From contig CAZOAZ010000023.1 of assembly GCA_964577955.1 (NCBI GenBank), positions 8,005-72,004 on the forward strand: 64,000 bases of DNA, in the 5' to 3' direction. Position 1 is the first letter of the stretch. The number at the start of each line of letters is the position of its first letter. Made by a program: the position numbers and the translations under genes. This document shows positions 1 through 64,000 of the stretch, piece after piece. This DNA is from an uncultured Bifidobacterium sp. GTDB lineage: Bacteria; Acidobacteriota; Vicinamibacteria; Vicinamibacterales; CAVVIG01. The notes under the pieces were generated by a model, which saw only the letters and a program-made list of their open reading frames with translations, did not search any database and had not been told where the DNA came from.

Positions 1-132
1 GATCCTTCTGCCGAGGAAGCTGTCCATCGACACGTCCACGAGCGTGTCGAAGGTGGAGGATGGCCTGCGGCTGGTGACCGTACGCCCAATCAGCGACGAC
101 CGTCCGGACAGCGAGCGCGCGCCCAGCAGCAC
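1..132 (-). CDS. 5' part of an unidentified CDS running off the left edge (start uncertain; first in-frame GTG at 132)
   Basis: The minus-strand frame ending at base 1 is open from ~207 to 1 with G/C at almost every third codon position (..VLLGARSLSGRSSLIGRTVTSRRPSSTFDTLVDVSMDSFLGRRI). No domain recognised. Confidence 0.3.
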   Translation of the reverse strand, partial: MLLGARSLSGRSSLIGRTVTSRRPSSTFDTLVDVSMDSFLGRRI

Positions 133-214
133 GACGCGGCAGACAAAGCTGTTGCGGACGACAGCCGCGGCGCGGCTTTCACGGCCGGCGGCGCCAAACT
201 TTCCTGAAAGCGAA

Positions 215-1408
215 TTAGTCGCGGCCACTCTCGGATCGCGGTTCGAGGGTCAGAACGTTGCCAATCAGCTGATAGGTCGCGGTTTCGATCTGGATGTCGA
301 TGCCAGGCCGCACCGGGCGGTTTTCGAACGACCAGCCGTCCGCGGTGCGCGTCGCCGGCAGCCGGAACACGGCCTCGATGACGTTGATGCGCCCTTCGCG
401 CAGATCGTTCTTGGTTTCGCCGACGAGTTCGCGCTCGACGCGCAGCGATTGGATGCGCGGCGTGAGCGTCCCGAACAGATCGCGTGGCGGCGCCGCCAGG
501 TCGCGTTGGGCGAGCGCCAGCACTTCGGGCCGCACGACGGAGCGGATCCGGATGTCGATAGGCGCCGGGTTGTCCGGATAGACCTTCTGCACGACGAACG
601 TGAGCGGACGCGTCTTGCGCGGCGCATCGGGTGCGGGCGGCGGCGCGGGCGGTGCCCCCGCGGGGGGCGGTTCGGGCGCGACGGCAATCGGCACCTCGAG
701 TTCGGCGCCGACCACGACGCGTTTGTCCTTGAACATCAGCTCCTTGCCGGGAAGCCGGCCCTGGAGCCGCACCGCCGCGACGACCTGCTTTCGGCCGGCA
801 ACCTGCACGGCGACCGGATTGTTTTCGGCAAGCGCGATCGTGGCCGGACGCGGCGGCTGCACCGCCATCACCTCGAGCCACTCGTTCACGGGCACTGTGC
901 TGTCGAGCACCGCGAGGAGCTTCGCGCCCTTCCTGATCTCGGCGACATCTTTGTCTTCGATCCGGTTGAACGATCCGACCACGACGACGGTCGCCAGCGG
1001 ATCGTCGGGCACCACGACTTTCTCGGGCGGAAGGATCGTGATGTGCTGTCCGCGCGCCACTTCCTGCGCTTCGTCGAACAGGATCAGCTCATAGTCCCCT
1101 GGCGGCATTTCCGCCAGCCTCACCTGCGCGTGATCGGGCGTGGCAAAGAGATATTCGGCAGAGTTCTTGTTCATGAACGCCCGGAAGTACGGACGCAGGT
1201 TCGTGCCCTGCACATCCAGATAGGCGCCCTTGGCCGCCGCCACTTTGATTTCCTTGGGCGTGACGGCGGTGACGGTCGGCACCGGCGGCTGGAAGAGCAG
1301 GTACGCGGCGTAGCCGAGCGGGATCAGCAACAGCACGACCGCCGCGACGGCGGCGTCGATCAGATTGAGCTTGCCGAAGAGCCGGCCGCGATCATCGAGC
1401 AGTGGCAT
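215..1408 (-). CDS. DUF4330-like protein with N-terminal membrane anchor and a Pro/Ala-rich linker
   Basis: 397 aa with an ATG start. The N-terminus MPLLDDRGRLFGKLNLIDAAVAAVVLLLIP matches the characteristic DUF4330 opening (..KGKLFGKINIIDL.. plus TM helix). There is an internal APEPPPAGAPPAPPPAPDAP linker. Confidence 0.6.
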   Translation of the reverse strand: MPLLDDRGRLFGKLNLIDAAVAAVVLLLIPLGYAAYLLFQPPVPTVTAVTPKEIKVAAAKGAYLDVQGTNLRPYFRAFMNKNSAEYLFATPDHAQVRLAEMPPGDYELILFDEAQEVARGQHITILPPEKVVVPDDPLATVVVVGSFNRIEDKDVAEIRKGAKLLAVLDSTVPVNEWLEVMAVQPPRPATIALAENNPVAVQVAGRKQVVAAVRLQGRLPGKELMFKDKRVVVGAELEVPIAVAPEPPPAGAPPAPPPAPDAPRKTRPLTFVVQKVYPDNPAPIDIRIRSVVRPEVLALAQRDLAAPPRDLFGTLTPRIQSLRVERELVGETKNDLREGRINVIEAVFRLPATRTADGWSFENRPVRPGIDIQIETATYQLIGNVLTLEPRSESGRD

Positions 1409-2870
1409 ACGTCGAAGAGTGACTCAGGGCGTCGTCGGCCGGAGCCGTGGCGCGCGGACGAAAGTATAGTACGGCGGCTTCGGCGACCGCACAGAAGCCG
1501 AGCGCGCCGAGAAACAGGACGAACGGCACGACCATGTCGCGCATGCGGATGAACGTGCCGATATTGCCGCTCGGCAGCGAGATGATCGATCCGGCGATCG
1601 CGATATAGCCGAAGAGCAGCCAGGTCAGCCATGGATTGCGGCGCAGCCCCGCGACGACGCCGGCGAACGCGAACACGATCGAGAGATACCACACCACCAT
1701 CTCGGGCAGGAATACGAGCGCCGGCCGCGACGACATCTGCCACGGCTTCGGCACCGTGGCAAAGCTCGCGATCGAGCGCAGCGCGTAGCGCGCGGCCTCT
1801 TCAGGCACCATGAACGACAGGTCGTTGTTGACCCACCAGCGTGTGTAGAAGTACGGATCGAGCGTTTTGTACCCGTAGCCTTGCGTGCCGACGTTGCCGA
1901 TGTGAGTAACGGCGGCGGTTCGAAACTGGTACATCAATCGCTCCTGGATGTCCGGACGCTGAATGCCCTCGTAGCCGACGAGGAGCGCGAAGGCGACCGC
2001 CCCGACGCAGAGCCACGCCCGCCACGTCGCGATTCTGGCGGCAATCCCGACGGCCATGCCGCCGGCCGTGACGATCCAGCCGATCGAACGGATCGTAGCC
2101 ACGGCATTCGCCGCGAGCAGCGCAGGCACGACCGCCAGGACGCGCATCCACCAGCGCCGGCCGATGAAGATCGTCGCCGTCGACGCGAGCGCGACCGACG
2201 TCAGGAAGAAATACGCCGACTCCTTGAGCGCCGACATCGAGAAGATGAACAGCGACGGCAGCCACAGCACGAGCGCGAGACCCAGGCTGGACGGCGCCGC
2301 GCCGAACCACGGCCGCACGACTTTGAACAGCACGATGGCGCCGGCGACGTACAGCAGGATGTTGAAGAGATGCACGCTGTACGGCGAGGGACCAAACAGC
2401 GCGTGCAGGAGCGCAAACGCATAGACGAGACCGGACTCGCCGTACTCCTGATAGGTGTAGATCCAGTCGGTGGGCGCAATCGGCACATCGAGGACGATGT
2501 TCCGCAGCCAGAGCGCGCGCCACTGGATCAGCATCTCGTCGCCGATCATCAGACCGTACGGGACTTTGCTGTGATCGGTGGCCAGCACGAACACCGTCAG
2601 CGCGAGCGCCCGGGCCGCCAACGCCGCGCCAATCAGCGTCATCACGGCGGCGCGTTCGCGCCCCACGAGCCCGCGACCCGCCCAGACGACGAGCAGGCTG
2701 GCGAGGATCAGAAACCAGGTCGTGAACGGCGACAGCGCGTGGCTGACGCCGGCGAGAATCCCGAGCGCCGTGGCCCCACCCCAGGCCAGGGCATGCGACC
2801 GCGACGACACGGGGGGGACCACGTCGTCACCCCTCAATCCGGCTGAAGCCGGATCCCACAAACCTCTCAT
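1392..2870 (-). CDS. Polytopic integral membrane protein (GT-C / Wzy-like candidate, function unknown)
   Basis: 492 aa with many hydrophobic segments. The ATG at 2870 forms an ATGA overlap with the stop of the upstream GT4 gene. No soluble-domain motif recognised. Confidence 0.6.
   Translation of the reverse strand: MRGLWDPASAGLRGDDVVPPVSSRSHALAWGGATALGILAGVSHALSPFTTWFLILASLLVVWAGRGLVGRERAAVMTLIGAALAARALALTVFVLATDHSKVPYGLMIGDEMLIQWRALWLRNIVLDVPIAPTDWIYTYQEYGESGLVYAFALLHALFGPSPYSVHLFNILLYVAGAIVLFKVVRPWFGAAPSSLGLALVLWLPSLFIFSMSALKESAYFFLTSVALASTATIFIGRRWWMRVLAVVPALLAANAVATIRSIGWIVTAGGMAVGIAARIATWRAWLCVGAVAFALLVGYEGIQRPDIQERLMYQFRTAAVTHIGNVGTQGYGYKTLDPYFYTRWWVNNDLSFMVPEEAARYALRSIASFATVPKPWQMSSRPALVFLPEMVVWYLSIVFAFAGVVAGLRRNPWLTWLLFGYIAIAGSIISLPSGNIGTFIRMRDMVVPFVLFLGALGFCAVAEAAVLYFRPRATAPADDALSHSSTYATAR
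2837..2854. repeat. REP-like palindromic hairpin element inside a CDS (atccggc-tgaa-gccggat)
   Basis: 7-bp stem with a 4-nt loop. Its reverse complement shares a 17-nt identity (tccggcttcagccggat) with the element at 45700-45716. Confidence 0.6.
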
Positions 2871-4054
2871 GCAGGTTCAAGCATACGTTCGTACAGCCGG
2901 CGGATGTCGCCGACGAGCCGTGACTGGTCGAAGCGCCCGACGACGCTGGCCCGGGCCGCACGGCCGGTTGCGTCTCTCAGACCGGCGTCGCCGGCAAAAC
3001 GTAACATCGCTTCCGTGAGTGCCGCGGCATCGCCGAACGGCACCAGCGTACCCTCGGCTGGCGACGTGATCACATCGCGGACGCCGCCGACGTCGGTGCT
3101 GACCGCGGCCACGCCCGCCGCCATCGCTTCGATCAGCGCCACCGGTGTCCCTTCGTTCCTCGACGTCAGCATGAAGATGTCGGTCGCGCCGTAGATCACG
3201 TCGAGATCGCCGCGCCAGCCGAGAAACCGCACCGTCGCGTCCAGCCCCGCGGACTTCACCTGCTGTTCGAGCTCCGCCCGCAGTTCGCCGTCGCCGACGA
3301 TGAGCAGCCGCAGCCGTCCGTCACGCGCCAACGCCTGGCGAAATGCGTCGAGCAGCAGCCCGTGTTGTTTGATCGCGGTCAGCCGCCCGACGGTTGAAAC
3401 AACGAGGGTGTCGGGCGCGATGTCGAGGACCGCTCGTGCGCGCAGTCGGTCGGCCGGCGCGACGCGCGCCAGCTTCTCGAGCTTGAAGCCAAGCGGCACG
3501 ATGACGACGTTACGGCCGTCGCTGATCGCGTACGTCTTCACCAGGTCGTTCTGCACCTGCGCGGATATCGCGATCAGCCGATCGCTTCGTTTTCCTAGCC
3601 ACCGTTCGACCGCGAGAAACACCTTGGTGCTCAAGCCGCCGAAGTACCCCTCGAAGACGTGACCGTGGTAGGTATGGACCATGCGCGTCCGTTGCGATCG
3701 TCCCGTCGTCCAGTTGTAGGCGACCGCCGCCAGGCGGCCGAGCGCGCCGGCTTTGGCCATATGGGTGTGAACGATGTGCGGGCGCCAGCGGCGGAGGGCG
3801 CGATAGATGCGCCACAGCGCCCTGAGATCGCGCAGCGGCGAGACCGGCCGCACCAGGTCGTCCACATACTCCATCGTCACGCCGTCGGTCCCGATGAGAC
3901 CGGTCATGTCGCCTTCGGCCTCGCCCAGTTTGCCGTGTATCAAGAGCGAGCTGAAGCCGGCGGCGCCGAGCTCACGACTGAGAGTGATGGCCTGAATCGA
4001 CGGACCGCCGATGTTGAGGCGGGTGATGATGCGGACGACCCGGCGCTCGCTCAC
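2867..4054 (-). CDS. Glycosyltransferase family 4 (GT-B)
   Basis: 395 aa. C-terminal EX7E-type motif TSRNEGTPVALIEAMAAGVAAVSTDVGG. The GTG start at 4054 forms a GTGA overlap with the upstream stop. Confidence 0.85.
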   Translation of the reverse strand: MSERRVVRIITRLNIGGPSIQAITLSRELGAAGFSSLLIHGKLGEAEGDMTGLIGTDGVTMEYVDDLVRPVSPLRDLRALWRIYRALRRWRPHIVHTHMAKAGALGRLAAVAYNWTTGRSQRTRMVHTYHGHVFEGYFGGLSTKVFLAVERWLGKRSDRLIAISAQVQNDLVKTYAISDGRNVVIVPLGFKLEKLARVAPADRLRARAVLDIAPDTLVVSTVGRLTAIKQHGLLLDAFRQALARDGRLRLLIVGDGELRAELEQQVKSAGLDATVRFLGWRGDLDVIYGATDIFMLTSRNEGTPVALIEAMAAGVAAVSTDVGGVRDVITSPAEGTLVPFGDAAALTEAMLRFAGDAGLRDATGRAARASVVGRFDQSRLVGDIRRLYERMLEPA

Positions 4055-5982
4055 GCCGTGGCCGCTTCGCGCACGACGCCGCGCGTGGTCCAGTCCGAGA
4101 GCGAGCGGAGCCAGATCTCGAAGGTGAGGATGGTCCAGAGCTGCAGGCCGAGATCGGCGTCGCCGTTCAGATGGCGGGTGACCAGCCGGTGAACATAGTC
4201 AGTCGACAGGTACTCGGGATAGCGGGCGTCCGGCGTCAGCAGCAGATCGGTGACCGCGTCGCGAAGCGCGCCTCTGAACCAGAGCCCGAACGGAATTCCG
4301 AAGCCCATCTTGCCGCGGCGCTGAATCTGCGCTGGAATGAGGTCCGCAAAGGCCTCGCGCAGGATGATCTTGGTGCGGCCGCGCTGCAGCTTCATGTCGT
4401 CCGGCAGCGACGCGACGTATTCAATCAGCGCGGTGTCCAGGAACGGCGACCGCGCTTCCAGCGAGTTCGCCATCGTGCAGCGATCGACCTTGATCAGCAG
4501 ATCGTCCAGCAGATACGTGTTGAAATTGATCTGCAAGACGCGGCTCAGCGTCGTCCGCCCGGCGGTGGCGTCCTCGAATCCGCGCAGATAGCGCAGACGA
4601 TCGACAACCGGCGTGGACTGTTTCAGCTCAGGTGAAAGCAGCACGTCGAGGTCGTCGTAGAACAGCCCCGACCAGCGTGTGATCCGCTCGTTGAGCGGCA
4701 GGCTCATCGCCGCGCTGAAGCGCTGTGCCCGCGAGAACCAGTGGCGCGCGGTCGGCCCCTCGGGAAGGATCGATGCCGCCGCCCGCACCACGGCGCGAAT
4801 CGGCGACGGAATCCGTTCCGCCACCATCGCCGCATAAAAGCGCAGGTACCCGGCGAACAGCTCGTCGCCGCCGTCGCCATTCAACACGACGGTCACCTGG
4901 CGCCTGGTCAGTTGCGAGACGAGATAGGTCGGCACTGCCGACGAATCGCCGAAGGGGCCGTCGTGATGCCAGACCAGCTTTTCAATGAGATCGAACGCGG
5001 TGGGTTCGACGATGAACTCGGTGTGGTCGGTTTTGAAACGCGCCGCGGCAATGCGCGCGAAGGCCGTTTCGTCGTAGTCCGGGCTGTCCTTGAAACCAAT
5101 GCTGAACGTCTTGACCGGGCGATCGGTCAGACGACTCATCAACCCGACCACGACCGTCGAGTCCACTCCGCCGCTGAGGAACGCGCCGAGCGGAACGTCC
5201 GACATCAGACGACGTTCGACCGCCGACGTCATGAGGTCGCGAATGGTCCTGACGACCACTTGCCGATCGGGCGGCGTCTGAACCTCCGAGGCTTTCGGGA
5301 ACTTCAGCGACCAGTAGCGGCGCGAGGTCGTACGGCCGTGGCGATCGACGGTCATCACCGTGCCCGGTTCGACCTGCAGGACACCGCGATAAAGCGTCCG
5401 CGGGCACGGTGCGTAGCCATAGAGGAAGTAGTACGGCACCATCTCGCGATCGATCTCGAGACGGAGATCGCGAACCGGAAAGAGCGTTTTGATCTCCGAC
5501 CCGAACAGCAGCCGGTGCGCGTCGTGGTAGTAGAACAGCGGCTTCTTGCCCGACCGATCGCGCGCCAGTGTCAGCCGACGCTCGCGTTCGTCCCAGACGG
5601 CGATCGCGAACATGCCGTCGAGCCGATCGACGAAGGCCGGCCCGAGCTCTTCGTAGAGATGGACGATGACTTCGGTGTCGGTGCGCGAACGGAAGATGTG
5701 GCCCTTGCGCAGGAGCTCTTCGCGGATCGGCGCGAAGTTGTAGATCTCGCCGTTGAAGACGACCTGCACCGAGCCGTCTTCGTTGGCCATCGGCTGTCTG
5801 CCGTTCTCGCTGAGGTCGACGATCGCGAGGCGGCGGAAGCCGAGGGCGGCGCGATGCGACGGCGAGAGGTAGACACCCTCAGAATCCGGGCCGCGGTGCA
5901 CAATCTGATCGCGCATCGCGATCAGCCGCTCCGCGCTCACCGGCGCCTCGTCGAATCGCACTTCTCCGCAAATCCCACACAT
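4051..5982 (-). CDS. Asparagine synthase (glutamine-hydrolysing) family amidotransferase, copy 1
   Basis: The start is taken at the internal MCGICGEVRF (Ntn Cys2) rather than the ORF-track start at 6138. PP-loop motif GAFLSGGVDSTVVVG. A 1-nt TGATG overlap with the upstream gene at 5982. Confidence 0.88.
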   Translation of the reverse strand: MCGICGEVRFDEAPVSAERLIAMRDQIVHRGPDSEGVYLSPSHRAALGFRRLAIVDLSENGRQPMANEDGSVQVVFNGEIYNFAPIREELLRKGHIFRSRTDTEVIVHLYEELGPAFVDRLDGMFAIAVWDERERRLTLARDRSGKKPLFYYHDAHRLLFGSEIKTLFPVRDLRLEIDREMVPYYFLYGYAPCPRTLYRGVLQVEPGTVMTVDRHGRTTSRRYWSLKFPKASEVQTPPDRQVVVRTIRDLMTSAVERRLMSDVPLGAFLSGGVDSTVVVGLMSRLTDRPVKTFSIGFKDSPDYDETAFARIAAARFKTDHTEFIVEPTAFDLIEKLVWHHDGPFGDSSAVPTYLVSQLTRRQVTVVLNGDGGDELFAGYLRFYAAMVAERIPSPIRAVVRAAASILPEGPTARHWFSRAQRFSAAMSLPLNERITRWSGLFYDDLDVLLSPELKQSTPVVDRLRYLRGFEDATAGRTTLSRVLQINFNTYLLDDLLIKVDRCTMANSLEARSPFLDTALIEYVASLPDDMKLQRGRTKIILREAFADLIPAQIQRRGKMGFGIPFGLWFRGALRDAVTDLLLTPDARYPEYLSTDYVHRLVTRHLNGDADLGLQLWTILTFEIWLRSLSDWTTRGVVREAATA

Positions 5983-7835
5983 CAGAGCCAGCCCTTCCAC
6001 CAGTACCAGGCGATTGCCGCGTATTCGTGGGCCAGGCCGCGCAGCTGATCGAGGCTCGCGCCGCGATCGTGCGTGTAGAACTGCGTGTCCATCACCGGCG
6101 TCGGCGTCACGCTGAGCCCGGGCGCACGCTTCTTCCACACCAGCATCGCCCGGCGCATGTTGTACGGCGAGCTCACCAGCAGGATCCGCCGCCAGCCGTG
6201 CTTGTCGAGAACCGCCGCGACCTGTTCGGCGGCCTCGTAGGTGTTCGCGCCGGACGGCTCGAGCACGATCGCCGACGACGGCACGCCGAGGTTGAGCGCC
6301 AGGTCGCGCATGATCTCGGCTTCCTTGAACGCAAACACGTAGCCGGATTGAAAGATCATGCTGGGCGCAAAACCGCCGCGATAGAGATCGACGGCCTGCT
6401 TCACGCGCTCCTGATAGCCGCCGCCGGCCTGACCCGACTCACCCACGCCGCCGGCAAACACGACGATGGCATCGGCGGCTACGGGCGGCTGGCTCAGTCG
6501 GAGCGGCTCAGCCAGAACCCACGGCGTCGAGGTCTCGAAGGCCAGATACGCGATCAGGACAATCGCGAGGGCGGCGGCCAGCCCGCTGCGGGTCCGGCGA
6601 TAGATCCGGCGCAGCCGGACTTCCCACGCGTCGCGCCGACGGCGCGCGCTTTCGAGGCGCTCTTCGACCAGCCCCGACATCCGCCGGATTCGCGCGTCCC
6701 AGCTGTTTTCCTTCGCCACGCTGATCCGCTGATCGCGCTCTTGCTTCGACGCGGGCTGCAGCGCCGCCTCGATCGCGCGCACGAACGCCGGTGCATCGGA
6801 CGCGACGGCCACGCGCGGTCCATGATCCTCATTGAACCGGCGGATCTCCGGCAGGTCGGTGGCCACGACCGGCAGCCCCATCGACAAGTACTCGTTCAAC
6901 TTCGTCGGGTAGACGTTCGCGGTGTAGTCGCTCAGCACGTACGGCACGATGCCGACGTCGAACCCCTTGATGTATTTCGGGATCTCGTCATGCCCGCGCT
7001 TGCCGAGAAAGTGCAGGTTGGGAATGCCGGCGGCCTCGCCCAGCTCAGTCTGCAGCGGACCGACCATCGCGAACGTCGTCTTCGGCATCGCCTTCGCCGT
7101 CTGCGCGAGCAGCTGGAGATCCATCCACCGATGGATGCCGCCGATGTAGCCGACGATGGGACGCGCCAGCGCCGCCAGGTCCGCCGGCGGCGGCTCGGTC
7201 GATTCGCGGACCTGTTCAAACTTCCTGAAGCTGACGCCGAACGGAAAGAGGTGAACGCTCTTGCTGAACCGTGCGGCCCGCTCGCGCAGCTTCTCGGAGG
7301 TCACAAACACCAGATCGACTTCGGCGAACAGCCGCTGCTCGGAGTCGGTGATCCGCTGGGCCGCCTTCGAACTGGACGCGAAATCGTCGATGCAGTAGTA
7401 CACCGACACGATCGGATCGAGACGCGGGATGGTTTCGCGAACCAGCGGCGTCGGCAGAAACGTCCAGACAATCGGCTGGTTGAAGCCGGCCGCCCGCATC
7501 CAGCGCCGCAGCGACCGCAGGAACAGGAACCGGTTGATGCGCCGGACAATCGGTGAATACGGAAACGGGAGCAGCAGCGGCGAGTAGATGAACAGCCGCT
7601 CGCGCTCGCTGCGGAAACCGTTGGTCCCGCGCCACCAGTTGCGGAGGCGCTGGCGGATTCGCGGCAGATCGCGGACCGACGGAGTCCGGACGCCGGTGTT
7701 CTCGACGAACAGGATCCGGTTTCCGTTCGCCGCGAGCGTCGACATGATTTCCTGGTGCCCCTGCCAGATGAACTGCCAGTCGATCGACGAAAAGCACACG
7801 ATGTCGTGGCCGCTGAGCATCGCCGGTTCGCTCAT
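5982..7835 (-). CDS. Fusion protein: GT-B glycosyltransferase + TM segment + DUF218 (YdcF/ElyC-like) domain
   Basis: The start is taken at MSEPAMLSGHDIVCFSSIDWQFIWQGHQ (ATG 7835, ATGA overlap). GT-B C-terminal motif PTKLNEYLSMGLPVVATD. A TM helix LAAALAIVLIAYLAF follows, then DUF218 motifs AIVVFAGGVG..SGYVFAFKEAEIM..LEPSGANTYE..LLVSSPYNMRRA. Confidence 0.8.
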   Translation of the reverse strand: MSEPAMLSGHDIVCFSSIDWQFIWQGHQEIMSTLAANGNRILFVENTGVRTPSVRDLPRIRQRLRNWWRGTNGFRSERERLFIYSPLLLPFPYSPIVRRINRFLFLRSLRRWMRAAGFNQPIVWTFLPTPLVRETIPRLDPIVSVYYCIDDFASSSKAAQRITDSEQRLFAEVDLVFVTSEKLRERAARFSKSVHLFPFGVSFRKFEQVRESTEPPPADLAALARPIVGYIGGIHRWMDLQLLAQTAKAMPKTTFAMVGPLQTELGEAAGIPNLHFLGKRGHDEIPKYIKGFDVGIVPYVLSDYTANVYPTKLNEYLSMGLPVVATDLPEIRRFNEDHGPRVAVASDAPAFVRAIEAALQPASKQERDQRISVAKENSWDARIRRMSGLVEERLESARRRRDAWEVRLRRIYRRTRSGLAAALAIVLIAYLAFETSTPWVLAEPLRLSQPPVAADAIVVFAGGVGESGQAGGGYQERVKQAVDLYRGGFAPSMIFQSGYVFAFKEAEIMRDLALNLGVPSSAIVLEPSGANTYEAAEQVAAVLDKHGWRRILLVSSPYNMRRAMLVWKKRAPGLSVTPTPVMDTQFYTHDRGASLDQLRGLAHEYAAIAWYWWKGWL

Positions 7836-9697
7836 GCGCGGACCCCGCGGTACCACAGCTCGAACATCAGCAGGACCCAGAGGTGGTGCGCGTGGTCGGC
7901 CGCGCCTTTGCCGTGCGCCTCGATCAGCCGATCGATTGCCGGCTGTTCGAGGACGCCGGCCCGCGCCGCGCACGAGGGCTGGAGATGATCCCGGAGAAAT
8001 CCGCGCAGTTCACCGCGGAACCAGGTCCGGAGCGGCACGGCGAAACCGCGCTTCGGCCGCTTCAGAATCTGCGCCGGCAGACGGCCAGCAAAGACCTTCT
8101 TCAACAGATGCTTGGTGGTCAGCCGTTTCAGTTTCAGCCGCGTCGGCAGACGGGCCACGAATTCGGCCAGCGGCACGTCGAGCATCGGCGAGCGGACCTC
8201 GAGCGAGTGCGCCATGCTCGCGATGTCCGCCTTCGGCAGAAGGTCCGTCGGGAGATAGAAGTTGGTGTCGACGGCCAGCATGGCGTCGATGGCATCGAGG
8301 CCTGCCGTCTGATCGAACGCGCTGCCGACAGCGGCGTCGTCCGCGGCGACGCGCGATACGTCGTGCGTGAGATCGCGGCTGAAGACGCCGGCCCACGCGC
8401 GGTAGCGCGCTTCACGAGAGGCAGCGGCCGCCGTCGCAAACCGCGTCGCGCGGGCGCCGCCGAAGTCGGCCAGAAGACGCGTCCGCGCCAGCCGCTCGCC
8501 GGCGCGGCGCAGCGGCGCGGGCACCGACCGCCACCGCTCGGCCAGATCGTTGGCGAGCACGCGGCCATACCCGGCAAAGACTTCGTCTCCACCATCCCCT
8601 GAAAGCGCCACGGTGACCGATTGGCGCGTCAACCGTGACAGATGCCACGTCGGAATCGCCGACGAATCAGCATACGGCTCGCCGAAGTGGCGCACGACGT
8701 CCGGCAGAACGTCCACTGCCGACGGTTTGACGACGAACTCGGTGTGCTCGCAACCGAACTGTGCCGCGACGCGCTTCGCGTACGACAGTTCGTCGTACTC
8801 CGGCTGATCGAACCCGATTGAGAAGGTCTTCACCGGCCGATCGGACAGGCCCGCCATGAGCGCGACGACCGCGCTGGAGTCGACCCCGCCGCTCAGAAAC
8901 GCGCCGAGCGGCACTTCGCCAATCAGCCGCTTGCGCACCGCCGCCGTCAGCAGGCGCTCGACTTCGGCGGCCGCGTCCCGTTCAGTGATCGTGGCCTTGG
9001 GCTCGAACGACAGCGACCAGTAGCGGATGACCGCCGTCCCCTCGGCCTTTCGCACCAGCACGTGCGCCGGCGGCAGCTTCCTCACATCGCGGTAGATGGT
9101 CCGCGGCGCCGGAATCGCCATGTAGGCGAGGTACTCGCCGAGCGCGTCGGGATCGAGATCGCGTGGGATGCCGGGGATCTGCAGCAATGACTGAAGTTCC
9201 GACGCAAAACCCAGCCGGCGGCCGTCGTCGAAATAGACGAGTGGTTTCTTGCCGAAGCGATCGCGCGCCAGGACGATCTGGCTGCGGCGATCGTCCCAGA
9301 CGGCGAACGCGAACATTCCGTCCAGCCGCTCGACGACGCGGGTGCCCCACTGCTCGTAGCCGTGCACGATCACTTCGGTGTCGGAACGCGTCTTGAAGTG
9401 GTGGCCGAACCCCGTCAGTTCGTCTCGCAGCGCCGCGAAGTTGTAGATCTCGCCGTTCAAGATCGTCCAGATGCTGCCGTCTTCGTTGGCAATCGGCTGA
9501 TGTCCGCCGGCCCGGTCGACGATGCTCAGACGCCGGCTGACCAGCCCGGCTCGAGGTCCGGCCGCCATCGCATCAGGGCGGCAGACGATGCCCTCGTCGT
9601 CAGGGCCGCGGTGCTCGAGCGACGCGCCCATGCGCGTCAAGAGCTGCGGATCAATCGGTGCACCATCGAAGTGCACGAGCCCGGCTATGCCGCACAT
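7832..9697 (-). CDS. Asparagine synthase (glutamine-hydrolysing) family amidotransferase, copy 2
   Basis: 621 aa starting MCGIAGLVHF. PP-loop motif GAFLSGGVDSSAVVA. Colinear with copy 1. Confidence 0.9.
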   Translation of the reverse strand: MCGIAGLVHFDGAPIDPQLLTRMGASLEHRGPDDEGIVCRPDAMAAGPRAGLVSRRLSIVDRAGGHQPIANEDGSIWTILNGEIYNFAALRDELTGFGHHFKTRSDTEVIVHGYEQWGTRVVERLDGMFAFAVWDDRRSQIVLARDRFGKKPLVYFDDGRRLGFASELQSLLQIPGIPRDLDPDALGEYLAYMAIPAPRTIYRDVRKLPPAHVLVRKAEGTAVIRYWSLSFEPKATITERDAAAEVERLLTAAVRKRLIGEVPLGAFLSGGVDSSAVVALMAGLSDRPVKTFSIGFDQPEYDELSYAKRVAAQFGCEHTEFVVKPSAVDVLPDVVRHFGEPYADSSAIPTWHLSRLTRQSVTVALSGDGGDEVFAGYGRVLANDLAERWRSVPAPLRRAGERLARTRLLADFGGARATRFATAAAASREARYRAWAGVFSRDLTHDVSRVAADDAAVGSAFDQTAGLDAIDAMLAVDTNFYLPTDLLPKADIASMAHSLEVRSPMLDVPLAEFVARLPTRLKLKRLTTKHLLKKVFAGRLPAQILKRPKRGFAVPLRTWFRGELRGFLRDHLQPSCAARAGVLEQPAIDRLIEAHGKGAADHAHHLWVLLMFELWYRGVRA

Positions 9698-10875
9698 GGG
9701 GCGAGAAGAGCCTGATAGCTGTCGAGATACTGACGTGCGGTTTCGTCGAGCGAAAACTGCGTCTCGATCGTGCGCCGCGCCGCGCGCCCGAAGCGGTCGC
9801 GCCTGGCGGAATCGGTCGCGAGCGTCGTCAGTGCATCGGCGAGCGCGGACCGATCGCCTGGAGGCACCAGCAGGCCGCTCTCGCCGTCCGCGATCAAACG
9901 GTCGGTGATTCCTTCGAGTCGCGTCGTGACGCAGGCCATGCCGCTGGCCATGGCCTCGAGAAGCGCGTTGGGCATCCCTTCGCGAAGCGAGGGCAGGACG
10001 AAGATGTCGGCCGCGCGGTAGTAGCGTTCGATCTCCAGCGTCGATTCGACAAAGACCACGCGGTCGGTGACGCCTTTCGCCGCCGCATCGCGCCGGATGG
10101 CCGGCGCCAGCGCGGCGTCGATCTCATGGTAGGTGGCGCCGGTCGCGCCGATGAAGACCAGCACCGCTGGTGACTTCGTCCGCGCCGCCATGTCGTGCCA
10201 CGCCTCGAACAGCACGTGCGGCTGCTTTTCAACGGAGAAAAACCCGACGAAGAGCACGACCGGTGTGCCATCCGGGATCTTCAGTTCGCGCCGCAGGCTC
10301 GACCGCTCACCATCAGCTGGCGGCCGGAACCGGTCAAGATCGACGCCGTTGGAAATGACCCGGAAACGATCGCCCGGCAGTCCGGCGCCGTCGTACGACT
10401 CGCGGAACTTCGGAGTGACCGCGAAGAACATGTTCGCCCGCCGGTAGCACCAGGCCGCCAGCCGGCTGCGACGCATCATCGTCCGCGGATCGTCGTCGCC
10501 AAACGAGGTCAGCTTGATGGCGATCTTCTTGCCGCTGAGGATCGCCATCACCGTGAGCAGGACCGATTTCTGCGAGAAACCGTGCAGGTGAACGATCGCG
10601 ATACGCGGCGCGAGAGCTCGAAAGGTTCGGGCCATCCGCCACGCCGCTCCGAGCTTTGAACCGAGGCGCTTCGGATCGACGTGAATGCGATGGACCGGCA
10701 CGCCGTCGCGGCGGTCTTCCGCGGGCAGCTGCGGGTCGGTCGCCGTCGTGAGGATCTCAAACCGCACGCGATCGCTGAGCCGAGTGACGAGCGTCCGGCA
10801 CTGCAGGCCGGCGCCGCTCAATTCAGGGTAATAGGCGCCCGTGACCATGAGGACGCCGGGCCGGGTCTCGGTCAT
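9685..10875 (-). CDS. Glycosyltransferase family 4
   Basis: The start is taken at MTETRPGVLMVTGAYYPELSGAG (ATG 10875, ATGA overlap). Motif LPSLREGMPNALLEAMASGMACV. Confidence 0.85.
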   Translation of the reverse strand: MTETRPGVLMVTGAYYPELSGAGLQCRTLVTRLSDRVRFEILTTATDPQLPAEDRRDGVPVHRIHVDPKRLGSKLGAAWRMARTFRALAPRIAIVHLHGFSQKSVLLTVMAILSGKKIAIKLTSFGDDDPRTMMRRSRLAAWCYRRANMFFAVTPKFRESYDGAGLPGDRFRVISNGVDLDRFRPPADGERSSLRRELKIPDGTPVVLFVGFFSVEKQPHVLFEAWHDMAARTKSPAVLVFIGATGATYHEIDAALAPAIRRDAAAKGVTDRVVFVESTLEIERYYRAADIFVLPSLREGMPNALLEAMASGMACVTTRLEGITDRLIADGESGLLVPPGDRSALADALTTLATDSARRDRFGRAARRTIETQFSLDETARQYLDSYQALLAPCAA

Positions 10876-12167
10876 CGAGAACGGACAACTGCGGGCGTCC
10901 CGAACTGATCGTCGCGCTTCACGCGCAGCGAACGCGCCAGGAACGCGACACCACCGCCGCTGAACGCAATCAGCATCGGCTCGACCGCCCAGCGGTGACG
11001 GCCTTCCACGTAGTAGAGGCTTTGAAGGCCGGAGAGCATCAGCAGGAACGCGCCAATCAACAGCGCATCGTGTCTGGCCGAAGCCGCGGCCCGGAAGAGC
11101 CGCGATACGCCGATCGCCGCAAGGATCAGAATCGTCACGTAGTACGCCTGGTAGAGACGCAGCCAGAGCCGCGGGTACAACGTCCCCGACTGCGGAGCAA
11201 ACCACCAGAATTGGTAGAACTTCATCAGCGTCAACCGCGCGAACTGATCCGGATGCTCACGCACGAACGCGCGCGCGCGGTCGGAGAACCACTTCGCCTG
11301 CGAGAGTTCGTCGGGCTGCCCCTGAAGGTCGGCCAACTCCTCCGGCGGAATCGACGTGAGGACGATGTGATCCTTGTCGACGTAGGAGTGCCCGGTGGCG
11401 TAGGGATTGTTGCCGCGCCAGAAGTCCTCGGCGTCGGTCGTCAGCAGAAAGACGAACCTGTGATGAATGAGCGAATTGCGGATCGTCCACGGAGCGATGA
11501 CCGCAGTCGCGACCAGGCCCGCCACAACAAGCCGTGACACCGCCGGCATTCGCACCGGGCCGCTGCTGATCCAGAGCAACCAGAGGCCGACGAGCGGCAG
11601 CATGATGACGATCGTGCCGCGGGTGAGCGCGCCGATGCCGACCGCCACGCCGAACGCCGCGGCTCTCCCCCACGTCAGCTGATCGCGCAGGCGAAACGCC
11701 GCCAGCAGGGCGAGCGCGAAAAAGAACGCGTCGAACGCGAGGGCGTGCGCCTTGGTCGCGCTGTAGACGATCAAGCCGGGATGCAGCGCGACGAACACTC
11801 CGGCAGCGAACTCCGCGAGCCAGTGCCCGAAGAGCCGCCTCGCGATGGCGGCCGCCATCACCGCGAGCGCGGTTCCGGCCAGGCACTGGAGCAGCATCAG
11901 CGGCAGGATCGATCCGGTGGCCCAGTAACCGGCCGCGCCGACCCACGATGAAAGCGGCACCATGTACGAGTAGTACGGGACGCCGATGTGGTAGTAGACG
12001 AAGCCCTGGCCGGCAACAATCGCTCGAGCGGCCGAGTCGTATTCGAAACGTTCGGGATGCGTCAGACCGCCGGTGACGATGCCCGCGCCAATGCGGACGG
12101 TGAGCGCCAACACCGCGATCAATACCCAGCGCACTGCCGGGTCTGGACGTGAGACCGAACGGATCAC
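10872..12167 (-). CDS. GT-C type membrane glycosyltransferase (ArnT/PMT, GT39/GT83-like)
   Basis: 431 aa and polytopic. The first-loop acidic motif HPERFEYDSAARAIV is typical of polyprenyl-P-sugar-dependent GT-C enzymes. GTG start with GTGA overlap. Confidence 0.6.
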   Translation of the reverse strand: MIRSVSRPDPAVRWVLIAVLALTVRIGAGIVTGGLTHPERFEYDSAARAIVAGQGFVYYHIGVPYYSYMVPLSSWVGAAGYWATGSILPLMLLQCLAGTALAVMAAAIARRLFGHWLAEFAAGVFVALHPGLIVYSATKAHALAFDAFFFALALLAAFRLRDQLTWGRAAAFGVAVGIGALTRGTIVIMLPLVGLWLLWISSGPVRMPAVSRLVVAGLVATAVIAPWTIRNSLIHHRFVFLLTTDAEDFWRGNNPYATGHSYVDKDHIVLTSIPPEELADLQGQPDELSQAKWFSDRARAFVREHPDQFARLTLMKFYQFWWFAPQSGTLYPRLWLRLYQAYYVTILILAAIGVSRLFRAAASARHDALLIGAFLLMLSGLQSLYYVEGRHRWAVEPMLIAFSGGGVAFLARSLRVKRDDQFGTPAVVRSR

Positions 12168-12946
12168 TTTTCAGCGATGACGAAGTACCCCGTCGTGAAC
12201 GACGGCTGCGAGTCGATCTGCTGCGCGATGGCACGATGGGCGTCGCGCCACTGCAGGAGGCGTCCGGTTTCAAAGAGCGCCTTGCGGACCAGGCGGGCAC
12301 CGGCGTGACGGGCGGACAACTGGCGGCCGCCGAACTCGACGAACATGCCGAGGCTGCCGAGGTACCCGCCCATCCCGAACACGCGCACATCCGAGAAGGA
12401 CGTGTGCAGCTGACGCAGACCATCGGCGGTGAACCGCTGGAAGTCGCGCGGATCGTTATGGACCGGGTAGAGAAACGGCGCTGACGCGATGAAGACGCCG
12501 CGTGGCCGGAGCAGGCGGTGCGCCTCATTGACGCAGGCCGCCGGATCGGCCAGATGTTCGAGCACCTCCGTGCAGACCACGCAGTCGGCGCTTCCGTCGG
12601 GCAGCGGCACGTGCGACACGTCGCACAGAAAGTCCGGCGAGGTCTCGGGATCCAGGTTGACGTACTTCCAGGTGGTGCCTTCGGCGGCCGGCGGCCGGAA
12701 CGTGCCGCGCTTGCGCTCCCGCTTGCCGCCCAAATCGATTACCGCCCCGCGCATCAGCGGCGCGCACCAGTCCATGTAGGCATCGAGCAGATGACGCCGA
12801 TAACTCACCGCCCGCCGCATCAAGGTCAGGCTGGTGGGAATCGGCGGGCGCTCAGGCATCGGCAGGCGGCGATCGATCGCCGGCAGCGTCCGCGCGGAGA
12901 GCGGCAGCGGGCTGGCGAGATCGTGTGCGATCGCACTGGTCTTCAT
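12164..12946 (-). CDS. Class I SAM-dependent methyltransferase
   Basis: The start is taken at MKTSAIAHD (ATG 12946, ATGA overlap). Motifs VIDLGG and ADCVVCTEVLEHLADP..LLRPRGVF (Methyltransf_11-like). Confidence 0.75.
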   Translation of the reverse strand: MKTSAIAHDLASPLPLSARTLPAIDRRLPMPERPPIPTSLTLMRRAVSYRRHLLDAYMDWCAPLMRGAVIDLGGKRERKRGTFRPPAAEGTTWKYVNLDPETSPDFLCDVSHVPLPDGSADCVVCTEVLEHLADPAACVNEAHRLLRPRGVFIASAPFLYPVHNDPRDFQRFTADGLRQLHTSFSDVRVFGMGGYLGSLGMFVEFGGRQLSARHAGARLVRKALFETGRLLQWRDAHRAIAQQIDSQPSFTTGYFVIAEK

Positions 12947-14034
12947 CGCATATCTCCCTCGGAGAATGGCGGGCGCGGCGGCCGCAGACGGGTCCGCCAC
13001 CTCACGTAACTGTCGTACAAAGCTGCCCTGGTCCGCAAGACTCGATTGGCGCCGGCACCGCACGCGCGCCCGGCCACCACCGCGTCGCGACGGCTGAGAA
13101 GGTCCTGAAAGAGCGTCAGATAGCTCTCGCACATACGGTCGGCGGTGTAGGGATACTCCGACATCCGCGCCTTGAGCGCCCCGTAGCAGCCGCGCATCTT
13201 GGTCAACGCTGCCTCGAACGTCGCGGCGTCGAAGCCGACGCCGAACCGGTCGCAATACTCAGGCAGCGCACCGCTCATCCGGTAGAGGATCGGCAGGCCG
13301 CACAGCGCGCCCTCGATGTGATGCATGCCGGCCGGCTCGTTCTGCGACGCCGTCAGGTAGACGTGATGACCGGCGAGCGCCGCGCCAAGCGCCGTGCCGT
13401 GACGAGGCGCGAGGACGTCGGTGTGGCGAAAGGAGAAGCCCACCGGCAGCTTGCCGATGTATGTGAATCTGAACTGCTTCGCGAACGTCTCCTGCCCCAG
13501 CATCTCGTCGAAGTGCCGGTAAACGTCGAACCCCTTCATCCAGTGATCGCTCCAGTGGTGGGTGACGACACGCAGCGGCTCGCGGCCGTCCCAGACGACG
13601 CCGGATGGTTTGAAGACGTGCGGATCGCCGCCGTTGCGGATCACGTGGACGTCCGCGAAGGGCCGCCCGCGTCTCGCGAAGAGATCGGCCAGCCACTCGG
13701 AAATGAACACCGTCGCGTCAGCGCAGCCGTTCGCCAGCTCGAGCCTCCGGTTGACGTGCTTCGTGCCCTTCCGTTCGTCACACTCGTTGATGCGGTGCAC
13801 GACCAACGCACGCGGATTCACCGCGAGATAGCGGAGGATGTCGACGTCGTTGAAGGCGGAGCTCGCAGATGCCCGGCGAGGTTCGGTCAGCAGGATCAGA
13901 TCGAGATCGCGAGCAGACAGATCGCGCTCCACGGTGACGCCACGATCTTGGAGAAAGTCGGCGATCGCGTTCGCGAACTGATTCCCGCCGCCCCAGGGCC
14001 CTTCACGCCGCCGGACACCGAGCGCAACCTTCAC
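12943..14034 (-). CDS. GT-B fold glycosyltransferase (GT4-like)
   Basis: 363 aa. N-terminus GPWGGGNQFANAIADFL and C-terminal TASQNEPAGMHHIEGALCGLPIL (EX7E-like). GTG start with GTGA overlap. Confidence 0.65.
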   Translation of the reverse strand: MKVALGVRRREGPWGGGNQFANAIADFLQDRGVTVERDLSARDLDLILLTEPRRASASSAFNDVDILRYLAVNPRALVVHRINECDERKGTKHVNRRLELANGCADATVFISEWLADLFARRGRPFADVHVIRNGGDPHVFKPSGVVWDGREPLRVVTHHWSDHWMKGFDVYRHFDEMLGQETFAKQFRFTYIGKLPVGFSFRHTDVLAPRHGTALGAALAGHHVYLTASQNEPAGMHHIEGALCGLPILYRMSGALPEYCDRFGVGFDAATFEAALTKMRGCYGALKARMSEYPYTADRMCESYLTLFQDLLSRRDAVVAGRACGAGANRVLRTRAALYDSYVRWRTRLRPPRPPFSEGDMR

Positions 14035-15044
14035 GCGGGTGTCTCAAGGGCGAGGGCCACCGTCACCGGCGCGAGAATCTCATCGACGGTGATCTCGTGC
14101 AGGCACTTCTTGCCGTAGGGACAGTTCCCACGCAGGCCGCACGGCGCGCAATCCACGTATTTGCAGACGATGGTGTGGCGCTCCTTGTAGCCGGCAAACT
14201 CCGGCAGCGACGTGCCGCCCCAGGCGATCACCGCGGGTACGCCCACGGCGTTGGCCGCGTTCATCAGGCCGCCGTCGAGGCCGAGAAAGAGCCGCGCCTG
14301 CTTCATGAGAAGGACGGCGACACGGAACGGCAGCTTGCCTGAGAGATCGATCACTCGCTGAAGCGATGGCCGTCCACCCTCGCCGATTTGGACGACCTGA
14401 TAGCGTCCCTCCTCGACGATCCGATCGACGACCGCCTGCCAGCGTTCGAACGGCCAGGCGCGAAGATCGCCGAACCAGGCGTCGTTCGAGTTGGGCTCGA
14501 TGACGACGAACTCACGCGCGATCCCGTGCGTTTGCCGCGCCACCGCGACCTCGCGCTCTTCGTCAGCCGTGAAATACATCTCGCAGGTGTGATCGGAGGC
14601 AGGGATTCCGTAGTTCGCCAGAATGATGTCGATGATGTGGCCACCAGGCTTCCACACCAGCCGCTCCGCCGTCTCGCGCTCGACATAGCTGTGGCGCTGC
14701 AGATCGATATGGGCATCGAACTGACCGGTCCGCTTCGCCCGGCGCATCATCAGCCTGAGCACGAGCGATTCATAGGACGCAGTCAAACCCAGCCGGCGAA
14801 TCCCCGCGTGAACAAAGCGATCGACTGACGCCGCCAACGTGGACTTGGGCTGCACCGGCGGATGGACGATGCGAGGGTTGCCGCGAAAGATGAGATCGTC
14901 GGCGAGTGTGACATCGCCGCGGTACAAACGGCCGGCCGCAAGATCGGAGGCCATCGGCGCATAACACACGCGCACCGGCTCACCGCTGCGCTCGTGTAGC
15001 GTGCGGATGACCGATGACCAGAGCAGATGTCCGCCAAGACCCAT
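14031..15044 (-). CDS. Glycosyltransferase family 9 (heptosyltransferase-like)
   Basis: Motifs LRAWPFERWQAVVDRI..VVQIGEGG..GLDGGLMNAANAVGVPAVIAWGGTS and a C-terminal CAPCGLRGNCPYGKKC. The start is taken at MGLGGHLLW (ATG 15044); the ORF is open to 15206, so the start is uncertain. Confidence 0.75.
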   Translation of the reverse strand: MGLGGHLLWSSVIRTLHERSGEPVRVCYAPMASDLAAGRLYRGDVTLADDLIFRGNPRIVHPPVQPKSTLAASVDRFVHAGIRRLGLTASYESLVLRLMMRRAKRTGQFDAHIDLQRHSYVERETAERLVWKPGGHIIDIILANYGIPASDHTCEMYFTADEEREVAVARQTHGIAREFVVIEPNSNDAWFGDLRAWPFERWQAVVDRIVEEGRYQVVQIGEGGRPSLQRVIDLSGKLPFRVAVLLMKQARLFLGLDGGLMNAANAVGVPAVIAWGGTSLPEFAGYKERHTIVCKYVDCAPCGLRGNCPYGKKCLHEITVDEILAPVTVALALETPA

Positions 15045-15129
15045 GCCGTCAGCGCCGCCGTTGTATGATGAACCGCTTGTCCGGCCGCACTCGCCAACTC
15101 GCCTGCCCGACGGCACGCCGACGCCCGCA
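15045..15129. promoter_or_regulatory. Divergent intergenic region between the GT9 gene (-) and the carbamoyltransferase gene (+); candidate promoters
   Basis: This is the only divergent gap in the window (85 nt). It contains a -10-like TATGAT at 15064-15069 on the plus strand. No convincing -35 element. Confidence 0.3.
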
Positions 15130-16896
15130 ATGAACGTTCTCGGAATCAGCCTGGGCCACGATTCGAGCGTCGCGCTCGTGGACGAGGGCCGCATCGCCGG
15201 CATCATGGAAGCCGAGCGGCTGTTCCGGCAGAAGCGCTACAAGCTCCACGCGGTCACGCTCGAACCGGGCAAGCATCCGTCCGGCTTTCAGCAGGTCGAC
15301 ATCGAGGACCTGCGCCGCTTCCTCCGCCTTGCCGTCTCGACGTGGGGCGCCACGTTCGACGCCGTCGCCGTGCAGAACCAGGGGCGCGAGGACGAGTTCG
15401 TCAACCTCCAGACCGTCCTGCGGGACGAGGGCATTCGCGCGCACGAGTTCCGGCACGTCGATCATCATCTGAGCCACGCCGCGCTCGCCTACTACACGTC
15501 GCCGTTCGCCGAGGCGTTGATCCTCAGTTACGACGGGATGGGCAACGACGGTTTCACCGTGCTCTTCCGCGGCCAGGGTGCGTCGCTCGAGTACCTCGAA
15601 CGCGACCCGCACCAGTTCGGGCGGAGCTACAACAATCTCGGCTACATCGCCGGCGTGGCGCCGGACGTGGCCGGATCGACGGCCGGCAAGACGATGGGGC
15701 TGGCGGCGTACGGTGAACTCCGGCCCGACTGGATGGCGTTCGCCACCGACTACGTTCGCCGCTACGAAAAACTGCCGCCGCGCGCAGTGACCGGGCTTGC
15801 CGACCACGGCAAGAGCCATCGGATCAATTCGCTGGCGCTCGATCGCATTCCCGAGCTGCAGCCGTTTCTGGTTCCCGCGCCGCCCGAGGCCCCAGTCGGC
15901 CTTCGCGCGACGCTTGCGGCGCTGGCCAGGGGGCGAGCGAACGAACTGCGATTGCCCGGTCCTGACCACCCGCTCGCGCAGTCGCTCGCCAATACGGTGC
16001 AGCAGGCGTGGAGTGCCGAAGTGCTCGGGCTCCTCGGCAAGGTGCGCGACACGAGCCGGAACATCGCGGTGGTCGGCGGTTGCGCGCTGAACGGCGTCAC
16101 CAACTACCAGATTGAAGAGTCGGGCCTGTTTGCGCGCACCCACTTCCTGCCCAATCCGACCGACTGCGGTCTGTCGGCAGGGGCGGCGCTGCATGCGTAC
16201 TACGGTCTGAGCGGCGCGCCGTTCGACGGTCATGCCGACTACCTGACGCCGTACCTCGGCACGGAAGTCTTCGATCGTGACGAACTGCCCGCGCTGCGGC
16301 AGCGCTATCCGCATCGCCGGATCGGCGGCGGCGCGTCCGACCTCGCGTCGGTCCTGGCGTGGCTCATTCATCGCGATCTGATCGTCGGCGTGATCCGCGG
16401 CCGCTACGAAGTCGGGCCGCGCGCGCTCGGCAACCGGTCGATCTTCTGCAACCCGCTCAACCCGTCGATGCGCGAGGTCCTGAACGCCCGCGTCAAGCAT
16501 CGCGAGTGGTACCGCCCCTTCGCGCCGGTCGTGTCGGCCGAAGATGCGCCACGCTATTTCACCAACGCCGCCGACATCCCCTACATGTCGGTGATCTGCT
16601 TCACGAAGCCCGAGCACCGGAAACTGCTGCCCTCGATCACGCACGTCGACGGCAGCGCGCGCCTGCAGACCATCCGGCGCGATCACCATCCGTTCCTGCA
16701 TGACACGTTGAAGGCGTTCGAACGTCTGAGCGGAGTGCCCATCCTGCTGAATACGTCGTTCAATCCCGGCGGGGAGCCGATCCTGAATTACTGCCGCGTC
16801 GGCCTCGAGATGCTCGAGACCACCGACCTCGATCTCGTGTTGATCGACGACGAGCTCTTCTGTCGGCCGGGTCGCGAAGCGCTGCTGAACATCTAG
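15130..16896 (+). CDS. Carbamoyltransferase (NodU/CmcH family)
   Basis: The start is taken at MNVLGISLGHDSSVALVDEG (typical Carbam_trans_N opening). C-terminal motifs HVDGSARLQT and LLNTSFNPGGEPIL. This is the only credible plus-strand gene. Confidence 0.88.
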   Translation: MNVLGISLGHDSSVALVDEGRIAGIMEAERLFRQKRYKLHAVTLEPGKHPSGFQQVDIEDLRRFLRLAVSTWGATFDAVAVQNQGREDEFVNLQTVLRDEGIRAHEFRHVDHHLSHAALAYYTSPFAEALILSYDGMGNDGFTVLFRGQGASLEYLERDPHQFGRSYNNLGYIAGVAPDVAGSTAGKTMGLAAYGELRPDWMAFATDYVRRYEKLPPRAVTGLADHGKSHRINSLALDRIPELQPFLVPAPPEAPVGLRATLAALARGRANELRLPGPDHPLAQSLANTVQQAWSAEVLGLLGKVRDTSRNIAVVGGCALNGVTNYQIEESGLFARTHFLPNPTDCGLSAGAALHAYYGLSGAPFDGHADYLTPYLGTEVFDRDELPALRQRYPHRRIGGGASDLASVLAWLIHRDLIVGVIRGRYEVGPRALGNRSIFCNPLNPSMREVLNARVKHREWYRPFAPVVSAEDAPRYFTNAADIPYMSVICFTKPEHRKLLPSITHVDGSARLQTIRRDHHPFLHDTLKAFERLSGVPILLNTSFNPGGEPILNYCRVGLEMLETTDLDLVLIDDELFCRPGREALLNI

Positions 16897-17142
16897 TTCG
16901 CAAGATCAGAGCTCTCAACACAGAGCCCGCAGAGTTCGCAGAGACGCTTCGGATAACTGCGGCACACGCATCGACGCGGCGCCGCGAAGCGGCGGCCTCC
17001 GCGCTCGGCCGGCTACGCCGGCCGGCCCGCGTCGAATCGCGATCCATTTCCTCTGTGCCTCTGTGTCTCCGTGGCGCATTTCAGACAAGCAAGATTTTCG
17101 TGTTTTCGTGTCTTCGTGGCGCATTCTAGAACCACGTCGAAG
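16897..17142. repeat. Convergent intergenic region with short tandem arrays and GC-rich hairpins (probable bidirectional terminator / REP-like zone)
   Basis: One array is 3 x 8-nt (ctctgtgc ctctgtgt ctccgtgg, 17051-17074) followed by cgcatt. A second is 3 x 8-nt (ttttcgtg ttttcgtg tcttcgtg, 17095-17118) followed by gcgcatt. Within these, an 18-mer gtgtctYcgtggcgcatt occurs twice (17063-17080, 17108-17125). CAGAG occurs three times at 9-nt spacing (16921-16943). There are hairpins cggccgg-ctacg-ccggccg (17006-17024) and gccgc-gaa-gcggc (16981-16993). Confidence 0.55.
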
Positions 17143-18963
17143 TCAGACCCCCTGCAACGCCAGCGGCTCGGTCGTCGCCTTCACTTTGTAGAGCCAGTGG
17201 TCGTACAGCCAGTGTCGCGTGCGTGTCCCGAGGGTTTCGAAAAACGTGGATTGATCCGCGATGTCGAACACGCTCCGGCGGGTCAGCTCGCGCGCGAACG
17301 CGGGGCCTGACGGCAGATACGTGAAGTAGATCGGATTGTCGCGCACGCCGGCGGGCAGCGCCGCCGGATCCGGTCCGGTCCCCAGTTCACGACCGAGCTC
17401 GCGGACCGCCGCCGCAACCTTGTCGCCGGCGCCGATGCGCACGGCGTGAGCCGACGCCACCTGACCGAAGCGTTTCCAGGTCCACTCGTCGTTCGGCAGG
17501 TGGACGAACTCGCGGGCCAGGCGATCGCCTTCCGGCACGCGCGTGCACCAGTCGAAAATCCGCTGCAGCATCACGCCCTGATCGCAATAGCGGTTGTTCT
17601 GCTCGTCGTCCAGATAGCGCAGCTCCGCGATCGGTTTTGCGCCAAGCCGTGGACGGCGTAGTAGTGGATCCTCGACGAAGACGTCGGCGCTGAGCGCATC
17701 CTTGCGGCGGATGACGAAATCGTCGACGAGCGGATTGTGCTTCTCGCCGCGGGTGTGCTGCCGGACGACAGCTTCGATCGCGGCCGGACCGCCGGCGACG
17801 TGGCGCAGCACGCTTCGGCTGAAAAAGCGATCGTCGAGGTCGTCGTTCGATCCGGTATAGAGCTCGTACTTGCTGGCGATCGTGCCCATCGCGGTCCCAC
17901 CGTACGGAGCCAGGATCGACGTCCACCCCATCTCCGGCGCCAACCGCACGTTGAGTGCCAGCGTCTGCAGGTCGGTCTCGAGGTCGCTGAACGGCACCAT
18001 CAAGATCTGCTGCAGCCGCAGCGTCAGACCGCGCGCCTGAATCCGCTCGACACCTTCCTGGATCAGTTCGTCCGACATGCCGCGCTTCAGCACGTAGCGG
18101 CGCAGGAAGTCGTTGCCGGATTCGACCGCCAGCGTGATGCCGGTGCAACCGGCCTCGCGGAACAGGTCGAGCCGCTCGAGCCCGACATCGTGGCGCGTCA
18201 GCTCGAGGCGGATCTGACAGTGCCACGGCACGCCGATCTCTTCCTTCCAACGGCGCGCGAACTCCCGCAGCCACGGCACCTTGAAGCCGAAGATGTCGTC
18301 CTGGAAGTAGATCATCGACAGCGGATAGCGATCCCGCATCAACCGGGCTTCGGCAATCAGCTGTTCGACTGGACGCTCGTTTCCCTCGTAGCCGCCGTAC
18401 ATGTCGTTGTAGACCGGCGCGTAGCAGTACGAACACTCGAAGGGGCAGCCGACCGTCGCCATCATGCTCTTGATGGGACTGCGCGCGTAATCGGGAAAGG
18501 CGTCATACAGCAGACGCCGCGCCGGAACCGGAAAGCCCTCGGCCACCCGCACCGGATCGTGCTGCAGTCCGCGCGGCAGCTCGCCGGCAAGCAGCTTCCG
18601 GAAGAAACGAAACGCCTCGCCCTTGATCACCCAGTCGGCGTGCTTCGCGCAGTCCTCGGCAAAGTAGGTCGCGTGCGGGCCGCCGATCACGACATTCACG
18701 CCCATCTCACGGACGATGTCCGCGGCGCCAAACGCCTGGACGTGATAGCCGGTCCAGATCGAGAAACCCACCAGATCGGGCTGGAACGCCGCGACCTCGT
18801 CGAAGAGCGGCTGAAAATCGAAATCGCGAATCAGCACGGTCTTCGCGTCCCAGCCTTCGGCCTCGGCCAGGCCGAGCAGGTGCAGGATGCCGAGCGGTTC
18901 GATCGAATAATGACGGCCGACCAGAATCAGCCGCGGCTTCCGCCCATTTGGAGTTGTCATCAT
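17143..18963 (-). CDS. B12-binding domain radical SAM enzyme (class B), copy 1
   Basis: 606 aa. The N-terminal cobalamin-binding-like Rossmann region is RLILVGRHYSIEPLGILHL..PDLVGFSIWTG..VVIGGPHATY. The canonical cluster motif is GCPFECSYC (CX3CX2C). Confidence 0.88.
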   Translation of the reverse strand: MMTTPNGRKPRLILVGRHYSIEPLGILHLLGLAEAEGWDAKTVLIRDFDFQPLFDEVAAFQPDLVGFSIWTGYHVQAFGAADIVREMGVNVVIGGPHATYFAEDCAKHADWVIKGEAFRFFRKLLAGELPRGLQHDPVRVAEGFPVPARRLLYDAFPDYARSPIKSMMATVGCPFECSYCYAPVYNDMYGGYEGNERPVEQLIAEARLMRDRYPLSMIYFQDDIFGFKVPWLREFARRWKEEIGVPWHCQIRLELTRHDVGLERLDLFREAGCTGITLAVESGNDFLRRYVLKRGMSDELIQEGVERIQARGLTLRLQQILMVPFSDLETDLQTLALNVRLAPEMGWTSILAPYGGTAMGTIASKYELYTGSNDDLDDRFFSRSVLRHVAGGPAAIEAVVRQHTRGEKHNPLVDDFVIRRKDALSADVFVEDPLLRRPRLGAKPIAELRYLDDEQNNRYCDQGVMLQRIFDWCTRVPEGDRLAREFVHLPNDEWTWKRFGQVASAHAVRIGAGDKVAAAVRELGRELGTGPDPAALPAGVRDNPIYFTYLPSGPAFARELTRRSVFDIADQSTFFETLGTRTRHWLYDHWLYKVKATTEPLALQGV

Positions 18964-20072
18964 GTTCGCGCTACGAGGTCGCGCAGCACCGCCCGCTCGC
19001 GCTCGACCGCCACGGTCAGCGTGCAGTGCGTCTGCACGTAGGCCAGACCGGCCGCAGCCAGCCGCTCTCTGAGCGGCGCGTCTTCGAGCAGCCGGCGAAT
19101 CACGCTCCGCAGTTCATCTGCGGACGGTCCACTCAAGAGCCCATTGCTTCCGTCGGCGATGATCTCCTGAATCCCGCTCACCCGCGTCCCGACGACCGCC
19201 GCCCCCGACGCCATCGCCTCGACGAGCGCCTTCGGATTGCCCTCGTATTGCGACGGTAGCACGAAGACGCCGGTGCGACCGAGCAGGACGGGAAGATCGT
19301 CGTGCGCGACACGGCCGTGAAACTGCGCCTTCACACCGAGCGCCCGCGCCTGCTGTTCGAGCGCGGCGCGGCGCGACCCGTCGCCGACAATCGAGAGCTC
19401 GACGCCGGCCAGTCCAGCCAGCGCCTCGATCAGCACGTCGACGTTCTTCTCAGGCTCGAGCCGCCCGACGAACGTGACGCGGTTCGCCTCGCGCGGGACG
19501 TCGGACCGCAGCTTGAACTTGCGGGTGTCCACGTAGTTGGGCACGACCGTAATCACGTCCGGAGCAACGCCGTACCGCGCCGCCACCGCCGCGGCATGAC
19601 CTGCCGACGCGACGACGATGCGATCGGCGGAGCGGAAGACCTTGCGCTCGAGCGCGCGGCTGACGCGCCGCCGGAGCGGGCTGGTCGTCTCCCGTTCGAC
19701 GTTGTCGGCCCAGAGGAACCCGCAGCGAACCACCAGCGGGGTTCCAAACAGCCACTTGGCCACGACCGCGCACCAGCCGCCGTTGATCTGGTTCGTCCGG
19801 AGCGCCGACGCCGTGCGCAGGTACTTCCGGTGCAGCCAGGGCGCGAGCACACTGTAGAGATTCGACGGCAGATTCCAGACGTTCGGCAGCACGTCGAGCC
19901 GCGGCATCGCTTCGGCCACCCGCCCATCGTCACGCCCGCCGTAGGTGACAAAGGCCAGGCGATCCAGATCGGGCGAGAGCTCGCGATAGAGCGCCAGCTC
20001 GCGATCCAGGATGCCGGCGCGGCGCCAGCCTTCGAGCGACATGCCGCGGCTGAAGAACACGACCAGCGTCAT
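18960..20072 (-). CDS. Glycosyltransferase family 4
   Basis: The start is taken at MTLVVFFSRGMSLEGW (ATG 20072, ATGA overlap). Motif LPSQYEGNPKALVEAMASGAAVVGT. Confidence 0.85.
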   Translation of the reverse strand: MTLVVFFSRGMSLEGWRRAGILDRELALYRELSPDLDRLAFVTYGGRDDGRVAEAMPRLDVLPNVWNLPSNLYSVLAPWLHRKYLRTASALRTNQINGGWCAVVAKWLFGTPLVVRCGFLWADNVERETTSPLRRRVSRALERKVFRSADRIVVASAGHAAAVAARYGVAPDVITVVPNYVDTRKFKLRSDVPREANRVTFVGRLEPEKNVDVLIEALAGLAGVELSIVGDGSRRAALEQQARALGVKAQFHGRVAHDDLPVLLGRTGVFVLPSQYEGNPKALVEAMASGAAVVGTRVSGIQEIIADGSNGLLSGPSADELRSVIRRLLEDAPLRERLAAAGLAYVQTHCTLTVAVERERAVLRDLVART

Positions 20073-21619
20073 CGCTGCTGAGCCAGGGCAGGAGTGACGT
20101 ACGTCAGTCCCCAGGTGATGATGACGGCTGCCGCACAGAGGTGGTACACACCGTAGTAAGGGATGTTGCCACCCGAGTAGATCGCGACGGCCGTCAACGA
20201 CAGCGGCAACGAGAACACCAGAATCCGAAGGGCGATCCAGTCGCGCCGGAGCCACGCCACCAGGGCAAACGGCACCACGAGCAGGCCGCTGAACGGAATC
20301 ACGCCGCCAATCCCCGGGGTGAGCTGCACCATCACCGGAGTCGTCTCGCGGAGCACCCGCCACACGCGCCTGGCCAGAATGGAGACGTACCAGAATGGAT
20401 CGGCCGCGATGTCATGGAGCACCTTGTCGCGCATGACGTCGAGAAGGTGGGGCGTCTGCAGCGGATGGCGATAGTAGAGATGATCCGGATCGAAGTAGTC
20501 GTCCGGCGTTCGTGCCGGCTTCCGGGTTCCCCACCACCACGGCAGCTTCTCGCCGTACTGCTGTTCGAGCACCGGCTCCGCGTACGCGACCGCCAGGTCG
20601 TCCCGCCACGAGTAGCCGTGCGTGGTGTCGAAATCGCCGAGCCCGCTCCAGAGCGAACCCCAGAACTGGTGGCGAGCGGCGCGAGAGGCGTCGTAGACAT
20701 GCCCGCCGGCACGGCGCACGACCGCCGTGGCTTCCGTCCACTTGTGATCGAAATAGCTGCTCCATGCCCAGGAAGTTCCGGTAAAGGCGAGCCACAACAC
20801 GGCGATCAGTCCCACTCGCAGCGGCCACCCGAAACGCGGCGCGCCGAGGCAGACTGCCGCGACTCCCAGAATCGACACTGCGGCTTCGAACCGGATCTGG
20901 GCCGCGGTCGCGAGCACGAGCGCGCAGATGACAACGGCAAAGCCGGCGTACCACCGGCGGCACGTGCCGGTGATGACCGGCAGCATGAGCGCGAGGGTCA
21001 CGCAGAAGACGGCGATCGGCCAGCCGAAGATCTGCTCGCGTCGATACGCCTCGAACAACTGGAAGGGATTGGAGCCGAGCAGTCCAACCAGCACGAAGCC
21101 GAGAACCGGCAGACCGACGTACCAGAAACTGATCAGGAGACCGGCCAGCCCCAGGAAGAAGACGAGGCTCGTCGCGATCCGCATCTCGGCATTCTCAGGG
21201 GTGCCGCGCCGCCAGGCGTCAATCAGATACAGATAGGTCTGCAAGTCGCTGCCGAAGCGCGTCGTGTGGCCCCATTCCATGACCAGCGTCGAACCGCGCT
21301 CCGCGATCGTGCGTTCCGCGGCCTCGCGGCTGAAGACACGGCGGTCGGGGTCCTTCGGGTGCGCGGCGCCATCGAAGTAGAAGTCCGGATCGATCCCGGA
21401 GTCGAGCGTCGCCACCGGAAAGAGGTTGAGGTAGTACAGGAAGTAGACGAACTTTTCCTGCGAGTGCAGCCCGCTCGACGCCTTCAGCATGTAGTCCGAC
21501 GGCAACGGGGCGCGGAAGAGCATCAACTGCCAGACGGTCAAGCCGGCGAGACCGGCGAGCAGCAACGCGACGCTGCGCGGCGTTCGCCGACGAGGCGCCG
21601 CCGCCAGTTCCGTTCTCAT
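20069..21619 (-). CDS. Large polytopic membrane protein (Wzy/GT-C-like candidate, unknown)
   Basis: The start is taken at MRTELAAAPRRRT (ATG 21619, ATGA overlap). ~516 aa, with one N-terminal TM, a soluble segment, then many TM helices. No family motif recognised. Confidence 0.55.
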   Translation of the reverse strand: MRTELAAAPRRRTPRSVALLLAGLAGLTVWQLMLFRAPLPSDYMLKASSGLHSQEKFVYFLYYLNLFPVATLDSGIDPDFYFDGAAHPKDPDRRVFSREAAERTIAERGSTLVMEWGHTTRFGSDLQTYLYLIDAWRRGTPENAEMRIATSLVFFLGLAGLLISFWYVGLPVLGFVLVGLLGSNPFQLFEAYRREQIFGWPIAVFCVTLALMLPVITGTCRRWYAGFAVVICALVLATAAQIRFEAAVSILGVAAVCLGAPRFGWPLRVGLIAVLWLAFTGTSWAWSSYFDHKWTEATAVVRRAGGHVYDASRAARHQFWGSLWSGLGDFDTTHGYSWRDDLAVAYAEPVLEQQYGEKLPWWWGTRKPARTPDDYFDPDHLYYRHPLQTPHLLDVMRDKVLHDIAADPFWYVSILARRVWRVLRETTPVMVQLTPGIGGVIPFSGLLVVPFALVAWLRRDWIALRILVFSLPLSLTAVAIYSGGNIPYYGVYHLCAAAVIITWGLTYVTPALAQQR

Positions 21620-22434
21620 TCCCACCGGGAGCGCAGCCAGTTGAACATCGCGATCCGCTGCGGCGCGGGGACAATCTCGCTGCACCGGGCGGCGAACGCC
21701 GCCATCCGCCCGGTCAGCGAAGCCCGGTAGCCGTACTGCTCGCGGGCGATCTGACGAACCCGCAACACCGCGGATTGCATCGCCTGAAGGCGGCTTCCAG
21801 TCGCCGACCCGGGATGCACGCGATACTTGAGCAGCGGCCGGTCGAGGTTGGCGAGCTTGTAGCGCGTCCCGATCCGGAACCACAGGTCAAGATCGTCGGC
21901 CAGGACGTGCGCGGGGTTGTACAGCCCCACCTCGTCGAGCACGTGCCTGCGAATCATCGTGATTGGATGGGCGAACGGGTTGAAGAGAAAGAACCGATCG
22001 CGCAGCCCCTGATCGTCGCACCGGTAGCGGCGGACGCCGAGGTCACGGCCGTCTTCGTCGATCAGGAAAATCCCTGCACCGCAGACGCCGACGTCGGGAT
22101 GCGCCAGCATGAACGCGTGCTGCGCCGCCAGCCGCTCCGGCAGCGCGATGTCGTCGCTGTCCATGTTGGCGATCAACGGTCCGCGTGCCTCCCCGATGCC
22201 GATGTTGCGGCTCCGCACGAAGTCGAGGTTGCGCTCGTTGCGAAGCAGACGAATGCGGCCGTCGCGGCTCGCGTACTCGCGCAGCAGCTCGGACGACCCG
22301 TCGTTCGAGCAATCGTCGACGATGACGAATTCAAAGTCGGTGAAGGTCTGACCGAGGATGCTCTCGACCGCCGCACCCACGAATCGGGCCGCGTTGTAGG
22401 TCGGCATCACGACCGACACCGCCGGCGCGCTCAC
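21616..22434 (-). CDS. Glycosyltransferase family 2
   Basis: Motifs VSVVMPTYNAARFVGAAVESILGQTFTDFEFVIVDDCSNDGS and NMDSDDI (DXD). Confidence 0.88.
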   Translation of the reverse strand: MSAPAVSVVMPTYNAARFVGAAVESILGQTFTDFEFVIVDDCSNDGSSELLREYASRDGRIRLLRNERNLDFVRSRNIGIGEARGPLIANMDSDDIALPERLAAQHAFMLAHPDVGVCGAGIFLIDEDGRDLGVRRYRCDDQGLRDRFFLFNPFAHPITMIRRHVLDEVGLYNPAHVLADDLDLWFRIGTRYKLANLDRPLLKYRVHPGSATGSRLQAMQSAVLRVRQIAREQYGYRASLTGRMAAFAARCSEIVPAPQRIAMFNWLRSRWE

Positions 22435-23198
22435 AGCGACGGCCGTTTCTCCTGCTCACGCGCCCGATCGCGGGCGGGAACAGGAGCAGCAGCGGAAGCG
22501 CGCCGCAGCGCCACGAACAAATGCACAAGGTTCCGGGTGGTCTGCGGAATCCGTCGAATCAGCGAGCCGTAACTGGGGGCGCGAATCTCAGCAACCGACA
22601 CCGGGACCTCGGCAATCCGCAGCCCGGCGCGTTCGGCCCGGATCACCAGCTCGGTGTCGAAAATCCAGCCGGCCGTCTCGCACTGTTCCGCAATCGCCAG
22701 CAGCGGCGCGCGGCGAAACGCCTTCAGGCCGTGCGTGTCGCTGCCCCGAAACCCAAACACCACGCGCAGCACACGGTTGAAGTTGTGGGTAATCAGTCTG
22801 CGGATGACCGGCCGCCGATCGTCACCTTTCACCTTGGAGCCCAGGACCAGGTCATGGTGGTCGAGCAGTTCCAGCGCCGCACGGACGAATCCCATGTCCC
22901 AGAAATCCAGGTTGAAGATCACCACGCGTTCGCACCGGGCCACCGCGATCGCGTGTTTGAGCGCCTGTCCGTAGTCGGCGACGGCGAGCCGCTCCTGTCG
23001 GATGCGCGCATCTTCACGGGCGTGGCGGGCGATGATCTCGGGCGTCGCGTCGCGGCTGCCGTTTTCGCACAACAGCAGTTCGAACGGCACGCCCAGGCCC
23101 GCAAGCGCGTCGCGGATGCGCGCGACCGCCTGCTCGGCAATCGCGGCCTCGTTGTACACCGGAATCACGACCGATAGTTCCGACGCTGCACCGCTCAC
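22431..23198 (-). CDS. Glycosyltransferase family 2 (polyprenyl-phosphate sugar synthase-like, soluble form)
   Basis: Motifs LSVVIPVYNEAAIAEQAV..LLLCENGSRDATPEII..VIFNLDFWD. The GTG start at 23198 overlaps the stop of a 7-codon mini-ORF. Confidence 0.8.
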   Translation of the reverse strand: MSGAASELSVVIPVYNEAAIAEQAVARIRDALAGLGVPFELLLCENGSRDATPEIIARHAREDARIRQERLAVADYGQALKHAIAVARCERVVIFNLDFWDMGFVRAALELLDHHDLVLGSKVKGDDRRPVIRRLITHNFNRVLRVVFGFRGSDTHGLKAFRRAPLLAIAEQCETAGWIFDTELVIRAERAGLRIAEVPVSVAEIRAPSYGSLIRRIPQTTRNLVHLFVALRRASAAAPVPARDRAREQEKRPSL

Positions 23199-23218
23199 GG
23201 CGTCACCTTCAGGATCAT
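23195..23218 (-). other. 7-codon mini-ORF (MILKVTP*) with its own Shine-Dalgarno; its stop overlaps the GTG start of the GT2 gene
   Basis: AAGGAG (complement of 23223-23228) lies 4 nt upstream of the ATG at 23218. The TGA at 23197-23195 overlaps the GTG at 23198-23196 (GTGA). Confidence 0.4.
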
Positions 23219-23231
23219 CGGGCTCCTTGCC

Positions 23232-24728
23232 TCAGGGCTCCGCGCAGCCTGGGTCGCCTGGAAGCGCCCAGACGCCGGGCTCGTGCAGTGCCCGGGCAAA
23301 CTGGTCGGCGATCAGGCGATTGCCGTCCGCGCTCAGATGCACCACGTCATACGGAAAATAGGCCGGCTCGTGCGGCACCGCGGCGGCGATGTCCACGTAT
23401 GGAACCGAGCAGTCCGCCGCGATCTTTGCCGACACGCGATTGACGGCCTCGTAGATCTGCGCCGTCTCGCCTGGCGTCAGCGGAAACCGGTCGAAGGTCA
23501 GGTCATCGAACAGTCCAGGCGTGACGCGGCGGTCGACCAGCAGTCCGTCGCGCCCGACCGAGGCAAACGACGACAACACCACGGGCACGCCCTGGCTCCT
23601 GATCGCCCTGACCAGCCGGCGCAGCTTGGCGTCAATGGCGTTCAGCGACCGCTTCGAAGAAACGGCGTCGAAACGATGCACCAGGGGCTGGCCGGGGCTC
23701 GACCGGTGCACCGTCTTGAGCGCGCTGAGCACGACGACGCTCCGGTGCGCCATCCACGCGAGCCAGCCTGGATATGCGGCCATCCAGCAATCGCCGACCA
23801 GCACGCCAATGGCGCAGTTAAGATCGGGCACGAACTCCCTGACGTCGACGTCGTTGTGTCCCTCGTAGAAGAGCACCAGATCCGGATGGAGTCGAGCAAT
23901 CTTCGTCATGAAGATGGCCGTCAGGTCGTCCAGCGCGAACCCGCTGAATCCGGCGTTGACGACCTCCGTGCGCCCGAACTCGCCCGACCGATCGAGCGCG
24001 ACCTGCAGAAAGTACGGATACGTCTCGACGTCGGCGTTGTACACCCCTTCGGTCGTGCTCGCCCCCAGTGCCACGATTCTCCGGACACCGGACGGTTTCT
24101 CGAGCGCGATCTGTGCGCCCCGCAAACCGAGGGCGTTCGACGACCAGAACGCCGGTTCGTGCGGCGATGCCTCGACCAGCCGGGTTCCCTTCAACACCAG
24201 CCGGAGATCGGGCCTGAAGACATAGCGCGGCGCCGGCGTGTCCGCTGGAAACGTTTCCGGAGGACGGGGAAACGTGCCGAACTGATAAGCACGCTGTGCA
24301 ACGAAGCGGGCGTTGTAGATTTTGGTTCTGTCTCGCTCGTTGTACAAGCGCTTCACGAGCGGCATCGCGAGGGGCAGGTAGCCGGCCGCGCTCCGCGCGT
24401 ACCACTCGAGACCGGCTCCACCGGCAGCCAGCGTGACCATCAACACGGCGCTCTTCAGGAGTCCGCCGGCGTACGGCGCGGCCACGCGTCCAACGACCGC
24501 CCATCGAAGCCCGGCACCTGCGGCCACGAACGCGACCCCGACGACAAACCCCGACGCTTCCATGGGACCGATCCCGGGCGCCCCGCCAAGCCATCCTGCA
24601 ACGCTCGTCAATCCGATGGCGAGCGCTCCCGCGGCCATGAGCACGGCCTGCAGCATCGCGAGTTCGCGAGGCGAACGGCGCGGCCCGGTCATCTGCGAGT
24701 CGGGCGCGTCCCGTCGCGAAGTCCTCAT
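23232..24728 (-). CDS. Membrane-anchored SGNH/GDSL-family hydrolase or esterase
   Basis: The start is taken at MRTSRRDAPD (ATG 24728, ATGA overlap). N-terminal TM helices are present. SGNH blocks: IVALGASTTEG (I), VNAGFSG (II), YEGHNDVD (III), YDVVHLSADG (V, DxxH). Confidence 0.75.
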   Translation of the reverse strand: MRTSRRDAPDSQMTGPRRSPRELAMLQAVLMAAGALAIGLTSVAGWLGGAPGIGPMEASGFVVGVAFVAAGAGLRWAVVGRVAAPYAGGLLKSAVLMVTLAAGGAGLEWYARSAAGYLPLAMPLVKRLYNERDRTKIYNARFVAQRAYQFGTFPRPPETFPADTPAPRYVFRPDLRLVLKGTRLVEASPHEPAFWSSNALGLRGAQIALEKPSGVRRIVALGASTTEGVYNADVETYPYFLQVALDRSGEFGRTEVVNAGFSGFALDDLTAIFMTKIARLHPDLVLFYEGHNDVDVREFVPDLNCAIGVLVGDCWMAAYPGWLAWMAHRSVVVLSALKTVHRSSPGQPLVHRFDAVSSKRSLNAIDAKLRRLVRAIRSQGVPVVLSSFASVGRDGLLVDRRVTPGLFDDLTFDRFPLTPGETAQIYEAVNRVSAKIAADCSVPYVDIAAAVPHEPAYFPYDVVHLSADGNRLIADQFARALHEPGVWALPGDPGCAEP

Positions 24729-25537
24729 CGCCGCTGGGCGACCGCGAGAATCATGTGGCTGATGTAGTCCGACGGCAGCACGGTGCCAAAGACTCGACTC
24801 GCCAGACGGTACGCCGTCGTTCCCTTGGTCTTCAGTCCCACTTCCCACTGGAGCCAGCGGCCGACGCCGGTGGCCTTGGCGATCGGCGCCACCTCGTGCA
24901 CCTTGAAGCCGCGCAGCTCGAGTTCGCGCCGCAGCTCTTCCCGCGTGAGCCGCCACTGGTAGAACCGTTGCGGCCGTTCGTAGCCGGACGCCGGATCGAA
25001 CTGATCGTCCCACCGTTCGAGCGCGGCGCGATCCCGCTTCATCAGCCGGCGGTTGTGGAATGGCACGCTCACGAAGAGCCAACCGCCCCTGCGGAGCAGG
25101 CGGCCGGCTTCGACAAGACAGTCGCCCAGTCCAGACTCGAAGTGCTCGAACGTCCCCCACGAGTAGTACGCGTCAAACGAGCCTGCGGCGAAATCGGTGT
25201 GCCGCAGATCGCCCTGACGGAAGTCGTGCTGGGGAAACCAGCTCTTGAGCCGCTCGATCGTCTCGGTGCTGATGTCGAGACCGGTCACCTGGTAGCCCCG
25301 ACCCGACAAGTACAGCGTCCACTCCCCGAGTCCGCAGCCGCCGTCGAGCAGATGGCTGCCGGCCGGCAATCGCTCGAGATAGGGCGCCACCACGCGGTAC
25401 TCATCGCTCTCGGCAACCGCGGACACGTCCGGCGGCCGCTGACGATCCTTCCAGAGCGCGCTCCAGTGCTGTTCGACGAACGCGGCTTCGTCGAGCGCGC
25501 CGGCGGCATCATCAACTGGAAGATAGTCTTTCCGCAC
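24725..25537 (-). CDS. Class I SAM-dependent methyltransferase
   Basis: Motifs LLDGGCGLGEW..VTGLDIS and FDAYYSWGTFEHF..LLRRGGWLFV. No in-frame ATG is available, so the start is assigned to the GTG at 25537, just below the upstream stop at 25548. Confidence 0.7.
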   Translation of the reverse strand: MRKDYLPVDDAAGALDEAAFVEQHWSALWKDRQRPPDVSAVAESDEYRVVAPYLERLPAGSHLLDGGCGLGEWTLYLSGRGYQVTGLDISTETIERLKSWFPQHDFRQGDLRHTDFAAGSFDAYYSWGTFEHFESGLGDCLVEAGRLLRRGGWLFVSVPFHNRRLMKRDRAALERWDDQFDPASGYERPQRFYQWRLTREELRRELELRGFKVHEVAPIAKATGVGRWLQWEVGLKTKGTTAYRLASRVFGTVLPSDYISHMILAVAQRR

Positions 25538-25547
25538 CGGCTGAGGC

Positions 25548-26381
25548 CTACGACTGCTTGTACTGCTTGTAGTCCACGGCGTAGCGCTTGTAGTCGGCCT
25601 GCGCGTCGAACCCGAAGTTGGATCGCGGCAGATTGGCGCCCTTTCGGTAGTAGTTGACGAGCACGTGACGCTCCGCGCCTGGCCGCGGCGCAATGCCGCG
25701 GTGTACACCCCACGTGTCGAACAGCACGATCGTCCCCGCCGGTCCGACCACGGGGACCTGCGTGTGCAGCAGATCGCCAAGTTCCGCGTCGGTGAAATTG
25801 GTGGGATGCGGCTTGCCTGACGGATCGCCGGCGCTGACCGCCGGTCCCCACTCGTGCTCCTTCTTCCGGCGCAGTTCAGCGTTGGTATGCGTGCCGGGAA
25901 TGTAGCAGGTCGGTCCCTCGGCCTCACCGACGTCGTTCAGATAGAGCATCACCTTGAAGGTCGGCAGCTCGAACGTGTCGACGTGAAACCCGCGCACCGG
26001 GATCTCGTTGTAGCGGTGCCGTTCGTAGATGCAGACGTGGACCGAGTGGGGTGCACCGAAATAGTCCGAGGCGATTTCCGTCAGCTGCGGCTCGTGCTTG
26101 AAGTGGTCGCCGCGCGGGCTGAAACAGTCGACGTGATACACGCGTTCGTTCGGCGCCGCCGCGGTCCCCCGGTAGGCATCCGCGCGCCGGTACGACCCAT
26201 CGTCGAAGTTGGTGTCGCCGTCCACGTCCACGCGCGCGACACAGGCCGCCAGGATCTCGTCCATCATCGCGCGTGGATAGAAGGCCGGCACGACGCAGAT
26301 GCCGTGCTGCTTGACGCACGCCAGCATGGCCTCGGTGGCCGGCGGTCGGATGACTGCTTCGAGCATCGCTAAGCCTTTCAC
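25548..26381 (-). CDS. PhyH-family Fe(II)/2-oxoglutarate-dependent dioxygenase
   Basis: 277 aa. HxD in GFHVDTF, distal His in GTIVLFDTWGVHRG, and Arg in RHVLVNYY. GTG start with GTGA overlap. Confidence 0.75.
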   Translation of the reverse strand: MKGLAMLEAVIRPPATEAMLACVKQHGICVVPAFYPRAMMDEILAACVARVDVDGDTNFDDGSYRRADAYRGTAAAPNERVYHVDCFSPRGDHFKHEPQLTEIASDYFGAPHSVHVCIYERHRYNEIPVRGFHVDTFELPTFKVMLYLNDVGEAEGPTCYIPGTHTNAELRRKKEHEWGPAVSAGDPSGKPHPTNFTDAELGDLLHTQVPVVGPAGTIVLFDTWGVHRGIAPRPGAERHVLVNYYRKGANLPRSNFGFDAQADYKRYAVDYKQYKQS

Positions 26382-27337
26382 ATCGCCATCAACTGTTTGG
26401 TCGAGATTGTCGAAATGCCGTCAATTGGCGTCGCGTACTTCCACGGATCGTAGACGCGGGTGAACTTCACCGGCGACGCCTTCCACAGCGCGCGGATGTC
26501 GTCGAATTCGCTTTGCGGTCGCCTGAACATCCAGCCGTTTCTCACGTAGTTGCCGCTGAACACTTTGCCATTCCGCCGCCAGAACCACCAGAAATGCGCC
26601 ATCGAGCGGAACGTGTAAGGCGCCGAATACTCCAGCGACCCGAGAATCGACATGTCCATGCCGATGAAGTAGGCCTCGGCGAATCCCATGAAGCTGAGGA
26701 TCGGATAGAGCGCAATCGCCGCCGAGTTCATGAACGTCGTGGCGCACTGGAGCACCGCCACGCCGTCGCGCTCGAGCGGCGCGAAGTATTTCTGCACGTC
26801 GAAGGTGTTCTCGTTCGGCGCGTGCTCGTAGTAGTAGGCGCGATCACGATAGGCGAAGTTCGGAAAGTACTCGTCCTGCAGCGCGCGATCGACGATCAGT
26901 TTCGTTTCGGGGACGCGGGCCAGCAGGTCGTAGGGAGAGTCCTTCAGGTAAACGTCAGGCCGCCACTTGTAGCGCTTGTGCGGCCCGCGGTGCACCCGCC
27001 ACGGGACGTAGTACTCGTCGAAATGATCCCGCAGCTCCTGCGCCACCGTCCGGAACGGCGGCTTCAGCATCCAGTCGATGTTGATCTGCGCCAGAAACGA
27101 TCGGTAGATGAAGTGCTGAATCGCGTTGTCCTTGGCCTTCTCCGGAAAGAGCAGCAGGTGATAGTCGGGCGCGCCGGCGGCGGCGATGAAGCCCGGCGTC
27201 AGCGCCTTGGTCTCGACCAGCGTGACGAAACCGGATCGTCGCAGCCAGCCGAAGTCGAAGCCGTGGGCCAGCAGCGACGGACCGCCAAAGACGACGAGCG
27301 CGCGTTGACCGCGATGCCGACCGCGGAGCCGAACCAT
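26378..27337 (-). CDS. Uncharacterised protein, possibly DUF115/Maf (MptE-like) family: candidate nonulosonic-acid transferase
   Basis: The start is taken at MVRLRGRH (ATG 27337). The segment QRALVVFGGPSLL..TLVETKALTPGFIAAAGAPDYHLLLF resembles the DUF115 GNGPSL / ..PDY.. pattern. The assignment is tentative. Confidence 0.35.
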   Translation of the reverse strand: MVRLRGRHRGQRALVVFGGPSLLAHGFDFGWLRRSGFVTLVETKALTPGFIAAAGAPDYHLLLFPEKAKDNAIQHFIYRSFLAQINIDWMLKPPFRTVAQELRDHFDEYYVPWRVHRGPHKRYKWRPDVYLKDSPYDLLARVPETKLIVDRALQDEYFPNFAYRDRAYYYEHAPNENTFDVQKYFAPLERDGVAVLQCATTFMNSAAIALYPILSFMGFAEAYFIGMDMSILGSLEYSAPYTFRSMAHFWWFWRRNGKVFSGNYVRNGWMFRRPQSEFDDIRALWKASPVKFTRVYDPWKYATPIDGISTISTKQLMAM

Positions 27338-27352
27338 CAGTGGTAACGGTAG

Positions 27353-27372
27353 GGACAGGCTGCAGCCTGTCC
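27353..27372. promoter_or_regulatory. Perfect 20-nt palindrome / RNA hairpin in a 46-nt intergenic gap
   Basis: ggacaggc-tgca-gcctgtcc (8-bp stem, 4-nt loop) lies between the radical SAM stop (27384) and the next start (27337). No U-tract follows in either orientation. Confidence 0.5.
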
Positions 27373-27383
27373 GTCCAAAACAA

Positions 27384-29486
27384 TCAGACGAACTCGCTCG
27401 GCGAGACGCGGAAGCCCGGCGTGCTTTCGTAGACCGGCTGTTCACCGGCGACGCCGCTGAACTCGACCGCACGCTGCAGCCGCGACATCGCGATGCGCGA
27501 AATGATCCGGCCGATCGCGTTGATCTCCGTGCCGTACTGCGCGTACTGGCTCTGGAGCATGTCGCGCTGATCGGCGGCGTGGAAGAACGTCACCCGGATC
27601 GGCTCGGCCAGCTTCACCGGCATCCGGTCGAAATCGTGCTCGAAGAGATCGCGGAGGTCGTAGCGGAAGATCTCGCTCTGCGGCTCGCCGAGGGCGAAGA
27701 TGTTGCGCTTCCGGGCCGCGCTGTAGCGGCGCAGCTCGCCGAGATAGTCGCCGTATTCGGCATCGGCTGAGGGATTGCGCTCGCGCAGCAGCTCCGCCGC
27801 GACGCCGAATGCCGCATCGTGAATGTCGTCCACCAGGTTCATCAACGCCATCGCCCGGTGGCGGAACAGGACGTTGTTGCCCAGTTCGCCGGCGATGTAC
27901 TGCTCGATCACCTTGCGGTCGCTGCGGATGAAGGCCTCGAGATCCTCCTTCCGATCCCACAGCTCATCCCGGGTCGCCTGGTTGAACGACACGTAGAGCT
28001 CGCGTATACCCGGCGAGAAGGTGTCGCGCCGGGCGTGCAGGACCTCGAGGATCTGCGACGGTGGAATCCCGCACAAACGCAGGAACCGCAACAGCTCGTA
28101 GAGAATCCGGTCCTGATAAAACAGCCCCATCGTCAAGGCAAACTCGCGGCACTCGAGATAGTCCTGAAAGGACATCGTTTTCGAGGCGACCGCGACTTCT
28201 TCCGGTTCCGCCGAGAGCAGCTCCCGGCCGTCGAACCGATAGGCGCCGAAGCAGCGCGGCACGATGCGGTATTTGGTCTGCAGCTCCCACTGCTGGATCG
28301 AGGCGTCCGTCGTGAGCTCGGTGCCGTCGAACATCATCAGCGTGAACATCGAGATCAGCTTCATGTCGGCGTCGGCCAGCTGCAGCACAGTCGCCATGTG
28401 CTTGGCCTTGGTGTCGCCCGGCAGGCCGAGAATGACCTCGGAGTAGGTGTTCGCGTCGCTGGCGTTGAACTGCGTCGCCACCTGCAACAGCTGATTGGCG
28501 GCGATGTTCTGCCGCTTGATATTGATCAGCACCTGGTTGTCGAGCGATTGCACGGAAGCGGAGACGCGTAGACTGCCCTGCAGCAGTTCGGCGCACTCCA
28601 GCACGCGCTCCTTCTGGTTCTTGCCGGTCGCGACATGGAGGTACGCCGGGTACCCGTAGCGCTCGCGCGTCCGCGCCAGGGCCCGGGTAATCTCGAGGTC
28701 CTGCTTGAACATGCCGAAGTTCACGTCGGCCATGTCGAGGACTTTGCCCTTGTAGCGTTGGGCGATGTACTCGAGCTCGTTCTCAAAACGACTCGCCGTC
28801 TTCCAGTAGACCTTGGTCCGCGCGCCAATCCCGTCGACGCAGAACGTGCAGGCAAACGGGCAGCCGCGATTGCTCTCGAGGAGTGGCGTGAGAGCGATTT
28901 CTTCCAGGAACGCGTCCAGGTAACCAGCGGTGTACGGCGACGGAATGAGGTCCAGATCGGTCACCCGCTGGGCGACGTCGCTGCCTTTCAGCAGCGCGCC
29001 GTCCACGAACGAGTGACAGCCTTCGATTCCTTTGCGGCGAACCGCCTCGCGATCGCCGCCGGCTTCGTACCACGCGTCGACCACTTTCGTGAATGCGTCT
29101 TCACCTTCGCCGGACACATGGAGGTCCGCCGCCGGGTGCTTCCGCAGCCAGCGCTCGCGGGCGCTATCGTCGATCGGATAGTTCGGGCCGCCGAACACGA
29201 TCAGCGTATCGGGCTGCCTCTCTCGAATCGCCTGAGCGACGGTGTAGGCGAGGTCGAGGTTCCACATGTAGTTCGACAGACCGACGATCGCCGGCCGCTC
29301 GCGGAGGAAGCCGTCGATGAACTGCTGCGGATGCTTGAAGAGGCGGACTTCGGCGCCGGCGGCATGCGTCGAATACTGATGCAGCCACGACTTGATGCAG
29401 GCGATCGCGTACGGCATCGTCTCGACGCCGTAGCCCATGGGGGTCACGTGCGCCAGGTCGCCGAGATAGATGAGGTCGCGATTCAT
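27384..29486 (-). CDS. B12-binding domain radical SAM enzyme (class B), copy 2
   Basis: 700 aa. The N-terminal B12-like region is PAIVGLSNYMWNLDLAY..TLIVFGGPNYP. The canonical motif is RGCPFACTFC (CX3CX2C). Confidence 0.88.
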   Translation of the reverse strand: MNRDLIYLGDLAHVTPMGYGVETMPYAIACIKSWLHQYSTHAAGAEVRLFKHPQQFIDGFLRERPAIVGLSNYMWNLDLAYTVAQAIRERQPDTLIVFGGPNYPIDDSARERWLRKHPAADLHVSGEGEDAFTKVVDAWYEAGGDREAVRRKGIEGCHSFVDGALLKGSDVAQRVTDLDLIPSPYTAGYLDAFLEEIALTPLLESNRGCPFACTFCVDGIGARTKVYWKTASRFENELEYIAQRYKGKVLDMADVNFGMFKQDLEITRALARTRERYGYPAYLHVATGKNQKERVLECAELLQGSLRVSASVQSLDNQVLINIKRQNIAANQLLQVATQFNASDANTYSEVILGLPGDTKAKHMATVLQLADADMKLISMFTLMMFDGTELTTDASIQQWELQTKYRIVPRCFGAYRFDGRELLSAEPEEVAVASKTMSFQDYLECREFALTMGLFYQDRILYELLRFLRLCGIPPSQILEVLHARRDTFSPGIRELYVSFNQATRDELWDRKEDLEAFIRSDRKVIEQYIAGELGNNVLFRHRAMALMNLVDDIHDAAFGVAAELLRERNPSADAEYGDYLGELRRYSAARKRNIFALGEPQSEIFRYDLRDLFEHDFDRMPVKLAEPIRVTFFHAADQRDMLQSQYAQYGTEINAIGRIISRIAMSRLQRAVEFSGVAGEQPVYESTPGFRVSPSEFV

Positions 29487-31363
29487 ACGAGCGGCTGCTC
29501 CGTCAGCCGGGCCGGACGGTCGAACTGCAGACGGCAGAATGTCTGATAGGTAGGGCTCTTTTCAAGCAGCAACTCGTGCGGGCCGATCGCCTCGATTCGG
29601 CCCTGGTCGAGCACCACAATCCGGTCCGCGTGCGTCACGGTCGAGAGGCGATGCGCGATGACGATGGCGGTGGTCCGCGCGACGACGGTGTTGATCGCGT
29701 CCTGGACGAGACGTTCGGACTGGCTGTCGAGCGCGCTCGTCGCTTCGTCCAGAATGAGAATCTGCGGGTTGTGGACCACCGCGCGGGCAATCGCGACGCG
29801 CTGGCGCTCGCCGCCCGAGAGGCGCATGCCGCGATCGCCGACGACCGTGTCGTACCCCTCTGGCAGAGCCATGATGAAGTCGTGGGCGTTGGCGATGCGC
29901 GCGGCCTGCTCGATGTCCTGGTCGCTCAGCTCGTCGCGGCCGTAGCGGATGTTGTTGCGGACGGTGTCGTGGAAGAGCAGGCTCTCCTGCGAGACGACGC
30001 CGAAGAGCCGCCGATAGTCGTGCTGCTTGAGCGTTTTCAGGTCGACGCCGTCGACGCTGATGGCGCCCGCCGAGGGATCGTGAAGGCGGAGCATCAGGTC
30101 GGCGAGCGTAGACTTCCCCGCTCCGCTCGGGCCGACCAGGGCGACGAACTCGCCCTTGGCGATGTCGAGCGAGAGATCCTGAATCGCCGGCCGGTCGCCG
30201 TACGCGAAGGTCACGTTCCGCAGCTGAATCCCGCGGTCGAACGTTCGCTTGCTGACCGGGCCGTCGACCACTTTCGGCTGCTCGGTCTCGAGCTCGGCGA
30301 TCCGCTCCGATGCCGCGCCGAGCGCTTCGATCCAGAGCGCGCTGGTCGCCAGGTGGTTCATCGGCGCGATCAGCGACCTGCCGACGTAGGTAAAGAGCAG
30401 CAGCCCCTGAAACGTCAGTTCGCCGCGCCGGACCTGCAGGATCGCGATGAGGAAGATGCCGAGAATCGCCAGCGAATCCAGAACGGAGCGCGCTGGAAGC
30501 TCCAGCTTTTCGATACGCCCCTTGCGCAACAGTGCCGCGGTCACGGTGTCGATCGTCGTGCGCAGTTTCTTCAATTCGAACGGCTCGGCGCTGAACGACT
30601 TCGCGACGCGGACGCTCGTGAACGCTTCCTGGAGCGCAGTGATCAGATCGGCCGACGTGTCGGTTTCCTCTCGGGTCAGGCGACGAATCGGACGGCGGAG
30701 CACCTGAGTGATCGCGAACTGCGCGGCCAGCAGTACGAGCGAACCGAACGTCAGCCAGATGCTCGTGCTGAAAAGATACGCTGAGTAGATGACGATCTGG
30801 ACACCGTGGTGCACGATGCTGCGCACCAGCGGGCCGAGGGCCTGCGCGGTGGCGATCGTGTCGACGGTCACGCGCGAAATCAGCTCGCCTGCACGCTGGC
30901 GGCCGAAGAACGCCATGTCCTGCTTGAGCAGGTGCTGGAGCAGATCGAGCTGCATCAGCCGCGCGAAGCGGGCGCGCAACCAGGAGGCGCCGTACTCGGC
31001 GAGGTAGTTCGCCACCGCGACCAGCACCGATTGGACGACGAACAGCAGGCCGAACAGGATCAGCGTGTCGTTGCCGCTGCCCATCCCGTAGCCCGCGAGC
31101 CAGAGCGTGATCCGGGCGCCGAGGTAATTCAGGTTCAGCCACGACGTGCCGGGAGGAATCGGCTGCGGCGCCGAGCCGCCGATGTTGGCGAGCAGGACCG
31201 CGAGAATCGCCGGCTGCAGCACGGCCAGCAGGTTCGCGACCAGCGTCACGAGGCCGACCAGCACGATGGCCCCGACATGCGGACCGCCGTAGCGGCGGAC
31301 CAGCACGCGCGCGGCCGCGAAGCTCGATCGCGGCGCCAATGAGTTAGCGGATGAGCCTGCCAA
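29483..31363 (-). CDS. ABC exporter, fused permease-ATPase (MsbA/PglK-like type I exporter)
   Basis: 626 aa. The N-terminal half carries 6 TM helices. Walker A GPSGAGKST, signature LSGGERQRVAIARA, Walker B ILILDEATSALD. The TTG start at 31363 is uncertain. Confidence 0.88.
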   Translation of the reverse strand: MAGSSANSLAPRSSFAAARVLVRRYGGPHVGAIVLVGLVTLVANLLAVLQPAILAVLLANIGGSAPQPIPPGTSWLNLNYLGARITLWLAGYGMGSGNDTLILFGLLFVVQSVLVAVANYLAEYGASWLRARFARLMQLDLLQHLLKQDMAFFGRQRAGELISRVTVDTIATAQALGPLVRSIVHHGVQIVIYSAYLFSTSIWLTFGSLVLLAAQFAITQVLRRPIRRLTREETDTSADLITALQEAFTSVRVAKSFSAEPFELKKLRTTIDTVTAALLRKGRIEKLELPARSVLDSLAILGIFLIAILQVRRGELTFQGLLLFTYVGRSLIAPMNHLATSALWIEALGAASERIAELETEQPKVVDGPVSKRTFDRGIQLRNVTFAYGDRPAIQDLSLDIAKGEFVALVGPSGAGKSTLADLMLRLHDPSAGAISVDGVDLKTLKQHDYRRLFGVVSQESLLFHDTVRNNIRYGRDELSDQDIEQAARIANAHDFIMALPEGYDTVVGDRGMRLSGGERQRVAIARAVVHNPQILILDEATSALDSQSERLVQDAINTVVARTTAIVIAHRLSTVTHADRIVVLDQGRIEAIGPHELLLEKSPTYQTFCRLQFDRPARLTEQPLV

Positions 31364-31967
31364 CGCGGTCGGTGAGCGACTTGCCGTGTTTCACGTAGTT
31401 GTAGAGCGGCACCGGGAGGTGAAAGATCTTGTCACGGTCGAGACGATCGAAGAGATCGTGATCCTCGAACACCTTCTTCTTCTTGTTGTACGACCCGACG
31501 CGCTCGAGATGCGAGGTCCTCAGCATCAGCCCGCACGCCAGGCCGTTGTTCTGGAACGACTCGACGGACATGATCTTCTCGTCGTTGTCGGTCAGAAAGT
31601 AGTCGCACGAGACGCCGATGTACTGCGGACAGAACCGCAGGAAGTTGAACAGCATCGGCAGGAACGGCGGCTGGACGTAGTCGTCGGCGTCGACGCGGAC
31701 GAAGAACTTGCCGCGCGAATGATCCACCCCGATGCGGGCGCTCGCCCCGACTCCGACATTCTTCCGGTTCACGACCAGCTTGATGTCACCAGCGGCATGA
31801 AACGTCTTCAGCGCCTCCACCGAGTCGTCGGTACTGTGGTCGTCGACGACGATGATTTCGTATTTGCTGCGTTCGATTTCCTGGCTGAGGAGCGAACGCA
31901 GGCAGCGGCGTACATAGCTCCCGTAGTTGTAGTTGGTGACGACGACGGAGATGTCCGGGCCCCTCAT
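31344..31967 (-). CDS. Glycosyltransferase family 2 (short, lower-GC gene)
   Basis: The start is taken at MRGPDISVVVTNYNYGSYV (ATG 31967, ATGA overlap). Motifs IIVVDDHSTDDS and RVDADDY. Confidence 0.8.
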   Translation of the reverse strand: MRGPDISVVVTNYNYGSYVRRCLRSLLSQEIERSKYEIIVVDDHSTDDSVEALKTFHAAGDIKLVVNRKNVGVGASARIGVDHSRGKFFVRVDADDYVQPPFLPMLFNFLRFCPQYIGVSCDYFLTDNDEKIMSVESFQNNGLACGLMLRTSHLERVGSYNKKKKVFEDHDLFDRLDRDKIFHLPVPLYNYVKHGKSLTDRVGRLIR

Positions 31968-32674
31968 CGGACGACCTTCTCCATCAGGCGGGCGAGGCGG
32001 CACAATTCGGCGAGCTCCGCCGGCGTCGCGCTGCACACGTGATCGGGCCCGGGCAGTCCTTTGTTGAGCGTGAAGTGCTTTTCGAGCACCGTCGCGCCGC
32101 GGCCGACCGCCACCAGCATCGCTTCGATGCCAATCGTGTGGTCGCTGAAACCGTCGTAGATCGATTCCGCGAACGACACCGGCAGCGAGATGTCGCTGTA
32201 CTCGCAGGGATACTTCGGCACGCAGTACAGGTAGTGGAGCTGCGGCAGGTCGTACGGCACGTCCTCACGATCCCAGAAGCCGAGCGAAATGAACGCGTCC
32301 TTCCCGGTGGCGAGGATCCGCTCGCACAGTTCCTCGTTCTGCAGCGCGCGGCTGGCGATCTTGTGGCGGCGGACGCCCAGCTCCTCCACCCACTCGAAGC
32401 GCTCGACGTCGAAGACCGAGGCCATGAACTCGATCCCCTCCTCATCACACCACCCCTTCAACCGCTCAGCATCGTCTCTCCCGAACTGCACGGTCAGCGC
32501 CTGGCGGAGCGCCTCGTCGTTGGGATGCGATCCGTTCGGACCGAAGATCTTGTAGGGGTCGTAGAACTGGAATTTCGCGATGTCGGCGCCGGCGATCTTC
32601 GCCTGCCGGATCATTTCGTGGGCGACGTCGATGCTGCCGTTGTGGTTGATGCCGATCTCAGCGATGACAATCAT
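31964..32674 (-). CDS. NeuB-family (sialic-acid-synthase-like) protein lacking the C-terminal SAF domain
   Basis: 236 aa. Motifs MIVIAEIGINHNGSIDVAHEMIRQAKIAGADIAKFQ and GFSDHTIGIEAMLVAVGRGATVLEKHFTL..GPDH. The protein ends about 100 aa short of PseI (348 aa) in the same locus. Confidence 0.75.
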   Translation of the reverse strand: MIVIAEIGINHNGSIDVAHEMIRQAKIAGADIAKFQFYDPYKIFGPNGSHPNDEALRQALTVQFGRDDAERLKGWCDEEGIEFMASVFDVERFEWVEELGVRRHKIASRALQNEELCERILATGKDAFISLGFWDREDVPYDLPQLHYLYCVPKYPCEYSDISLPVSFAESIYDGFSDHTIGIEAMLVAVGRGATVLEKHFTLNKGLPGPDHVCSATPAELAELCRLARLMEKVVR

Positions 32675-32679
32675 GCGCG

Positions 32680-33927
32680 TCAGAAGTAGATGGAGGGCAG
32701 TTCCGTTCGCAGGCGCTCGAGCCCTGGTCGCAGCGCCTTGACCTTCAGATAGTCGCCACGCCAGTCGACCGCGATAGTACCGGGATAGTAGCGGTTGATG
32801 TAGGTGGCCATTTCAGGAGCGGTGTCTTCGCGCAGGTAGTTGTAGAAATCCTTACGCACGCGGTGAAAGCCGTCGGTGAACCACTTCTCGAAGCCGAGCC
32901 ACTGCGGAACCAGTCCCCAGATCACCTCGAGCGGTGTGCCGGCAAAACGGATCTGCAGGACGTCCCAGATCGCGAACTCGTCGAGCTTCGCGTGGAACCG
33001 TTCCAGAAACGTGCGGCTCATGAGGTGATTCGTCGCACAGCCGAACCACTCGGGACCAGCCTCGCGATGAAACGCCACCCCGTTGACCCGTTCCGGCGAA
33101 ACGACGCGCTCGGCAGGTTGTGGCTGTCCGCCGACAAATACCGGCGCCGCTTCGCCGTCGGCGGCCGGCCCGTCGCTCATCCGCCGCCGGGCCGCTCTCG
33201 CCTCGACTCGCCACGGCAGTTCGCGGAGCAGTCCGCCTTCTGCTGGCGACCCGAACGTGCGGATCCAGCGTGAGCGGAGCGCTCGAAGACGCGACGACGG
33301 CGGACCACCAGCCGGCACGTGATTCTGCGTTTCGGCGGCAAAGTCCGAATGCCAGTCCTCGAGCACCCGGCGAAACGCCGGATCGCGCGAGAAGATTGCG
33401 AACGCTTCGGCAATCATCTGGTCTTCGAGGCGATCAATCGGCGTCGGTTGATCGTGACGCTCGCGGTAGCGCAGAAACTGATCCTTGGGTATCCGCCGCT
33501 TCTCGTGCCCGGACGCGATCACGTGCACGCCCTTTGCGGGCGCGAACGTCAGCATCGAGGACAGCAACTGCTCCCGCGCCAGCAGCGTGCCCTCGCCGAT
33601 GAACAGCACCCAGTCGTAGTCGCGCCAGCGTCCGTCCCGGATGAACTTGTACCAGGCGCCCGAGTCCAGGCTTTCGTCGTTCTGATACTCGATCGTATGG
33701 ACCCCAGGCCGCGACAGCGCGCAGACGCCGCGGACCCGCTCGTCGAACGGACTGAGCTGCTGATTCATGCCCGGCGCGTCGGCCCGGATCGCGCCGCCGC
33801 CGCCGACGTTGTAGAGCACGAAGACGTCGAACGCCTGCAGATCCTGCAGCAGCGTCGTCACCAGCGTCGACTGCATCAGCCACGGCTTGTGATGGACGCA
33901 GAAGACCAGCGCCAGACGGTTGGCCAT
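32680..33927 (-). CDS. Hypothetical protein (415 aa), no recognisable domain
   Basis: Long ORF in the operon frame with good third-position GC and an ATG start 3 nt below the upstream stop. N-terminus MANRLALVFCVHHKPWLMQSTL. A central Arg/Ala-rich low-complexity stretch is present. Confidence 0.6.
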   Translation of the reverse strand: MANRLALVFCVHHKPWLMQSTLVTTLLQDLQAFDVFVLYNVGGGGAIRADAPGMNQQLSPFDERVRGVCALSRPGVHTIEYQNDESLDSGAWYKFIRDGRWRDYDWVLFIGEGTLLAREQLLSSMLTFAPAKGVHVIASGHEKRRIPKDQFLRYRERHDQPTPIDRLEDQMIAEAFAIFSRDPAFRRVLEDWHSDFAAETQNHVPAGGPPSSRLRALRSRWIRTFGSPAEGGLLRELPWRVEARAARRRMSDGPAADGEAAPVFVGGQPQPAERVVSPERVNGVAFHREAGPEWFGCATNHLMSRTFLERFHAKLDEFAIWDVLQIRFAGTPLEVIWGLVPQWLGFEKWFTDGFHRVRKDFYNYLREDTAPEMATYINRYYPGTIAVDWRGDYLKVKALRPGLERLRTELPSIYF

Positions 33928-33930
33928 CGA

Positions 33931-34602
33931 CTAGACGCGGTGTTCCCGCGATCCGCGCCACAGCGCCTCCGCGAATGCAAAATCTTCTTCGGTGTCGATG
34001 TCGACGATCTCGAAGCGGTCACCCATCTCGACGAGCCTGACCTGTTGCCAGTCCCAGTAGCGGCCGTGCTCGAAGAAATAGCGCTTCTCGAAGAAATACA
34101 GCGCGTGCGCGAACTCGAGCACCGGCTGGACGGTCTTGCTGTTGATGGTCTTCATGTCGGCCGGAAAATTGAGCGGCCGGTGGTCGAGGCTGATGAAGTG
34201 ATTCTGCCGCCTGACGACACCAAAGGCGGGCGCCAGATTGCCGCGGACGCAGTCGCCCAGGAACCCCTGGATCGTTTCCGCGCGGAGAAACGGCAGGCAG
34301 GCGTTGACGATCAGGAGATGCGTAAACGGCACGTCGTGCAGGAACGACAGGATCTCGGTGATCGGCTCGTCGATCGTCGCGCTGCGCTCGCTGCGCCGGA
34401 CGAACGGGACCCCGTGGGCCACGCACTTGTCACGAAACGCGTTTTCGTGCCCGGCGAAGAAACCGCGCGTGCCAAACGTCGCGAGTTTCTCGAGCGCAAT
34501 GTCCACCAGCGTCGTGCCGGCGAACGGCCGCAGCATCTTGTTCGGGCAGCGCTGGCTTTGCGAACGGCCGAACGAAAACACGCCAATCGAAGGGGTCGTC
34601 AT
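33931..34602 (-). CDS. Cytidylyltransferase-family protein (CMP-NeuAc synthetase / SpsF-like)
   Basis: 223 aa. The N-terminal GVFSFGRSQSQRCPNKMLRPFAGTTL resembles the ..ARxxSxRxPxKxL..G.. opening of the acylneuraminate cytidylyltransferase family. It is the second such gene in the locus. Confidence 0.6.
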   Translation of the reverse strand: MTTPSIGVFSFGRSQSQRCPNKMLRPFAGTTLVDIALEKLATFGTRGFFAGHENAFRDKCVAHGVPFVRRSERSATIDEPITEILSFLHDVPFTHLLIVNACLPFLRAETIQGFLGDCVRGNLAPAFGVVRRQNHFISLDHRPLNFPADMKTINSKTVQPVLEFAHALYFFEKRYFFEHGRYWDWQQVRLVEMGDRFEIVDIDTEEDFAFAEALWRGSREHRV

Positions 34603-35861
34603 ACGCGTGCCACCGAAGCCACCTCAGCGATGGCCGCGAAACTTCTCGCCGCCGCCCCGTCGACCGAACCGAGATACTTGCGGAGATACGCCTCACGCGC
34701 CTCGGGATCGACCCTGAAGCTGTCCAGCGTCAGCGATGGCAACCGGTCGAGCGCTTCACCAATCCCGATGGTCGTCGACACCCCGGCAAAAGCGAAGGGA
34801 CCGCCTTCCTCCGTGATGAAGAATCGATCGTGCGACTTGTGCATGTCGGCTTCGTCGCCGAGGTAGTCGTGCGCGTCGAACGTGATGCACAGGTTGGGAA
34901 CGCCCATCGACACGGCCTCGAGCACGCTCAGACTGAAGTAGTTCACGCAGACGTCGGCAATGGCCATGGCCTCGAGGATCGTCGGCGGGTAGTAGCCTTC
35001 GTCGTAGAGCGCCTTGTCGGCGGCCGCATGGAGGTACGGCGGAATCGGCGTCTTCTCCCGCGACTTCACCAGCAGGAACGCACCGTTGCGATTGCAGAAC
35101 GCCCGCAGGGCGCCGACGACCGCCGCATCCGACCAGCCGCGGCGGACGTGTTCGATGTATTCGAAGCGCCTTCTGCGGACGATGTTGAAGAGTTGACGGA
35201 GCCGGCTCGGTTCGCCAAACACCGACTTGGGCCAGAACGTCTGCTTGCCGACGCCCTGCGGAAACGGCAGCAGCAGAACCACCGGCTGCTCTTTCGGAAT
35301 GCCCCAGCGCGCCCGGACCGCCGCGGCATCGATGACGCCCGCAACATCAGCTTCGGCAAAACCGGTCCATACGGCACGCGACGCCAGCAGCGTGGGCAGC
35401 GGGTCGCTCGCCGCTTTGCTCGTCGCCCTATAGAAGTCCTCCGCCCACTCGAGCCACCAGGGCGACTGCAGCAGCAGGCGATCGCACGACAGCAGCCCGG
35501 ACGGCGGATGCGTCAGGAATGTATCGAGCCCGGATTGCACGAGACACCACGGTACGTTCGCGCCGAGGGCACGGTCGCCGATATCGCTCTGACGAGTCCC
35601 AATCGAGAGCACGGCGTCGTAGCCGCCCGCGGCAAGACCAGCCGCGAGCTCATCGGCACCGCGAAACGTCTTCACGTTGACGGATCCTTTGAACGTCGGC
35701 GTGCGTGCCACGGCGGGAAAGAGATAGCTCTTGGCGCCTTCAGACGGATGGCTGTAGTCGTGCCAGCAGTCCACCATGGCGCCGTTCGTCAGCGCCGCAT
35801 CGATGATCGGCCCCACCAGCTTGTAGGTCGAAATGCGGCTGATGACGGCAGCGATCTTCAT
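34599..35861 (-). CDS. Hypothetical protein (420 aa), possible GT-B-like transferase
   Basis: ATGA-coupled to pseG upstream and to the cytidylyltransferase-like gene downstream. No motif recognised. The two-lobed alpha/beta-looking sequence only suggests a GT-B or TagF-like fold. Confidence 0.55.
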   Translation of the reverse strand: MKIAAVISRISTYKLVGPIIDAALTNGAMVDCWHDYSHPSEGAKSYLFPAVARTPTFKGSVNVKTFRGADELAAGLAAGGYDAVLSIGTRQSDIGDRALGANVPWCLVQSGLDTFLTHPPSGLLSCDRLLLQSPWWLEWAEDFYRATSKAASDPLPTLLASRAVWTGFAEADVAGVIDAAAVRARWGIPKEQPVVLLLPFPQGVGKQTFWPKSVFGEPSRLRQLFNIVRRRRFEYIEHVRRGWSDAAVVGALRAFCNRNGAFLLVKSREKTPIPPYLHAAADKALYDEGYYPPTILEAMAIADVCVNYFSLSVLEAVSMGVPNLCITFDAHDYLGDEADMHKSHDRFFITEEGGPFAFAGVSTTIGIGEALDRLPSLTLDSFRVDPEAREAYLRKYLGSVDGAAARSFAAIAEVASVARV

Positions 35862-36889
35862 GACGCCCGCACGACCTCTCGCGCCACCCGCGCCGCACCG
35901 TGACCGTCGACGAGCGTCCGGCCAGCCAGACTCTGCTTACGCCGCAGCCCTGAATCGGCCAGCAGCGCCGACACTGCGTTCTGTAACCGCTGGGCAAGGC
36001 CGGAGTCGTCAATCGATCCGGCGGATAGCGCCGTGCCGGCGCTGACGAAGCCGTGCAGCGTCGGCCGCTGGTTGTCGAACAGTTCCATCGCCACGGCGGG
36101 CGTGCCGGTCGCGGCCGCCTCGTACAACGTCTGCCCCGCGGCGCAGACGACGAGTTCGGCGTCGACCAGCAGCGGATGGAGCGATGGAGGACCGTCGACG
36201 ATCCGCACGACATGTCGAGATTCGAGTGGGACGGACCAGCCATCCGAAAACGGGCCGACGACGACGGTCATCGTGAAGGCGGCGGGCAGGGCGTCGAGCC
36301 ACTCGACGATTCTCGGCAGCAGACGATGCGGATCGCTGCCGCCGACGGCGACGAGAACCTGTGGCGACGCGGCCGCGGCCTGCCGTTCAGGCGGTTCGAC
36401 TTCGTACTCGGGCTGCAGCACCGCATACGCGGGTCCCAGGAGAAACTGTGTGGCCTCCGTCGTCGAACGGTACGGCACACGGTCGGCGCCGATCGCCCCG
36501 TTGATCAGCACGTCGGCCGGTGTCGGCGACGACGCCTGATCGTCGAACACGGTCAGCCTGCCCGCAGCATCCCGAACCGTCGCCAGGTCCGCAGCGCTCA
36601 GGCGATACGAATCGACGACAGCCATCCGAGCGCGTTCGTGGCGGATCACATTCACGGTCTGATCGACATCCTCGTGAGCGCCGAGCCGATCGAGTCCGGC
36701 CTCGAGCGCCACGAACCGGCAGCCGGCCGCGGCGGTGCGCTGACGCACGGTCTCGAAATCCGGAGCAAGGACCACGCTATCCATGTCACATCTGCCAAGG
36801 GCGCGCGCCAGCGCCAGCGAACGCTGCAGATGTCCCAGTCCAATACCCGGACCGGCGTCCACCCGCAGTACCGCCGTGAATCGTGTCAC
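35858..36889 (-). CDS. pseG: UDP-2,4-diacetamido-2,4,6-trideoxy-beta-L-altropyranose hydrolase (PseG)
   Basis: 343 aa. The N-terminal LRVDAGPGIGLGHLQRSLALARAL is the typical PseG opening (RADAS..IGxGHxMRCL). GT-B-like C-terminal half. Lies in pse gene context. Confidence 0.8.
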   Translation of the reverse strand: MTRFTAVLRVDAGPGIGLGHLQRSLALARALGRCDMDSVVLAPDFETVRQRTAAAGCRFVALEAGLDRLGAHEDVDQTVNVIRHERARMAVVDSYRLSAADLATVRDAAGRLTVFDDQASSPTPADVLINGAIGADRVPYRSTTEATQFLLGPAYAVLQPEYEVEPPERQAAAASPQVLVAVGGSDPHRLLPRIVEWLDALPAAFTMTVVVGPFSDGWSVPLESRHVVRIVDGPPSLHPLLVDAELVVCAAGQTLYEAAATGTPAVAMELFDNQRPTLHGFVSAGTALSAGSIDDSGLAQRLQNAVSALLADSGLRRKQSLAGRTLVDGHGAARVAREVVRAS

Positions 36890-37560
36890 CGCAGCGAGCG
36901 CACCAGTTCAAAGGCTTCGGCATACTGCACGCCCGCCGCCGCACCACGAGAACGAGCCAGCGCCCGCAGCGACTCCGGCGAACGCGGATGCGGTGCCGGC
37001 CGAGACTCGGAGCGGTAACGTTGCATCGCCTCGACTTTTTGCTCGATCGTCGCCGTGACGTCGACGAACACCGACGGCCGGAACACCGGGTCGACCCGCT
37101 GGAACGCCCACTCGGTCGACGAGGGCACTTCGAAGAGGTAAAGGTCCTTGACGCGGTGTGCGGCCGCACCAGGGCGCGTGGCCGTCAGCACCGCGCGAAA
37201 CGTCAGGCCGTGATCGATGTTCAGGTCGCCCGGATGGTGGGTATAGATGGCGTCCGGCCGGTACTCCTCGACCCATCCTTCGACGCGCTTCACGATGTCG
37301 AGGAGCGAGACCTCGTCGAAGCGATTGTCGGGTAGACCGCCGAAGGCGACCCCGCGGGCGCCGAGCACGGCCGCCGCGGCCCTGGCATCGGCGCGGAGTT
37401 CGTCGAGCGCGCTCTCGGCAACGCCGCTGCGTTCGGCGTGCCTCGAGCTCAACCCCTCGCCGAGGATCGCGATCTGGACCGAATGGTGCCCCGACTCGCG
37501 CGCCACCAACCCGCCGCAGCCAAGCACTTCGTCGTCTGGATGCGCCGCCACGATGAGCAT
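36886..37560 (-). CDS. PIG-L / LmbE-family N-deacetylase
   Basis: MLIVAAHPDDEVLGCGG (AHPDDE motif) and HHPGDLNIDH (zinc-ligand His cluster). The ATG at 37560 lies 2 nt below the upstream stop. Confidence 0.85.
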   Translation of the reverse strand: MLIVAAHPDDEVLGCGGLVARESGHHSVQIAILGEGLSSRHAERSGVAESALDELRADARAAAAVLGARGVAFGGLPDNRFDEVSLLDIVKRVEGWVEEYRPDAIYTHHPGDLNIDHGLTFRAVLTATRPGAAAHRVKDLYLFEVPSSTEWAFQRVDPVFRPSVFVDVTATIEQKVEAMQRYRSESRPAPHPRSPESLRALARSRGAAAGVQYAEAFELVRSLR

Positions 37561-37562
37561 GT

Positions 37563-38753
37563 TCACGATGGTGACCCGTCCTTCGCGGGCGTGAGGCGCA
37601 CCTGTGCACGCAGGACACCGCCGTCCAGCGATGCGCCGGTGAACTCGCAACGTGCGCCGCCGATGTCGGTATAGGCGTGCGGATAGCCCTCGGCATCGAG
37701 CATCCGGATGAAGTCGTAGAGTTCGTCGATGCTCGCGCTGTCCGGTAGCCGGCTCTCAGCCGGGGTGCGGCGGCGGAATTCCACAACGTCGCCGGACTGC
37801 GGCTCCGGCACTGGCTGTTCGTCGAGAATGCGGCCGACCATCCTCGCCGCCAGTTCGGACGCACGAACGTAGATGTCTTGCGCGCTGCCGTCGAGCGCGA
37901 GCGGCGCCTTGAGATAGATCGGCCCGGCGTCCAGCTCCTCGCTCAAGCGGAACGCGCTCAGCACGGTCGTCCGGTGGCCGCGCAGGATCAGGTTCTGCAG
38001 CGGCGATCCGCCGCGGCCGTACGGCAGATCGGTCATGTGGAAGCCGACGCATTCGAAGCCGTTGACGATCTCGGCCGGCACCTTCCACGACCAGTGGACG
38101 AAGAAGATGTAGCGCGGTCCATGCGATCGGACGAGCGTCGCGAGGCTGTCGGGATTGTCGACAAGGATCCAGCGTCCCGGACGGTCGGCGAGGCATCGAT
38201 CGAAGACCTCGCGATTCCACGCCCCGCGAGCGGCGACCAGATAGCACTCACTCACATCCGGCCTCAGCCTGGTGCCGCTGCCGCTCTGGCGTTCGCGGCG
38301 TTCGAGACGGATCGCGGGATGGCCGGCAACCGTTTCCTCCCCCGTCGCGACGAATCCCGCCTGCTCGAACGTCCGCAGCGAAGCGCGATTCTCCGGCTTC
38401 ACGCGGGCGACGATGGCGACACGGGGATGGCGGCGCTGTAGCTGCACGCTGGCTTCGCGCAGCATCGTAACGCCGAGTCCGCGCTGCCGGCACGCCGGCG
38501 CCACGCTGATATCGACTTCTGCCTCACCGCCGCTTCGATCGAAGCGGATCTGGCCGACCGCGACGCCGTTCTCTTCAGCGACAAACATCTCGCAGTCGCT
38601 CGCCTGAAGTCGGCCGGCAAACCACCGTTGATGATCGGCCCAGGTGATTGGCTCGGACTGGAACGCCGAGGCGCGAGTCACCGAATCGTTAACCCACTCC
38701 CAGAGCAGCCGCGCATCGGCCGCGGTCGCGCGCCGCAGCGTGAGTGCGCTCAC
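37563..38753 (-). CDS. pseH: Fusion: PseH-like GNAT N-acetyltransferase + formyltransferase-like domain
   Basis: The N-terminal ~150 aa are GNAT (LRRATAADARLLWEWVNDSVTR..VGQIRFD..RQRGLGVTML). The C-terminal ~230 aa are Formyl_trans_N-like (FVHWSWKVPAEIV..GFHMTDLPYGRGGSPLQNLI..EELDAGPIY). GTG start with GTGA overlap with pseI. Confidence 0.7.
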   Translation of the reverse strand: MSALTLRRATAADARLLWEWVNDSVTRASAFQSEPITWADHQRWFAGRLQASDCEMFVAEENGVAVGQIRFDRSGGEAEVDISVAPACRQRGLGVTMLREASVQLQRRHPRVAIVARVKPENRASLRTFEQAGFVATGEETVAGHPAIRLERRERQSGSGTRLRPDVSECYLVAARGAWNREVFDRCLADRPGRWILVDNPDSLATLVRSHGPRYIFFVHWSWKVPAEIVNGFECVGFHMTDLPYGRGGSPLQNLILRGHRTTVLSAFRLSEELDAGPIYLKAPLALDGSAQDIYVRASELAARMVGRILDEQPVPEPQSGDVVEFRRRTPAESRLPDSASIDELYDFIRMLDAEGYPHAYTDIGGARCEFTGASLDGGVLRAQVRLTPAKDGSPS

Positions 38754-39796
38754 GAAATGTCGTCCTGCTGGACCGGCGCGTCGCTCGCAATCGCGCGTTT
38801 CGCGTAGCGGCCGAGCACGCCGGGGAAAGCGGACGGCGGCAGCCCCGGATGGTTCTTGCCCTGGCGGAGAACCGCGATGTTATCGCGGCTGAATACTTCC
38901 CCGGCGGCGATCGCCCGGGTGGCGAAGACGCTGCGGCGGGCGAAGGCACGGAGCTCGTCCTCCACCGGATCGACGACCTTCTCGCCGCTGCCGCGCACCA
39001 GTTCGGCCTGGCGGATTCGCGTCACCATCTCGCGCAATTCATGCGGTTCGAGCGCAAAGCGATGGTCGGGGCCGGCGAGCGCGTTGCTCAGCGTGAAGTG
39101 TTTCTCGATGATCGACGCGCCGCACGCGACTGCGGCCACCGGCGCGACGATCGGATCGCGGGAGTGATCGGAGAGCCCGACCGGCACCTGGAATCGATCC
39201 GCCAGCGTCACCAGGGCGCGCACGTTGATCGACGCGATCGGCGCCGGATAGGCCGCTGTGCACTGCAGCAGCGCCAGTTCGCGGTTGCCCGCCTCGCGGC
39301 AGGTGGCGACCGCTTCTTCCACTTCGGCGAGGTTCGAGGTGCCCGTCGACAGAATCATCGACGTGCCCTTCGCCGCGACATGGCGCAGCAACGGTGCATG
39401 GGTCATCTCGTAGGAGGCAATCTTGAAGGTCTCGACGTACGGATCCAGCCGATCGGCCGACTCCTCATCGAATGGCGTCGCGAGAAAGTGAACCGACCGC
39501 GCGCGGCAGTGGTCGGAAAGGACCGGCAGCCACTCGTACGGCATCTCCATCGCGGCGATGATGTCGACGATTGGCGTCGGTACCTTGAGGTAGTCGCTGA
39601 CGCCGGCACTCCTCGGATACATCCGCGCCGCCCGGAAGACCTGGAATTTCACGGCATCGGCGCCGGCGTCAGCCGCGACATCGATGAGCTGCCGGGCCAT
39701 CTGCAGATCGCGATTGTGGTTGCTGCCGGCTTCGGCGATGACATACACCGGATGCGCCGGGCCGACGTGGCGGTCGCCGATCCGGATCCCTGGCAT
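38750..39796 (-). CDS. pseI: Pseudaminic acid synthase (NeuB family with SAF domain)
   Basis: The start is taken at MPGIRIGDRHVGPAHPVYVIAEAGSNHN (ATG 39796, TGATG overlap with pseF). Motifs GLSDHS and EKHFTL..GPDH, plus a C-terminal SAF-like RSVFATRAIAAGEVF. Confidence 0.85.
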   Translation of the reverse strand: MPGIRIGDRHVGPAHPVYVIAEAGSNHNRDLQMARQLIDVAADAGADAVKFQVFRAARMYPRSAGVSDYLKVPTPIVDIIAAMEMPYEWLPVLSDHCRARSVHFLATPFDEESADRLDPYVETFKIASYEMTHAPLLRHVAAKGTSMILSTGTSNLAEVEEAVATCREAGNRELALLQCTAAYPAPIASINVRALVTLADRFQVPVGLSDHSRDPIVAPVAAVACGASIIEKHFTLSNALAGPDHRFALEPHELREMVTRIRQAELVRGSGEKVVDPVEDELRAFARRSVFATRAIAAGEVFSRDNIAVLRQGKNHPGLPPSAFPGVLGRYAKRAIASDAPVQQDDIS

Positions 39797-40524
39797 CACG
39801 CTTCGGCCGCCTGCATCGCGCGCAAGTAGTGCTCGGCCTGGCGGGCCTGGTCCGGGTAGTCGACCTCCAGCGAATACTTGTCGTCGTCCTGAACGAGGAG
39901 ATGCAGCCGCTCGCCGAACCACGCGTGCAGGGCGCGGTTGCCATCGGTGGCTTCGAGTGTCGACACGCGGACGCCGTAGACCGCGCCGTCCATCGCGAAG
40001 ATCTTCGGGTAGTCCTGAGTCCTGAAACCACGATCCGAGTTCATGAACGGCTCACAGGCGCCGGTCGCAGGATCGGTGATGACCTTCGCCCACTCGGGCC
40101 GGAAGCGCAGTTGCTGCGCCGTGCACACCGCGGTCGCCTCCGGAGTCCGTTCGAGTCGCGCGATGACTTCGTCGATCTGGCCGGTTTTCCGGATCGGAAC
40201 GTTGCCTTGCATCGTGATGGCGAGATCGGCGTGAAAACCGTCTCGGCTGGCAAGCAACCGCACGACCTGACGGATCGCATCGTCGAGCGCCGCGGTATCG
40301 GACGCGAGTTCGGCGGGACGCGGCACGAACTCGACGCCATACGCGCGGGCCAGTTCCTCGAGCGCGGGATCGTCCGACGACACCACCAGCCGATCGAGGC
40401 GCTTCGCGTCGAGCGCGGCTTCGAGCGTATACGCAAACATCGGCTTGCCGCAGAGCCGCGCGAGATGTTTGTCCGGAAACCTCAGGCTGCCTTTACGCCC
40501 GGGAATGATGCCGACGGTTTTCAT
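39796..40524 (-). CDS. pseF: Pseudaminic acid cytidylyltransferase (CMP-sugar synthetase family)
   Basis: 242 aa. The opening MKTVGIIPGRKGSLRFPDKHLARLCGKPM is typical of CTP_transf_3 family enzymes. Adjacent to pseI. Confidence 0.8.
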   Translation of the reverse strand: MKTVGIIPGRKGSLRFPDKHLARLCGKPMFAYTLEAALDAKRLDRLVVSSDDPALEELARAYGVEFVPRPAELASDTAALDDAIRQVVRLLASRDGFHADLAITMQGNVPIRKTGQIDEVIARLERTPEATAVCTAQQLRFRPEWAKVITDPATGACEPFMNSDRGFRTQDYPKIFAMDGAVYGVRVSTLEATDGNRALHAWFGERLHLLVQDDDKYSLEVDYPDQARQAEHYLRAMQAAEA

Positions 40525-40554
40525 CTACTCGGTTCTCATCGACATGGTGCTCAT
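40525..40554 (-). other. 9-codon mini-ORF (MSTMSMRTE*) exactly filling the gap between the radical SAM stop and the pseF start
   Basis: The minus-strand sequence reads TAG|ATGAGCACCATGTCGATGAGAACCGAGTAG|ATGAAA. The upstream stop, the mini-ORF and the pseF ATG are contiguous and in one frame. Confidence 0.35.
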
Positions 40555-42306
40555 CTAGACGTCCGCACGCGTGGCGCCGCGCACCCGCTCCGGGCGTTCC
40601 TGGACCTCGCCGGTGTGAGGATGGCGAACGGTGTTCTGCGCCCCGAGTGAATTGATGGCCTGCCAGGACAGTTCAACGACCTCCTCGTCAGGCAAGTCGC
40701 TGAAATTGGTGCGAACGTTTTCGCCCTGTTCGCCCAGTTTCAAGAAGTACTGTTCGATGATGTCTTCGTCCGCCGGCCCCTTCACCCCGGTCACCGCCTT
40801 GGCGATCAGACCGCGATCGAGTGCGAGCTGCCAGAATGCCGTGGCCGGATACGCCGTCGTGAAGAAGAAGACCTCCGGCTTGAGGTTGACGCGGTTGCAG
40901 AACTCCACCGTTTCACGAACGGTGTCGGCGGTTTCGCCCGGAGAACCAATCATGAACGAGCAGTCGGCGTAGCCCAGGACGCGCTGCGTCTCGCTGATCG
41001 CCAGCTCCATCTTTTCGATGGTCTGGCCGCTCTTGTCGATCTCCTTGAGCACGGTCGGACTGCCCGACTCAATCCCGTAGCCGGCTTGTCGCATGCCGAC
41101 GTCGTACGCCTGTTCGAGCATGTGCGGCCGGCCTTCCTTCCGCGCTCTGATCACATCGTCGGCAATGATGTTGGTGCGGCAGGTGCCGCCCCAGAGCACT
41201 TCGAAGCCACTCCGCGCCCGCCGCTCGCGAAGTTCAGCACAAAGCTGCAGCGCCCACCGGTAGTCGGTCATCAACAGATCGTCGAGGAAGTGCACGTAGG
41301 CCGCGCCGTAGTGCTCGACCAGAAACTGCATCTCGTCGACCACTTCCTTCGGACTGCGGAGCCGGTACTGCGCGCCGAGATACGCGGCGTAGCAGTAGTC
41401 GCACGCCTTGCCGGCATAGGGGCACCCGCGTGACGCGATCATCGACATACTGAACTGGCCGGGCTCGGTCGACGCACCGTCCTTCCACTTGCTCTTCCAA
41501 TTGAGATGCCCGACCGGATTTCGCTTGTAGACCTCTTCCTCCGGCCAGCGGCCGCGCAGCGGCCAGGGCAGGTGATCGAGGCCGCGCCGTTGCGCCTGCA
41601 CCGACGGCCGGTGGCCGTTGTCGCGGATATCGAAATCGCCGGGCCGAAGTTCGTGCCGATAGGCGATTCCCTTGACCGACGCCAGCGACCCGCGTTCCTC
41701 CAGACAGTGAAGCACTTCGGAGAACGTGACCTCGCCCTCCTCCTGCACGGCAATGTCGATCGGCAGGCGCCGAAGCATGAATTCGGGGGCGGATGACGCG
41801 ATGCCACCGCCGAGAATGATCGGCACATCGGGACAGAGCTTTCGGCAGAGTTCCGTGATGGCGCGGATGCGGCCATACTGCGTGATGATCCCGCCGATAC
41901 CGATCACATCGGGTTTTTGCTCGGAGAGTTTTTCGGTGATGCGCCGCTCGATCCAGGCGTTGAAGTCCGACGCCGGCTGCTTCACCGGGCCGCCGCGTTC
42001 GGCATTCAGATCGAGCACGTCGACCTGGTGTCCGTCCATGGCCGCTACGGCGCCGACGTAGCCCTGACCGATCGGCATGATGTTCGGAAAGGACCACTCG
42101 CGAATCGGCGCATTGATGAACAGCACACGCAGGCCGCGCGCCCTCGGCGTGAAGGCCCGCACGGATTCCTCAGTCGTAATGCGCGGCCACGAGTCGCTCA
42201 GCACCGAGCCGCCTGTATCGAAGCGCTGATGAAAGCGCGCCGGCGGCGGGCCGGAAACCGGCTGGCCGGCTCCGGCGAGAGGAAGAATCGTCTTGCCGCC
42301 ACTCAT
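40555..42306 (-). CDS. B12-binding domain radical SAM enzyme, copy 3, with non-canonical Cys spacing
   Basis: 583 aa. The B12-like region is RVLFINAPIREWSFPNIMPIGQGYV..PDVIGIGGI..PIILGGGIA. The cluster region RGCPYAGKACDYC (codons at 41424-41392) has CX6CX2C spacing instead of CX3CX2C. Confidence 0.8.
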   Translation of the reverse strand: MSGGKTILPLAGAGQPVSGPPPARFHQRFDTGGSVLSDSWPRITTEESVRAFTPRARGLRVLFINAPIREWSFPNIMPIGQGYVGAVAAMDGHQVDVLDLNAERGGPVKQPASDFNAWIERRITEKLSEQKPDVIGIGGIITQYGRIRAITELCRKLCPDVPIILGGGIASSAPEFMLRRLPIDIAVQEEGEVTFSEVLHCLEERGSLASVKGIAYRHELRPGDFDIRDNGHRPSVQAQRRGLDHLPWPLRGRWPEEEVYKRNPVGHLNWKSKWKDGASTEPGQFSMSMIASRGCPYAGKACDYCYAAYLGAQYRLRSPKEVVDEMQFLVEHYGAAYVHFLDDLLMTDYRWALQLCAELRERRARSGFEVLWGGTCRTNIIADDVIRARKEGRPHMLEQAYDVGMRQAGYGIESGSPTVLKEIDKSGQTIEKMELAISETQRVLGYADCSFMIGSPGETADTVRETVEFCNRVNLKPEVFFFTTAYPATAFWQLALDRGLIAKAVTGVKGPADEDIIEQYFLKLGEQGENVRTNFSDLPDEEVVELSWQAINSLGAQNTVRHPHTGEVQERPERVRGATRADV

Positions 42307-42313
42307 AGATGAC

Positions 42314-43510
42314 TCACTCGGAAAGTTGACTCACGACTTTGGTGACGGCGGCCACGACGTCGGCGACATCGTGATCGGTCATCCCATGAAACATCGGCAG
42401 GCTGACGAGCCGGCGAAAGGCGTCCTCGGCGATCGGAAAGTCGCCATCGCCCGTGCCCAGCGTCTGCCGGTAGTACGGATGCAGATGCACGGGAATGTAG
42501 TGAACGTTCGCACCGATACCCTCGGCCCGCAGCGCGCGAAAGAGCTGGGCGCGGTCGAACGCGGCGCGCGAGCGGACGCGAATTGGAAAGAGATGCCACG
42601 ATGGCTCGACGCCGTCACGAATCACCGGCAATTCGAGGTCGGACAGTCCGGCGAAGGACGCCACGTAGGTCCGCGCGATGCTGCGGCGCCGCTCGACATT
42701 CGCCGCCAGACGATCGAGCTGCGACAGGCCCAGCGCGCAGGCGATGTCGGAGATACGGTAGTTGAAGCCGAGCGCCGTCATTTCGTAGTGCCACTGGCCG
42801 CGCGCCTGGCGTTCGCGCGCGTCCGACTCGATGCCGTGGTTGCGGAAGAGACGCAGCCGCCGGGCCAGCCCGGCATCGTTGGTCGTGACCATTCCGCCTT
42901 CGCCGGTCGTCAGATGCTTGACCGGATGAAAGCTGAAGACGGTCATCTGGCTGATTGAACCGACTCGCCGCCCGTGATACTGCGCGCCGAGCGCGTGCGC
43001 CGCATCTTCAATCAACGTCAGCCGGTGATCGCGCGCGAGCGCCAGCAGTTGATCCAGATCGGCGGGATGCCCGGCGTAGTCGACCGCCAGGATCGCCTTC
43101 GTCCGGCGAGTGATCCGTTGGGCCGCCGCCGACGGATCAAGATTGAGCGTGTCGGCCTGCACGTCGGCAAAGACCGGCGTGGCGCCCTGGTACAACACGG
43201 CGTTCGAGGTCGCGCAGAACGTCATCGGCGTCGTGACCGCTTCGTCGCCGGGGCCGAGCCCCGCGGCGAAGGCCGCCGCATGCAGCGCCGCCGTCCCCGA
43301 ACTGAACGCCACCGCATCCGCCGCTCCAGTGGCCGACGCAATCCCGCGTTCGAACTCGGCGACCTTCGGCCCGGTCGTGATCCAATCCGAGCGCAGCACC
43401 GCCACAACCGCGGCGATGTCGGCTTCGGTGATCGTCTGGTGGCCGTACGGCAGCAACTCGCGCCGGACCGGCGTACCGCCGTCGACGGCGAGCCGGGCGT
43501 TGGTCGTCAT
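42314..43510 (-). CDS. pseC: UDP-4-amino-4,6-dideoxy-N-acetyl-beta-L-altrosamine transaminase (DegT/DnrJ/EryC1 family)
   Basis: The start is taken at MTTNARLAVDGGTPVRR (ATG 43510, ATGA overlap with pseB). The PLP-lysine region is SFHPVKHLTTGEGGMV. Motif LPYGHQTITEADI. Confidence 0.82.
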   Translation of the reverse strand: MTTNARLAVDGGTPVRRELLPYGHQTITEADIAAVVAVLRSDWITTGPKVAEFERGIASATGAADAVAFSSGTAALHAAAFAAGLGPGDEAVTTPMTFCATSNAVLYQGATPVFADVQADTLNLDPSAAAQRITRRTKAILAVDYAGHPADLDQLLALARDHRLTLIEDAAHALGAQYHGRRVGSISQMTVFSFHPVKHLTTGEGGMVTTNDAGLARRLRLFRNHGIESDARERQARGQWHYEMTALGFNYRISDIACALGLSQLDRLAANVERRRSIARTYVASFAGLSDLELPVIRDGVEPSWHLFPIRVRSRAAFDRAQLFRALRAEGIGANVHYIPVHLHPYYRQTLGTGDGDFPIAEDAFRRLVSLPMFHGMTDHDVADVVAAVTKVVSQLSE

Positions 43511-44511
43511 TCCTGAATCAGCCGTCGAAGTTCGTCGACACTCAGCCAGCGCTCGTTGGTATCGCTGCTGAAGCGGAAGCCATCGGGCACGGGCCGTCCC
43601 TCGTGCCAGTTGTCGGCCCGCCACCACGGATGGAGCGGTTTGATCAGATAGAGGTCGTCGAGCTCCAGCGCATGACGCGACTCATCCTCGGACACCAGCA
43701 CTTCATGCACCTTCTCGCCCGGCCGGATGCCGGTCAGCTTCACCTGGCAGCCCGGCGCGACCGCCGAGACGAGATCCATGATCCGCATGCTCGGAATCTT
43801 CGGCACGAACACTTCCCCGCCCTGCATCACGTCCAGGCAGCGAAGCACGAAGTCGACGCCCTGCTGCAGCGTGATCCAGAAGCGCGTCATGCGATCGTCG
43901 GTCACCGTCACCGTACCGGTCGCGCGCTGCTCGACGAACAGCGGAATCACGCTGCCGCGGCTGCCGACGACGTTGCCGTAGCGGGCGCAGCTGAATTTCG
44001 TGCCGGCTTCCCCCGAGTAGGCATTGCCCTGCACGAACAGCTTCTCGGCGCACAGCTTCGTCGCGCCGTACAGGTTCACCGGGTTGACGGCCTTGTCGGT
44101 GCTGAGCGCGAGCACGTGGCCGACGCCGGCGTCGATCGCCGCGTCGATCACGTTCGAGCCGCCGACGATATTGGTCTTCACCGCCTCGAACGGGTTGTAC
44201 TCGCAGGCCGGCACCTGCTTCAGCGCGGCGGCGTGGATGACGACGTCCACGCCGCTCATCGCCCGGCGCAGCCGATCCAGATCGCGGACGTCGCCGATGA
44301 AGTAGCGGACCTTCTTGCCGCCGAACTCGCGGAACATTTCCGACTGTTTGAGTTCATCGCGGCTGAAGACGATCACCTTGCGCGGTTCGTAGCGCTTCAG
44401 CACGGTGTCGACGAAACGGCGCCCGAATGACCCGGTGCCGCCGGTCACGAGGACGACCTTGTTGGTGAGCGTCATGGCTGTGGATGTCACGGAATCCTTT
44501 TCTCGGCGCAC
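43507..44511 (-). CDS. pseB: UDP-N-acetylglucosamine 4,6-dehydratase (inverting), PseB/FlaA1 type
   Basis: Motifs VVLVTGGTGSFG and STDKAVNPVNLYGATK. The maximal ORF uses the GTG at 44511. Alternative starts are the GTG at 44490 (AAGGA 4 nt upstream) and the ATG at 44475. Confidence 0.88.
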   Translation of the reverse strand: MRREKDSVTSTAMTLTNKVVLVTGGTGSFGRRFVDTVLKRYEPRKVIVFSRDELKQSEMFREFGGKKVRYFIGDVRDLDRLRRAMSGVDVVIHAAALKQVPACEYNPFEAVKTNIVGGSNVIDAAIDAGVGHVLALSTDKAVNPVNLYGATKLCAEKLFVQGNAYSGEAGTKFSCARYGNVVGSRGSVIPLFVEQRATGTVTVTDDRMTRFWITLQQGVDFVLRCLDVMQGGEVFVPKIPSMRIMDLVSAVAPGCQVKLTGIRPGEKVHEVLVSEDESRHALELDDLYLIKPLHPWWRADNWHEGRPVPDGFRFSSDTNERWLSVDELRRLIQE

Positions 44512-44519
44512 GGACCCGC

Positions 44520-46184
44520 CTACGACGACAAGCGAGCCACCAGTTGCCGGCTGCCGTAGCAGTCGGCCGAAGATTGTCCGGCGGTCAGCGCGGCCGGAAT
44601 GGGAAAAGTTTCCGCCGTGGCGACGGCGGACACGTCCCGCAAGTCGTACAGATAGGCGGACGCCTCGGCGCTCGACCCATCAGGCGTTCCCGGACGGGCG
44701 ATCCGCGTCGCCTGACCGCGGACGCCGACCACGTCGAGATAGGCCAGGATCAGGTCGCGCTCGGTCTTGGCGGCGTGCGTGAACAGCACCCAGACGGAGC
44801 GGCCGCGCAGCTGATCGATCTCCCGCAGATAGTCGCGGACGTTGTCGCGCGCGCACGCACCCAGCGTCGCTCCGGCGTCGCGCAGCCCGTAGCGGGGAGC
44901 GTAGTACCCAAAGGCCGCCCGTCCGCCGTAATAGACATACAGCGACTGGGACGGCTCGCGATGAGCCGTCACAAATTGCAGCAGCGACTTCATGTCCTCG
45001 CTGCCACGCTCGAGCGACGCCTGGGTTGCCGCGTACAAGGCCAGCGACACCGCCGCGATCATCGGCACCGCACCTGCCCAGCGCGGCATCGCGCGGGCCA
45101 GCGCGTCGACACCTTCAGCAATCACCGGAAACAGCAGCACGAGATAGAACAGCTGAACGCGGCCCGACGCCAGCGGAAACCGTCCGGCGGCGGAGGCGAT
45201 GACGACCGCGGCGAACGGTGCCAGCAGCAGCGCCATCCGCATCCCGCGGCGGGACCAGACGAACGACCAGGCCCCAATGGCCAGAAGCGCGATCCAGAAC
45301 ACCGTCAGGCGGTAGCCGGCCGTGAAGCCAAACATGTCCTTCACCCGCCTCCAGAACCAGACGACGGGTTCGCCGTTCGACCATGGGACGAAGCTGCCGC
45401 GCCAGAAAGTGTAGAGATAGTCGGCGCCTTCGGGCCCCTGACGCGCCGTCGCCAGCTGCCAGCCGGCCACCGCGCTCGCGGTCCAGATTGCCGCCGCCGT
45501 CAGCGCGAGGCGCCGGGCTTCACTGCGTCGCATCAGCGCGTAACCCGCGAGGACCACAGCCGCCGCGGCCAGGACGAGCACGGCAGAGGATGAGAACAGC
45601 GCACAAAGCGCCGCGGACAGAATCAGTCCACCAGCCGTGGGATCCGTCTTGAGCCGAGCCGTATCGGTGTCGTCAGGCTTCAGCCGAACTCCGGTGGCGT
45701 CCGGCTTCAGCCGGATTTCAGAGATCTCGATCGCGACCCACGCAATCCACAGCGAGATCAGCACGTCCAGGCTGTACGGCCTGGCCTGCGCGGCCGCTTC
45801 GACGAACGACACGTTGATCGCGAACAGCAGCAGCGCGACGAGCGCCGCAGCACGCGACAGCGTCCGCTCAGCGAGGCGCCAGAACAGAATGACCGACAGC
45901 ACGCCGGCCGCCAGAGGCACCAATCGAAGCGCGCGCTCGCTGGCACCGAACACCAGCGTCGCCGCCTTCTCGAGCACGAGAAATCCGCCCGGCACCGCCT
46001 GCAACGAGCTGGTGCCGCCGCGCACGATGTCGCCGAACGACTGGGTCAGGACGTTTTCCGCCAGCCGCGCTTCGTCGTAGGTCAGCGAGCAGTCCTGGAA
46101 ATACAGGGCGAGGCGCAGCAGCACGCCCGCGGCGATGATCCCGGCCAGCAGCGGCCACCGAAGCAGCTCGCGCGGACTAGTCAT
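44520..46184 (-). CDS. GT-C type membrane glycosyltransferase (ArnT/GT39-like) carrying an in-frame repeat insertion
   Basis: 554 aa and polytopic. First-loop motif SLTYDEARLAENV. The loop sequence RLKPDATGVRLKPDDTDTARLKTDPT is encoded by the repeat at 45643-45717. Confidence 0.65.
   Translation of the reverse strand: MTSPRELLRWPLLAGIIAAGVLLRLALYFQDCSLTYDEARLAENVLTQSFGDIVRGGTSSLQAVPGGFLVLEKAATLVFGASERALRLVPLAAGVLSVILFWRLAERTLSRAAALVALLLFAINVSFVEAAAQARPYSLDVLISLWIAWVAIEISEIRLKPDATGVRLKPDDTDTARLKTDPTAGGLILSAALCALFSSSAVLVLAAAAVVLAGYALMRRSEARRLALTAAAIWTASAVAGWQLATARQGPEGADYLYTFWRGSFVPWSNGEPVVWFWRRVKDMFGFTAGYRLTVFWIALLAIGAWSFVWSRRGMRMALLLAPFAAVVIASAAGRFPLASGRVQLFYLVLLFPVIAEGVDALARAMPRWAGAVPMIAAVSLALYAATQASLERGSEDMKSLLQFVTAHREPSQSLYVYYGGRAAFGYYAPRYGLRDAGATLGACARDNVRDYLREIDQLRGRSVWVLFTHAAKTERDLILAYLDVVGVRGQATRIARPGTPDGSSAEASAYLYDLRDVSAVATAETFPIPAALTAGQSSADCYGSRQLVARLSS
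45643..45717. repeat. Three tandem, progressively degenerate copies of a REP-like palindromic element inside a CDS
   Basis: The copies are tccgtcttgagccgag (45643-45658), tcaggcttcagccgaa (45673-45688) and tccggcttcagccgga (45700-15, a perfect 6-bp stem with a ttca loop). They are translated as RLK(P/T)D x3. Confidence 0.6.
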
Positions 46185-46911
46185 CGTCCGCCTCGAGGTG
46201 GAGCGCCGCCTTCAGTTCGTGCCACACACGCCGACCCGGCATTTGCAGCTCGGCGCGGAGCGGATGCGGAACCGCCGGCGTCGGCAGCCGCTTCATCAGT
46301 TCACCGTAGGGCGTGCCGTTCATGTCCAGCGTGCGAATCGTCTCCGGCACCAGCCGCGGATCCGCGCGCACGTCGTCGAGCGTGGCGAGCCGGCCGTCCG
46401 GGTGTCGATAGACGACGTTTCCAGCCACGTCGAAGAGGCACCAGCGGCCGCCGATCTGGACAAAGCTCAGGATCAGTCCACCTTCATTCGGGGCTGGCTT
46501 GAGCGGCAGCCAGAACGCCGGGACGCCCGCATACGTCGTCAGCGTCGCGAACACGTCAGCCTGCTGATCCGCCACGCCATGGCCGCGCTCGATGATGCTC
46601 AGGATGTGATCGTCAAGCACCGGCACACCGTCCGGCGTCGGCTTGACGTGCGCGCGGGTCCACGCAAAGGCCGCGACCGCGCGCGCTTCGGGATCGCTTG
46701 TCCCCGCGACCGCTTCGTTGGCCAGCTGCTGATAGCGGCGCGATCGTTCGACGAAGTCAAGCGCCTTCCGGTAGAGCGGCAGCCGGTGTTCCGACACCGC
46801 GTAGTTGACGCCCTGGCGTGTCGTCACCGGGTAGGCGCCGACGAGCACGGTGAGCGTCAAGCCGGCGGCCAGCGCACCGATGGTCTTCACGCGCCAGCCG
46901 CGCCAGGTCAC
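46177..46911 (-). CDS. Membrane-anchored protein with a transglutaminase-like core lacking the catalytic Cys/His (tentative)
   Basis: 244 aa with an N-terminal TM helix IGALAAGLTLTVLVGAY. GHGVADQQADVFATLTTYAGVPAFW aligns with the G.G.C..FA.LF..L.RA.GIPAR motif (Cys to Ala). SFVQIGGRWCLFDVAG aligns with H.W.EV...G.W..FD (His to Ser). Confidence 0.35.
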   Translation of the reverse strand: MTWRGWRVKTIGALAAGLTLTVLVGAYPVTTRQGVNYAVSEHRLPLYRKALDFVERSRRYQQLANEAVAGTSDPEARAVAAFAWTRAHVKPTPDGVPVLDDHILSIIERGHGVADQQADVFATLTTYAGVPAFWLPLKPAPNEGGLILSFVQIGGRWCLFDVAGNVVYRHPDGRLATLDDVRADPRLVPETIRTLDMNGTPYGELMKRLPTPAVPHPLRAELQMPGRRVWHELKAALHLEADDD

Positions 46912-47876
46912 TTCGCGCCGTCTCCAATCCAGCCGTAACGCGGGTGGACCTGGATGTCGTGCAGCCCCACCGACTCGAGCAGCGATCGCACTTCGGCCTC
47001 GCTATACCGCTTCTCGAGCGGCGCCGAAAACCGATCGAACTGATCGTTGTAGAGGACGTTGAACGGGTACTTGGCGTAGACGTAGAGCGGCCACGAGTCG
47101 TCGCCCTGGACACCGAGCGCCGTCACCAGCCGGTACGGCGTGATCACGAAGACCAGGAGCACGACGCTCAGCAGCCAGCAGAAGGCCTTCAGGATCGGGA
47201 ACGGCAACCGCGTCGTGATGACGCGGGCCAGCGACACCAGCGACAGCAGCGCGCCACTCAGGCCGTCGCGCTTCCAATAGAGATACAGCCGCAGCCGTCC
47301 GCCCGGCTTGACCTTCTTCACCAGACCGCGCAGTGTGCCGACCGTGTCGTCGATGTGATGCAGGACGCCCATCGAGTAGACGAAGTCGAACGCTTCGTCG
47401 GCGACGGGAAGCTTCGTCAGATCCCCTTCGACGCAGTGGACGTTCGGCTGATCGGCGGCGTTCTTCGCCGCCGCATCGATCGCTCCCGAAAAATCCACCG
47501 CGACGACGGTCTTCGCGTACGGCGCGATCTGGCGGGCGTGACGCCCCATGCCGCACCCGGCGTCGAGCACCGTGCGCCCGCGCAACCAGTCGAGATCGAA
47601 GTGACCGAAGTAGTCGGCAAAATTCGTCAGACCCGAAGGCCGCCAATCCTTGAAGTGCGTCCACTCGTAGCCGAAGCTCGCCTGCGTCCGCCGCGCCGTG
47701 TCGTCCGCCGCGTTGAAGTTCTGCCCTTGCACGAACCGCGGCACGCCGTTGCGGACCGCGGTCTGACGGCCGCAGCCGGTGCAACTCAGCGACTCGTCAG
47801 CCGCCGAGCCCGTGCGCCGCAGCGCGGCGCCGCACGCCGGACAGCGGAGCAACTGCATCAGTCGATCGTCGGTCAT
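46908..47876 (-). CDS. SAM-dependent methyltransferase with N-terminal Trm112-like zinc ribbon and C-terminal TM segment
   Basis: Zinc ribbon LLRCPACGAAL..LSCTGCG. MT motifs VLDAGCGMGRH and FDFVYSMGVLHHI..KPGGRL. Hydrophobic tail FCWLLSVVLLVFVITPY. Confidence 0.75.
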   Translation of the reverse strand: MTDDRLMQLLRCPACGAALRRTGSAADESLSCTGCGRQTAVRNGVPRFVQGQNFNAADDTARRTQASFGYEWTHFKDWRPSGLTNFADYFGHFDLDWLRGRTVLDAGCGMGRHARQIAPYAKTVVAVDFSGAIDAAAKNAADQPNVHCVEGDLTKLPVADEAFDFVYSMGVLHHIDDTVGTLRGLVKKVKPGGRLRLYLYWKRDGLSGALLSLVSLARVITTRLPFPILKAFCWLLSVVLLVFVITPYRLVTALGVQGDDSWPLYVYAKYPFNVLYNDQFDRFSAPLEKRYSEAEVRSLLESVGLHDIQVHPRYGWIGDGAK

Positions 47877-48953
47877 CTACTTCAGTCCCAGCACGCCGCG
47901 CAGCGCCGCCTGGCGCTCGGTCGCCCAGGCCAGCGGCCACGTCATATGGGTACGAATGAGGAGCGTGGCGACGGCGTAGGTGACCTGCTCGACCGGACCC
48001 GTGCGGTACTGCTTCATCTGCGCCAGCGCGTGGTCGAACTGCGCCGGCGTCAGCCGGTAGTCCATGATCTCGAAGAGCGTGCGATCGCCGTGCTTGGGCG
48101 TCCGCCGCTTGCGGAAGTGCAGGCCGACTTCGTACGTCAGCGCCCAGAACAGATAGCGGGCGATGCTGGTCCGCCACCGCGCCACCCGCTCGCCCTCGCC
48201 GGGATGACGCCGCAGATAGTCGTCGCAGTAGCCGCCAAGATTTTTCTGATAGTCCACCGCGATCGACTCGATCGTGCGGGCGCTGTGCGACACGCTGTTC
48301 TGCCGCCAGCTCCAGAGCCGCTCGCGGATGTGGCCGACGTCGCTCCGCTCCGCGACCTGGAACCACAACGGAAAGTCGCCGAATCCAATGGGCGCGTCGA
48401 GGCCGAAGCGCGCATCGGCCAGCGCCGAACGCCGGACCATCGCGCCAGGAATACCGATCGACGTCCGCCCGGTGCGCATCGTCTGGCCGATGTAGTCGTA
48501 CCCCGGCATCACCGCGGGCACGGCATGATCGCGAACGCCGATCCGCCTGTCGTCGTCGTCGAGGAGATCCCAGTCCGATGACACCACGCCGACGTTCGGA
48601 TGCGCGTCCAGGAAGGCGACGTAGCGGCTGACGATATGGCGATCGCGTTCGTCGTGGTCGTGGCAGATGCAGAAGAACTCGCCACGCGCCTGGTCCATGC
48701 AGAAGTTGTGGTTGCCGTGGAGTCCGATGTTCTTCGGGTGGCGAACGTAGCGGACGCGCGGGTCCCTGGCTGCGATCTCGCGACAGACCGATTCGGTGTC
48801 GTCCTCGGAGGCGTTGTCGCTGATCAGAATCTCGAGCGGCGCGTAATCCTGCGCGAGGATGCTCGCGATCCCCTTTCGGAGGCTCGCACCTCGATTACGC
48901 GTCGGAATGCCGATCGACACGAGTCGCGGCACGCTGGAAAGCGTCGTGGTCAC
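47877..48953 (-). CDS. Glycosyltransferase family 2
   Basis: [45 protein letters not shown] start with GTGA overlap. Confidence 0.82.
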
Positions 48954-49948
48954 CGGTTCGCAGTGCTGGCGAGGCGGTCGAAGTAGTCGCGATACCAGGC
49001 GATCGTTTCGACCAGCCCTTCACGCAGCGTGTAGCTCGATTTCCAGCCCAGCTCGGTTCTCGCCTTCTCGGCGCTCAGATACTGGTGCGGGATTTCGTTG
49101 GGTGCGTCGGCCTGAATGATCGGCTTGAGATCCGAACGTCCGGTCAGTTCCGTCAGGAGCGACACCAGATCCAGAACCGTGAGCTGAATCTCGTTGCTGA
49201 AGTTGTAGGCCTCGCCGCCGGCCTGGCCGGCGAGCAGTTTCTCGGCGAGGAGGACGTACGCGTAAACCGCGTCCTTGATGTAGAAGTAGTCGCGGATCAG
49301 CGTGCCGTCGCTCCTGATGATCGGCCGCTGGCCGTCGAAGAGCGACCTGATGGTGCCCGGCACGATGCGGTTGAAATTCAGATCGCCGCCGCCGTAGAAG
49401 TTGCCGCAGCGCGTGATGCCGACCGGCAGACGGTAGCTTTCCCAGTAGGCCTGGCCGATGAGGTCGGCGCAGCTCTTCGACACGTCATACGGATGCCGGC
49501 CGACCAGCGGCGCGGTTTCGCGATACGGCAGCGTCTTGTGCGTGCCGTAGGCCTTGTCGCTCGACGCCAGCACGATCGACTTGACCCGTTTCGTCCGGCG
49601 GCAGGCCTCGAGCACGTTCCAGGTGCCGGTGATGTTCGCCGTGAAGGTCGAGACCGGGTTCTCGTTGGCGATGCCGACGATCGTCTGTGCCGCGAGGTTG
49701 AAGACGACTTCGATCTCGTATTCGTTGATCGTCCGTTCGACGAGCGCGGCGTCCTCGAGCGATCCGCGAACCGTCGTCACCTTGTCGGCCAGGCCAAGGC
49801 GATAGAAGTTGCTGCCCGGCACGCTGTCGCGCACCAGGCCGACGACGTCAGCGCCCTGCCGCACCAGCCAGTCGGTCAGCCACGCCCCGAGCAACCCGGT
49901 ACACCCCGTCACGAAGACCCGCCGCCGCCGCCAGATGTCGGATGTCAT
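48950..49948 (-). CDS. rfbG: NAD-dependent sugar-nucleotide 4,6-dehydratase, CDP-glucose 4,6-dehydratase-like
   Basis: 332 aa. [23 protein letters not shown] (RfbG-like opening), SSDKAYG and YDVSK (YxxxK). Confidence 0.6.
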
Positions 49949-49988
49949 CAGCCTCTCTGCTCTCGTTGGTTGAAGGAAGACACGCCGG

Positions 49989-51146
49989 TCACTGCCTGAC
50001 CTGCGCGTCCTGATTGCCGTTGAACCACGCCCGCCTGGTCAGATCGGCCGCGAGCTGGATGCCGTCGCGGCTCCAGTGCGTGTCGTCCAGCCAGTAGATG
50101 AACTCGCCGCGCGAGAGGTCCCGGGCCGCAAGCTCCTGAAACGGCACCGTGACGTCAATCGTCGGAATGCCTTCGGCGACGAGCGCGTCCTGCAGCCGCG
50201 CCAGCACGTGCCGGTCGTCGCCCGGCGAGCGCGGCTCGTCGGCCAGCAGCGGGTAGTAGACCGTGTACTTGCTCGGCGCCAGCACCAGCACCGGCTCGTA
50301 GCCTTCCTTCCGCAACTCCGCTACGAGCGGCACGATGAAATCGCGGGCCGGCGCGATCTCGCGGTGGGAGTGAAAACCGTCGACATCCGACGGATAGAAC
50401 AACATCGTCTCGCCGGTCCGGAGATGGCGCTCGACGACGCGGTCCTTGTAGATATTGGGCAGGACGCGATCGTTGGCGAGCGTCAGAAACGCCTTTTCGG
50501 ACACGATCTTGAGCGGCGACGTGTACCACCAGCCGCGCAGCAGCGAACGCACGCGGTCGGCCTGACCGCCAATCACGGTCGCCAGCCACTGCTCGCGGCG
50601 GTCCTTCCCGTCAGCGGCGGCGCTTGCCGCCCGCAGTTGTTCGACCGGCTCGGACTCGGTCCACACGATGATCACGCGGCCAGATGAAAAGCCCAGGCGT
50701 TCGCGCAGCAATCGCACCGTCTGCAGGTACGCATACGGCCCGCCGGCGTTGTAGATTCGCCCGCCGGTCAGCGCGCTCAACTGCACCGGAAACGTGTCTG
50801 CATCGGTGACGCCGTAGCCGACCACGAACGAATCTCCGACGACCACGACGTCCGGACGAACGCGATCCGCGCCCGGCGGATTCCGGAAGCCGTTCGCGTC
50901 GGTCGTAAACACCTGCGGACGAATCTGTCGCAACGCCGGCAGATTGCCCATGTTCGACAGATTGCCGTGCGTTCGCTCGCTCTCGAATCGACGATTCGCC
51001 TGAAAGATCGCGCCGGGTTCCTGGTAGCGGGTCATGCACTCCCAGGCCTGAAAACAGAGCCGGTCGATCGGCAGGAACCGTGCACCGATATCGACGACGA
51101 GGAGTCCTGCGATGAGCAGCGGCAGCAAACGTCCCAGGCGAGGCAC
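49989..51146 (-). CDS. AlgX/AlgJ-like SGNH-fold polysaccharide O-acetyltransferase partner
   Basis: N-terminal signal/anchor [12 protein letters not shown], plus [11 protein letters not shown] (GDS) and [11 protein letters not shown] (DxxH). Sits directly downstream of an MBOAT gene. GTG start. Confidence 0.65.
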
Positions 51147-51158
51147 CGATACAGACTC

Positions 51159-52547
51159 TTAGAACTGGAAATAAAGAAACGGCGACGGCTGCGCGCCGTA
51201 GATCGCCACCATCGAGACCAGAAACAACAGCGCGAGCGCCGCGGTCGCCCCGCCGCCCCATTCGTGCTTCAGCTCGAACGAATTCGGGCCGACGTGCGAC
51301 AGCCAGCCGGCGACGAGCAGCATCACGACGAGACCGACGCCGGCGGTCATCGAGAAGCCCGGCTGGAAGACGAACATCTTTCGGAACATCGCGCCGGCCA
51401 TTTCGACCGACTGCGCACGGAACACCACCCAACCGAGCAGGACCAGAAGGAACGTCGCCGTTCCGCGAATCAGCGCCGGCACGCGGTCCCACGTACGGCC
51501 CAGGGCGCCGTAAATCGCCATCAGAATGCCGTGATAGATCCCCCAGATCACGAACGTCCAGGCCGCGCCATGCCACAACCCGCCGAGCGCCATCGTCAGC
51601 ACGAGATTGCGGGCGCGCTGCCAGCTGGTGCCGAAGACGCCGCCCATCGGCTGGAACAGGTAGTCGCGCAGCCATGACGACAGCGACATGTGCCACCGCC
51701 GCCAGAATTCCGGAATGCTCTTCGACTTGTACGGCGAGCTGAAGTTCTGCGGGATCCGGATGCCGAAGAGATATCCGAGACCGACCGCCATGTCGCTGTA
51801 ACCGGCGAAGTCGAAATAGAGCTGGTACGAATAGCCCAGCATGCAGAGCCAGGCCTCGAACGTCGACAGCTGGTCGTAACGCTGGAGCGCCGGGTTGATG
51901 ATCGCGGCGATCGTGTCGGCGATGAGCACCTTCTCGATCATGCCGATCGCGAAGAACGACCAGCCGCGATTCAAGTACTGGCGGCGGTCCGCTCGATCGA
52001 TCTGCTCGAGATCCTGCTCGATCTGCCGGAAGCGGACGATTGGACCGGCCACGAGCTGCGAGAACAACGACACGTAGGTGGCGTACTCCCAGAAGTTCCG
52101 CGTCGGCGTGATCGTCCCGCGATAGGCGTCGACGATGTAGGAGATCGAGTGGAAGGTGTAGAACGAGATGCCGACCGGAAGAATGATGTTGAGCGGCGCG
52201 ATGTGGATGTCGGCGCCGGTCCAGCGGCCGATCGTGACGAGCGACGACAGCCCGAAGTCGGCGTACTTGAAGAACGCCAGCACGGCAAGATCGCTGGCAA
52301 TCGAAATGACGAGACACAGCTTGCGGCGGCGCTCGTCGTTCCAGCGCAGCAGTCCCAGGCCGGCGACGTAGCTGACGATCGTCGAAAACGCGAGCAGCGC
52401 GCAGAATTTGTAGTTCCAGAAGCTGTAGAAGACGAAGCCGGTCGCCGTCAGCCAGACGTAGCGCTGGCGCTGCGTCTGCAGCCGCCAGAACACCAGGTAG
52501 GTGATCGGCAGGAAGGCGTAGAGAAAGATCAGGCTATTGAACAGCAT
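51159..52547 (-). CDS. MBOAT-family membrane O-acyltransferase (AlgI/DltB-like)
   Basis: The start is taken at MLFNSLIFLYAFLPI (ATG 52547). Conserved His motif FWRRWHMSLSSWLRDYLFQPMGG. Confidence 0.88.
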   Translation of the reverse strand: MLFNSLIFLYAFLPITYLVFWRLQTQRQRYVWLTATGFVFYSFWNYKFCALLAFSTIVSYVAGLGLLRWNDERRRKLCLVISIASDLAVLAFFKYADFGLSSLVTIGRWTGADIHIAPLNIILPVGISFYTFHSISYIVDAYRGTITPTRNFWEYATYVSLFSQLVAGPIVRFRQIEQDLEQIDRADRRQYLNRGWSFFAIGMIEKVLIADTIAAIINPALQRYDQLSTFEAWLCMLGYSYQLYFDFAGYSDMAVGLGYLFGIRIPQNFSSPYKSKSIPEFWRRWHMSLSSWLRDYLFQPMGGVFGTSWQRARNLVLTMALGGLWHGAAWTFVIWGIYHGILMAIYGALGRTWDRVPALIRGTATFLLVLLGWVVFRAQSVEMAGAMFRKMFVFQPGFSMTAGVGLVVMLLVAGWLSHVGPNSFELKHEWGGGATAALALLFLVSMVAIYGAQPSPFLYFQF

Positions 52548-54399
52548 GCGGAGTGGTCGCGGTTCGCAGTTCAAGGCCGACCAGATCGCCGTCGGTGAAG
52601 CGCGTGATGTAGGCGTCGCTGCTCAGGAACTCGAGCAGCGGCCGCTCCAGCCGCGACTGGAATTCGAGCGTCAGGTTGAAGACCGTCGAACCGGGCAGCG
52701 GCGCACCCGTGACCGCGAACGGCCACGCCGTCGGCAGCAGCTTCGGCGGCTCGGGACTGAGATCGGCGCGACGCGACAGGACGACCGCCTGGCTGTCGCG
52801 AAGTTGACGAATGACGTGCTGAATGTCCTCGGGCGTGAACGCCGCCGTCAGCGACGGCTGGTACATGAACGGCTTCAACTGAAACTGCAGATAGATCGGC
52901 AGCCGGTAGTACTCGAGCAGATGCATGTAGTAGAGGCGATCCCGGCCGAAGTGCTCCACGGCCCTGGCGATTCCAGCTTGAATCGTCTGCTTGCTCGGCG
53001 CTGGCGCGGCTGACGCCGTGGGCTCGTCCTGCGCCGCCAGCCGTTTCAGCAACGACGGAACAAACAACATCGCGTCGTAGAACTGCAACGGCAGGGCGAG
53101 GCCGACGAGAAGCACCGCGGCCAGCGCGTTTCGCCGGACCGCAGGCGCCATCCGCTCTCCGGCCCAGGCGATGGTGGCCAGCAGGACGGGCAGCCCGCTG
53201 TAGACGATGTGAACGACGTCCGCCTTGCCGAAACTCGCCCGCTGCATCAGCAGCGCCATGACGAAGTAGGCGGCCAGAAGCGGACGCCGCTCGCGGAACC
53301 CGGGCTGCTGCCACGCCGACCAGAACCAGGCCACCATCAGCACGGTCAGCCCGAGCAGCGTGATCATCGGCACGCTGGGATCGATCTGCGTGTTCCAGCC
53401 GCCGGCGGCGAACGTCACGACGGGCGCCAGGTAGGCGATCGCCGGCCGCCAGCTGCCATCGATCAAAAACAGCAGTCCGGCGGCGACGACGAGCGCCACG
53501 GCTGTGAGCGAGAAGCCGAGCCCCAGCGTCCGTGTCCGCTCGCGGGAATCGCCGAGCAACAGCGTCAGCGTCCACATCACGCCGAGTCCGGCGCTGCTGA
53601 CAATCGCCATGTCCGGTGAACACAGCAGCGTCACCGTCAGCAGCAGTACGACGCTCGCCTTCGCGCCCGGTGTCGGTTCGGCCGTGCAGCGCCACGCCGC
53701 GACGAGCGTCGTCAACGGCAGCATGAAGCGCAGCCAGGTGTAGTTGAGCCCGAGATACGGATTGAAGAAGCCGATCGCGAGACCGGCAAACCACAGCGTG
53801 GCGCGACGGCGGTCGCCGAGGAGCGCGGCGAGCACGATCCACAGCAAATACAGGCCGGCGAGATACTGGAGCCCGAAGGCCAACGCGTAGCCTGGAAGCA
53901 GACCGAAGGCGCGGCCAAGCCAGACGGTTGGATAGAGCAGCAGCGGACCGTAGAAGAACGTGAAGTCGATGAAGGGCACCGCGCCCGCGATCGCGCGGTA
54001 GGCGGTGTCCTCGAAGTACAGCGCTTCGGCGAGGAGGAATCCCCCTTGCCGCCGGTACATCCACGCAAACAGCGCGACGTGTCCAGCGAGGACCAGGATG
54101 ACAGCGGCAGACGGCAGGAGAAACAGTCGGCCGCCCGCTTCGGGTCCGGGCCATGTCGGTCTCGGGATCACTCGCGCCACCAGCGACGCGCTGACGATCA
54201 GCGTGACCGCGTACAGCACGTACGCGACCGTGTTGTTGAACCCGGCGAGCGCCGAGGCGCTCAGAAGATGCTGCGACGGCGGAAACAGGTACGGCAGCGC
54301 GAACACCGACACCGCCATCGCACCGAGCGACACGGCAACCAGCGCGAGCTGCGATGTTGACGCAGCCGAGCGGGACGGAAGGGAATCCACAGCCAGCAC
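52534..54399 (-). CDS. Large polytopic membrane protein with C-terminal soluble domain (unknown; polymerase/GT-C-like candidate)
   Basis: ~621 aa if started at the GTG at 54399, 1 nt below the FabH-like stop. More than 10 hydrophobic helices and a ~170-aa C-terminal hydrophilic domain. No family motif recognised. Confidence 0.55.
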   Translation of the reverse strand: MLAVDSLPSRSAASTSQLALVAVSLGAMAVSVFALPYLFPPSQHLLSASALAGFNNTVAYVLYAVTLIVSASLVARVIPRPTWPGPEAGGRLFLLPSAAVILVLAGHVALFAWMYRRQGGFLLAEALYFEDTAYRAIAGAVPFIDFTFFYGPLLLYPTVWLGRAFGLLPGYALAFGLQYLAGLYLLWIVLAALLGDRRRATLWFAGLAIGFFNPYLGLNYTWLRFMLPLTTLVAAWRCTAEPTPGAKASVVLLLTVTLLCSPDMAIVSSAGLGVMWTLTLLLGDSRERTRTLGLGFSLTAVALVVAAGLLFLIDGSWRPAIAYLAPVVTFAAGGWNTQIDPSVPMITLLGLTVLMVAWFWSAWQQPGFRERRPLLAAYFVMALLMQRASFGKADVVHIVYSGLPVLLATIAWAGERMAPAVRRNALAAVLLVGLALPLQFYDAMLFVPSLLKRLAAQDEPTASAAPAPSKQTIQAGIARAVEHFGRDRLYYMHLLEYYRLPIYLQFQLKPFMYQPSLTAAFTPEDIQHVIRQLRDSQAVVLSRRADLSPEPPKLLPTAWPFAVTGAPLPGSTVFNLTLEFQSRLERPLLEFLSSDAYITRFTDGDLVGLELRTATTPHAVQ

Positions 54400-54400
54400 G

Positions 54401-55348
54401 TTAGGTTGCGAGCGCCAGAAGAGCGCCCCAGTGAAGCCCGGCGCCAAATGCCGCGAACACGATCGGCGCGCCCGCAGCGGCGCCGCCGCTCTCGGCCCAT
54501 TCCGCCGCCGCAATCAGCAGCGACGCCGACGACGTGTTGCCGTAGCGTTCGACGTTCGACACGAAGCGGTCGCGCGGTGCGCCGACGACCTTTGCCACTT
54601 GATCCGTGAGGTTGCGGTTGGCCTGATGCAGAAGAAACGCCGCGACGCGGTCCACCGGAATGTCGTGCCGCGCCAGGAGGTCGGTGATCGTCTGCGGGAC
54701 TTTGCGCGCGGCCTGCATGATCACCGTGCGGCCGTCCATCTGCATCGGCCCCTCATGCGGCAGCTGCAGCGCATCGGCAAAGGCGCCGTCCGAGTGGACG
54801 AGGGCATCGACGATGCGAGCCTGACCACCGTGCGTGCTGACGAGACAGGCGCCGGCTCCGTCTCCAAAGAGCACGGCAATCTGCGACGCCGTGCCCGGCC
54901 GGCCAACGACCGCCGACATCTTCTCGGCGCCGACGACCAGGATGTTGGGATACGCACCGGTGAGCCGCGAGGCGAGCACGAGCGCGAAGAGACTGCCGGC
55001 GCTCGCCATCGTGACATCCAAGGCCGGAACCGATCCCAGTTGCAGCGCCTGCGCCACCCGCGCCGCCGGCCCGGGAAACGCGCGGTCAGAGGTCCCACTC
55101 GCGACGATCACAAGATCGACCTTCGGCGTCCCCGCTTTCCGGAGACACGCCGACGCCGCCGCGACCGCCATGTCGATCACCGATTCGTCGTCGGCCGCGT
55201 AGCGGCGGGTTTCGATTCCCGACGTCCGAGCAATCCATTCCGCGTCGGTTCCGGTGGCCGCGGCCATTTCCGTGTTGTCGACGATGCGTGCCGGCAGATA
55301 CGCGCTGCAGGCACCGACGAACGCGGCCGGACCGGCGGTGTGTGTCAC
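54401..55348 (-). CDS. KAS III (FabH)-like enzyme with Ser replacing the active-site Cys (probable acyl-ACP acyltransferase)
   Basis: 315 aa. ALDVTMASAGSLFAL aligns residue for residue with E. coli FabH FDVAAACAGFTYAL, so Cys112 corresponds to Ser116 (AGC codon, complement of 55001-55003). The His (LLHQAN) and Asn (YGNTSSAS) are retained. Confidence 0.8.
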   Translation of the reverse strand: MTHTAGPAAFVGACSAYLPARIVDNTEMAAATGTDAEWIARTSGIETRRYAADDESVIDMAVAAASACLRKAGTPKVDLVIVASGTSDRAFPGPAARVAQALQLGSVPALDVTMASAGSLFALVLASRLTGAYPNILVVGAEKMSAVVGRPGTASQIAVLFGDGAGACLVSTHGGQARIVDALVHSDGAFADALQLPHEGPMQMDGRTVIMQAARKVPQTITDLLARHDIPVDRVAAFLLHQANRNLTDQVAKVVGAPRDRFVSNVERYGNTSSASLLIAAAEWAESGGAAAGAPIVFAAFGAGLHWGALLALAT

Positions 55349-55590
55349 CGGCGATGCTTCTGTACGTAGGCGGCGATCCGTTCGATCGATTCGAACGTCT
55401 GCGCGTCGAGGTCGCGATCCGGAATCTTGATCCCGAACTCGGTCTCGAGTGCCGTCACGAGTTCCGGCAGCCCGAAGGAATCCAGCACGCCGGCGTCGAA
55501 GAGCGACCGATGGGCGTCGAGCGTGAGCGGCGTCTGGGTGCGGCCGACATCCTTCAGAATGGTGCGGACACGGGTGTCGAGATCGTCCAT
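55345..55590 (-). CDS. Acyl carrier protein
   Basis: 81 aa from the ATG at 55590, with GAGGAG 3 nt upstream. The phosphopantetheine-site motif is GVLDSFGLPELV. Confidence 0.8.
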   Translation of the reverse strand: MDDLDTRVRTILKDVGRTQTPLTLDAHRSLFDAGVLDSFGLPELVTALETEFGIKIPDRDLDAQTFESIERIAAYVQKHRR

Positions 55591-55600
55591 GAGCTCCTCG

Positions 55601-56362
55601 TCAGGCGCGCGAATGATCCGGGACCCCGATGGCAAAGACTTCGGTCCCGACAAACGGGAGGTTGAACCGGTACGCGAAATCGGCGATGTCCATCACCATC
55701 CGCTTGGCCGGCGTGTATTCGCCGAGGCCGACTTTGTCCATCGCCGACCGCGGCATGCGGCGCATCAGTTGACGGTAGAACAGCGAGTGCACCGGCCAGC
55801 CGCACGTGAACGCACGAATCACCTTGTAGCCGGCGCGCTGCATTTTTTCGGTCAGGTCGGCCTTGGTGTAGTGGCGGTAATGGCCGTTGGCGCGGCCGTT
55901 GTCGTCGAACTTGCCGCCGGGCACACTGATGAGCGTGTAGCGCTTGCACATCTCGCGCATCTTCCGCAGCGCGAGCACGTCGTCGCTCAAGTGCTCGAGG
56001 ACCTGGATCGAGATCACCAGGTCGTACGACAGACCGGCGACATCGTCTTTCAGGATGTCGAGGTTGAAGATGTCGCTCTTCGGCAGCTGTTCGCGGCAAT
56101 AGCGAAGCGCGGTTTCGCTGAACTCGCTGCCGGCGAGCTGCGCGTGCGGATAGCGCTCGGCCAGCATCTTCAACATCGTGCCTTCGCCGCACCCCATGTC
56201 GAGCACGGAGTCGAACTGCAGCCGCTTCAGTTCCTTGAGCACCATCCGGCGCAGATAGCGCGGCGCCGGCGCGTAGCGCTCCATGTCGCGCCACTGAAAC
56301 CAGATGTCGTCGTAGAACGCCTTGTGGTTGTCGGCGGTGTTCTCGGCGGTGTTGTCAGTCAT
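55601..56362 (-). CDS. Class I SAM-dependent methyltransferase
   Basis: VLDMGCGEGTML and YDLVISIQVLEHLSDD. Confidence 0.8.
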   Translation of the reverse strand: MTDNTAENTADNHKAFYDDIWFQWRDMERYAPAPRYLRRMVLKELKRLQFDSVLDMGCGEGTMLKMLAERYPHAQLAGSEFSETALRYCREQLPKSDIFNLDILKDDVAGLSYDLVISIQVLEHLSDDVLALRKMREMCKRYTLISVPGGKFDDNGRANGHYRHYTKADLTEKMQRAGYKVIRAFTCGWPVHSLFYRQLMRRMPRSAMDKVGLGEYTPAKRMVMDIADFAYRFNLPFVGTEVFAIGVPDHSRA

Positions 56363-57296
56363 GCATCGCCTTATGCGAAACGCGGGCGCTGGGCGACGGG
56401 CTCACCTGCGACCGCGACCAATCGATGACAAACAGCGGACGCTGCACCACGTTCTTGTAGGTGCGCGCCAGATAGAGACTCATGAGCGGCATCGTGATCA
56501 CGAGGAAGTAGAGCGCCGTGACCGCCGCGGCCACGGCGACGCCGCTCGCGCTCAGCCCGAGCAGGAGCACGATCACCGGAAACAGCACGCCAACCGCCGC
56601 CGCGAGGTAGAGCACGAGACGCAGCGGAAACGTCGACCCGGAGAGGATGCTGGCGACCGCGAACACCGTCATCCGCCACAGGTTGTAGTGGGTCTCTCCG
56701 TAAGTGCGTCGGGCGCGCTGATACGGAATGCCGACGCGCACGAAACCGACGTAGCCGAGTTCGGCGCGCAGCGAAATGAACGTCGTTCGCGAAGCGAGGA
56801 TCGCTTCGCGGACCTGATGGGTGAACATCGAGAACTCGCCCATCCACATGACGATCTCGCTGTCAGCGACGCCGCGGTTGGCGAGATAGAACAGCTTGCG
56901 GCCAAAGGTGACGAGCGCCGGCTCGTCGCGCTGCGAGCGGACACCGTAGGCCACCTGCGCGCCGCCCTGAATCGCCTTGTAGAACTCGAGGAGGAGTTCG
57001 GGCGGATCCTCGCAGTCGACGTCCACCATCGCGTAGTAGTCGCTGTCGGCCGCCGACAGGCCGGCGACGAGCGCCGCATGGTAGCCGAAATTTTTCGAGA
57101 GCGTGACGACATTCACCCGAGGATCGCGAGCCCGAAGCTCGAGAATCTTCTCGAGCGTGCCGTCCTCGCTGCAGTTGTTGACGAAGATGATGTGCCAGTC
57201 GAGATCGGTGGTCTCGAGCGCCTTCCGGGCGCGCTCGTAGAAGAACGGCACGTTCAGCAGCTCGTTGCGCGACGGCACGATGACGTTGAGTCTCAC
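56355..57296 (-). CDS. Polyprenyl-phosphate glycosyltransferase (GT2, ArnC/GtrB/DPM1-like) with two C-terminal TM helices
   Basis: The start is assigned to the GTG at 57296 (GTGA overlap with the upstream stop). Motifs LNVIVPSRNE..IIFVNNCSEDGT..MVDVDCEDPPELL, with C-terminal helices VFAVASILSGSTFPLRLVLYLAAAV and VAVAAAVTALYFLVITMPLM. Confidence 0.8.
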   Translation of the reverse strand: MRLNVIVPSRNELLNVPFFYERARKALETTDLDWHIIFVNNCSEDGTLEKILELRARDPRVNVVTLSKNFGYHAALVAGLSAADSDYYAMVDVDCEDPPELLLEFYKAIQGGAQVAYGVRSQRDEPALVTFGRKLFYLANRGVADSEIVMWMGEFSMFTHQVREAILASRTTFISLRAELGYVGFVRVGIPYQRARRTYGETHYNLWRMTVFAVASILSGSTFPLRLVLYLAAAVGVLFPVIVLLLGLSASGVAVAAAVTALYFLVITMPLMSLYLARTYKNVVQRPLFVIDWSRSQVSPSPSARVSHKAMHD

Positions 57297-58318
57297 GCTT
57301 GAACCGTCTTTCTCTGGAGCGACGACGACAGGCGGCGGGCACGGGCCCGGCGGACGCGGGCAAACGCCGCCAGGACATGCTGTCCGATGGGGTTGGTGCA
57401 CAGCGCCGCGAGCGCCGTATAGGCCGGCGACAGTCCGATGTCGCGCAGCTGCCGCAGCACGTCGCGATAGCCGTTGGCGAGGGCGAAGTCGCCGTGCGAG
57501 ACCGCGGCCAGTTCGGCGACGAGAAAGCGCCGGCCCTGGGTGCGCGCCGCCCGGCGCTTGAGCGCGGTCTCGTCGTCGACCAGACCCGGCCGCGCCGATC
57601 GGGCCAGCGCCAGCCCGCGATCGAGAATCGTCCGGAATTCCTGGTGCCAGCGCGCCGGATTGAGCCACGAGGTGACGGTGATGGGGTGGACGCGCATCTC
57701 GACCAGCGGATCCGCGACGTAGGCCACGTCACCGCGCAGCGCCAGGCGCACCCACATCATGTAGTCGGCGCACAGCAGATCGGTGTCGAAGCCGCCGGTT
57801 TCGAGGTACGCCGTCCGCCGCGCCATCACCGACGAGCAGCAGACGTTGTGGTTCTCCAGATAGCGCAGGAACTCCTGGTTGCCGGGAATCACCCGCGAGT
57901 CCGGATAGGCGCGAACGACGCGCTGCGACGCACCGTTGGCGTCGACTTCGTACGCCGCGCAGTGCACCATGCTCGCCGACGGATGGGCGTCCAGCATGCC
58001 GCTCAAACGCTCCAGGAACGTCGGGGCGTAGAGATCGTCGTCGTGCACAATGCAGACGTAGTCGCCCCGCGCCATCTGGAGCAGCAGGTTCATGTTCGGG
58101 AACGGACCGATGTTGGTCTCATTGCGGTGCGAGCGGAGCCGCCCGTCGCTGAATCCGGACATCACCGCCGGCGTCGCGTCGGTCGAGCAGTTGTCCGAGA
58201 CGATGACCTCGTAGTCCGTGAAGGTCTGCGCGAAGATCGACTCGAGGAACGGCTTCAGCATGCCCGACCGGTTGTAGGTCGGCACGCAGACCGAGATTTT
58301 CGGCACCCGCGCGGTCAT
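57293..58318 (-). CDS. Glycosyltransferase family 2
   Basis: ISVCVPTYNRSGMLKPFLESIFAQTFTDYEVIVSDNCSTDAT and VHDDDLY. Confidence 0.88.
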   Translation of the reverse strand: MTARVPKISVCVPTYNRSGMLKPFLESIFAQTFTDYEVIVSDNCSTDATPAVMSGFSDGRLRSHRNETNIGPFPNMNLLLQMARGDYVCIVHDDDLYAPTFLERLSGMLDAHPSASMVHCAAYEVDANGASQRVVRAYPDSRVIPGNQEFLRYLENHNVCCSSVMARRTAYLETGGFDTDLLCADYMMWVRLALRGDVAYVADPLVEMRVHPITVTSWLNPARWHQEFRTILDRGLALARSARPGLVDDETALKRRAARTQGRRFLVAELAAVSHGDFALANGYRDVLRQLRDIGLSPAYTALAALCTNPIGQHVLAAFARVRRARARRLSSSLQRKTVQA

Positions 58319-58330
58319 GCCACCCTCATG

Positions 58331-59263
58331 TCAGGCGCGCGCCTCCCGCGCCTGCCACCACGACACGGTGTCGGCGAGTCCGTGGTTCAGATCGAAGCGC
58401 GGCCTCCAGCCGATCGACGACAGTCGGGCCGCGTCACCGAGAATGTGCATCGGCTCGCCGTCGCGGTATTTCAGGGCGCCGAGCCGCAGCAAATCCGGGC
58501 GGCCGACGACCCGCGCCAGCTGCCGGGCCACGTCCGCGATCGTCACCGGGACGCCCGATGCGATGTTCACCGCGCCGGTCAGTTCGCTCTGGGCCACGGC
58601 CCAGATCGCGCCGGCGACGTCGGCGACGTGCAGGTAGTCGCGCACCTGCTCGCCCGGTGTGACGTTGGCCACTTCCCCGCTGAGGAGCGCATGCGTGATC
58701 GAGGGGACGAGGCGACGCGAGTCCTCGTAGGGCCCGTACGAGTAGAAGACCCGGGCGGTCACGACGCTGACGCCGGTCAGCGCCGAGAAATGTCCGGCGA
58801 CCTCGAAGAGCGACTTCTTGCACGTTCCGTAGAGGTCGTGCGGCGTGAGCGGCGTGTCTTCGCGGAGCACGCGCGCCGACGGCTCGTACTCGAAACAGGT
58901 GCCGATGCCGACAAACCGCGGGCAGCCGAGGCTCGGCATCAGCCGCAGCAGTTCGACGCTCATCCCGAGTGAGGTCAGATTCGCGTCGGCCTCGGCCTTG
59001 CCCGACCAGCCCTTCCAGGCGAGATGAATGCAGATCTCCGGGCGCGCCTCGCGCAGCCGATCGACCAGCGGGCTGAGGTTGGCGAGATCACCGTACACGA
59101 TTTGCAGGCGCGAGCGGACGTCGTCCAGGCGCCACAGGTTCGACCCGTCGCGCAGGATCAGCGTCACGTCGTGCCCCTGCGACACCAGCAGCCGGGCCAC
59201 ATGCGACCCGATGAAGCCGGCGGCCCCGGTCACCAGAACGCGTCGCGGCGAGCCGTGGCTCAC
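58331..59263 (-). CDS. NAD(P)-dependent sugar-nucleotide epimerase/reductase (SDR)
   Basis: RVLVTGAAGFIGSHV and YGTCK (YxxxK). The start is ambiguous: the GTG at 59263 (GTGA overlap with the rfbF stop) is preferred over the GTG at 59278. Confidence 0.75.
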   Translation of the reverse strand: MSHGSPRRVLVTGAAGFIGSHVARLLVSQGHDVTLILRDGSNLWRLDDVRSRLQIVYGDLANLSPLVDRLREARPEICIHLAWKGWSGKAEADANLTSLGMSVELLRLMPSLGCPRFVGIGTCFEYEPSARVLREDTPLTPHDLYGTCKKSLFEVAGHFSALTGVSVVTARVFYSYGPYEDSRRLVPSITHALLSGEVANVTPGEQVRDYLHVADVAGAIWAVAQSELTGAVNIASGVPVTIADVARQLARVVGRPDLLRLGALKYRDGEPMHILGDAARLSSIGWRPRFDLNHGLADTVSWWQAREARA

Positions 59264-60039
59264 GACCACACCTTCCACGGCGCCTTGCCCGACTCCCAGA
59301 GTTCGTTCAGGTACTTGAACTCACGATACGTGTCCATGGCGAAGAAGAAGCCGCTGTGCCGGTAGGCGATCAGCTGTCCGTCGCGCGCCAGCTTCTGGAG
59401 CGGCTCCTGCTCGAGCACGCAGGACGGATCGACCTTGAGGTAATCGAAGACGCCGCGGTTGAACACGAAGTAGCCGATGTTGACCCAGCCGTCGATCTGC
59501 GGCTTCTCGCTGAACGACGCGACGGTGCCCGACGAATCGACTTCGAGGACGCCGAACCGTGAGATCGGCCGATGGGTGGTGACCGTCGCCAGCCGTCCGT
59601 GCTGACGATGAAACGCCAGCAAGGCGCGCACGTCCACGTCGCTCAACCCATCCCCGTAGGTCACCATGAACGTGTCGTCTTCGATGTATTTCTGGACGCG
59701 CTTGAGGCGGCTGCCGGTCATCGAGTCGAGGCCGGTGTCGGCGAGCGTGACCGTGAAGCCGTCCTCGTCGTGACCGCCCAGATACTTGATCGTGGGTTTG
59801 GCGCCGAGCGCGACGGTGAAATCGTTGTTCATCGCCTCGTAGTTCAGGAAGTGCTCCTTGATCATCTGCCCCTTGTAGCCCAGGCAGAGGACGAACTGGT
59901 TCACGCCATGATGCGCGTAGAGCTTCATGATGTGCAGCAGGATCGGCCGGCCGCCGACATCCACGAGCGGCTTCGGCCGGAACTCGGTTTCCTCTCGCAG
60001 CCGCGTGCCCTGTCCGCCGCACAGAATCACAACCTTCAC
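59260..60039 (-). CDS. rfbF: Glucose-1-phosphate cytidylyltransferase
   Basis: MKVVILCGGQGTRLREETEFRPKPLVDVGGRPILLHIM. The GTG start is preceded by AAGGAGA (complement of 60046-60052) with a 6-nt spacer. Confidence 0.88.
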   Translation of the reverse strand: MKVVILCGGQGTRLREETEFRPKPLVDVGGRPILLHIMKLYAHHGVNQFVLCLGYKGQMIKEHFLNYEAMNNDFTVALGAKPTIKYLGGHDEDGFTVTLADTGLDSMTGSRLKRVQKYIEDDTFMVTYGDGLSDVDVRALLAFHRQHGRLATVTTHRPISRFGVLEVDSSGTVASFSEKPQIDGWVNIGYFVFNRGVFDYLKVDPSCVLEQEPLQKLARDGQLIAYRHSGFFFAMDTYREFKYLNELWESGKAPWKVWS

Positions 60040-60069
60040 GGAGCGTCTCCTTGTCTCGTCGCCTCTGCG

Positions 60070-61521
60070 CTAGCGCGGTCTCGCCAGCGCCAATCCGCGA
60101 ATGAACGCGGCATCGTCGCCGCGGAAGAGCCTGAACCGTCGCGCCAGCGCGTAGATGCTGACGACCGCGACCGGCACGGCGTAGAGATAGAACGCCGGGC
60201 CTTGAATCAGCAGAAAGCCGGTGCTCAAGAGCGCAACCGGCGACGCCAGCCACGCCAGCTCGAGCACCCGCCCGCTGAGACGCGTCTGCACGAAGGCCAG
60301 CACCAGCACCGCCGACACGCCGTAGGCGGCGACGGTCGCGAAGGCTGCGCCCTGAATTCCGTACGACGGCACGAGGAGCAGATCCATCACGACGTTGACG
60401 CCGCCCGACGCGAGGCAGATCCCCGACAGGATCCAGGTCGACCCGAGCGCGCTCACGAGCGGTGAGAAGGCGTTGAAGAACGCCAGCGAGCAGGCCGCCA
60501 GCATCAGAATCGCCAGCACCACCACCGAGCCTTCGAACGACGGACCGAAGACGAACGGCACGATCCAGGGCGCGCCGAGAATGACGCCGCTGAAAAGCAC
60601 CGATGTCGCGAGGAAGTAGTACGGGAGCACGCGTTCAGCCAGCGTGCGAATCCGATCGAGTTCGCCGCGCGCCACCATCACCGACAGCTGCGGCAGCAGC
60701 AAGGTCGAGAAGATGATGGTCACCTGCTGCGCGACGCCGGCCAGCACCGTTCCCAGCGAGTACAGTCCCACTTCCGACACCGGCCGGTACTGCTTGATGA
60801 CGATGAAGTCGAACCAGTTGGTGCCGAGCAGACCGGCCCAGCTCGAAAGCACGAGCGGCAGCGAGAACGCCATCATCTGGCGATAGCCGGCGCGCGAGAA
60901 GGTCATCGGCCAGAGCGCTGCGGGACCGATCAGGAAGAGCGCGATCACGACCACGGTGCTCGAACTGAGCGCGTAGAGCACGAGGACCGCAAGCGGCGTG
61001 ACCGGCGACGCAATCGCCAGAAGGACCAGCATGAAGGCCTTGTCGAAGAAGAGCGTCGCGCCGTAGCGCGCCATCTCGTTGCGCGCCTGCAAGACCGCAC
61101 CGACCGACGCCAGCGAGAAGGTCGCCGTCAGGTGCAGCAGCACCAGCCAGATACCGGACGCCGGGATGGAGAAATACGCGGCCAGCGGCTCGCGGCCGAT
61201 CACGAGCACGACCGCGGCGGTCGCCAGCCAGGGTGCGACGAGCCAGAGCCGCGTCCAGAATGTCGTCGCCACCGAACCGGTCGCGGCGAATTCCTGCGCG
61301 CCGAAGCGCACCGCGCCGGTCTGCGTCCAGTTGGCCGCCAGGAGCAGCACGACCTGCGAGATCATCAACAGCAGCGCGAGCCGGCCGAACGCCTCCGCGC
61401 CCAACCGCCTGGTGAGGAGCGCGTTGATCAGGAGCGACACGATCATCGCGCCATAGTTGCCGGCGCCAAGCGCGATGAAGTTGCGCAGCAGCTGGCCGAT
61501 CTTCTGTGACCCGTCGCTCAT
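60070..61521 (-). CDS. MOP-superfamily polysaccharide flippase (Wzx-like)
   Basis: 483 aa, about 12-14 TM helices. The opening LLRNFIALGAGNYGAMIVSLLINALLTRRLGAEAFG is typical of the polysaccharide biosynthesis protein family. Confidence 0.75.
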   Translation of the reverse strand: MSDGSQKIGQLLRNFIALGAGNYGAMIVSLLINALLTRRLGAEAFGRLALLLMISQVVLLLAANWTQTGAVRFGAQEFAATGSVATTFWTRLWLVAPWLATAAVVLVIGREPLAAYFSIPASGIWLVLLHLTATFSLASVGAVLQARNEMARYGATLFFDKAFMLVLLAIASPVTPLAVLVLYALSSSTVVVIALFLIGPAALWPMTFSRAGYRQMMAFSLPLVLSSWAGLLGTNWFDFIVIKQYRPVSEVGLYSLGTVLAGVAQQVTIIFSTLLLPQLSVMVARGELDRIRTLAERVLPYYFLATSVLFSGVILGAPWIVPFVFGPSFEGSVVVLAILMLAACSLAFFNAFSPLVSALGSTWILSGICLASGGVNVVMDLLLVPSYGIQGAAFATVAAYGVSAVLVLAFVQTRLSGRVLELAWLASPVALLSTGFLLIQGPAFYLYAVPVAVVSIYALARRFRLFRGDDAAFIRGLALARPR

Positions 61522-61522
61522 G

Positions 61523-62104
61523 CTATTTGCGCAGCGTCACCAGGCGCTCGTGGGTAATCCCCAGCGCGACGAGGCGTTCGACGATCGGCGCCGCCTTGCC
61601 GAGCGTCGCGACGATCAGGAGGTCGAAGCTGACCTCGTGGTGGGTTTCGATTGGCCGGACGTCCTGGCCGAGAAAGCGCCGCGCGTCGGCGCCGTCGAAG
61701 ACCGCGACGAGTTCAAGGCCCAGTTCGGCGATGGAGAGGTAGGCCAGTTCGGCCGCTTCACCGGTGCCGTAGACGGCGATGCGGCGGCGGTTGCCGAGCA
61801 CGGCGGTTTCGAGCACCTGGCGCAGATGCGACCGCACCTGCCCGTACAGGAAGAGCGAGTACTCCATGAACTCGTAGGTCAGCCGCGTCTTCTCGGCAAT
61901 CCCCTTGGGCGTCAGGAGATAGCGCAGCCGGTTGGACTGCACGTTGACGCACTTCACGTAGCCCTTCCGGACCAGCCGCTTGAGATAGATGTTGGTCAGG
62001 CCGAGCGCGATGCCGAGCTGACTCGACAGCGTGCGCTGCGTGATCTGGCCGTCGGCGGCAATCGCCTCGAGGGCCTGCAGATTACGGCGCGCTTCGGTAT
62101 CCAT
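61523..62104 (-). CDS. MarR-type, EPS-locus-associated winged-helix regulator with a C-terminal Rossmann-like extension
   Basis: ITQRTLSSQLGIALGLTNIYLKRLVRKGYVKCVNVQSNRLRYLLTPKGIAEKTRLTYEFM matches the EPS-associated MarR pattern. The extra ~95 aa read RRIAVYGTGEAAELAYLSI..LLIVAT. It is the first gene of the long operon. Confidence 0.7.
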   Translation of the reverse strand: MDTEARRNLQALEAIAADGQITQRTLSSQLGIALGLTNIYLKRLVRKGYVKCVNVQSNRLRYLLTPKGIAEKTRLTYEFMEYSLFLYGQVRSHLRQVLETAVLGNRRRIAVYGTGEAAELAYLSIAELGLELVAVFDGADARRFLGQDVRPIETHHEVSFDLLIVATLGKAAPIVERLVALGITHERLVTLRK

Positions 62105-62418
62105 GGCGTCGGGAGTCGAGCCGGGCAGAACTCATGAGACTCATCGGGCTCATGGACGGCCGGCGACGGACAGCGTGGGGCGTGTTGGGAGACGCCCGGA
62201 AGGGGTCGGTGAGGGGCTAATCGCGATCGGCGTACAGGCTTTCGCCCTCTCGGTCACAGACCGCGGGAGGACGAGGCGAATTCTCCTGACGGATCGAAGG
62301 AGGGCCGGAAATCACTGCGGTAATGCGCTCGCGTGGCCCACCGCGTTCAAAAACTGAACGGGTGATGGTCGCCTAGTTTTTCTCCTCTGTCAAGCGGGTT
62401 CTCCCGACGGTTCCGGCG
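62105..62418. promoter_or_regulatory. 314-nt leader/promoter region upstream of the regulator and the 45-kb operon
   Basis: This is the largest non-coding stretch in the window. On the minus strand there is a TTGACA (62393-62388), a 17-nt spacer, then GACCAT (weak -10). ATGAG occurs three times at 9-nt spacing (complement of ctcat at 62131, 62140, 62149), 27-50 nt upstream of the start codon. A palindrome ctcatgag lies at 62131-62138. Confidence 0.4.
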
Positions 62419-63648
62419 TCAGACAGCGGCCGACGCGCGCCGGGCGAGCAGCATGCGATAGAGCTCACCGTACCGCGCAATTCCCTTGGCCACGTCGAAG
62501 CGCATTTCGGCCGCCGCCCGGCAACGACCGGCCATTCCCACGTCGTCCAGCATCGTCTGCACGGCGTCGAACGACCCGTCCATGGAGACATCGTCGAGCG
62601 CATCGAGGACGACGCCGACGTGGTCCGAGCGGACGATCGATCCGGAATCACCAACGCCGTCGTTGATCACGACCGGCACGCCGCAGCCGAGAAATTCGGC
62701 CAGCTTCGTCGCCGCGGACCCGCGCTTCGAGAGCGCCGGCCGGATGAAGAACACGCCGGCGTCGAAGAGCGCGGTCAGCGCCGGCATCTCGTCGAAGCCG
62801 GCCTTCGTGAGGACCAGGCGATCGGCAGGAACGCCCGCGGCCACCGCATCACGCCGAAGCGCGTCGTGGTCCTCGCGCGTCACAAACAGGACCCGCACGT
62901 CCGCCCGCGCGGCGGCGAACCGGCCCAGATACGTCAGCGTCTCCCGCCGCAAATACCAGTTGCTGATGGTTCCGGTCGACCCGACCACGACGGCGCCTTC
63001 GAGCCCGAACTGCCGAAGCAGCTGCGCGTCTTTCGGCCGCGGCGCGAAGCGCTGCAGATCGACGCAGGTCGGAATCACCGCAACCGGCACCGACGGAGCA
63101 ATCACGTAACCGAGGCTGGCAAAGGTGTCCACGCCGGCCTGGGTCAGCGACACGATGGCGTCAGCTTCGCGAAAGAAGCGCCGCTCCCACCATTTGCCGA
63201 CGCGATAGAGCCAGCCGCCGGCCGGCCAGTGTCCGGCCTCGACCTTCTCGTCAACCCAGAATCCGCGCATGTCGAAGAGAAACATGGCACCGCTGACGCC
63301 GCGGGCGCCAAGGGCGATCAACGAGGAGACATAGCTGCGCGCGTGAATCACGCCGACGTTGTGTTCGCGACACAACGCCCGAGCGCGGCGGATGCCGCTC
63401 ACCACGTCCAGCAATGTCGAGAGCACCGGCGGCCGCTTGCGATACGTCAGCGGCGTCCAGGCGATCCGCGAATGCGTCAGGCGGGCGCGCATCGCGTCGA
63501 CGCGGGCGCGATCGGTCAGGTCGTGCGGCTTTTCAAACGAGAGGAGCGCGATCTCGTACGAGCGGGCGAGACCCTCGAGGTAGGTGACGACCTGCGATTC
63601 CCCGAGCGGCTCGAGCACGCCGTCGTACGTGATGTAAAGAATCGCCAT
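62419..63648 (-). CDS. Glycosyltransferase family 4
   Basis: 409 aa. The opening MAILYITYDGVLEPLGESQVVTYL is typical of EPS-locus GT4 enzymes. C-terminal motif SAATKLAEFLGCGVPVVINDGVGD. Confidence 0.8.
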   Translation of the reverse strand: MAILYITYDGVLEPLGESQVVTYLEGLARSYEIALLSFEKPHDLTDRARVDAMRARLTHSRIAWTPLTYRKRPPVLSTLLDVVSGIRRARALCREHNVGVIHARSYVSSLIALGARGVSGAMFLFDMRGFWVDEKVEAGHWPAGGWLYRVGKWWERRFFREADAIVSLTQAGVDTFASLGYVIAPSVPVAVIPTCVDLQRFAPRPKDAQLLRQFGLEGAVVVGSTGTISNWYLRRETLTYLGRFAAARADVRVLFVTREDHDALRRDAVAAGVPADRLVLTKAGFDEMPALTALFDAGVFFIRPALSKRGSAATKLAEFLGCGVPVVINDGVGDSGSIVRSDHVGVVLDALDDVSMDGSFDAVQTMLDDVGMAGRCRAAAEMRFDVAKGIARYGELYRMLLARRASAAV

Positions 63649-63743
63649 CTCGGGTCAGCCTGGTGCCAGACAGGAGCCAGCTCGGTGCCAGGTTGCAAGC
63701 TGGCCCCGGGTAGGACGCGATGTAGGTGCGAGTCCGACGGGCG

Positions 63744-64000
63744 TCAGACCTCAGCCGACGCCGGCGCCAGCACCCGACCCGACAGCCTGATGATGTTCGG
63801 CGCGCTGAAATGCTTCAGGGCATGCCGGGTGTCGACGATCGGCAATCCGCTGCCGACAATCGGCTTCCAGTCGAAGCTCGAATGGTCGGTGCAGATGACC
63901 AGGCAATCGGCGCCGCGCGCGAGCACGTCGGACGGCTCGACCTGATCGTACGTGCGCCCGCCATGCGTGATCGACGGCACGTACGGATCGCTGTACGACA
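63744..64000 (-). CDS. 3' end of a nucleotide-sugar dehydrogenase (UDP-glucose/GDP-mannose dehydrogenase family), truncated by the window edge
   Basis: The reading frame is open to base 64000 (..SYSDPYVPSITHGGRTYDQVEPSDVLARGADCLVICTDHSSFDW..). This is the typical C-terminal domain pattern (DPY..., ..aDavvi.t.H..f). Confidence 0.6.
   Translation of the reverse strand, partial: SYSDPYVPSITHGGRTYDQVEPSDVLARGADCLVICTDHSSFDWKPIVGSGLPIVDTRHALKHFSAPNIIRLSGRVLAPASAEV

Follow-up and report, generated by a model that had tools for sequence, protein, structure and literature searches.

A GNAT–formyltransferase-like fusion and a PIG-L deacetylase as a putative N-acyl tailoring module in a pseudaminic acid operon

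The window, a stretch of DNA of 64,000 nucleotides, contained on its minus strand a translationally coupled operon of pseudaminic acid (Pse) genes, Pse being a bacterial sialic-acid-like sugar. In this operon, a GNAT + 1ZGH-type formyltransferase-like (FTL) fusion protein (396 aa, 37563..38753) and a PIG-L/LmbE-family de-N-acetylase (224 aa, 36886..37560) were accompanied by genes for a true PseB and a true PseC and for enzymes resembling PseG, PseI and PseF, all on the minus strand. The PseB inverting UDP-GlcNAc 4,6-dehydratase (43507..44511) gave 498 bits with TIGR03589 (cut-off 407.75), and the PseC aminotransferase (42314..43627) gave 470.8 bits with TIGR03588 (cut-off 423.5). Both were above the equivalog cut-offs, which agreed with the Pse scaffold assumed in an earlier note on this DNA. 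Since the TIGR03588 match started at residue 59, the true start of PseC was probably downstream of the listed GTG. PseG, PseI and PseF were homologous but divergent, and all were under their cut-offs. The PseG-like UDP-sugar hydrolase (35858..36889) matched TIGR03590 with E 1e-42 and 146.5 bits (cut-off 153.55). The NeuB-family nonulosonate synthase (PseI-like, 38750..39922) was identified by PF03102 (E 2e-81) and a SAF domain; it scored 283.8 bits with TIGR03586 for PseI (cut-off 340.25) and 338.9 bits with the NeuB model (cut-off 399.65). The PseF-like CMP-nonulosonate cytidylyltransferase (39796..40524) was identified by PF02348 (E 7.5e-22) and gave E 1.6e-25 and 90.1 bits with TIGR03584 (cut-off 205.7). 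Because the synthase and the PseG and PseF homologues were under the equivalog cut-offs, the pathway may end in something other than plain Pse.

The GTG start of the fusion gene overlapped the stop of the upstream NeuB/PseI-like gene (GTGA), and the protein sequence included ECVGFHMTDLPYGRGGSPLQ and ELDAGPIYLK. The open reading frames of the fusion and of the deacetylase were both present on the minus strand, as the earlier note had described. The same GNAT + FTL architecture was found in at least 26 other 90%-identity protein clusters, at 36-53% identity, when it was searched for in other genomes as the note had proposed. The AlphaFold (AF2) model had two confident domains (pLDDT 91.2) and a disordered linker at residues 155-167. 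These results confirmed that the fusion was real, and the suspicion of an assembly or frameshift artefact could be dismissed. In the GNAT domain (residues 1-152, 38298..38753), residues 4-135 were matched by PF13302 (E 5e-15) and PF00583 (E 2e-10). The domain was presumed to be a PseH-like acetyltransferase of N4, the future N7, from Pfam, a profile match to 4XPK and the gene context. The profile of the domain matched C. jejuni PseH (4XPK) over the full length with E 5e-11, but this was not the top match, and phosphinothricin- and spermidine-type GNATs scored equal to or above it. With the PseH model TIGR03585, the domain gave 31.9 bits against a cut-off of 93.1, and the equivalog score was not reached.

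The FTL domain (residues 172-388, 37590..38240) was defined by the match to the 1ZGH structure, Foldseek, family invariants and alignment to Fmt. In the PDB search, 1ZGH matched residues 172-388 at E 2e-52 with 39% identity, and the family profile of FTL matched it at E 1e-79. Formyl_trans_C_2 (PF21553) matched residues 331-387 with E 2e-18 and 66 bits (cut-off 27), and Formyl_trans_N (PF00551) reached 21.8 bits on residues 203-285, which was under the cut-off of 26.1. The FTL half was a member of the uncharacterised 1ZGH/PF21553 family. Foldseek with the FTL model gave 1zgh at TM 0.90 over the whole domain, followed by Fmt, ArnA, HypX, the FDH hydrolase domain, WbkC and VioF at E 1e-13 to 1e-11. 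As modelled, the C-terminal domain had the fold of a folate-dependent transformylase, and the concern that it might lack a folate-binding fold was not borne out.

The catalytic residues of FTL were conserved with one exception. His239, Asp275, Gly237 at the position of the catalytic Asn, and HWSW at 220-223 were the key residues, and the folate-loop-like segment was TDLPYGRGGSPLQN. In the alignment to B. anthracis Fmt, c-v-G-f-H paired with c-i-N-v-H and l-D-a-G with l-D-a-G, which meant that Gly replaced Asn and that His and Asp were retained. The earlier note had correctly read His and Asp as kept and the Asn two residues before His as absent, and this Asn was absent family-wide. The position was G, C or A in all 22 aligned family members and Val in 1ZGH. 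His239 and Asp275 were invariant in the alignments of 22 and of 27 homologues. Across phyla, the His, the Asp and an SLLP-x-x-RG-like folate loop did not vary (63% mean column identity among the 22 aligned members), and HWSW formed new invariant residues near the folate-site region. To our knowledge, the catalytic Asn is present in every characterised transformylase. FTL may be catalytically active without it, with formyl-THF as the probable donor. Assignment of FTL to the PseJ type of Pse N7 formyltransferases was considered and rejected on sequence. Among solved structures, FTL did not match PseJ at E<=1, nor with its profile at 0.01, and the Asn of the N-x-H...D triad was absent.

The PIG-L gene was located as the earlier note had stated, with its ATG at 37560 only 2 nt past the TGA of the fusion (TGA-ac-ATG). 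Alternative in-frame starts were possible at GTG 37575 and TTG 37650. The start at 37560 was favoured because PIG-L homologues begin with M-x-[IV]-L-V-x-A-H-x-D-D-E. The stop of the gene overlapped the PseG start (GTGA). The assignment was based on PF02585 (E 5e-22, 79.3 bits, cut-off 28.2), the conserved motifs AAHPDDE and HHPGDLNIDH, and the locus context. H7, D9, D10, D116 and H117 were at least 95% conserved in 75 orthologues, and thus the metal and base residues were retained. Homologues amounted to 744 representatives at E<=1e-30. The matches to solved family members were only about 1e-9, consistent with a distinct subfamily. NCBIfam scores were 61.5 bits for BshB1, 39.9 for BshB2 and 17.8 for MshB, against cut-offs of 182.5, 195 and 224. 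In the literature searched, we found no paper characterising the FTL family or this PIG-L subfamily and no biochemical evidence.

The gene neighbourhood was then compared across species. At least 552 species genomes encoded the FTL family, which meant that the arrangement, not known to the earlier note as characterised, was not unusual. The context was examined in 80 species loci, spanning many bacterial phyla and one archaeon. A PIG-L gene followed FTL inside a Pse-type cluster in 79 of them, and the remaining locus ended at a contig edge. Stop and start overlapped by 4 nt in 46 of 60 adjacent FTL/PIG-L pairs, and PseI was located between the two genes in 19 loci. Of 160 loci with a PIG-L orthologue, nearly all had it inside a Pse-type cluster. 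When 57 metagenome loci were found via PIG-L, FTL was present in 19, only a paralogue in 5 and neither in 33; the upstream neighbours of PIG-L in these loci included a PylC-like ATP-grasp ligase, KAS III and WbqC-like proteins. Because PIG-L accompanied FTL in 79/80 loci and FTL was found in only 19/57 PIG-L loci, the comparison suggests that the dependence is one-sided: FTL appears to need the deacetylase, and the deacetylase appears to serve several partners. In addition, one PIG-L was fused to FolD, the maker of 10-formyl-THF, in a NeuB - FTL - PIG-L::FolD locus.

The slot upstream of FTL was occupied by a GNAT in 49 loci, a paralogous formyltransferase-like protein in 13, and a canonical, Asn-containing sugar N-formyltransferase in 12. 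The canonical enzyme was a separate ORF in these 12 loci, and its best solved relative was PseJ (E 4e-30). Since this slot was already filled, FTL is probably not the N4 enzyme. GNATs homologous to that of the window adjoined PseG or were fused with it in 49 of the 80 loci, and neighbouring steps were also fused as PseG::GNAT, GNAT::FTL, PseG::GNAT::FTL and PIG-L::GNAT (both orders). The earlier note had taken GNAT and FTL as two alternative N-acylating domains. They probably do not serve one and the same nitrogen, because PseH-type GNATs or PseJ-like formyltransferases filled the GNAT slot elsewhere and FTL and PIG-L were constant. By this comparison, the GNAT domain most likely performs the ordinary PseH step, and only FTL would use the unmasked amine. 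Two loci (L039 and L080) contained a GNAT, an FTL paralogue and FTL together, and a third (L083) contained two GNATs, FTL and a further Formyl_trans_N fragment. Acylating enzymes outnumbered the two nitrogens in these three loci, which counts against the Pse5Fo7Ac product considered below.

The best reading of the fusion and PIG-L genes is that they would act together as a module for N-acyl tailoring in the Pse pathway. First, PseB and PseC would give UDP-4-amino-4,6-dideoxy-beta-L-AltNAc, and the GNAT domain, as PseH, would acetylate N4, which becomes N7 of Pse. PIG-L, a zinc amidase, would strip the acetyl group inherited from UDP-GlcNAc from hexose N2, the future N5. The His/Asp dyad of FTL would then transfer formyl from N10-formyl-tetrahydrofolate to the freed amine. 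PseG, the NeuB-like synthase and the PseF-like enzyme would finish the route to CMP-Pse5Fo7Ac. We gave this scheme, with GNAT on N4/N7 and FTL re-acylating the future N5 to yield Pse5Fo7Ac, about an even chance of being correct. The action of FTL on the amine freed by PIG-L, the position at N5 rather than N7, and the stage of the exchange (UDP-sugar, free sugar, Pse or CMP-Pse) are points that we infer. The idea of the earlier note that an acetyl group is removed and replaced was favoured by comparative genomics, namely the 79/80 coupling, the other amide-forming partners and the FolD fusion; the swap itself stays a proposal. A broader claim, which we put somewhat short of an even chance, is that the 1ZGH-type domain founds an Asn-less family of folate-dependent N-formyltransferases working only with a dedicated PIG-L, and that the pair turns the GlcNAc-derived 5-N-acetyl of Pse into 5-N-formyl. 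No report of Pse5Fo7Ac was found in the papers searched. The known formyl derivative of Pse has the formyl group on N7 (PMC11040635), and N5-formyl is found in nature in the nonulosonic acid Leg5Fo7Ac (PMC6137143). In Ca. Kuenenia stuttgartiensis, whose gene cluster includes a deacetylase and a formyltransferase, CMP-nonulosonic acids (CMP-NulOs) were described that bear both formyl and a free amine (bioRxiv 10.64898/2026.04.20.719630).

Another explanation, which we consider unlikely, is that the two enzymes serve different nitrogens. FTL would formylate the PseC-derived N4 in the manner of PseJ, and PIG-L would free N2/N5, which would be left free or re-acylated by GNAT with a non-acetyl acyl-CoA. 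The product would be of the type Pse5(acyl or NH2)7Fo, of which Pse5(3RHb)7Fo is a known example. Pse7Fo5(3RHb) and Pse5Ac7Fo are well established in nature, and both the PIG-L::GNAT fusions in either order and the GNAT score far under the PseH cut-off are consistent with such a route. The Kuenenia CMP-NulO, with one free amine and one N-formyl group, is consistent with it as well, but its mass data are equally compatible with 5-formyl/7-amino. However, an N4 formyltransferase needs no deacetylase, yet PIG-L accompanies FTL in almost every locus. In the 12 loci with a canonical PseJ-like enzyme, FTL would be redundant. The GNAT is also usually fused to PseG, which takes the PseH product.

A late swap at N7 seems distinctly improbable. 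Pse5Ac7Ac or its CMP ester would be made first, PIG-L would strip the 7-N-acetyl installed by PseH, and FTL would formylate N7 to give Pse5Ac7Fo. This is a well-documented natural derivative, PseF tolerates N-substituted Pse, and tailoring was detectable on the CMP-sugar in Kuenenia; PseI between FTL and PIG-L in 19 loci also points in this direction. However, acetylation of N4 and its later removal would be wasteful, since PseJ-type enzymes formylate N4 directly, and where a PseJ-like enzyme is present, the N7 formyl is already provided, yet FTL and PIG-L are retained. Moreover, characterised PIG-L enzymes (MshB, BshB, PIG-L, chitobiose deacetylase) work on the 2-acetamido group of a pyranoside.

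It is very unlikely that FTL is not a formyltransferase at all. It would then be a non-catalytic partner or scaffold of PIG-L, or catalyse another reaction (formyl-THF hydrolysis or a non-amine acceptor), with PIG-L yielding free-amine Pse. The family-wide loss of Asn, the PF00551 score under threshold and the new invariant HWSW agree with this, and free-amine NulOs exist. Nevertheless, the invariance of His, Asp and the folate loop across phyla argues for kept catalysis, and the FolD fusion points to the use of 10-formyl-THF. Finally, the view that PIG-L has a housekeeping role as a GlcNAc-conjugate deacetylase of the bacillithiol/mycothiol type, placed by chance beside Pse genes, as its best NCBIfam matches (BshB1, BshB2, MshB) might indicate, is effectively refuted by gene context: the scores were far under cut-offs of 182-224 bits, the gene was translationally coupled to its neighbours, and the orthologues were tied to Pse-type clusters and not to GlcNAc-thiol pathways, contrary to the unrelated GlcNAc-type acceptors considered in the earlier note.

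Pseudaminic acids are found on flagella, pili, capsules and O-antigens, where their N-acyl groups set charge, antigenicity and recognition by phages and antibodies. PseH and PseJ are the known enzymes for N7 variation, and PseA for amidine formation. The N-modification enzymes have been called 'largely unknown' (PMC11040635). The window's locus and about 160 related loci point to exchange of the N5-acetyl group by a dedicated PIG-L with interchangeable re-acylating partners, the commonest of which would be the atypical formyltransferase. If this is true, at least hundreds of environmental bacterial species and some archaea would have Pse5Fo7Ac as a major form of Pse that has so far gone unreported, and Pse5Fo7Fo would be expected where a PseJ-like gene is present. 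PIG-L might then be a general gateway to N5 diversity, with FTL adding formyl and with ATP-grasp, KAS III or WbqC-like partners adding other acyl or aminoacyl groups. The FTL/PIG-L pair would also provide candidate enzymes for the chemoenzymatic synthesis of N5-modified Pse.

The principle is not new: tailoring by deacetylation and renewed acylation is familiar, as is the N-formylation of sugars. The Kuenenia cluster likewise combines nonulosonic-acid genes with a deacetylase and a formyltransferase, its products having N-formyl and free-amine groups on the CMP-sugar (bioRxiv 10.64898/2026.04.20.719630), and the Halorubrum Leg5Fo7Ac cluster likewise has a predicted formyltransferase (PMC6137143). 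Both were compared by gene descriptions and are of the legionaminic type, unlike that of the window. PseH (C. jejuni Cj1313, PDB 4XPK; TIGR03585) and the window's domain are both GNATs of roughly 150 aa encoded among Pse genes; the window's GNAT differs in its fusion to FTL and its score under the TIGR03585 cut-off. MshB, BshB1/2, PIG-L, diacetylchitobiose deacetylase and TT1542 belong to the same Pfam family as the window's PIG-L, with the AHPDDE/xDH metal and base motifs. The window's enzyme differs as a distinct subfamily found specifically in Pse-type clusters and under every equivalog cut-off. PseJ of Anoxybacillus kamchatkensis (PDB 6CI2/6CI4; Reimer et al. 2018, as cited in PMC11040635) is described there as the Pse N7 formyltransferase. 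PseJ shares with FTL the folate-type formyltransferase fold and the place in a Pse cluster, and it diversifies an N-acyl group of Pse, as is predicted for FTL. Unlike FTL, it has the canonical Asn-His-Asp, acts on the N4 amine in place of PseH and requires no deacetylase. The closest relative was 1ZGH, a structural-genomics entry for a Clostridium thermocellum 'methionyl-tRNA formyltransferase' (PF21553), on whose function no paper was found in the literature searched. It belongs to the same family and shares with the window's FTL the motifs FHMTDLP-GRGGSPLQN, DxG and RMLDxEGYP, whereas the window's domain is fused to GNAT. Because 1ZGH-type genes are located in Pse clusters, their name 'Met-tRNA formyltransferase' (NCBI, JGI) is very probably a misannotation, and thousands of 'methionyl-tRNA formyltransferase' database entries are likely misannotated.

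The interval 36886-38753 contained two minus-strand ORFs. The first, at 37563-38753 (-), encoded a 396-aa protein in which a GNAT domain was fused to a formyltransferase-like (FTL) domain. The second, at 36886-37560 (-), encoded a PIG-L/LmbE-family de-N-acetylase (PIG-L). The domain profiles proposed in the earlier note on this DNA were run. PF02585 matched PIG-L (E 5e-22), PF13302 (E 5e-15) and PF00583 (E 2e-10) matched residues 4-135 of the fusion, and PF00551 Formyl_trans_N matched residues 203-285 only weakly (21.8 bits vs a cut-off of 26.1), whereas PF21553 'Formyl_trans_C_2' was well above its cut-off of 27 on residues 331-387 (E 2e-18, 66 bits). Among solved structures, residues 172-388 gave a strong match to one, 1ZGH (E 2e-52), which comes from Clostridium thermocellum and was deposited under the name 'methionyl-tRNA formyltransferase'. 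The PIG-L ATG at 37560 lay 2 nt past the fusion TGA (TGA-ac-ATG), as the earlier note had read it, and all the motifs it quoted were found in the two ORFs. This confirmed the observation at 36886-38753. The TGA-ac-ATG junction was found in the window only, and a 4-nt ATGA/GTGA overlap was present in 46 of 60 adjacent FTL/PIG-L pairs. The PIG-L stop shared bases with the GTG of the gene that followed, just as the fusion GTG overlapped the stop of the preceding one.

The homologue search covered 5.8 billion proteins and returned one copy of the identical fusion sequence. At least 25 other proteins of 375-425 aa had the GNAT+FTL architecture (37-53% identity), and one PseG+GNAT+FTL triple fusion was also found. 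Stand-alone FTL proteins of ~230 aa numbered in the thousands, mostly labelled 'methionyl-tRNA formyltransferase'. Contigs with three other fusions showed two orders with the same neighbours, NeuB - GNAT::FTL - PIG-L (4-nt overlap) - PseG-sized gene and PseG-sized gene - GNAT::FTL - PIG-L - NeuB. The GNAT::FTL fusion is genuine and recurrent. An assembly or frameshift artefact was ruled out by at least 26 independent proteins of like architecture and by a clean two-domain model.

That AlphaFold model was built on 27 homologues (pLDDT 91.2) and showed two domains with a disordered linker at 155-167. With Foldseek, the N-terminal half retrieved AAC(6')-Ib-type GNATs, and the C-terminal half retrieved 1ZGH first (TM 0.90), then Fmt, ArnA, HypX, the FDH hydrolase domain, WbkC and VioF. 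Therefore, the objection that a folate-binding fold might be lacking failed. The FTL family was highly conserved in an alignment of 22 members (63% mean column identity), with the invariant blocks HWS(W), C-V-x-F-H-M-T-D-x-P-Y-G-R-G-G-S-P-L-Q-N, D-A-G-P and R-M-L-D-x-x-G-Y-P. The family profile paired with B. anthracis Fmt as c-v-G-f-H = c-i-N-v-H and l-D-a-G = l-D-a-G, which meant that FTL keeps the transformylase His and Asp and the SLLP-x-x-RG folate loop. The transformylase Asn was absent from all FTL members seen. The earlier statement that His and Asp are kept and Asn is gone was thus right at the residue level, and judging from the alignment, Asn loss is a trait of the FTL family and not peculiar to the window gene.

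The two ORFs lay in a pseudaminic acid (Pse) operon transcribed from high to low coordinates. PseB (43507-44511, -; TIGR03589, 498 bits, cut-off 408) and PseC (42314-43627, -; TIGR03588, 471 bits, cut-off 423.5) exceeded their cut-offs, therefore the first two committed Pse steps were canonical and the 'Pse scaffold' of the earlier note was justified. The listed PseC ORF (437 aa, GTG start) overlapped the PseB end by ~120 nt. The PseC model matched from residue 59 only, therefore the real start was probably an internal ATG (MTTNARL...). The later enzymes were homologous to Pse enzymes below the equivalog cut-offs. They included a PseF-like cytidylyltransferase (39796-40524, -) and a NeuB-family synthase (38750-39922, -), both identified by profile matches, and a PseG homologue (35858-36889, -; 146.5 bits, cut-off 153.55). 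A 583-aa B12-binding radical SAM protein (40555-42306, -) was located between PseC and PseF and could modify the nonulosonate, for example by C-methylation. Its relatives were seen in Pse-type loci L005, L010, L088, L102 and L108 of our genome and metagenome scans.

Viewed more widely, the window carried a large locus for a surface glycan, which also encoded GT2s, methyltransferases and an ABC exporter. Directly upstream of PseB, a 554-aa GT-C/PMT_2-like membrane protein (44520-46184, -) was a candidate glycan transferase. An MBOAT (471 aa) and an AlgX-like SGNH protein (385 aa) were encoded at 49989-52574 (-), a pair typical of polysaccharide O-acetylation. Downstream of PseG, a second set of four proteins (31964-35861, -) comprised 420-aa and 415-aa proteins without any Pfam or NCBIfam match, a 223-aa cytidylyltransferase-like protein and a 236-aa short NeuB-like protein that had just the TIM barrel and no SAF domain. 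The set recurred in part beside the FTL/PIG-L module (L010, 9542-12205; L088, 4479-8475), and it may be another ulosonic-acid-type branch or modification pathway. Another B12-radical-SAM enzyme, 700 aa long (27384-29486, -), adjoined an MsbA-like ABC exporter (29483-31363). Its top match was the KedN5 family (182 bits, below cut-off), whose members are methylcobalamin-dependent C-methyltransferases.

When the FTL profile was run against a single genome for each species, relatives turned up in at least 552 species. The best 80 loci were examined, and their ORFs were searched with the window proteins as queries. They came from Acidobacteriota, Cyanobacteria, Chloroflexota, Verrucomicrobiota, Planctomycetota, Nitrospirota, Alpha- and Gammaproteobacteria, Peribacteria and one Methanoregula. 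A PIG-L orthologue was found 1-2 genes downstream of FTL in 79 of the 80, and the exception stopped at a contig edge. The arrangement was common, not unusual. Cultured carriers included Stutzerimonas stutzeri 28a22, Azospirillum soli, Shewanella sp. NIFS-20-20, Brevifollis gellanilyticus, Thalassospira aquimaris and Herbaspirillum seropedicae. PseI was present in 75 of these loci, PseG in 72, PseC in 63 and PseB in 60. The commonest order was PseB-PseC-...-PseF-PseG(::GNAT)-FTL-PIG-L-PseI, and PseI lay between FTL and PIG-L in 19/80. The closest FTL relatives among the matches listed were from Acidobacteriaceae and Terriglobales MAGs, and the closest overall gene order among the loci examined was that of a Pseudomonadales MAG (L010). 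The PIG-L subfamily comprised 744 representatives at 50% identity (E<=1e-30), and the His/Asp metal ligands and the Asp base were at least 95% conserved in 75 orthologues.

The gene directly upstream of FTL varied among the 80 loci. It was a GNAT, mostly PseG-fused, in 49, an FT-like paralogue in 13 and a canonical sugar N-formyltransferase in 12; WbqC-like, ATP-grasp and hexapeptide acyltransferase genes each filled the position once. PseG consumes the PseH product. The canonical enzyme carried PF00551 + PF18216 and I-N-L-H-P...I-D-T-G-D with the Asn present, and its closest solved relative was 'formyltransferase PseJ' (6CI2/6CI4; E 4e-30). PseJ, a Pse N-formyltransferase, reportedly substitutes for PseH by formylating the product of PseC (Reimer et al., in 2018). 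The FT-like paralogue (~210 aa; L003, L026, L039, L041, L045 at 9310-9978, L047, L049-L051, L058, L068, L077 and L080) had H-N-L-V-V-H-E-S-x-L-P-x-G-R-G...D-A-G-D, a C-terminal R-V-x-D-N-E-R-Y-P and no Asn at -2. It occupied the PseH slot, and it was fused to PseG in L026, to FTL in L077 or after PIG-L in one ORF in L039 (10000-12105). FTL itself was ruled out as a PseJ orthologue, having no PseJ match, no Asn and real PseJ-like genes alongside. Since PseH- and PseJ-types alternated in the slot while FTL + PIG-L stayed constant, FTL was unlikely to be the enzyme for hexose N4 (Pse N7). For the same reason, GNAT and FTL were probably not alternatives for one nitrogen, contrary to the earlier note. 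With N4/N7 served by the slot enzyme, the remaining nitrogen was N2 of the hexose (Pse N5), which bears the UDP-GlcNAc acetyl. Characterised PIG-L enzymes (MshB, BshB, PIG-L) remove the acetyl from such a 2-acetamido group.

A reciprocal scan of metagenome contigs with the PIG-L profile gave 80 further loci, nearly all in Pse-type clusters. Among 57 with enough upstream sequence, FTL was present in 19, only the paralogous FT-like protein in 5 and neither in 33. In ten FTL-less loci, the gene upstream of PIG-L was WbqC-like in two and, once each, PylC-like ATP-grasp, KAS III, LarA-like, HMGL-like, amidohydrolase, methyltransferase, HAD and inositol-monophosphatase-family. WbqC-like (PF08889; L096, L107, L012), ATP-grasp (L142, L008) and KAS III/FabH-like (L131) genes stood beside PIG-L, in place of FTL in L096, L107, L131 and L142 and together with FTL in L008 and L012. 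These neighbours suggested that other N-acyl or aminoacyl groups are put on the same unmasked amine. PIG-L accompanied FTL in 79/80 loci and often occurred without it, thus the dependence was one-sided: FTL is essentially never found without this deacetylase, which has several partners, some amide-forming. Such a pattern would be expected if PIG-L bares an amine and its partner sets the replacement group. PIG-L was also fused to GNAT in both orders (GNAT::PIG-L and PIG-L::GNAT, eight representatives) and once to FolD (P0301; L081, 1069-2598; L082, 1068-2597), in the order NeuB - FTL - PIG-L::FolD. FolD is the methylene-THF dehydrogenase/cyclohydrolase that makes 10-formyl-THF. The PIG-L::FolD fusion is a Rosetta-stone link that ties the Pse deacetylase to the supply of 10-formyl-THF. 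It agrees with a folate-dependent FTL, and nothing else pointed directly at the formyl donor.

Based on gene context and sequence, GNAT would act as PseH and acetylate N4/N7, PIG-L would take off the N2/N5 acetyl, and FTL would put a formyl on the freed N2/N5, giving Pse5Fo7Ac; the swap could take place on the UDP-sugar, the free sugar, Pse or CMP-Pse. We put this swap of the N5 acetyl for formyl at about even chances. The interpretation in the earlier note was partly supported: its remove-and-replace idea gained from the FTL/PIG-L coupling, the varied partners and the FolD fusion, and its premise that GNAT and FTL serve the same site is probably wrong. As a caveat, the absent Asn may signal chemistry that has changed or been lost. 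GNAT, the FT-like paralogue and FTL occurred together in two loci, and one locus had two GNATs, FTL and an extra Formyl_trans_N fragment; in each there were more acyltransferases than nitrogens. The main rival is that PIG-L and FTL act on different nitrogens. CMP-nonulosonates of Ca. Kuenenia bear one free amine and one N-formyl (2026 preprint, bioRxiv 10.64898/2026.04.20.719630), which is equally compatible with it. We considered it unlikely. A late swap at N7 would keep the two enzymes on one nitrogen, and was judged improbable given the slot enzymes for N4/N7. FTL as a non-transferase was a doubtful reading too, the fold, His, Asp and folate loop being retained. That PIG-L is an unrelated housekeeping deacetylase was scarcely credible, BshB and MshB having been ruled out by scores and gene context.

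The FTL proteins P0004-P0248 of our database searches were called 'methionyl-tRNA formyltransferase' by NCBI and JGI, and one paper took a gene of this kind, present with pseH in Campylobacter coli clade 2, as a sign of 'distinct protein synthesis initiation' (PMC12102941). The name is very probably wrong because FTL genes lie in Pse clusters. Literature searches returned no paper characterising FTL or the PIG-L subfamily, and no gene-level description for P. aeruginosa O7 Pse5(3RHb)7Fo. A search seeded with a Pseudomonas MAG FTL gave Herbaspirillum and Halomonas-type relatives and no P. aeruginosa entry. We interpreted the module as N-acyl tailoring of Pse, in which a transformylase family of solved structure is combined with a PIG-L subfamily dedicated to the task. 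It overturns no principle; it would bear on how Pse N5 is diversified and would mend a widespread misannotation. Among known systems, the Pse5Ac7Fo pathway has been attributed to PseJ (PMC11040635), and uncharacterised deacetylases inside pse clusters were already recorded in Aeromonas flagellin islands. [quoted passage not shown] The Leg-type cluster of Ca. Kuenenia holds both a deacetylase and a formyltransferase (bioRxiv 10.64898/2026.04.20.719630), and is, by analogy, a precedent for pairing the two activities.

Follow-up and report, generated by a model that had tools for sequence, protein, structure and literature searches.

A FabH-derived protein with serine at the catalytic cysteine position and its carrier protein as a candidate donor pair for MBOAT-SGNH acylation of surface glycans in Acidobacteriota

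The window, meaning the whole stretch of DNA that was analysed, comprises 64,000 nucleotides, and the genes between 49989 and 57290 described here are encoded on its minus strand. A dedicated carrier protein (ACP) of 81 residues at 55345..55590 is followed by a KAS III-like enzyme of 315 residues at 54401..55348. The enzyme carries a serine at the site of the catalytic cysteine of FabH and is called the Ser enzyme below; the two genes together are called the ACP-KAS pair. Behind them lie the genes for a 621-residue polytopic membrane protein (52534..54399), an AlgI/PatA-type MBOAT (51159..52547, with an extension to a TTG at 52574 possible) and an AlgX-like SGNH transferase (49989..51146). A SAM-dependent methyltransferase (55601..56362; Pfam Methyltransf_25/12/23) is encoded directly upstream of the ACP gene, and a GT2 with similarity to ArnC and PgfS (56355..57290, start approximate; Pfam Glycos_transf_2) and a further GT2 (57293..58318) precede it. 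The coupling described in the original prediction was read in the sequence. The TGA of the ACP gene and the GTG at which the FabH-like gene starts share letters in a GTGA at 55348..55345, and a GAGGAG stands 3 nt 5' of the ACP ATG, directly past the TGA stop of the methyltransferase gene. The predicted glycan-operon setting was found as well, with GT2s, Wzx, epimerases, NeuB and others around the pair, and no fab genes were found near it. NeuB, CMP-transferase, PseB-like and DegT-like genes lie 10–17 kb downstream in the same operon, and this nonulosonate block has its own GNAT-formyltransferase.

The open reading frame of the Ser enzyme matched Pfam ACP_syn_III (PF08545) and ACP_syn_III_C (PF08541), as expected for a thiolase-type KAS III fold. 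Its scores were below both NCBIfam fabH cut-offs (211.4 against 292.1 for TIGR00747 and 248 against 249 for NF006829). The AF2 model had a pLDDT of 92.8, and Foldseek superposed it on FabH structures with TM values of 0.89–0.92 at about 30% identity. HMMER alignments with the FabH structures 2ebd, 1zow and 8vd9 placed Ser116 in the column of the catalytic Cys without gaps ('ldvtmaSagslfal' against 'fdisaaCsgfiyal'), and Ser116 again stood opposite Cys112 in an alignment with the E. coli FabH sequence. The codon is AGC (55001..55003, minus strand) in the context ACG ATG GCG AGC GCC GGC. His241 (LLHQAN) and Asn271 (YGNTSSAS) align with His244 and Asn274 of FabH. The Cys-His-Asn triad of FabH condensing enzymes is thus altered to Ser116-His241-Asn271, with only the Cys replaced. 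All of the 120 best homologues, which are 53–65% identical to the Ser enzyme, have Ser, His and Asn at the triad columns. Since the serine is kept in every one of them, neither a base-calling error nor chance explains it, and a sequencing error or misalignment was rejected on this ground together with the gap-free alignment. The substitution claimed in the original prediction is therefore real. The homologues are labelled 'ketoacyl-ACP synthase III' in their source annotations.

The Ser clade is small, restricted to Acidobacteriota and compact. It forms about 25–30 clusters among 1.84 billion representatives, and beyond them stand canonical FabHs with Cys and Arg249. The basic patch of FabH, composed of R36, K214, R249 and K257, reportedly serves for docking of AcpP, according to work attributed to Zhang et al. 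in 2001. This patch is gone in the Ser clade: R36 is replaced by V or T, K214 by M or L, R249 by N in 117/120 and K257 by A. W32, which stacks on the adenine of CoA in FabH, is kept in 116 of the 120 homologues, and the residues of the pantetheine tunnel are kept too. The small acyl pocket is also retained (F87, M142, F157, L189 and L/M205). Because the basic patch for acidic ACPs is lost, the Ser enzyme appears to be tuned to its own carrier, an argument that is silent on FabD. The nearest solved relatives by sequence and fold alike are genuine FabHs. DpsC, CerJ and ChlB3 were absent from the 60 PDB sequence matches listed of 71 at E<=1 and from the 50 Foldseek matches listed for the model. 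DpsC also has Ser for Cys, and the triads are Ser-His-His in DpsC and Cys-His-Asp in CerJ and ChlB3 (PMC9573744). The kinship with DpsC and CerJ that had been predicted was rejected on these relatives and triads, and the sequence and model comparisons indicate that the Ser clade derives from genuine FabH. An NJ tree grouped all Ser sequences with four sequences that have Cys and Asn249. This does not establish that the serine arose only once, because the grouping reached a bootstrap of only 15/30; the midpoint-rooted NJ tree was uninformative.

The carrier matched Pfam PP-binding with an E value of 4e-10, and its phosphopantetheine serine lies in GVLDSFG. Among solved structures, stand-alone PCPs and D-alanyl carrier proteins match it best (7r49_H, 8jf2_F and 6bug_A, about 1e-6), while AcpP trails at 1e-3. 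Its NCBIfam DltC score was 37.6 with a cut-off of 68; DltC entries are among the top solved matches and have LDSFG in common with it. The carrier is weakly acidic, with a net charge of –4 against –15 for E. coli AcpP. It is described here as DltC/PCP-like.

The original prediction overlooked that an MBOAT and an SGNH transferase are encoded in the same operon. The MBOAT was assigned by Pfam MBOAT. Among solved structures it is closest to DltB (1e-34) and keeps the catalytic His, in GLWHGAAW; its score of 197 bits is under the NCBIfam dltB cut-off of 375 bits (TIGR04091). It ends in the hexapeptide FLYFQF (51162..51179, minus strand), which fits the FXYXXF acyl-shuttle motif with an acyl-accepting Tyr; PMC12148441 defines this motif and what it does. 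The catalytic His and the terminal FLYFQF are the marks of AlgI/PatA-type proteins. The adjoining SGNH partner of such systems is also present, as a protein with a Pfam ALGX domain, a hydrophobic N-terminal membrane anchor and the motifs GDSF and DDTHW. In the present proposal the MBOAT would accept the acyl group from the carrier, and the AlgX-like protein would be the final transferase to the glycan.

The 621-residue protein between the Ser enzyme and the MBOAT did not match Pfam. Its AF2 model (pLDDT 88) has a GT-C glycosyltransferase fold, with ArnT, AftA, DPY19, PglB/OST and Emb as Foldseek matches at probability 1.0 and TM values of 0.39–0.46. The family has about 25 members. A relation to the YfhO-like protein of locus L057 was rejected; there is no BLASTP similarity, and the GT-C fold was predicted instead. 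The GT2 at 56355..57290 matched NCBIfam PgfS (1e-32) and ArnC (3e-23) over its full length, both under the cut-off. From these matches it is likely a polyprenyl-phosphate sugar synthase that would supply the GT-C enzyme. The GT-C gene belongs to the decoration cassette, outside the acyl-transfer core.

Gene linkage was then compared across genomes. In 76/80 genomes the gene immediately upstream of the Ser enzyme is the ACP gene, and the median distance between the two is 15 nt. A same-strand MBOAT stands alongside the ACP-KAS pair in 43 of the 55 loci with full flanks, and about 9–12 of these 55 have no MBOAT within 10 kb. Therefore, the coupling of the pair with an MBOAT is not obligate in cis. 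A different GT2 of 242 residues recurs in the loci without MBOAT. The pair occurs with two SGNH types and with MBOATs from no fewer than three separate lineages. The FxYxxF terminus is present in all 60 ACP-linked MBOATs (60/60) and WHG in every linked MBOAT; GDS, GxN and DxxH are retained in the linked SGNH proteins, most of which have N-terminal anchors. Among operons with the GT-C gene, the window, the P0124 contig, L086, L090, L091 and L092 each encode the full set of ACP, Ser enzyme, MBOAT and AlgX-like protein. The AlgX-like orthologues come after the MBOAT in the five others, and the MBOATs of L091 and L092, which are 74–78% identical to that of the window, likewise adjoin the pair. L086 had been considered as an MBOAT-AlgX operon without a Ser enzyme; this was rejected, because tblastn identified its first, truncated gene as the Ser enzyme. 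Neither the methyltransferase nor the GT2 at 56355..57290 has a homologue in the other loci, and the GT2 at 57293..58318 has only a weak match of 104 residues, in L044. A conserved link of the pair with these genes was thus rejected.

We propose a four-part system for the acylation of an exported glycan, in which the carrier and the Ser enzyme make up the donor half in the cytoplasm. We give this reading a probability of roughly one half. At first, Ser116 would act as the nucleophile and transfer a short acyl group from acyl-CoA to the phosphopantetheine thiol of the dedicated DltC-like carrier; acetyl or some other C2–C4 unit is the most likely cargo. The Ser enzyme would be in this step an acyl-CoA:ACP transacylase and not a condensing enzyme. 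Second, by analogy with DltC and DltB, the acyl-carrier would dock at the cytoplasmic face of the MBOAT, whose conserved His would hand the acyl group to the Tyr in the MBOAT's own terminal FLYFQF, on the periplasmic side. Third, by analogy with PatA-PatB and DltX-DltD, the acyl group would pass onto the Ser of the AlgX-like protein, which would esterify a hydroxyl of the polysaccharide made by the operon. The neighbouring GT-C enzyme may add its own periplasmic decoration to the same polysaccharide. The overall scheme would be a Dlt-like route in which a FabH-derived loader replaces DltA. The support for it consists of residues, motifs, gene linkage and the conservation of this linkage. Mechanistic templates for MBOAT/SGNH acyl transfer have been published (PMC12148441).

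The comparison with known systems places this proposal between two established designs. The Dlt system (DltA-DltC-DltB-DltX-DltD), which D-alanylates teichoic acids, also has a small dedicated carrier with a GxLDSFG site, an MBOAT of the DltB kind with the catalytic His, an FXYXXF Tyr and an extracytoplasmic SGNH transferase. Unlike Dlt, the present operon has a FabH-derived Ser-His-Asn enzyme in the place of a DltA-type adenylating enzyme. The cargo therefore cannot be an ATP-activated amino acid. With the AMP-binding protein of L005 as the query, no homologue was found in the window, and in the conserved module such a homologue occurs in L005 only. No other candidate loader for the carrier was found in the conserved five-gene module, which also occurs in cultured bacteria such as Paludibaculum fermentans (L034) and Granulicella sp. 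S190 (L075). In addition, the shuttle motif is fused here to the MBOAT's C-terminus as in PatA and AlgI and does not reside in a separate DltX microprotein, an AlgX-like or Lipase_GDSL_2 protein takes the place of DltD as the SGNH partner, the genes belong to a Gram-negative acidobacterium, and the target would be a polysaccharide. AlgI-AlgJ/AlgX, PatA-PatB and WssH-WssI share with the present operon an MBOAT of about 460 residues that ends in F[IL]YFQF, the AlgX-like kind of SGNH partner and the location in a polysaccharide operon. Those systems are described as acetyl-CoA users that have no carrier protein; in the current view, carrier use among MBOAT-SGNH systems is limited to Dlt, and the others draw on acyl-CoA directly (PMC12148441). 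In contrast, a carrier and a presumed loader are co-operonic here and are gained or lost with the MBOAT-SGNH pair. We consider a broader possibility, which is tentative and a little short of an even chance. A mobile two-gene donor cassette, composed of the Ser-His-Asn loader and the DltC-like carrier, would plug into AlgI/PatA-type MBOAT-SGNH systems that are otherwise ordinary and switch them from acyl-CoA to a private acyl-carrier donor. The surface glycans of acidobacteria may in this way receive an acyl group that is not acetate. This would be a third, undescribed design of envelope-polymer acylation. Literature searches for a described module of FabH, ACP and MBOAT found nothing directly relevant.

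Several points weigh against parts of the proposal, the loci with no MBOAT within 10 kb among them. The closest MBOAT relatives without the ACP-KAS pair, such as those of L094 and L096, are 52–60% identical by tblastn (54–62% by MAFFT) and have the same C-terminal motif. Therefore, acyl-CoA may suffice for the MBOAT, and the pair may be an accessory. As to the transacylase step, an acetyl-CoA:ACP transacylase side activity belongs to FabH, and the Ser enzyme is like E. coli-type FabH in its fold, His-Asn pair, W32 and small pocket with Phe87. It differs from that enzyme in the change of Cys112 to Ser, in the loss of R36, K214, R249 and K257, in a carrier that is not AcpP and in its location outside fab clusters. 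Serine is a poorer nucleophile than cysteine toward CoA thioesters, and the engineered E. coli FabH C112S reportedly loses transacylation. Moreover, the C116S mutant of CerJ is inactive (PMC9573744).

The carrier might be loaded in another way. Housekeeping FabD would malonylate it, and the Ser enzyme would decarboxylate malonyl-ACP to acetyl-ACP for the MBOAT. We regard this as unlikely but worth serious attention. The His-Asn pair kept in the Ser enzyme is decarboxylation machinery and suits this loading equally well; the enolate-stabilising His241 and Asn271 are invariant while the acyl-accepting Cys is lost, and an acetyl product suits the small pocket. Davies et al. are said to have found in 2000 that E. 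coli FabH C112S keeps malonyl-ACP decarboxylation, with condensation and transacylation lost; our literature searches on FabH C112S, and on Campylobacter Cj1303/fabH2, gave nothing directly relevant. The malonyl-ACP decarboxylases among KSQ domains and Cys-to-Ser/Gln ketosynthase mutants have likewise lost the Cys nucleophile and kept His/Asn(His), and acetyl-ACP would be the product if the Ser enzyme acts like KSQ loading domains. However, KSQ domains are KS I/II-type domains of polyketide synthases, the Cys-to-Ser/Gln ketosynthases are laboratory mutants, and none of either kind is known to be coupled to an MBOAT. FabD would also have to accept a weakly acidic DltC-like carrier. The retention of W32 would be needless for a purely ACP-dependent enzyme, and acetyl-CoA is a cheaper source of acetyl.

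The acylation reading of the original prediction was of another kind, namely a terminal acyltransferase like DpsC and CerJ that moves the acyl group from the carrier to a cytoplasmic sugar intermediate such as a nonulosonate amine or a nucleotide sugar. KAS III-like enzymes that acylate sugars exist, for example CerJ (PMC9573744), and DpsC, CerJ and ChlB3 reuse the KAS III fold for acyl transfer with a dedicated ACP. The nonulosonate genes of the window operon are in favour of such a role, as are some loci without MBOAT in which the pair adjoins sugar-nucleotide genes and a GT2. Nevertheless, homologues of NeuB, PseB and the GNAT-formyltransferase were found in none of the 90 loci searched for them (0/90), so that neither the acylation of a nonulosonate amine nor a recurrent pse-linked module, as had been suggested, is supported, and pse/leg linkage was rejected as a general feature of the ACP-KAS pair. 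The nonulosonate block is already served by its own formyltransferase, the conserved module would then be left without any carrier loader, and past the common fold the matches listed give no relation to DpsC, CerJ or ChlB3, whose triads differ from that of the Ser enzyme and which sit in polyketide clusters. This role is thus quite improbable. What stands of the predicted acylation is that an ordinary condensing role as FabH is unlikely for the enzyme, that its carrier is dedicated and that the context points towards glycan acylation. Since the MBOAT and the SGNH transferase are in the same operon, periplasmic O-acylation is the better reading.

A Ser enzyme that still condenses has somewhat poorer prospects. 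It would yield an acetoacetyl- or 3-oxoacyl-carrier, and the glycan would get a 3-oxobutyryl-type ester or, after reduction elsewhere, a 3-hydroxybutyryl-type ester. 3-Hydroxybutanoyl esters are found on some bacterial exopolysaccharides. The complete His-Asn pair and the FabH-like pocket would allow condensation, and the Ser-containing DpsC is described as a catalyst of Claisen condensation (PMC9573744). Against this, the conserved module contains neither a ketoreductase nor a malonyl transferase, and the docking site that malonyl-AcpP would need is lost.

It is very improbable that the carrier chiefly serves the GT-C protein in a structural or regulatory way, as AcpM does with mycobacterial Emb, instead of being a donor for the MBOAT. 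The position of the GT-C gene between the Ser enzyme and the MBOAT and the Emb-AcpM complexes among the structural matches of the GT-C model brought up this idea. But GT-C homologues occur in L087 and L089, where the ACP, the Ser enzyme, the MBOAT and the AlgX-like protein are all missing; more than 40 loci have the pair with MBOAT and SGNH genes and no GT-C; and the Ser enzyme directly abuts the MBOAT in L091. An ordinary FabH and ACP of fatty-acid synthesis, which the annotation of the homologues and an NCBIfam score only 1 bit under its cut-off might suggest, is refuted by the gap-free alignment, the invariant Ser in 120 homologues, the loss of Arg249, the lack of fab genes nearby and the linkage with MBOAT and SGNH genes.

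Alginate, cellulose, peptidoglycan and teichoic acids are among the polymers modified by MBOAT-SGNH systems, with effects on biofilm properties and on the resistance to lysozyme and antimicrobial peptides. The present result suggests that some soil bacteria decorate their surface sugars via a carrier-protein acyl donor, a route known so far only for D-alanine on Gram-positive teichoic acids. If the proposed donor role of the carrier and the Ser enzyme is true, the choice of the donor in MBOAT-SGNH systems would be modular and evolvable. A natural Cys-to-Ser ketosynthase would be at hand, in which transacylase and decarboxylase chemistry could be tested directly. Several thousand database entries named 'ketoacyl-ACP synthase III' would be misannotated. 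The proposal would also offer a way to identify ester decorations on exopolysaccharides in the Acidobacteriota, a phylum that is abundant in soil and has had little study of its surface chemistry. As a minor observation, P0169, a divergent Ser member, lies on a contig of 2 kb.

The Ser enzyme gene (54401..55348, minus strand) encodes 315 residues and matches both KAS III Pfam domains. Its best NCBIfam matches were FabH models, and both cut-offs were missed (TIGR00747, 211 against 292; NF006829, 248 against 249). HMMER alignments with the FabHs of Aquifex (2ebd), S. aureus (1zow), and B. subtilis (8vd9) were gapless in the active-site region. They placed Ser116 at the position of the catalytic cysteine, and His241 (LLHQAN) and Asn271 (YGNTSSAS) at the FabH His and Asn. 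The Ser116 codon in the window DNA is AGC (55003..55001, minus strand). The carrier protein (55345..55590, minus strand; 81 aa) has a PP-binding Pfam match and the LDSFG motif. The two genes share the tetranucleotide GTGA, in which the TGA of the carrier gene overlaps the Ser enzyme GTG. A GAGGAG precedes the carrier ATG by 3 nt and directly follows the stop of the upstream methyltransferase gene. All of the features described in the original prediction were thus found. The carrier is closer to stand-alone PCPs and D-alanyl carrier proteins (~1e-6) than to AcpP (1e-3). It has a net charge of –4, compared with –15 in E. coli AcpP.

Ser, His, and Asn occupy the active-site columns in all 120 best database homologues (53–65% identical), which the source databases name 'ketoacyl-ACP synthase III'. 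When 1.84 billion cluster representatives were searched with a profile, the Ser family proved compact, with ~25–30 clusters in the top ranks, down to ~250–270 bits. The majority of these top-rank clusters carry Ser, and many are fragments. FabHs with Cys and Arg249 begin at ~260 bits and account for almost all of the lower ranks. The family is lineage-restricted. The basic patch by which E. coli FabH docks AcpP is gone in the Ser clade (R36 to V/T, K214 to M/L, K257 to A), and R249 is replaced by Asn in 117 of the 120 homologues. The clade retains W32, the residues of the pantetheine tunnel, and a small pocket for the acyl group (F87, M142, F157, L189, L/M205). The docking, tunnel, and pocket roles are those described for the E. 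coli residues in work on FabH. The Ser sequences and four Cys/Asn249 sequences formed one group in an NJ tree, with weak support (15/30). The KAS IIIs P0164, P0176, P0185, and P0286 retain Cys, have the Arg249 to Asn change in common with the Ser clade, and cluster with it; they may represent its ancestral state. P0164 (locus L088) adjoins an AurF-like oxygenase.

The predicted structure of the Ser enzyme has a pLDDT of 92.8. The solved proteins closest to it, both in sequence and in predicted structure, are genuine FabHs (29–33% identity, TM 0.89–0.92). DpsC, CerJ, and ChlB3 were not among the best 60 of 71 sequence matches (E<=1) nor among the 50 fold matches listed. Their active sites, Ser-His-His in DpsC and Cys-His-Asp in CerJ and ChlB3, differ from the Ser-His-Asn of the Ser enzyme, and the C116S mutant of CerJ is inactive (PMC9573744). 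The proposed analogy with DpsC and CerJ stands as a likeness in the way of working and fails as kinship. Because Ser is clade-wide, FabHs are nearest in sequence and fold, and the sites of the three enzymes differ, the Ser enzyme is an independent FabH-derived Cys-to-Ser lineage and not of the DpsC type.

The five genes around the ACP-KAS pair are tightly packed on one strand, with gaps of –41 to 12 nt. The MBOAT (51159..52547/52574, minus strand) has DltB as its nearest solved relative (1e-34) and keeps the catalytic His. Its C-terminal end, FLYFQF, fits the FXYXXF acyl-shuttle motif, whose Tyr is auto-acetylated in PatA and lies on the separate microprotein DltX in the Dlt system (PMC12148441). 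The AlgX-like SGNH protein (49989..51146, minus strand) is anchored at its N terminus and contains GDSF and DDTHW. The 621-aa membrane protein (52534-54399, minus strand) has no Pfam match; its predicted structure (pLDDT 88) matches the GT-C folds of ArnT, AftA, DPY19, PglB/OST, and Emb with probability 1.0. Its family has ~25 members and seems not to have been catalogued among the GT-Cs. An ArnC/PgfS-like GT2 encoded upstream (~56355-57290) probably supplies it. The predicted fold and this GT2 suggest that the operon also encodes a periplasmic glycosylation step. Among the fold matches, 7bvc, 7bvh, and 7bx8 are mycobacterial Emb GT-Cs solved in complex with the carrier AcpM, a curious precedent, as the window ACP gene lies two genes upstream of the GT-C.

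Scanning a single genome of each species for the Ser enzyme gave 80 loci, and every one but L021 ('uncultured Arcobacter sp.') carries an Acidobacteriota label. Cultured carriers among them include Paludibaculum fermentans (L034) and Granulicella sp. S190 (L075). In 76 of the 80, the gene directly preceding the Ser enzyme encodes an ACP, and a same-strand MBOAT is present in 43 of the 55 loci with full flanks. The order MBOAT, SGNH, SGNH, ACP, KAS is found in 42 of those 43, and also in four metagenomic contigs by precomputed Pfam labels. This stand-alone five-gene module, with SGNHs of ~450 aa, is widespread in Bryobacterales and Terriglobia (L001-L085; e.g. L002 5569-10927, L034, L075). It encodes no other candidate loader. 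The neighbourhoods of the module are unrelated to one another, which makes a common envelope polymer its probable target. Each of the 60 linked MBOATs contains WHG and ends in FxYxxF; the two SGNH proteins keep GDS, GxN, and DxxH, with signal anchors in most. A second arrangement, ACP-KAS-(GT-C)-MBOAT-AlgX, occurs in the window, the metagenomic P0124 contig, L086, L090, L091, and L092. In the more distant GT-C operons L087 and L089, ACP, KAS, MBOAT, and AlgX are all absent together. L038, L062, and L064 form a third group, in which ACP-KAS-MBOAT-AlgX includes an MBOAT of a further lineage. The MBOAT of the P0124 contig is called as two ORFs (10784-11809, 341 aa; 11809-12171, 120 aa), probably through a frameshift or assembly error rather than a DltX-like split of the shuttle helices.

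Starting from the MBOAT, ACP-KAS was linked only to homologues at least 74% identical to that of the window. The pair was absent, HMM search included, beside the next relatives (52–60% identical by tblastn, 54–62% in alignment) and beside generic AlgI-like MBOATs (34–44%). The C-terminal motif is common to ACP-linked and ACP-less MBOATs. The pair behaves as a cassette joined independently to several MBOAT-SGNH systems, because the ACP-linked MBOATs are polyphyletic in the tree and the next relatives lack it. Repeated joining of this kind is difficult to account for unless the genes are functionally linked. Against strict coupling, 9–12 fully covered loci have ACP-KAS without an MBOAT within 10 kb; the pair there adjoins a 242-aa GT2, genes for sugar-nucleotide enzymes, or unrelated genes. 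The conserved 242-aa GT2 recurs beside ACP-KAS in MBOAT-less loci (L023, L053, L057, L071, L072, L074), whose other neighbours include LssY_C proteins, a methyltransferase-GT2 fusion, and a membrane protein resembling YfhO.

The most economical reading is a carrier-fed one. The Ser enzyme would charge its private carrier with a short acyl group, and the carrier would hand this on to the MBOAT in the manner of DltC and DltB. From there the group would pass through the C-terminal Tyr of the MBOAT and the SGNH serine to a hydroxyl of the exported glycan. We give a probability of roughly 65–70% that ACP-KAS feeds the MBOAT-SGNH system, with both loading chemistries and a condensation variant counted. 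The Ser enzyme could be an acyl-O-Ser transacylase drawing on acyl-CoA, like FabD and as proposed for DpsC; an acyl-CoA:carrier transacylase specifically is an even bet. Alternatively, it could decarboxylate malonyl-carrier, which fits the retained His-Asn and the reported behaviour of FabH C112S. Either option would yield a carrier protein bearing a C2–C4 acyl group; long chains are disfavoured by the conserved Phe87 pocket. Since close ACP-less MBOAT relatives exist, the cassette may not be strictly required and may instead alter the donor or add to it. L005 has an AMP-binding (acyl/adenylate-forming) gene (8930-10543), rare among the loci, that overlaps the Ser-KAS III stop codon. Its product recalls DltA and may serve as a loader instead of the Ser enzyme or besides it.

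The original prediction is partly supported and substantially redirected. Its proposal of carrier-dependent glycan acylation finds broad support. Neither a nonulosonate amine as target nor a recurrent pse-linked module is supported: homologues of NeuB, PseB, and the GNAT-formyltransferase occur in 0 of the 90 loci examined, and the window nonulosonate block has its own GNAT-formyltransferase. As judged from the genes, the carrier-fed system would be a hybrid: its carrier-protein donor follows the Dlt style, its MBOAT with the fused shuttle motif follows the PatA/AlgI style, and a putative FabH-derived loader stands in for DltA. No description of a KAS III, ACP, MBOAT, and SGNH module was found in the open-access literature. 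As read from its genes, this conserved case would contradict the recent general statement that only Dlt uses a carrier protein (PMC12148441).

The GNAT acetyltransferase fused to a formyltransferase C-terminal domain (37563-38753, minus strand) adjoins NeuB (38750-39922) and a CMP-transferase (39796-40524), and may N-acylate or N-formylate the nonulosonate. A second Lipase_GDSL_2 (SGNH) protein of 642 aa (23232-25160, minus strand) is encoded far from the MBOAT and has no detectable similarity to the module SGNH proteins. The single-strand glycan operon exceeds 60 kb. Its three B12-binding radical SAM genes (17143-18963, 27384-29486, and 40555-42306, all minus strand) and at least five SAM methyltransferase genes suggest that the polysaccharide is unusually heavily C- and O-methylated.
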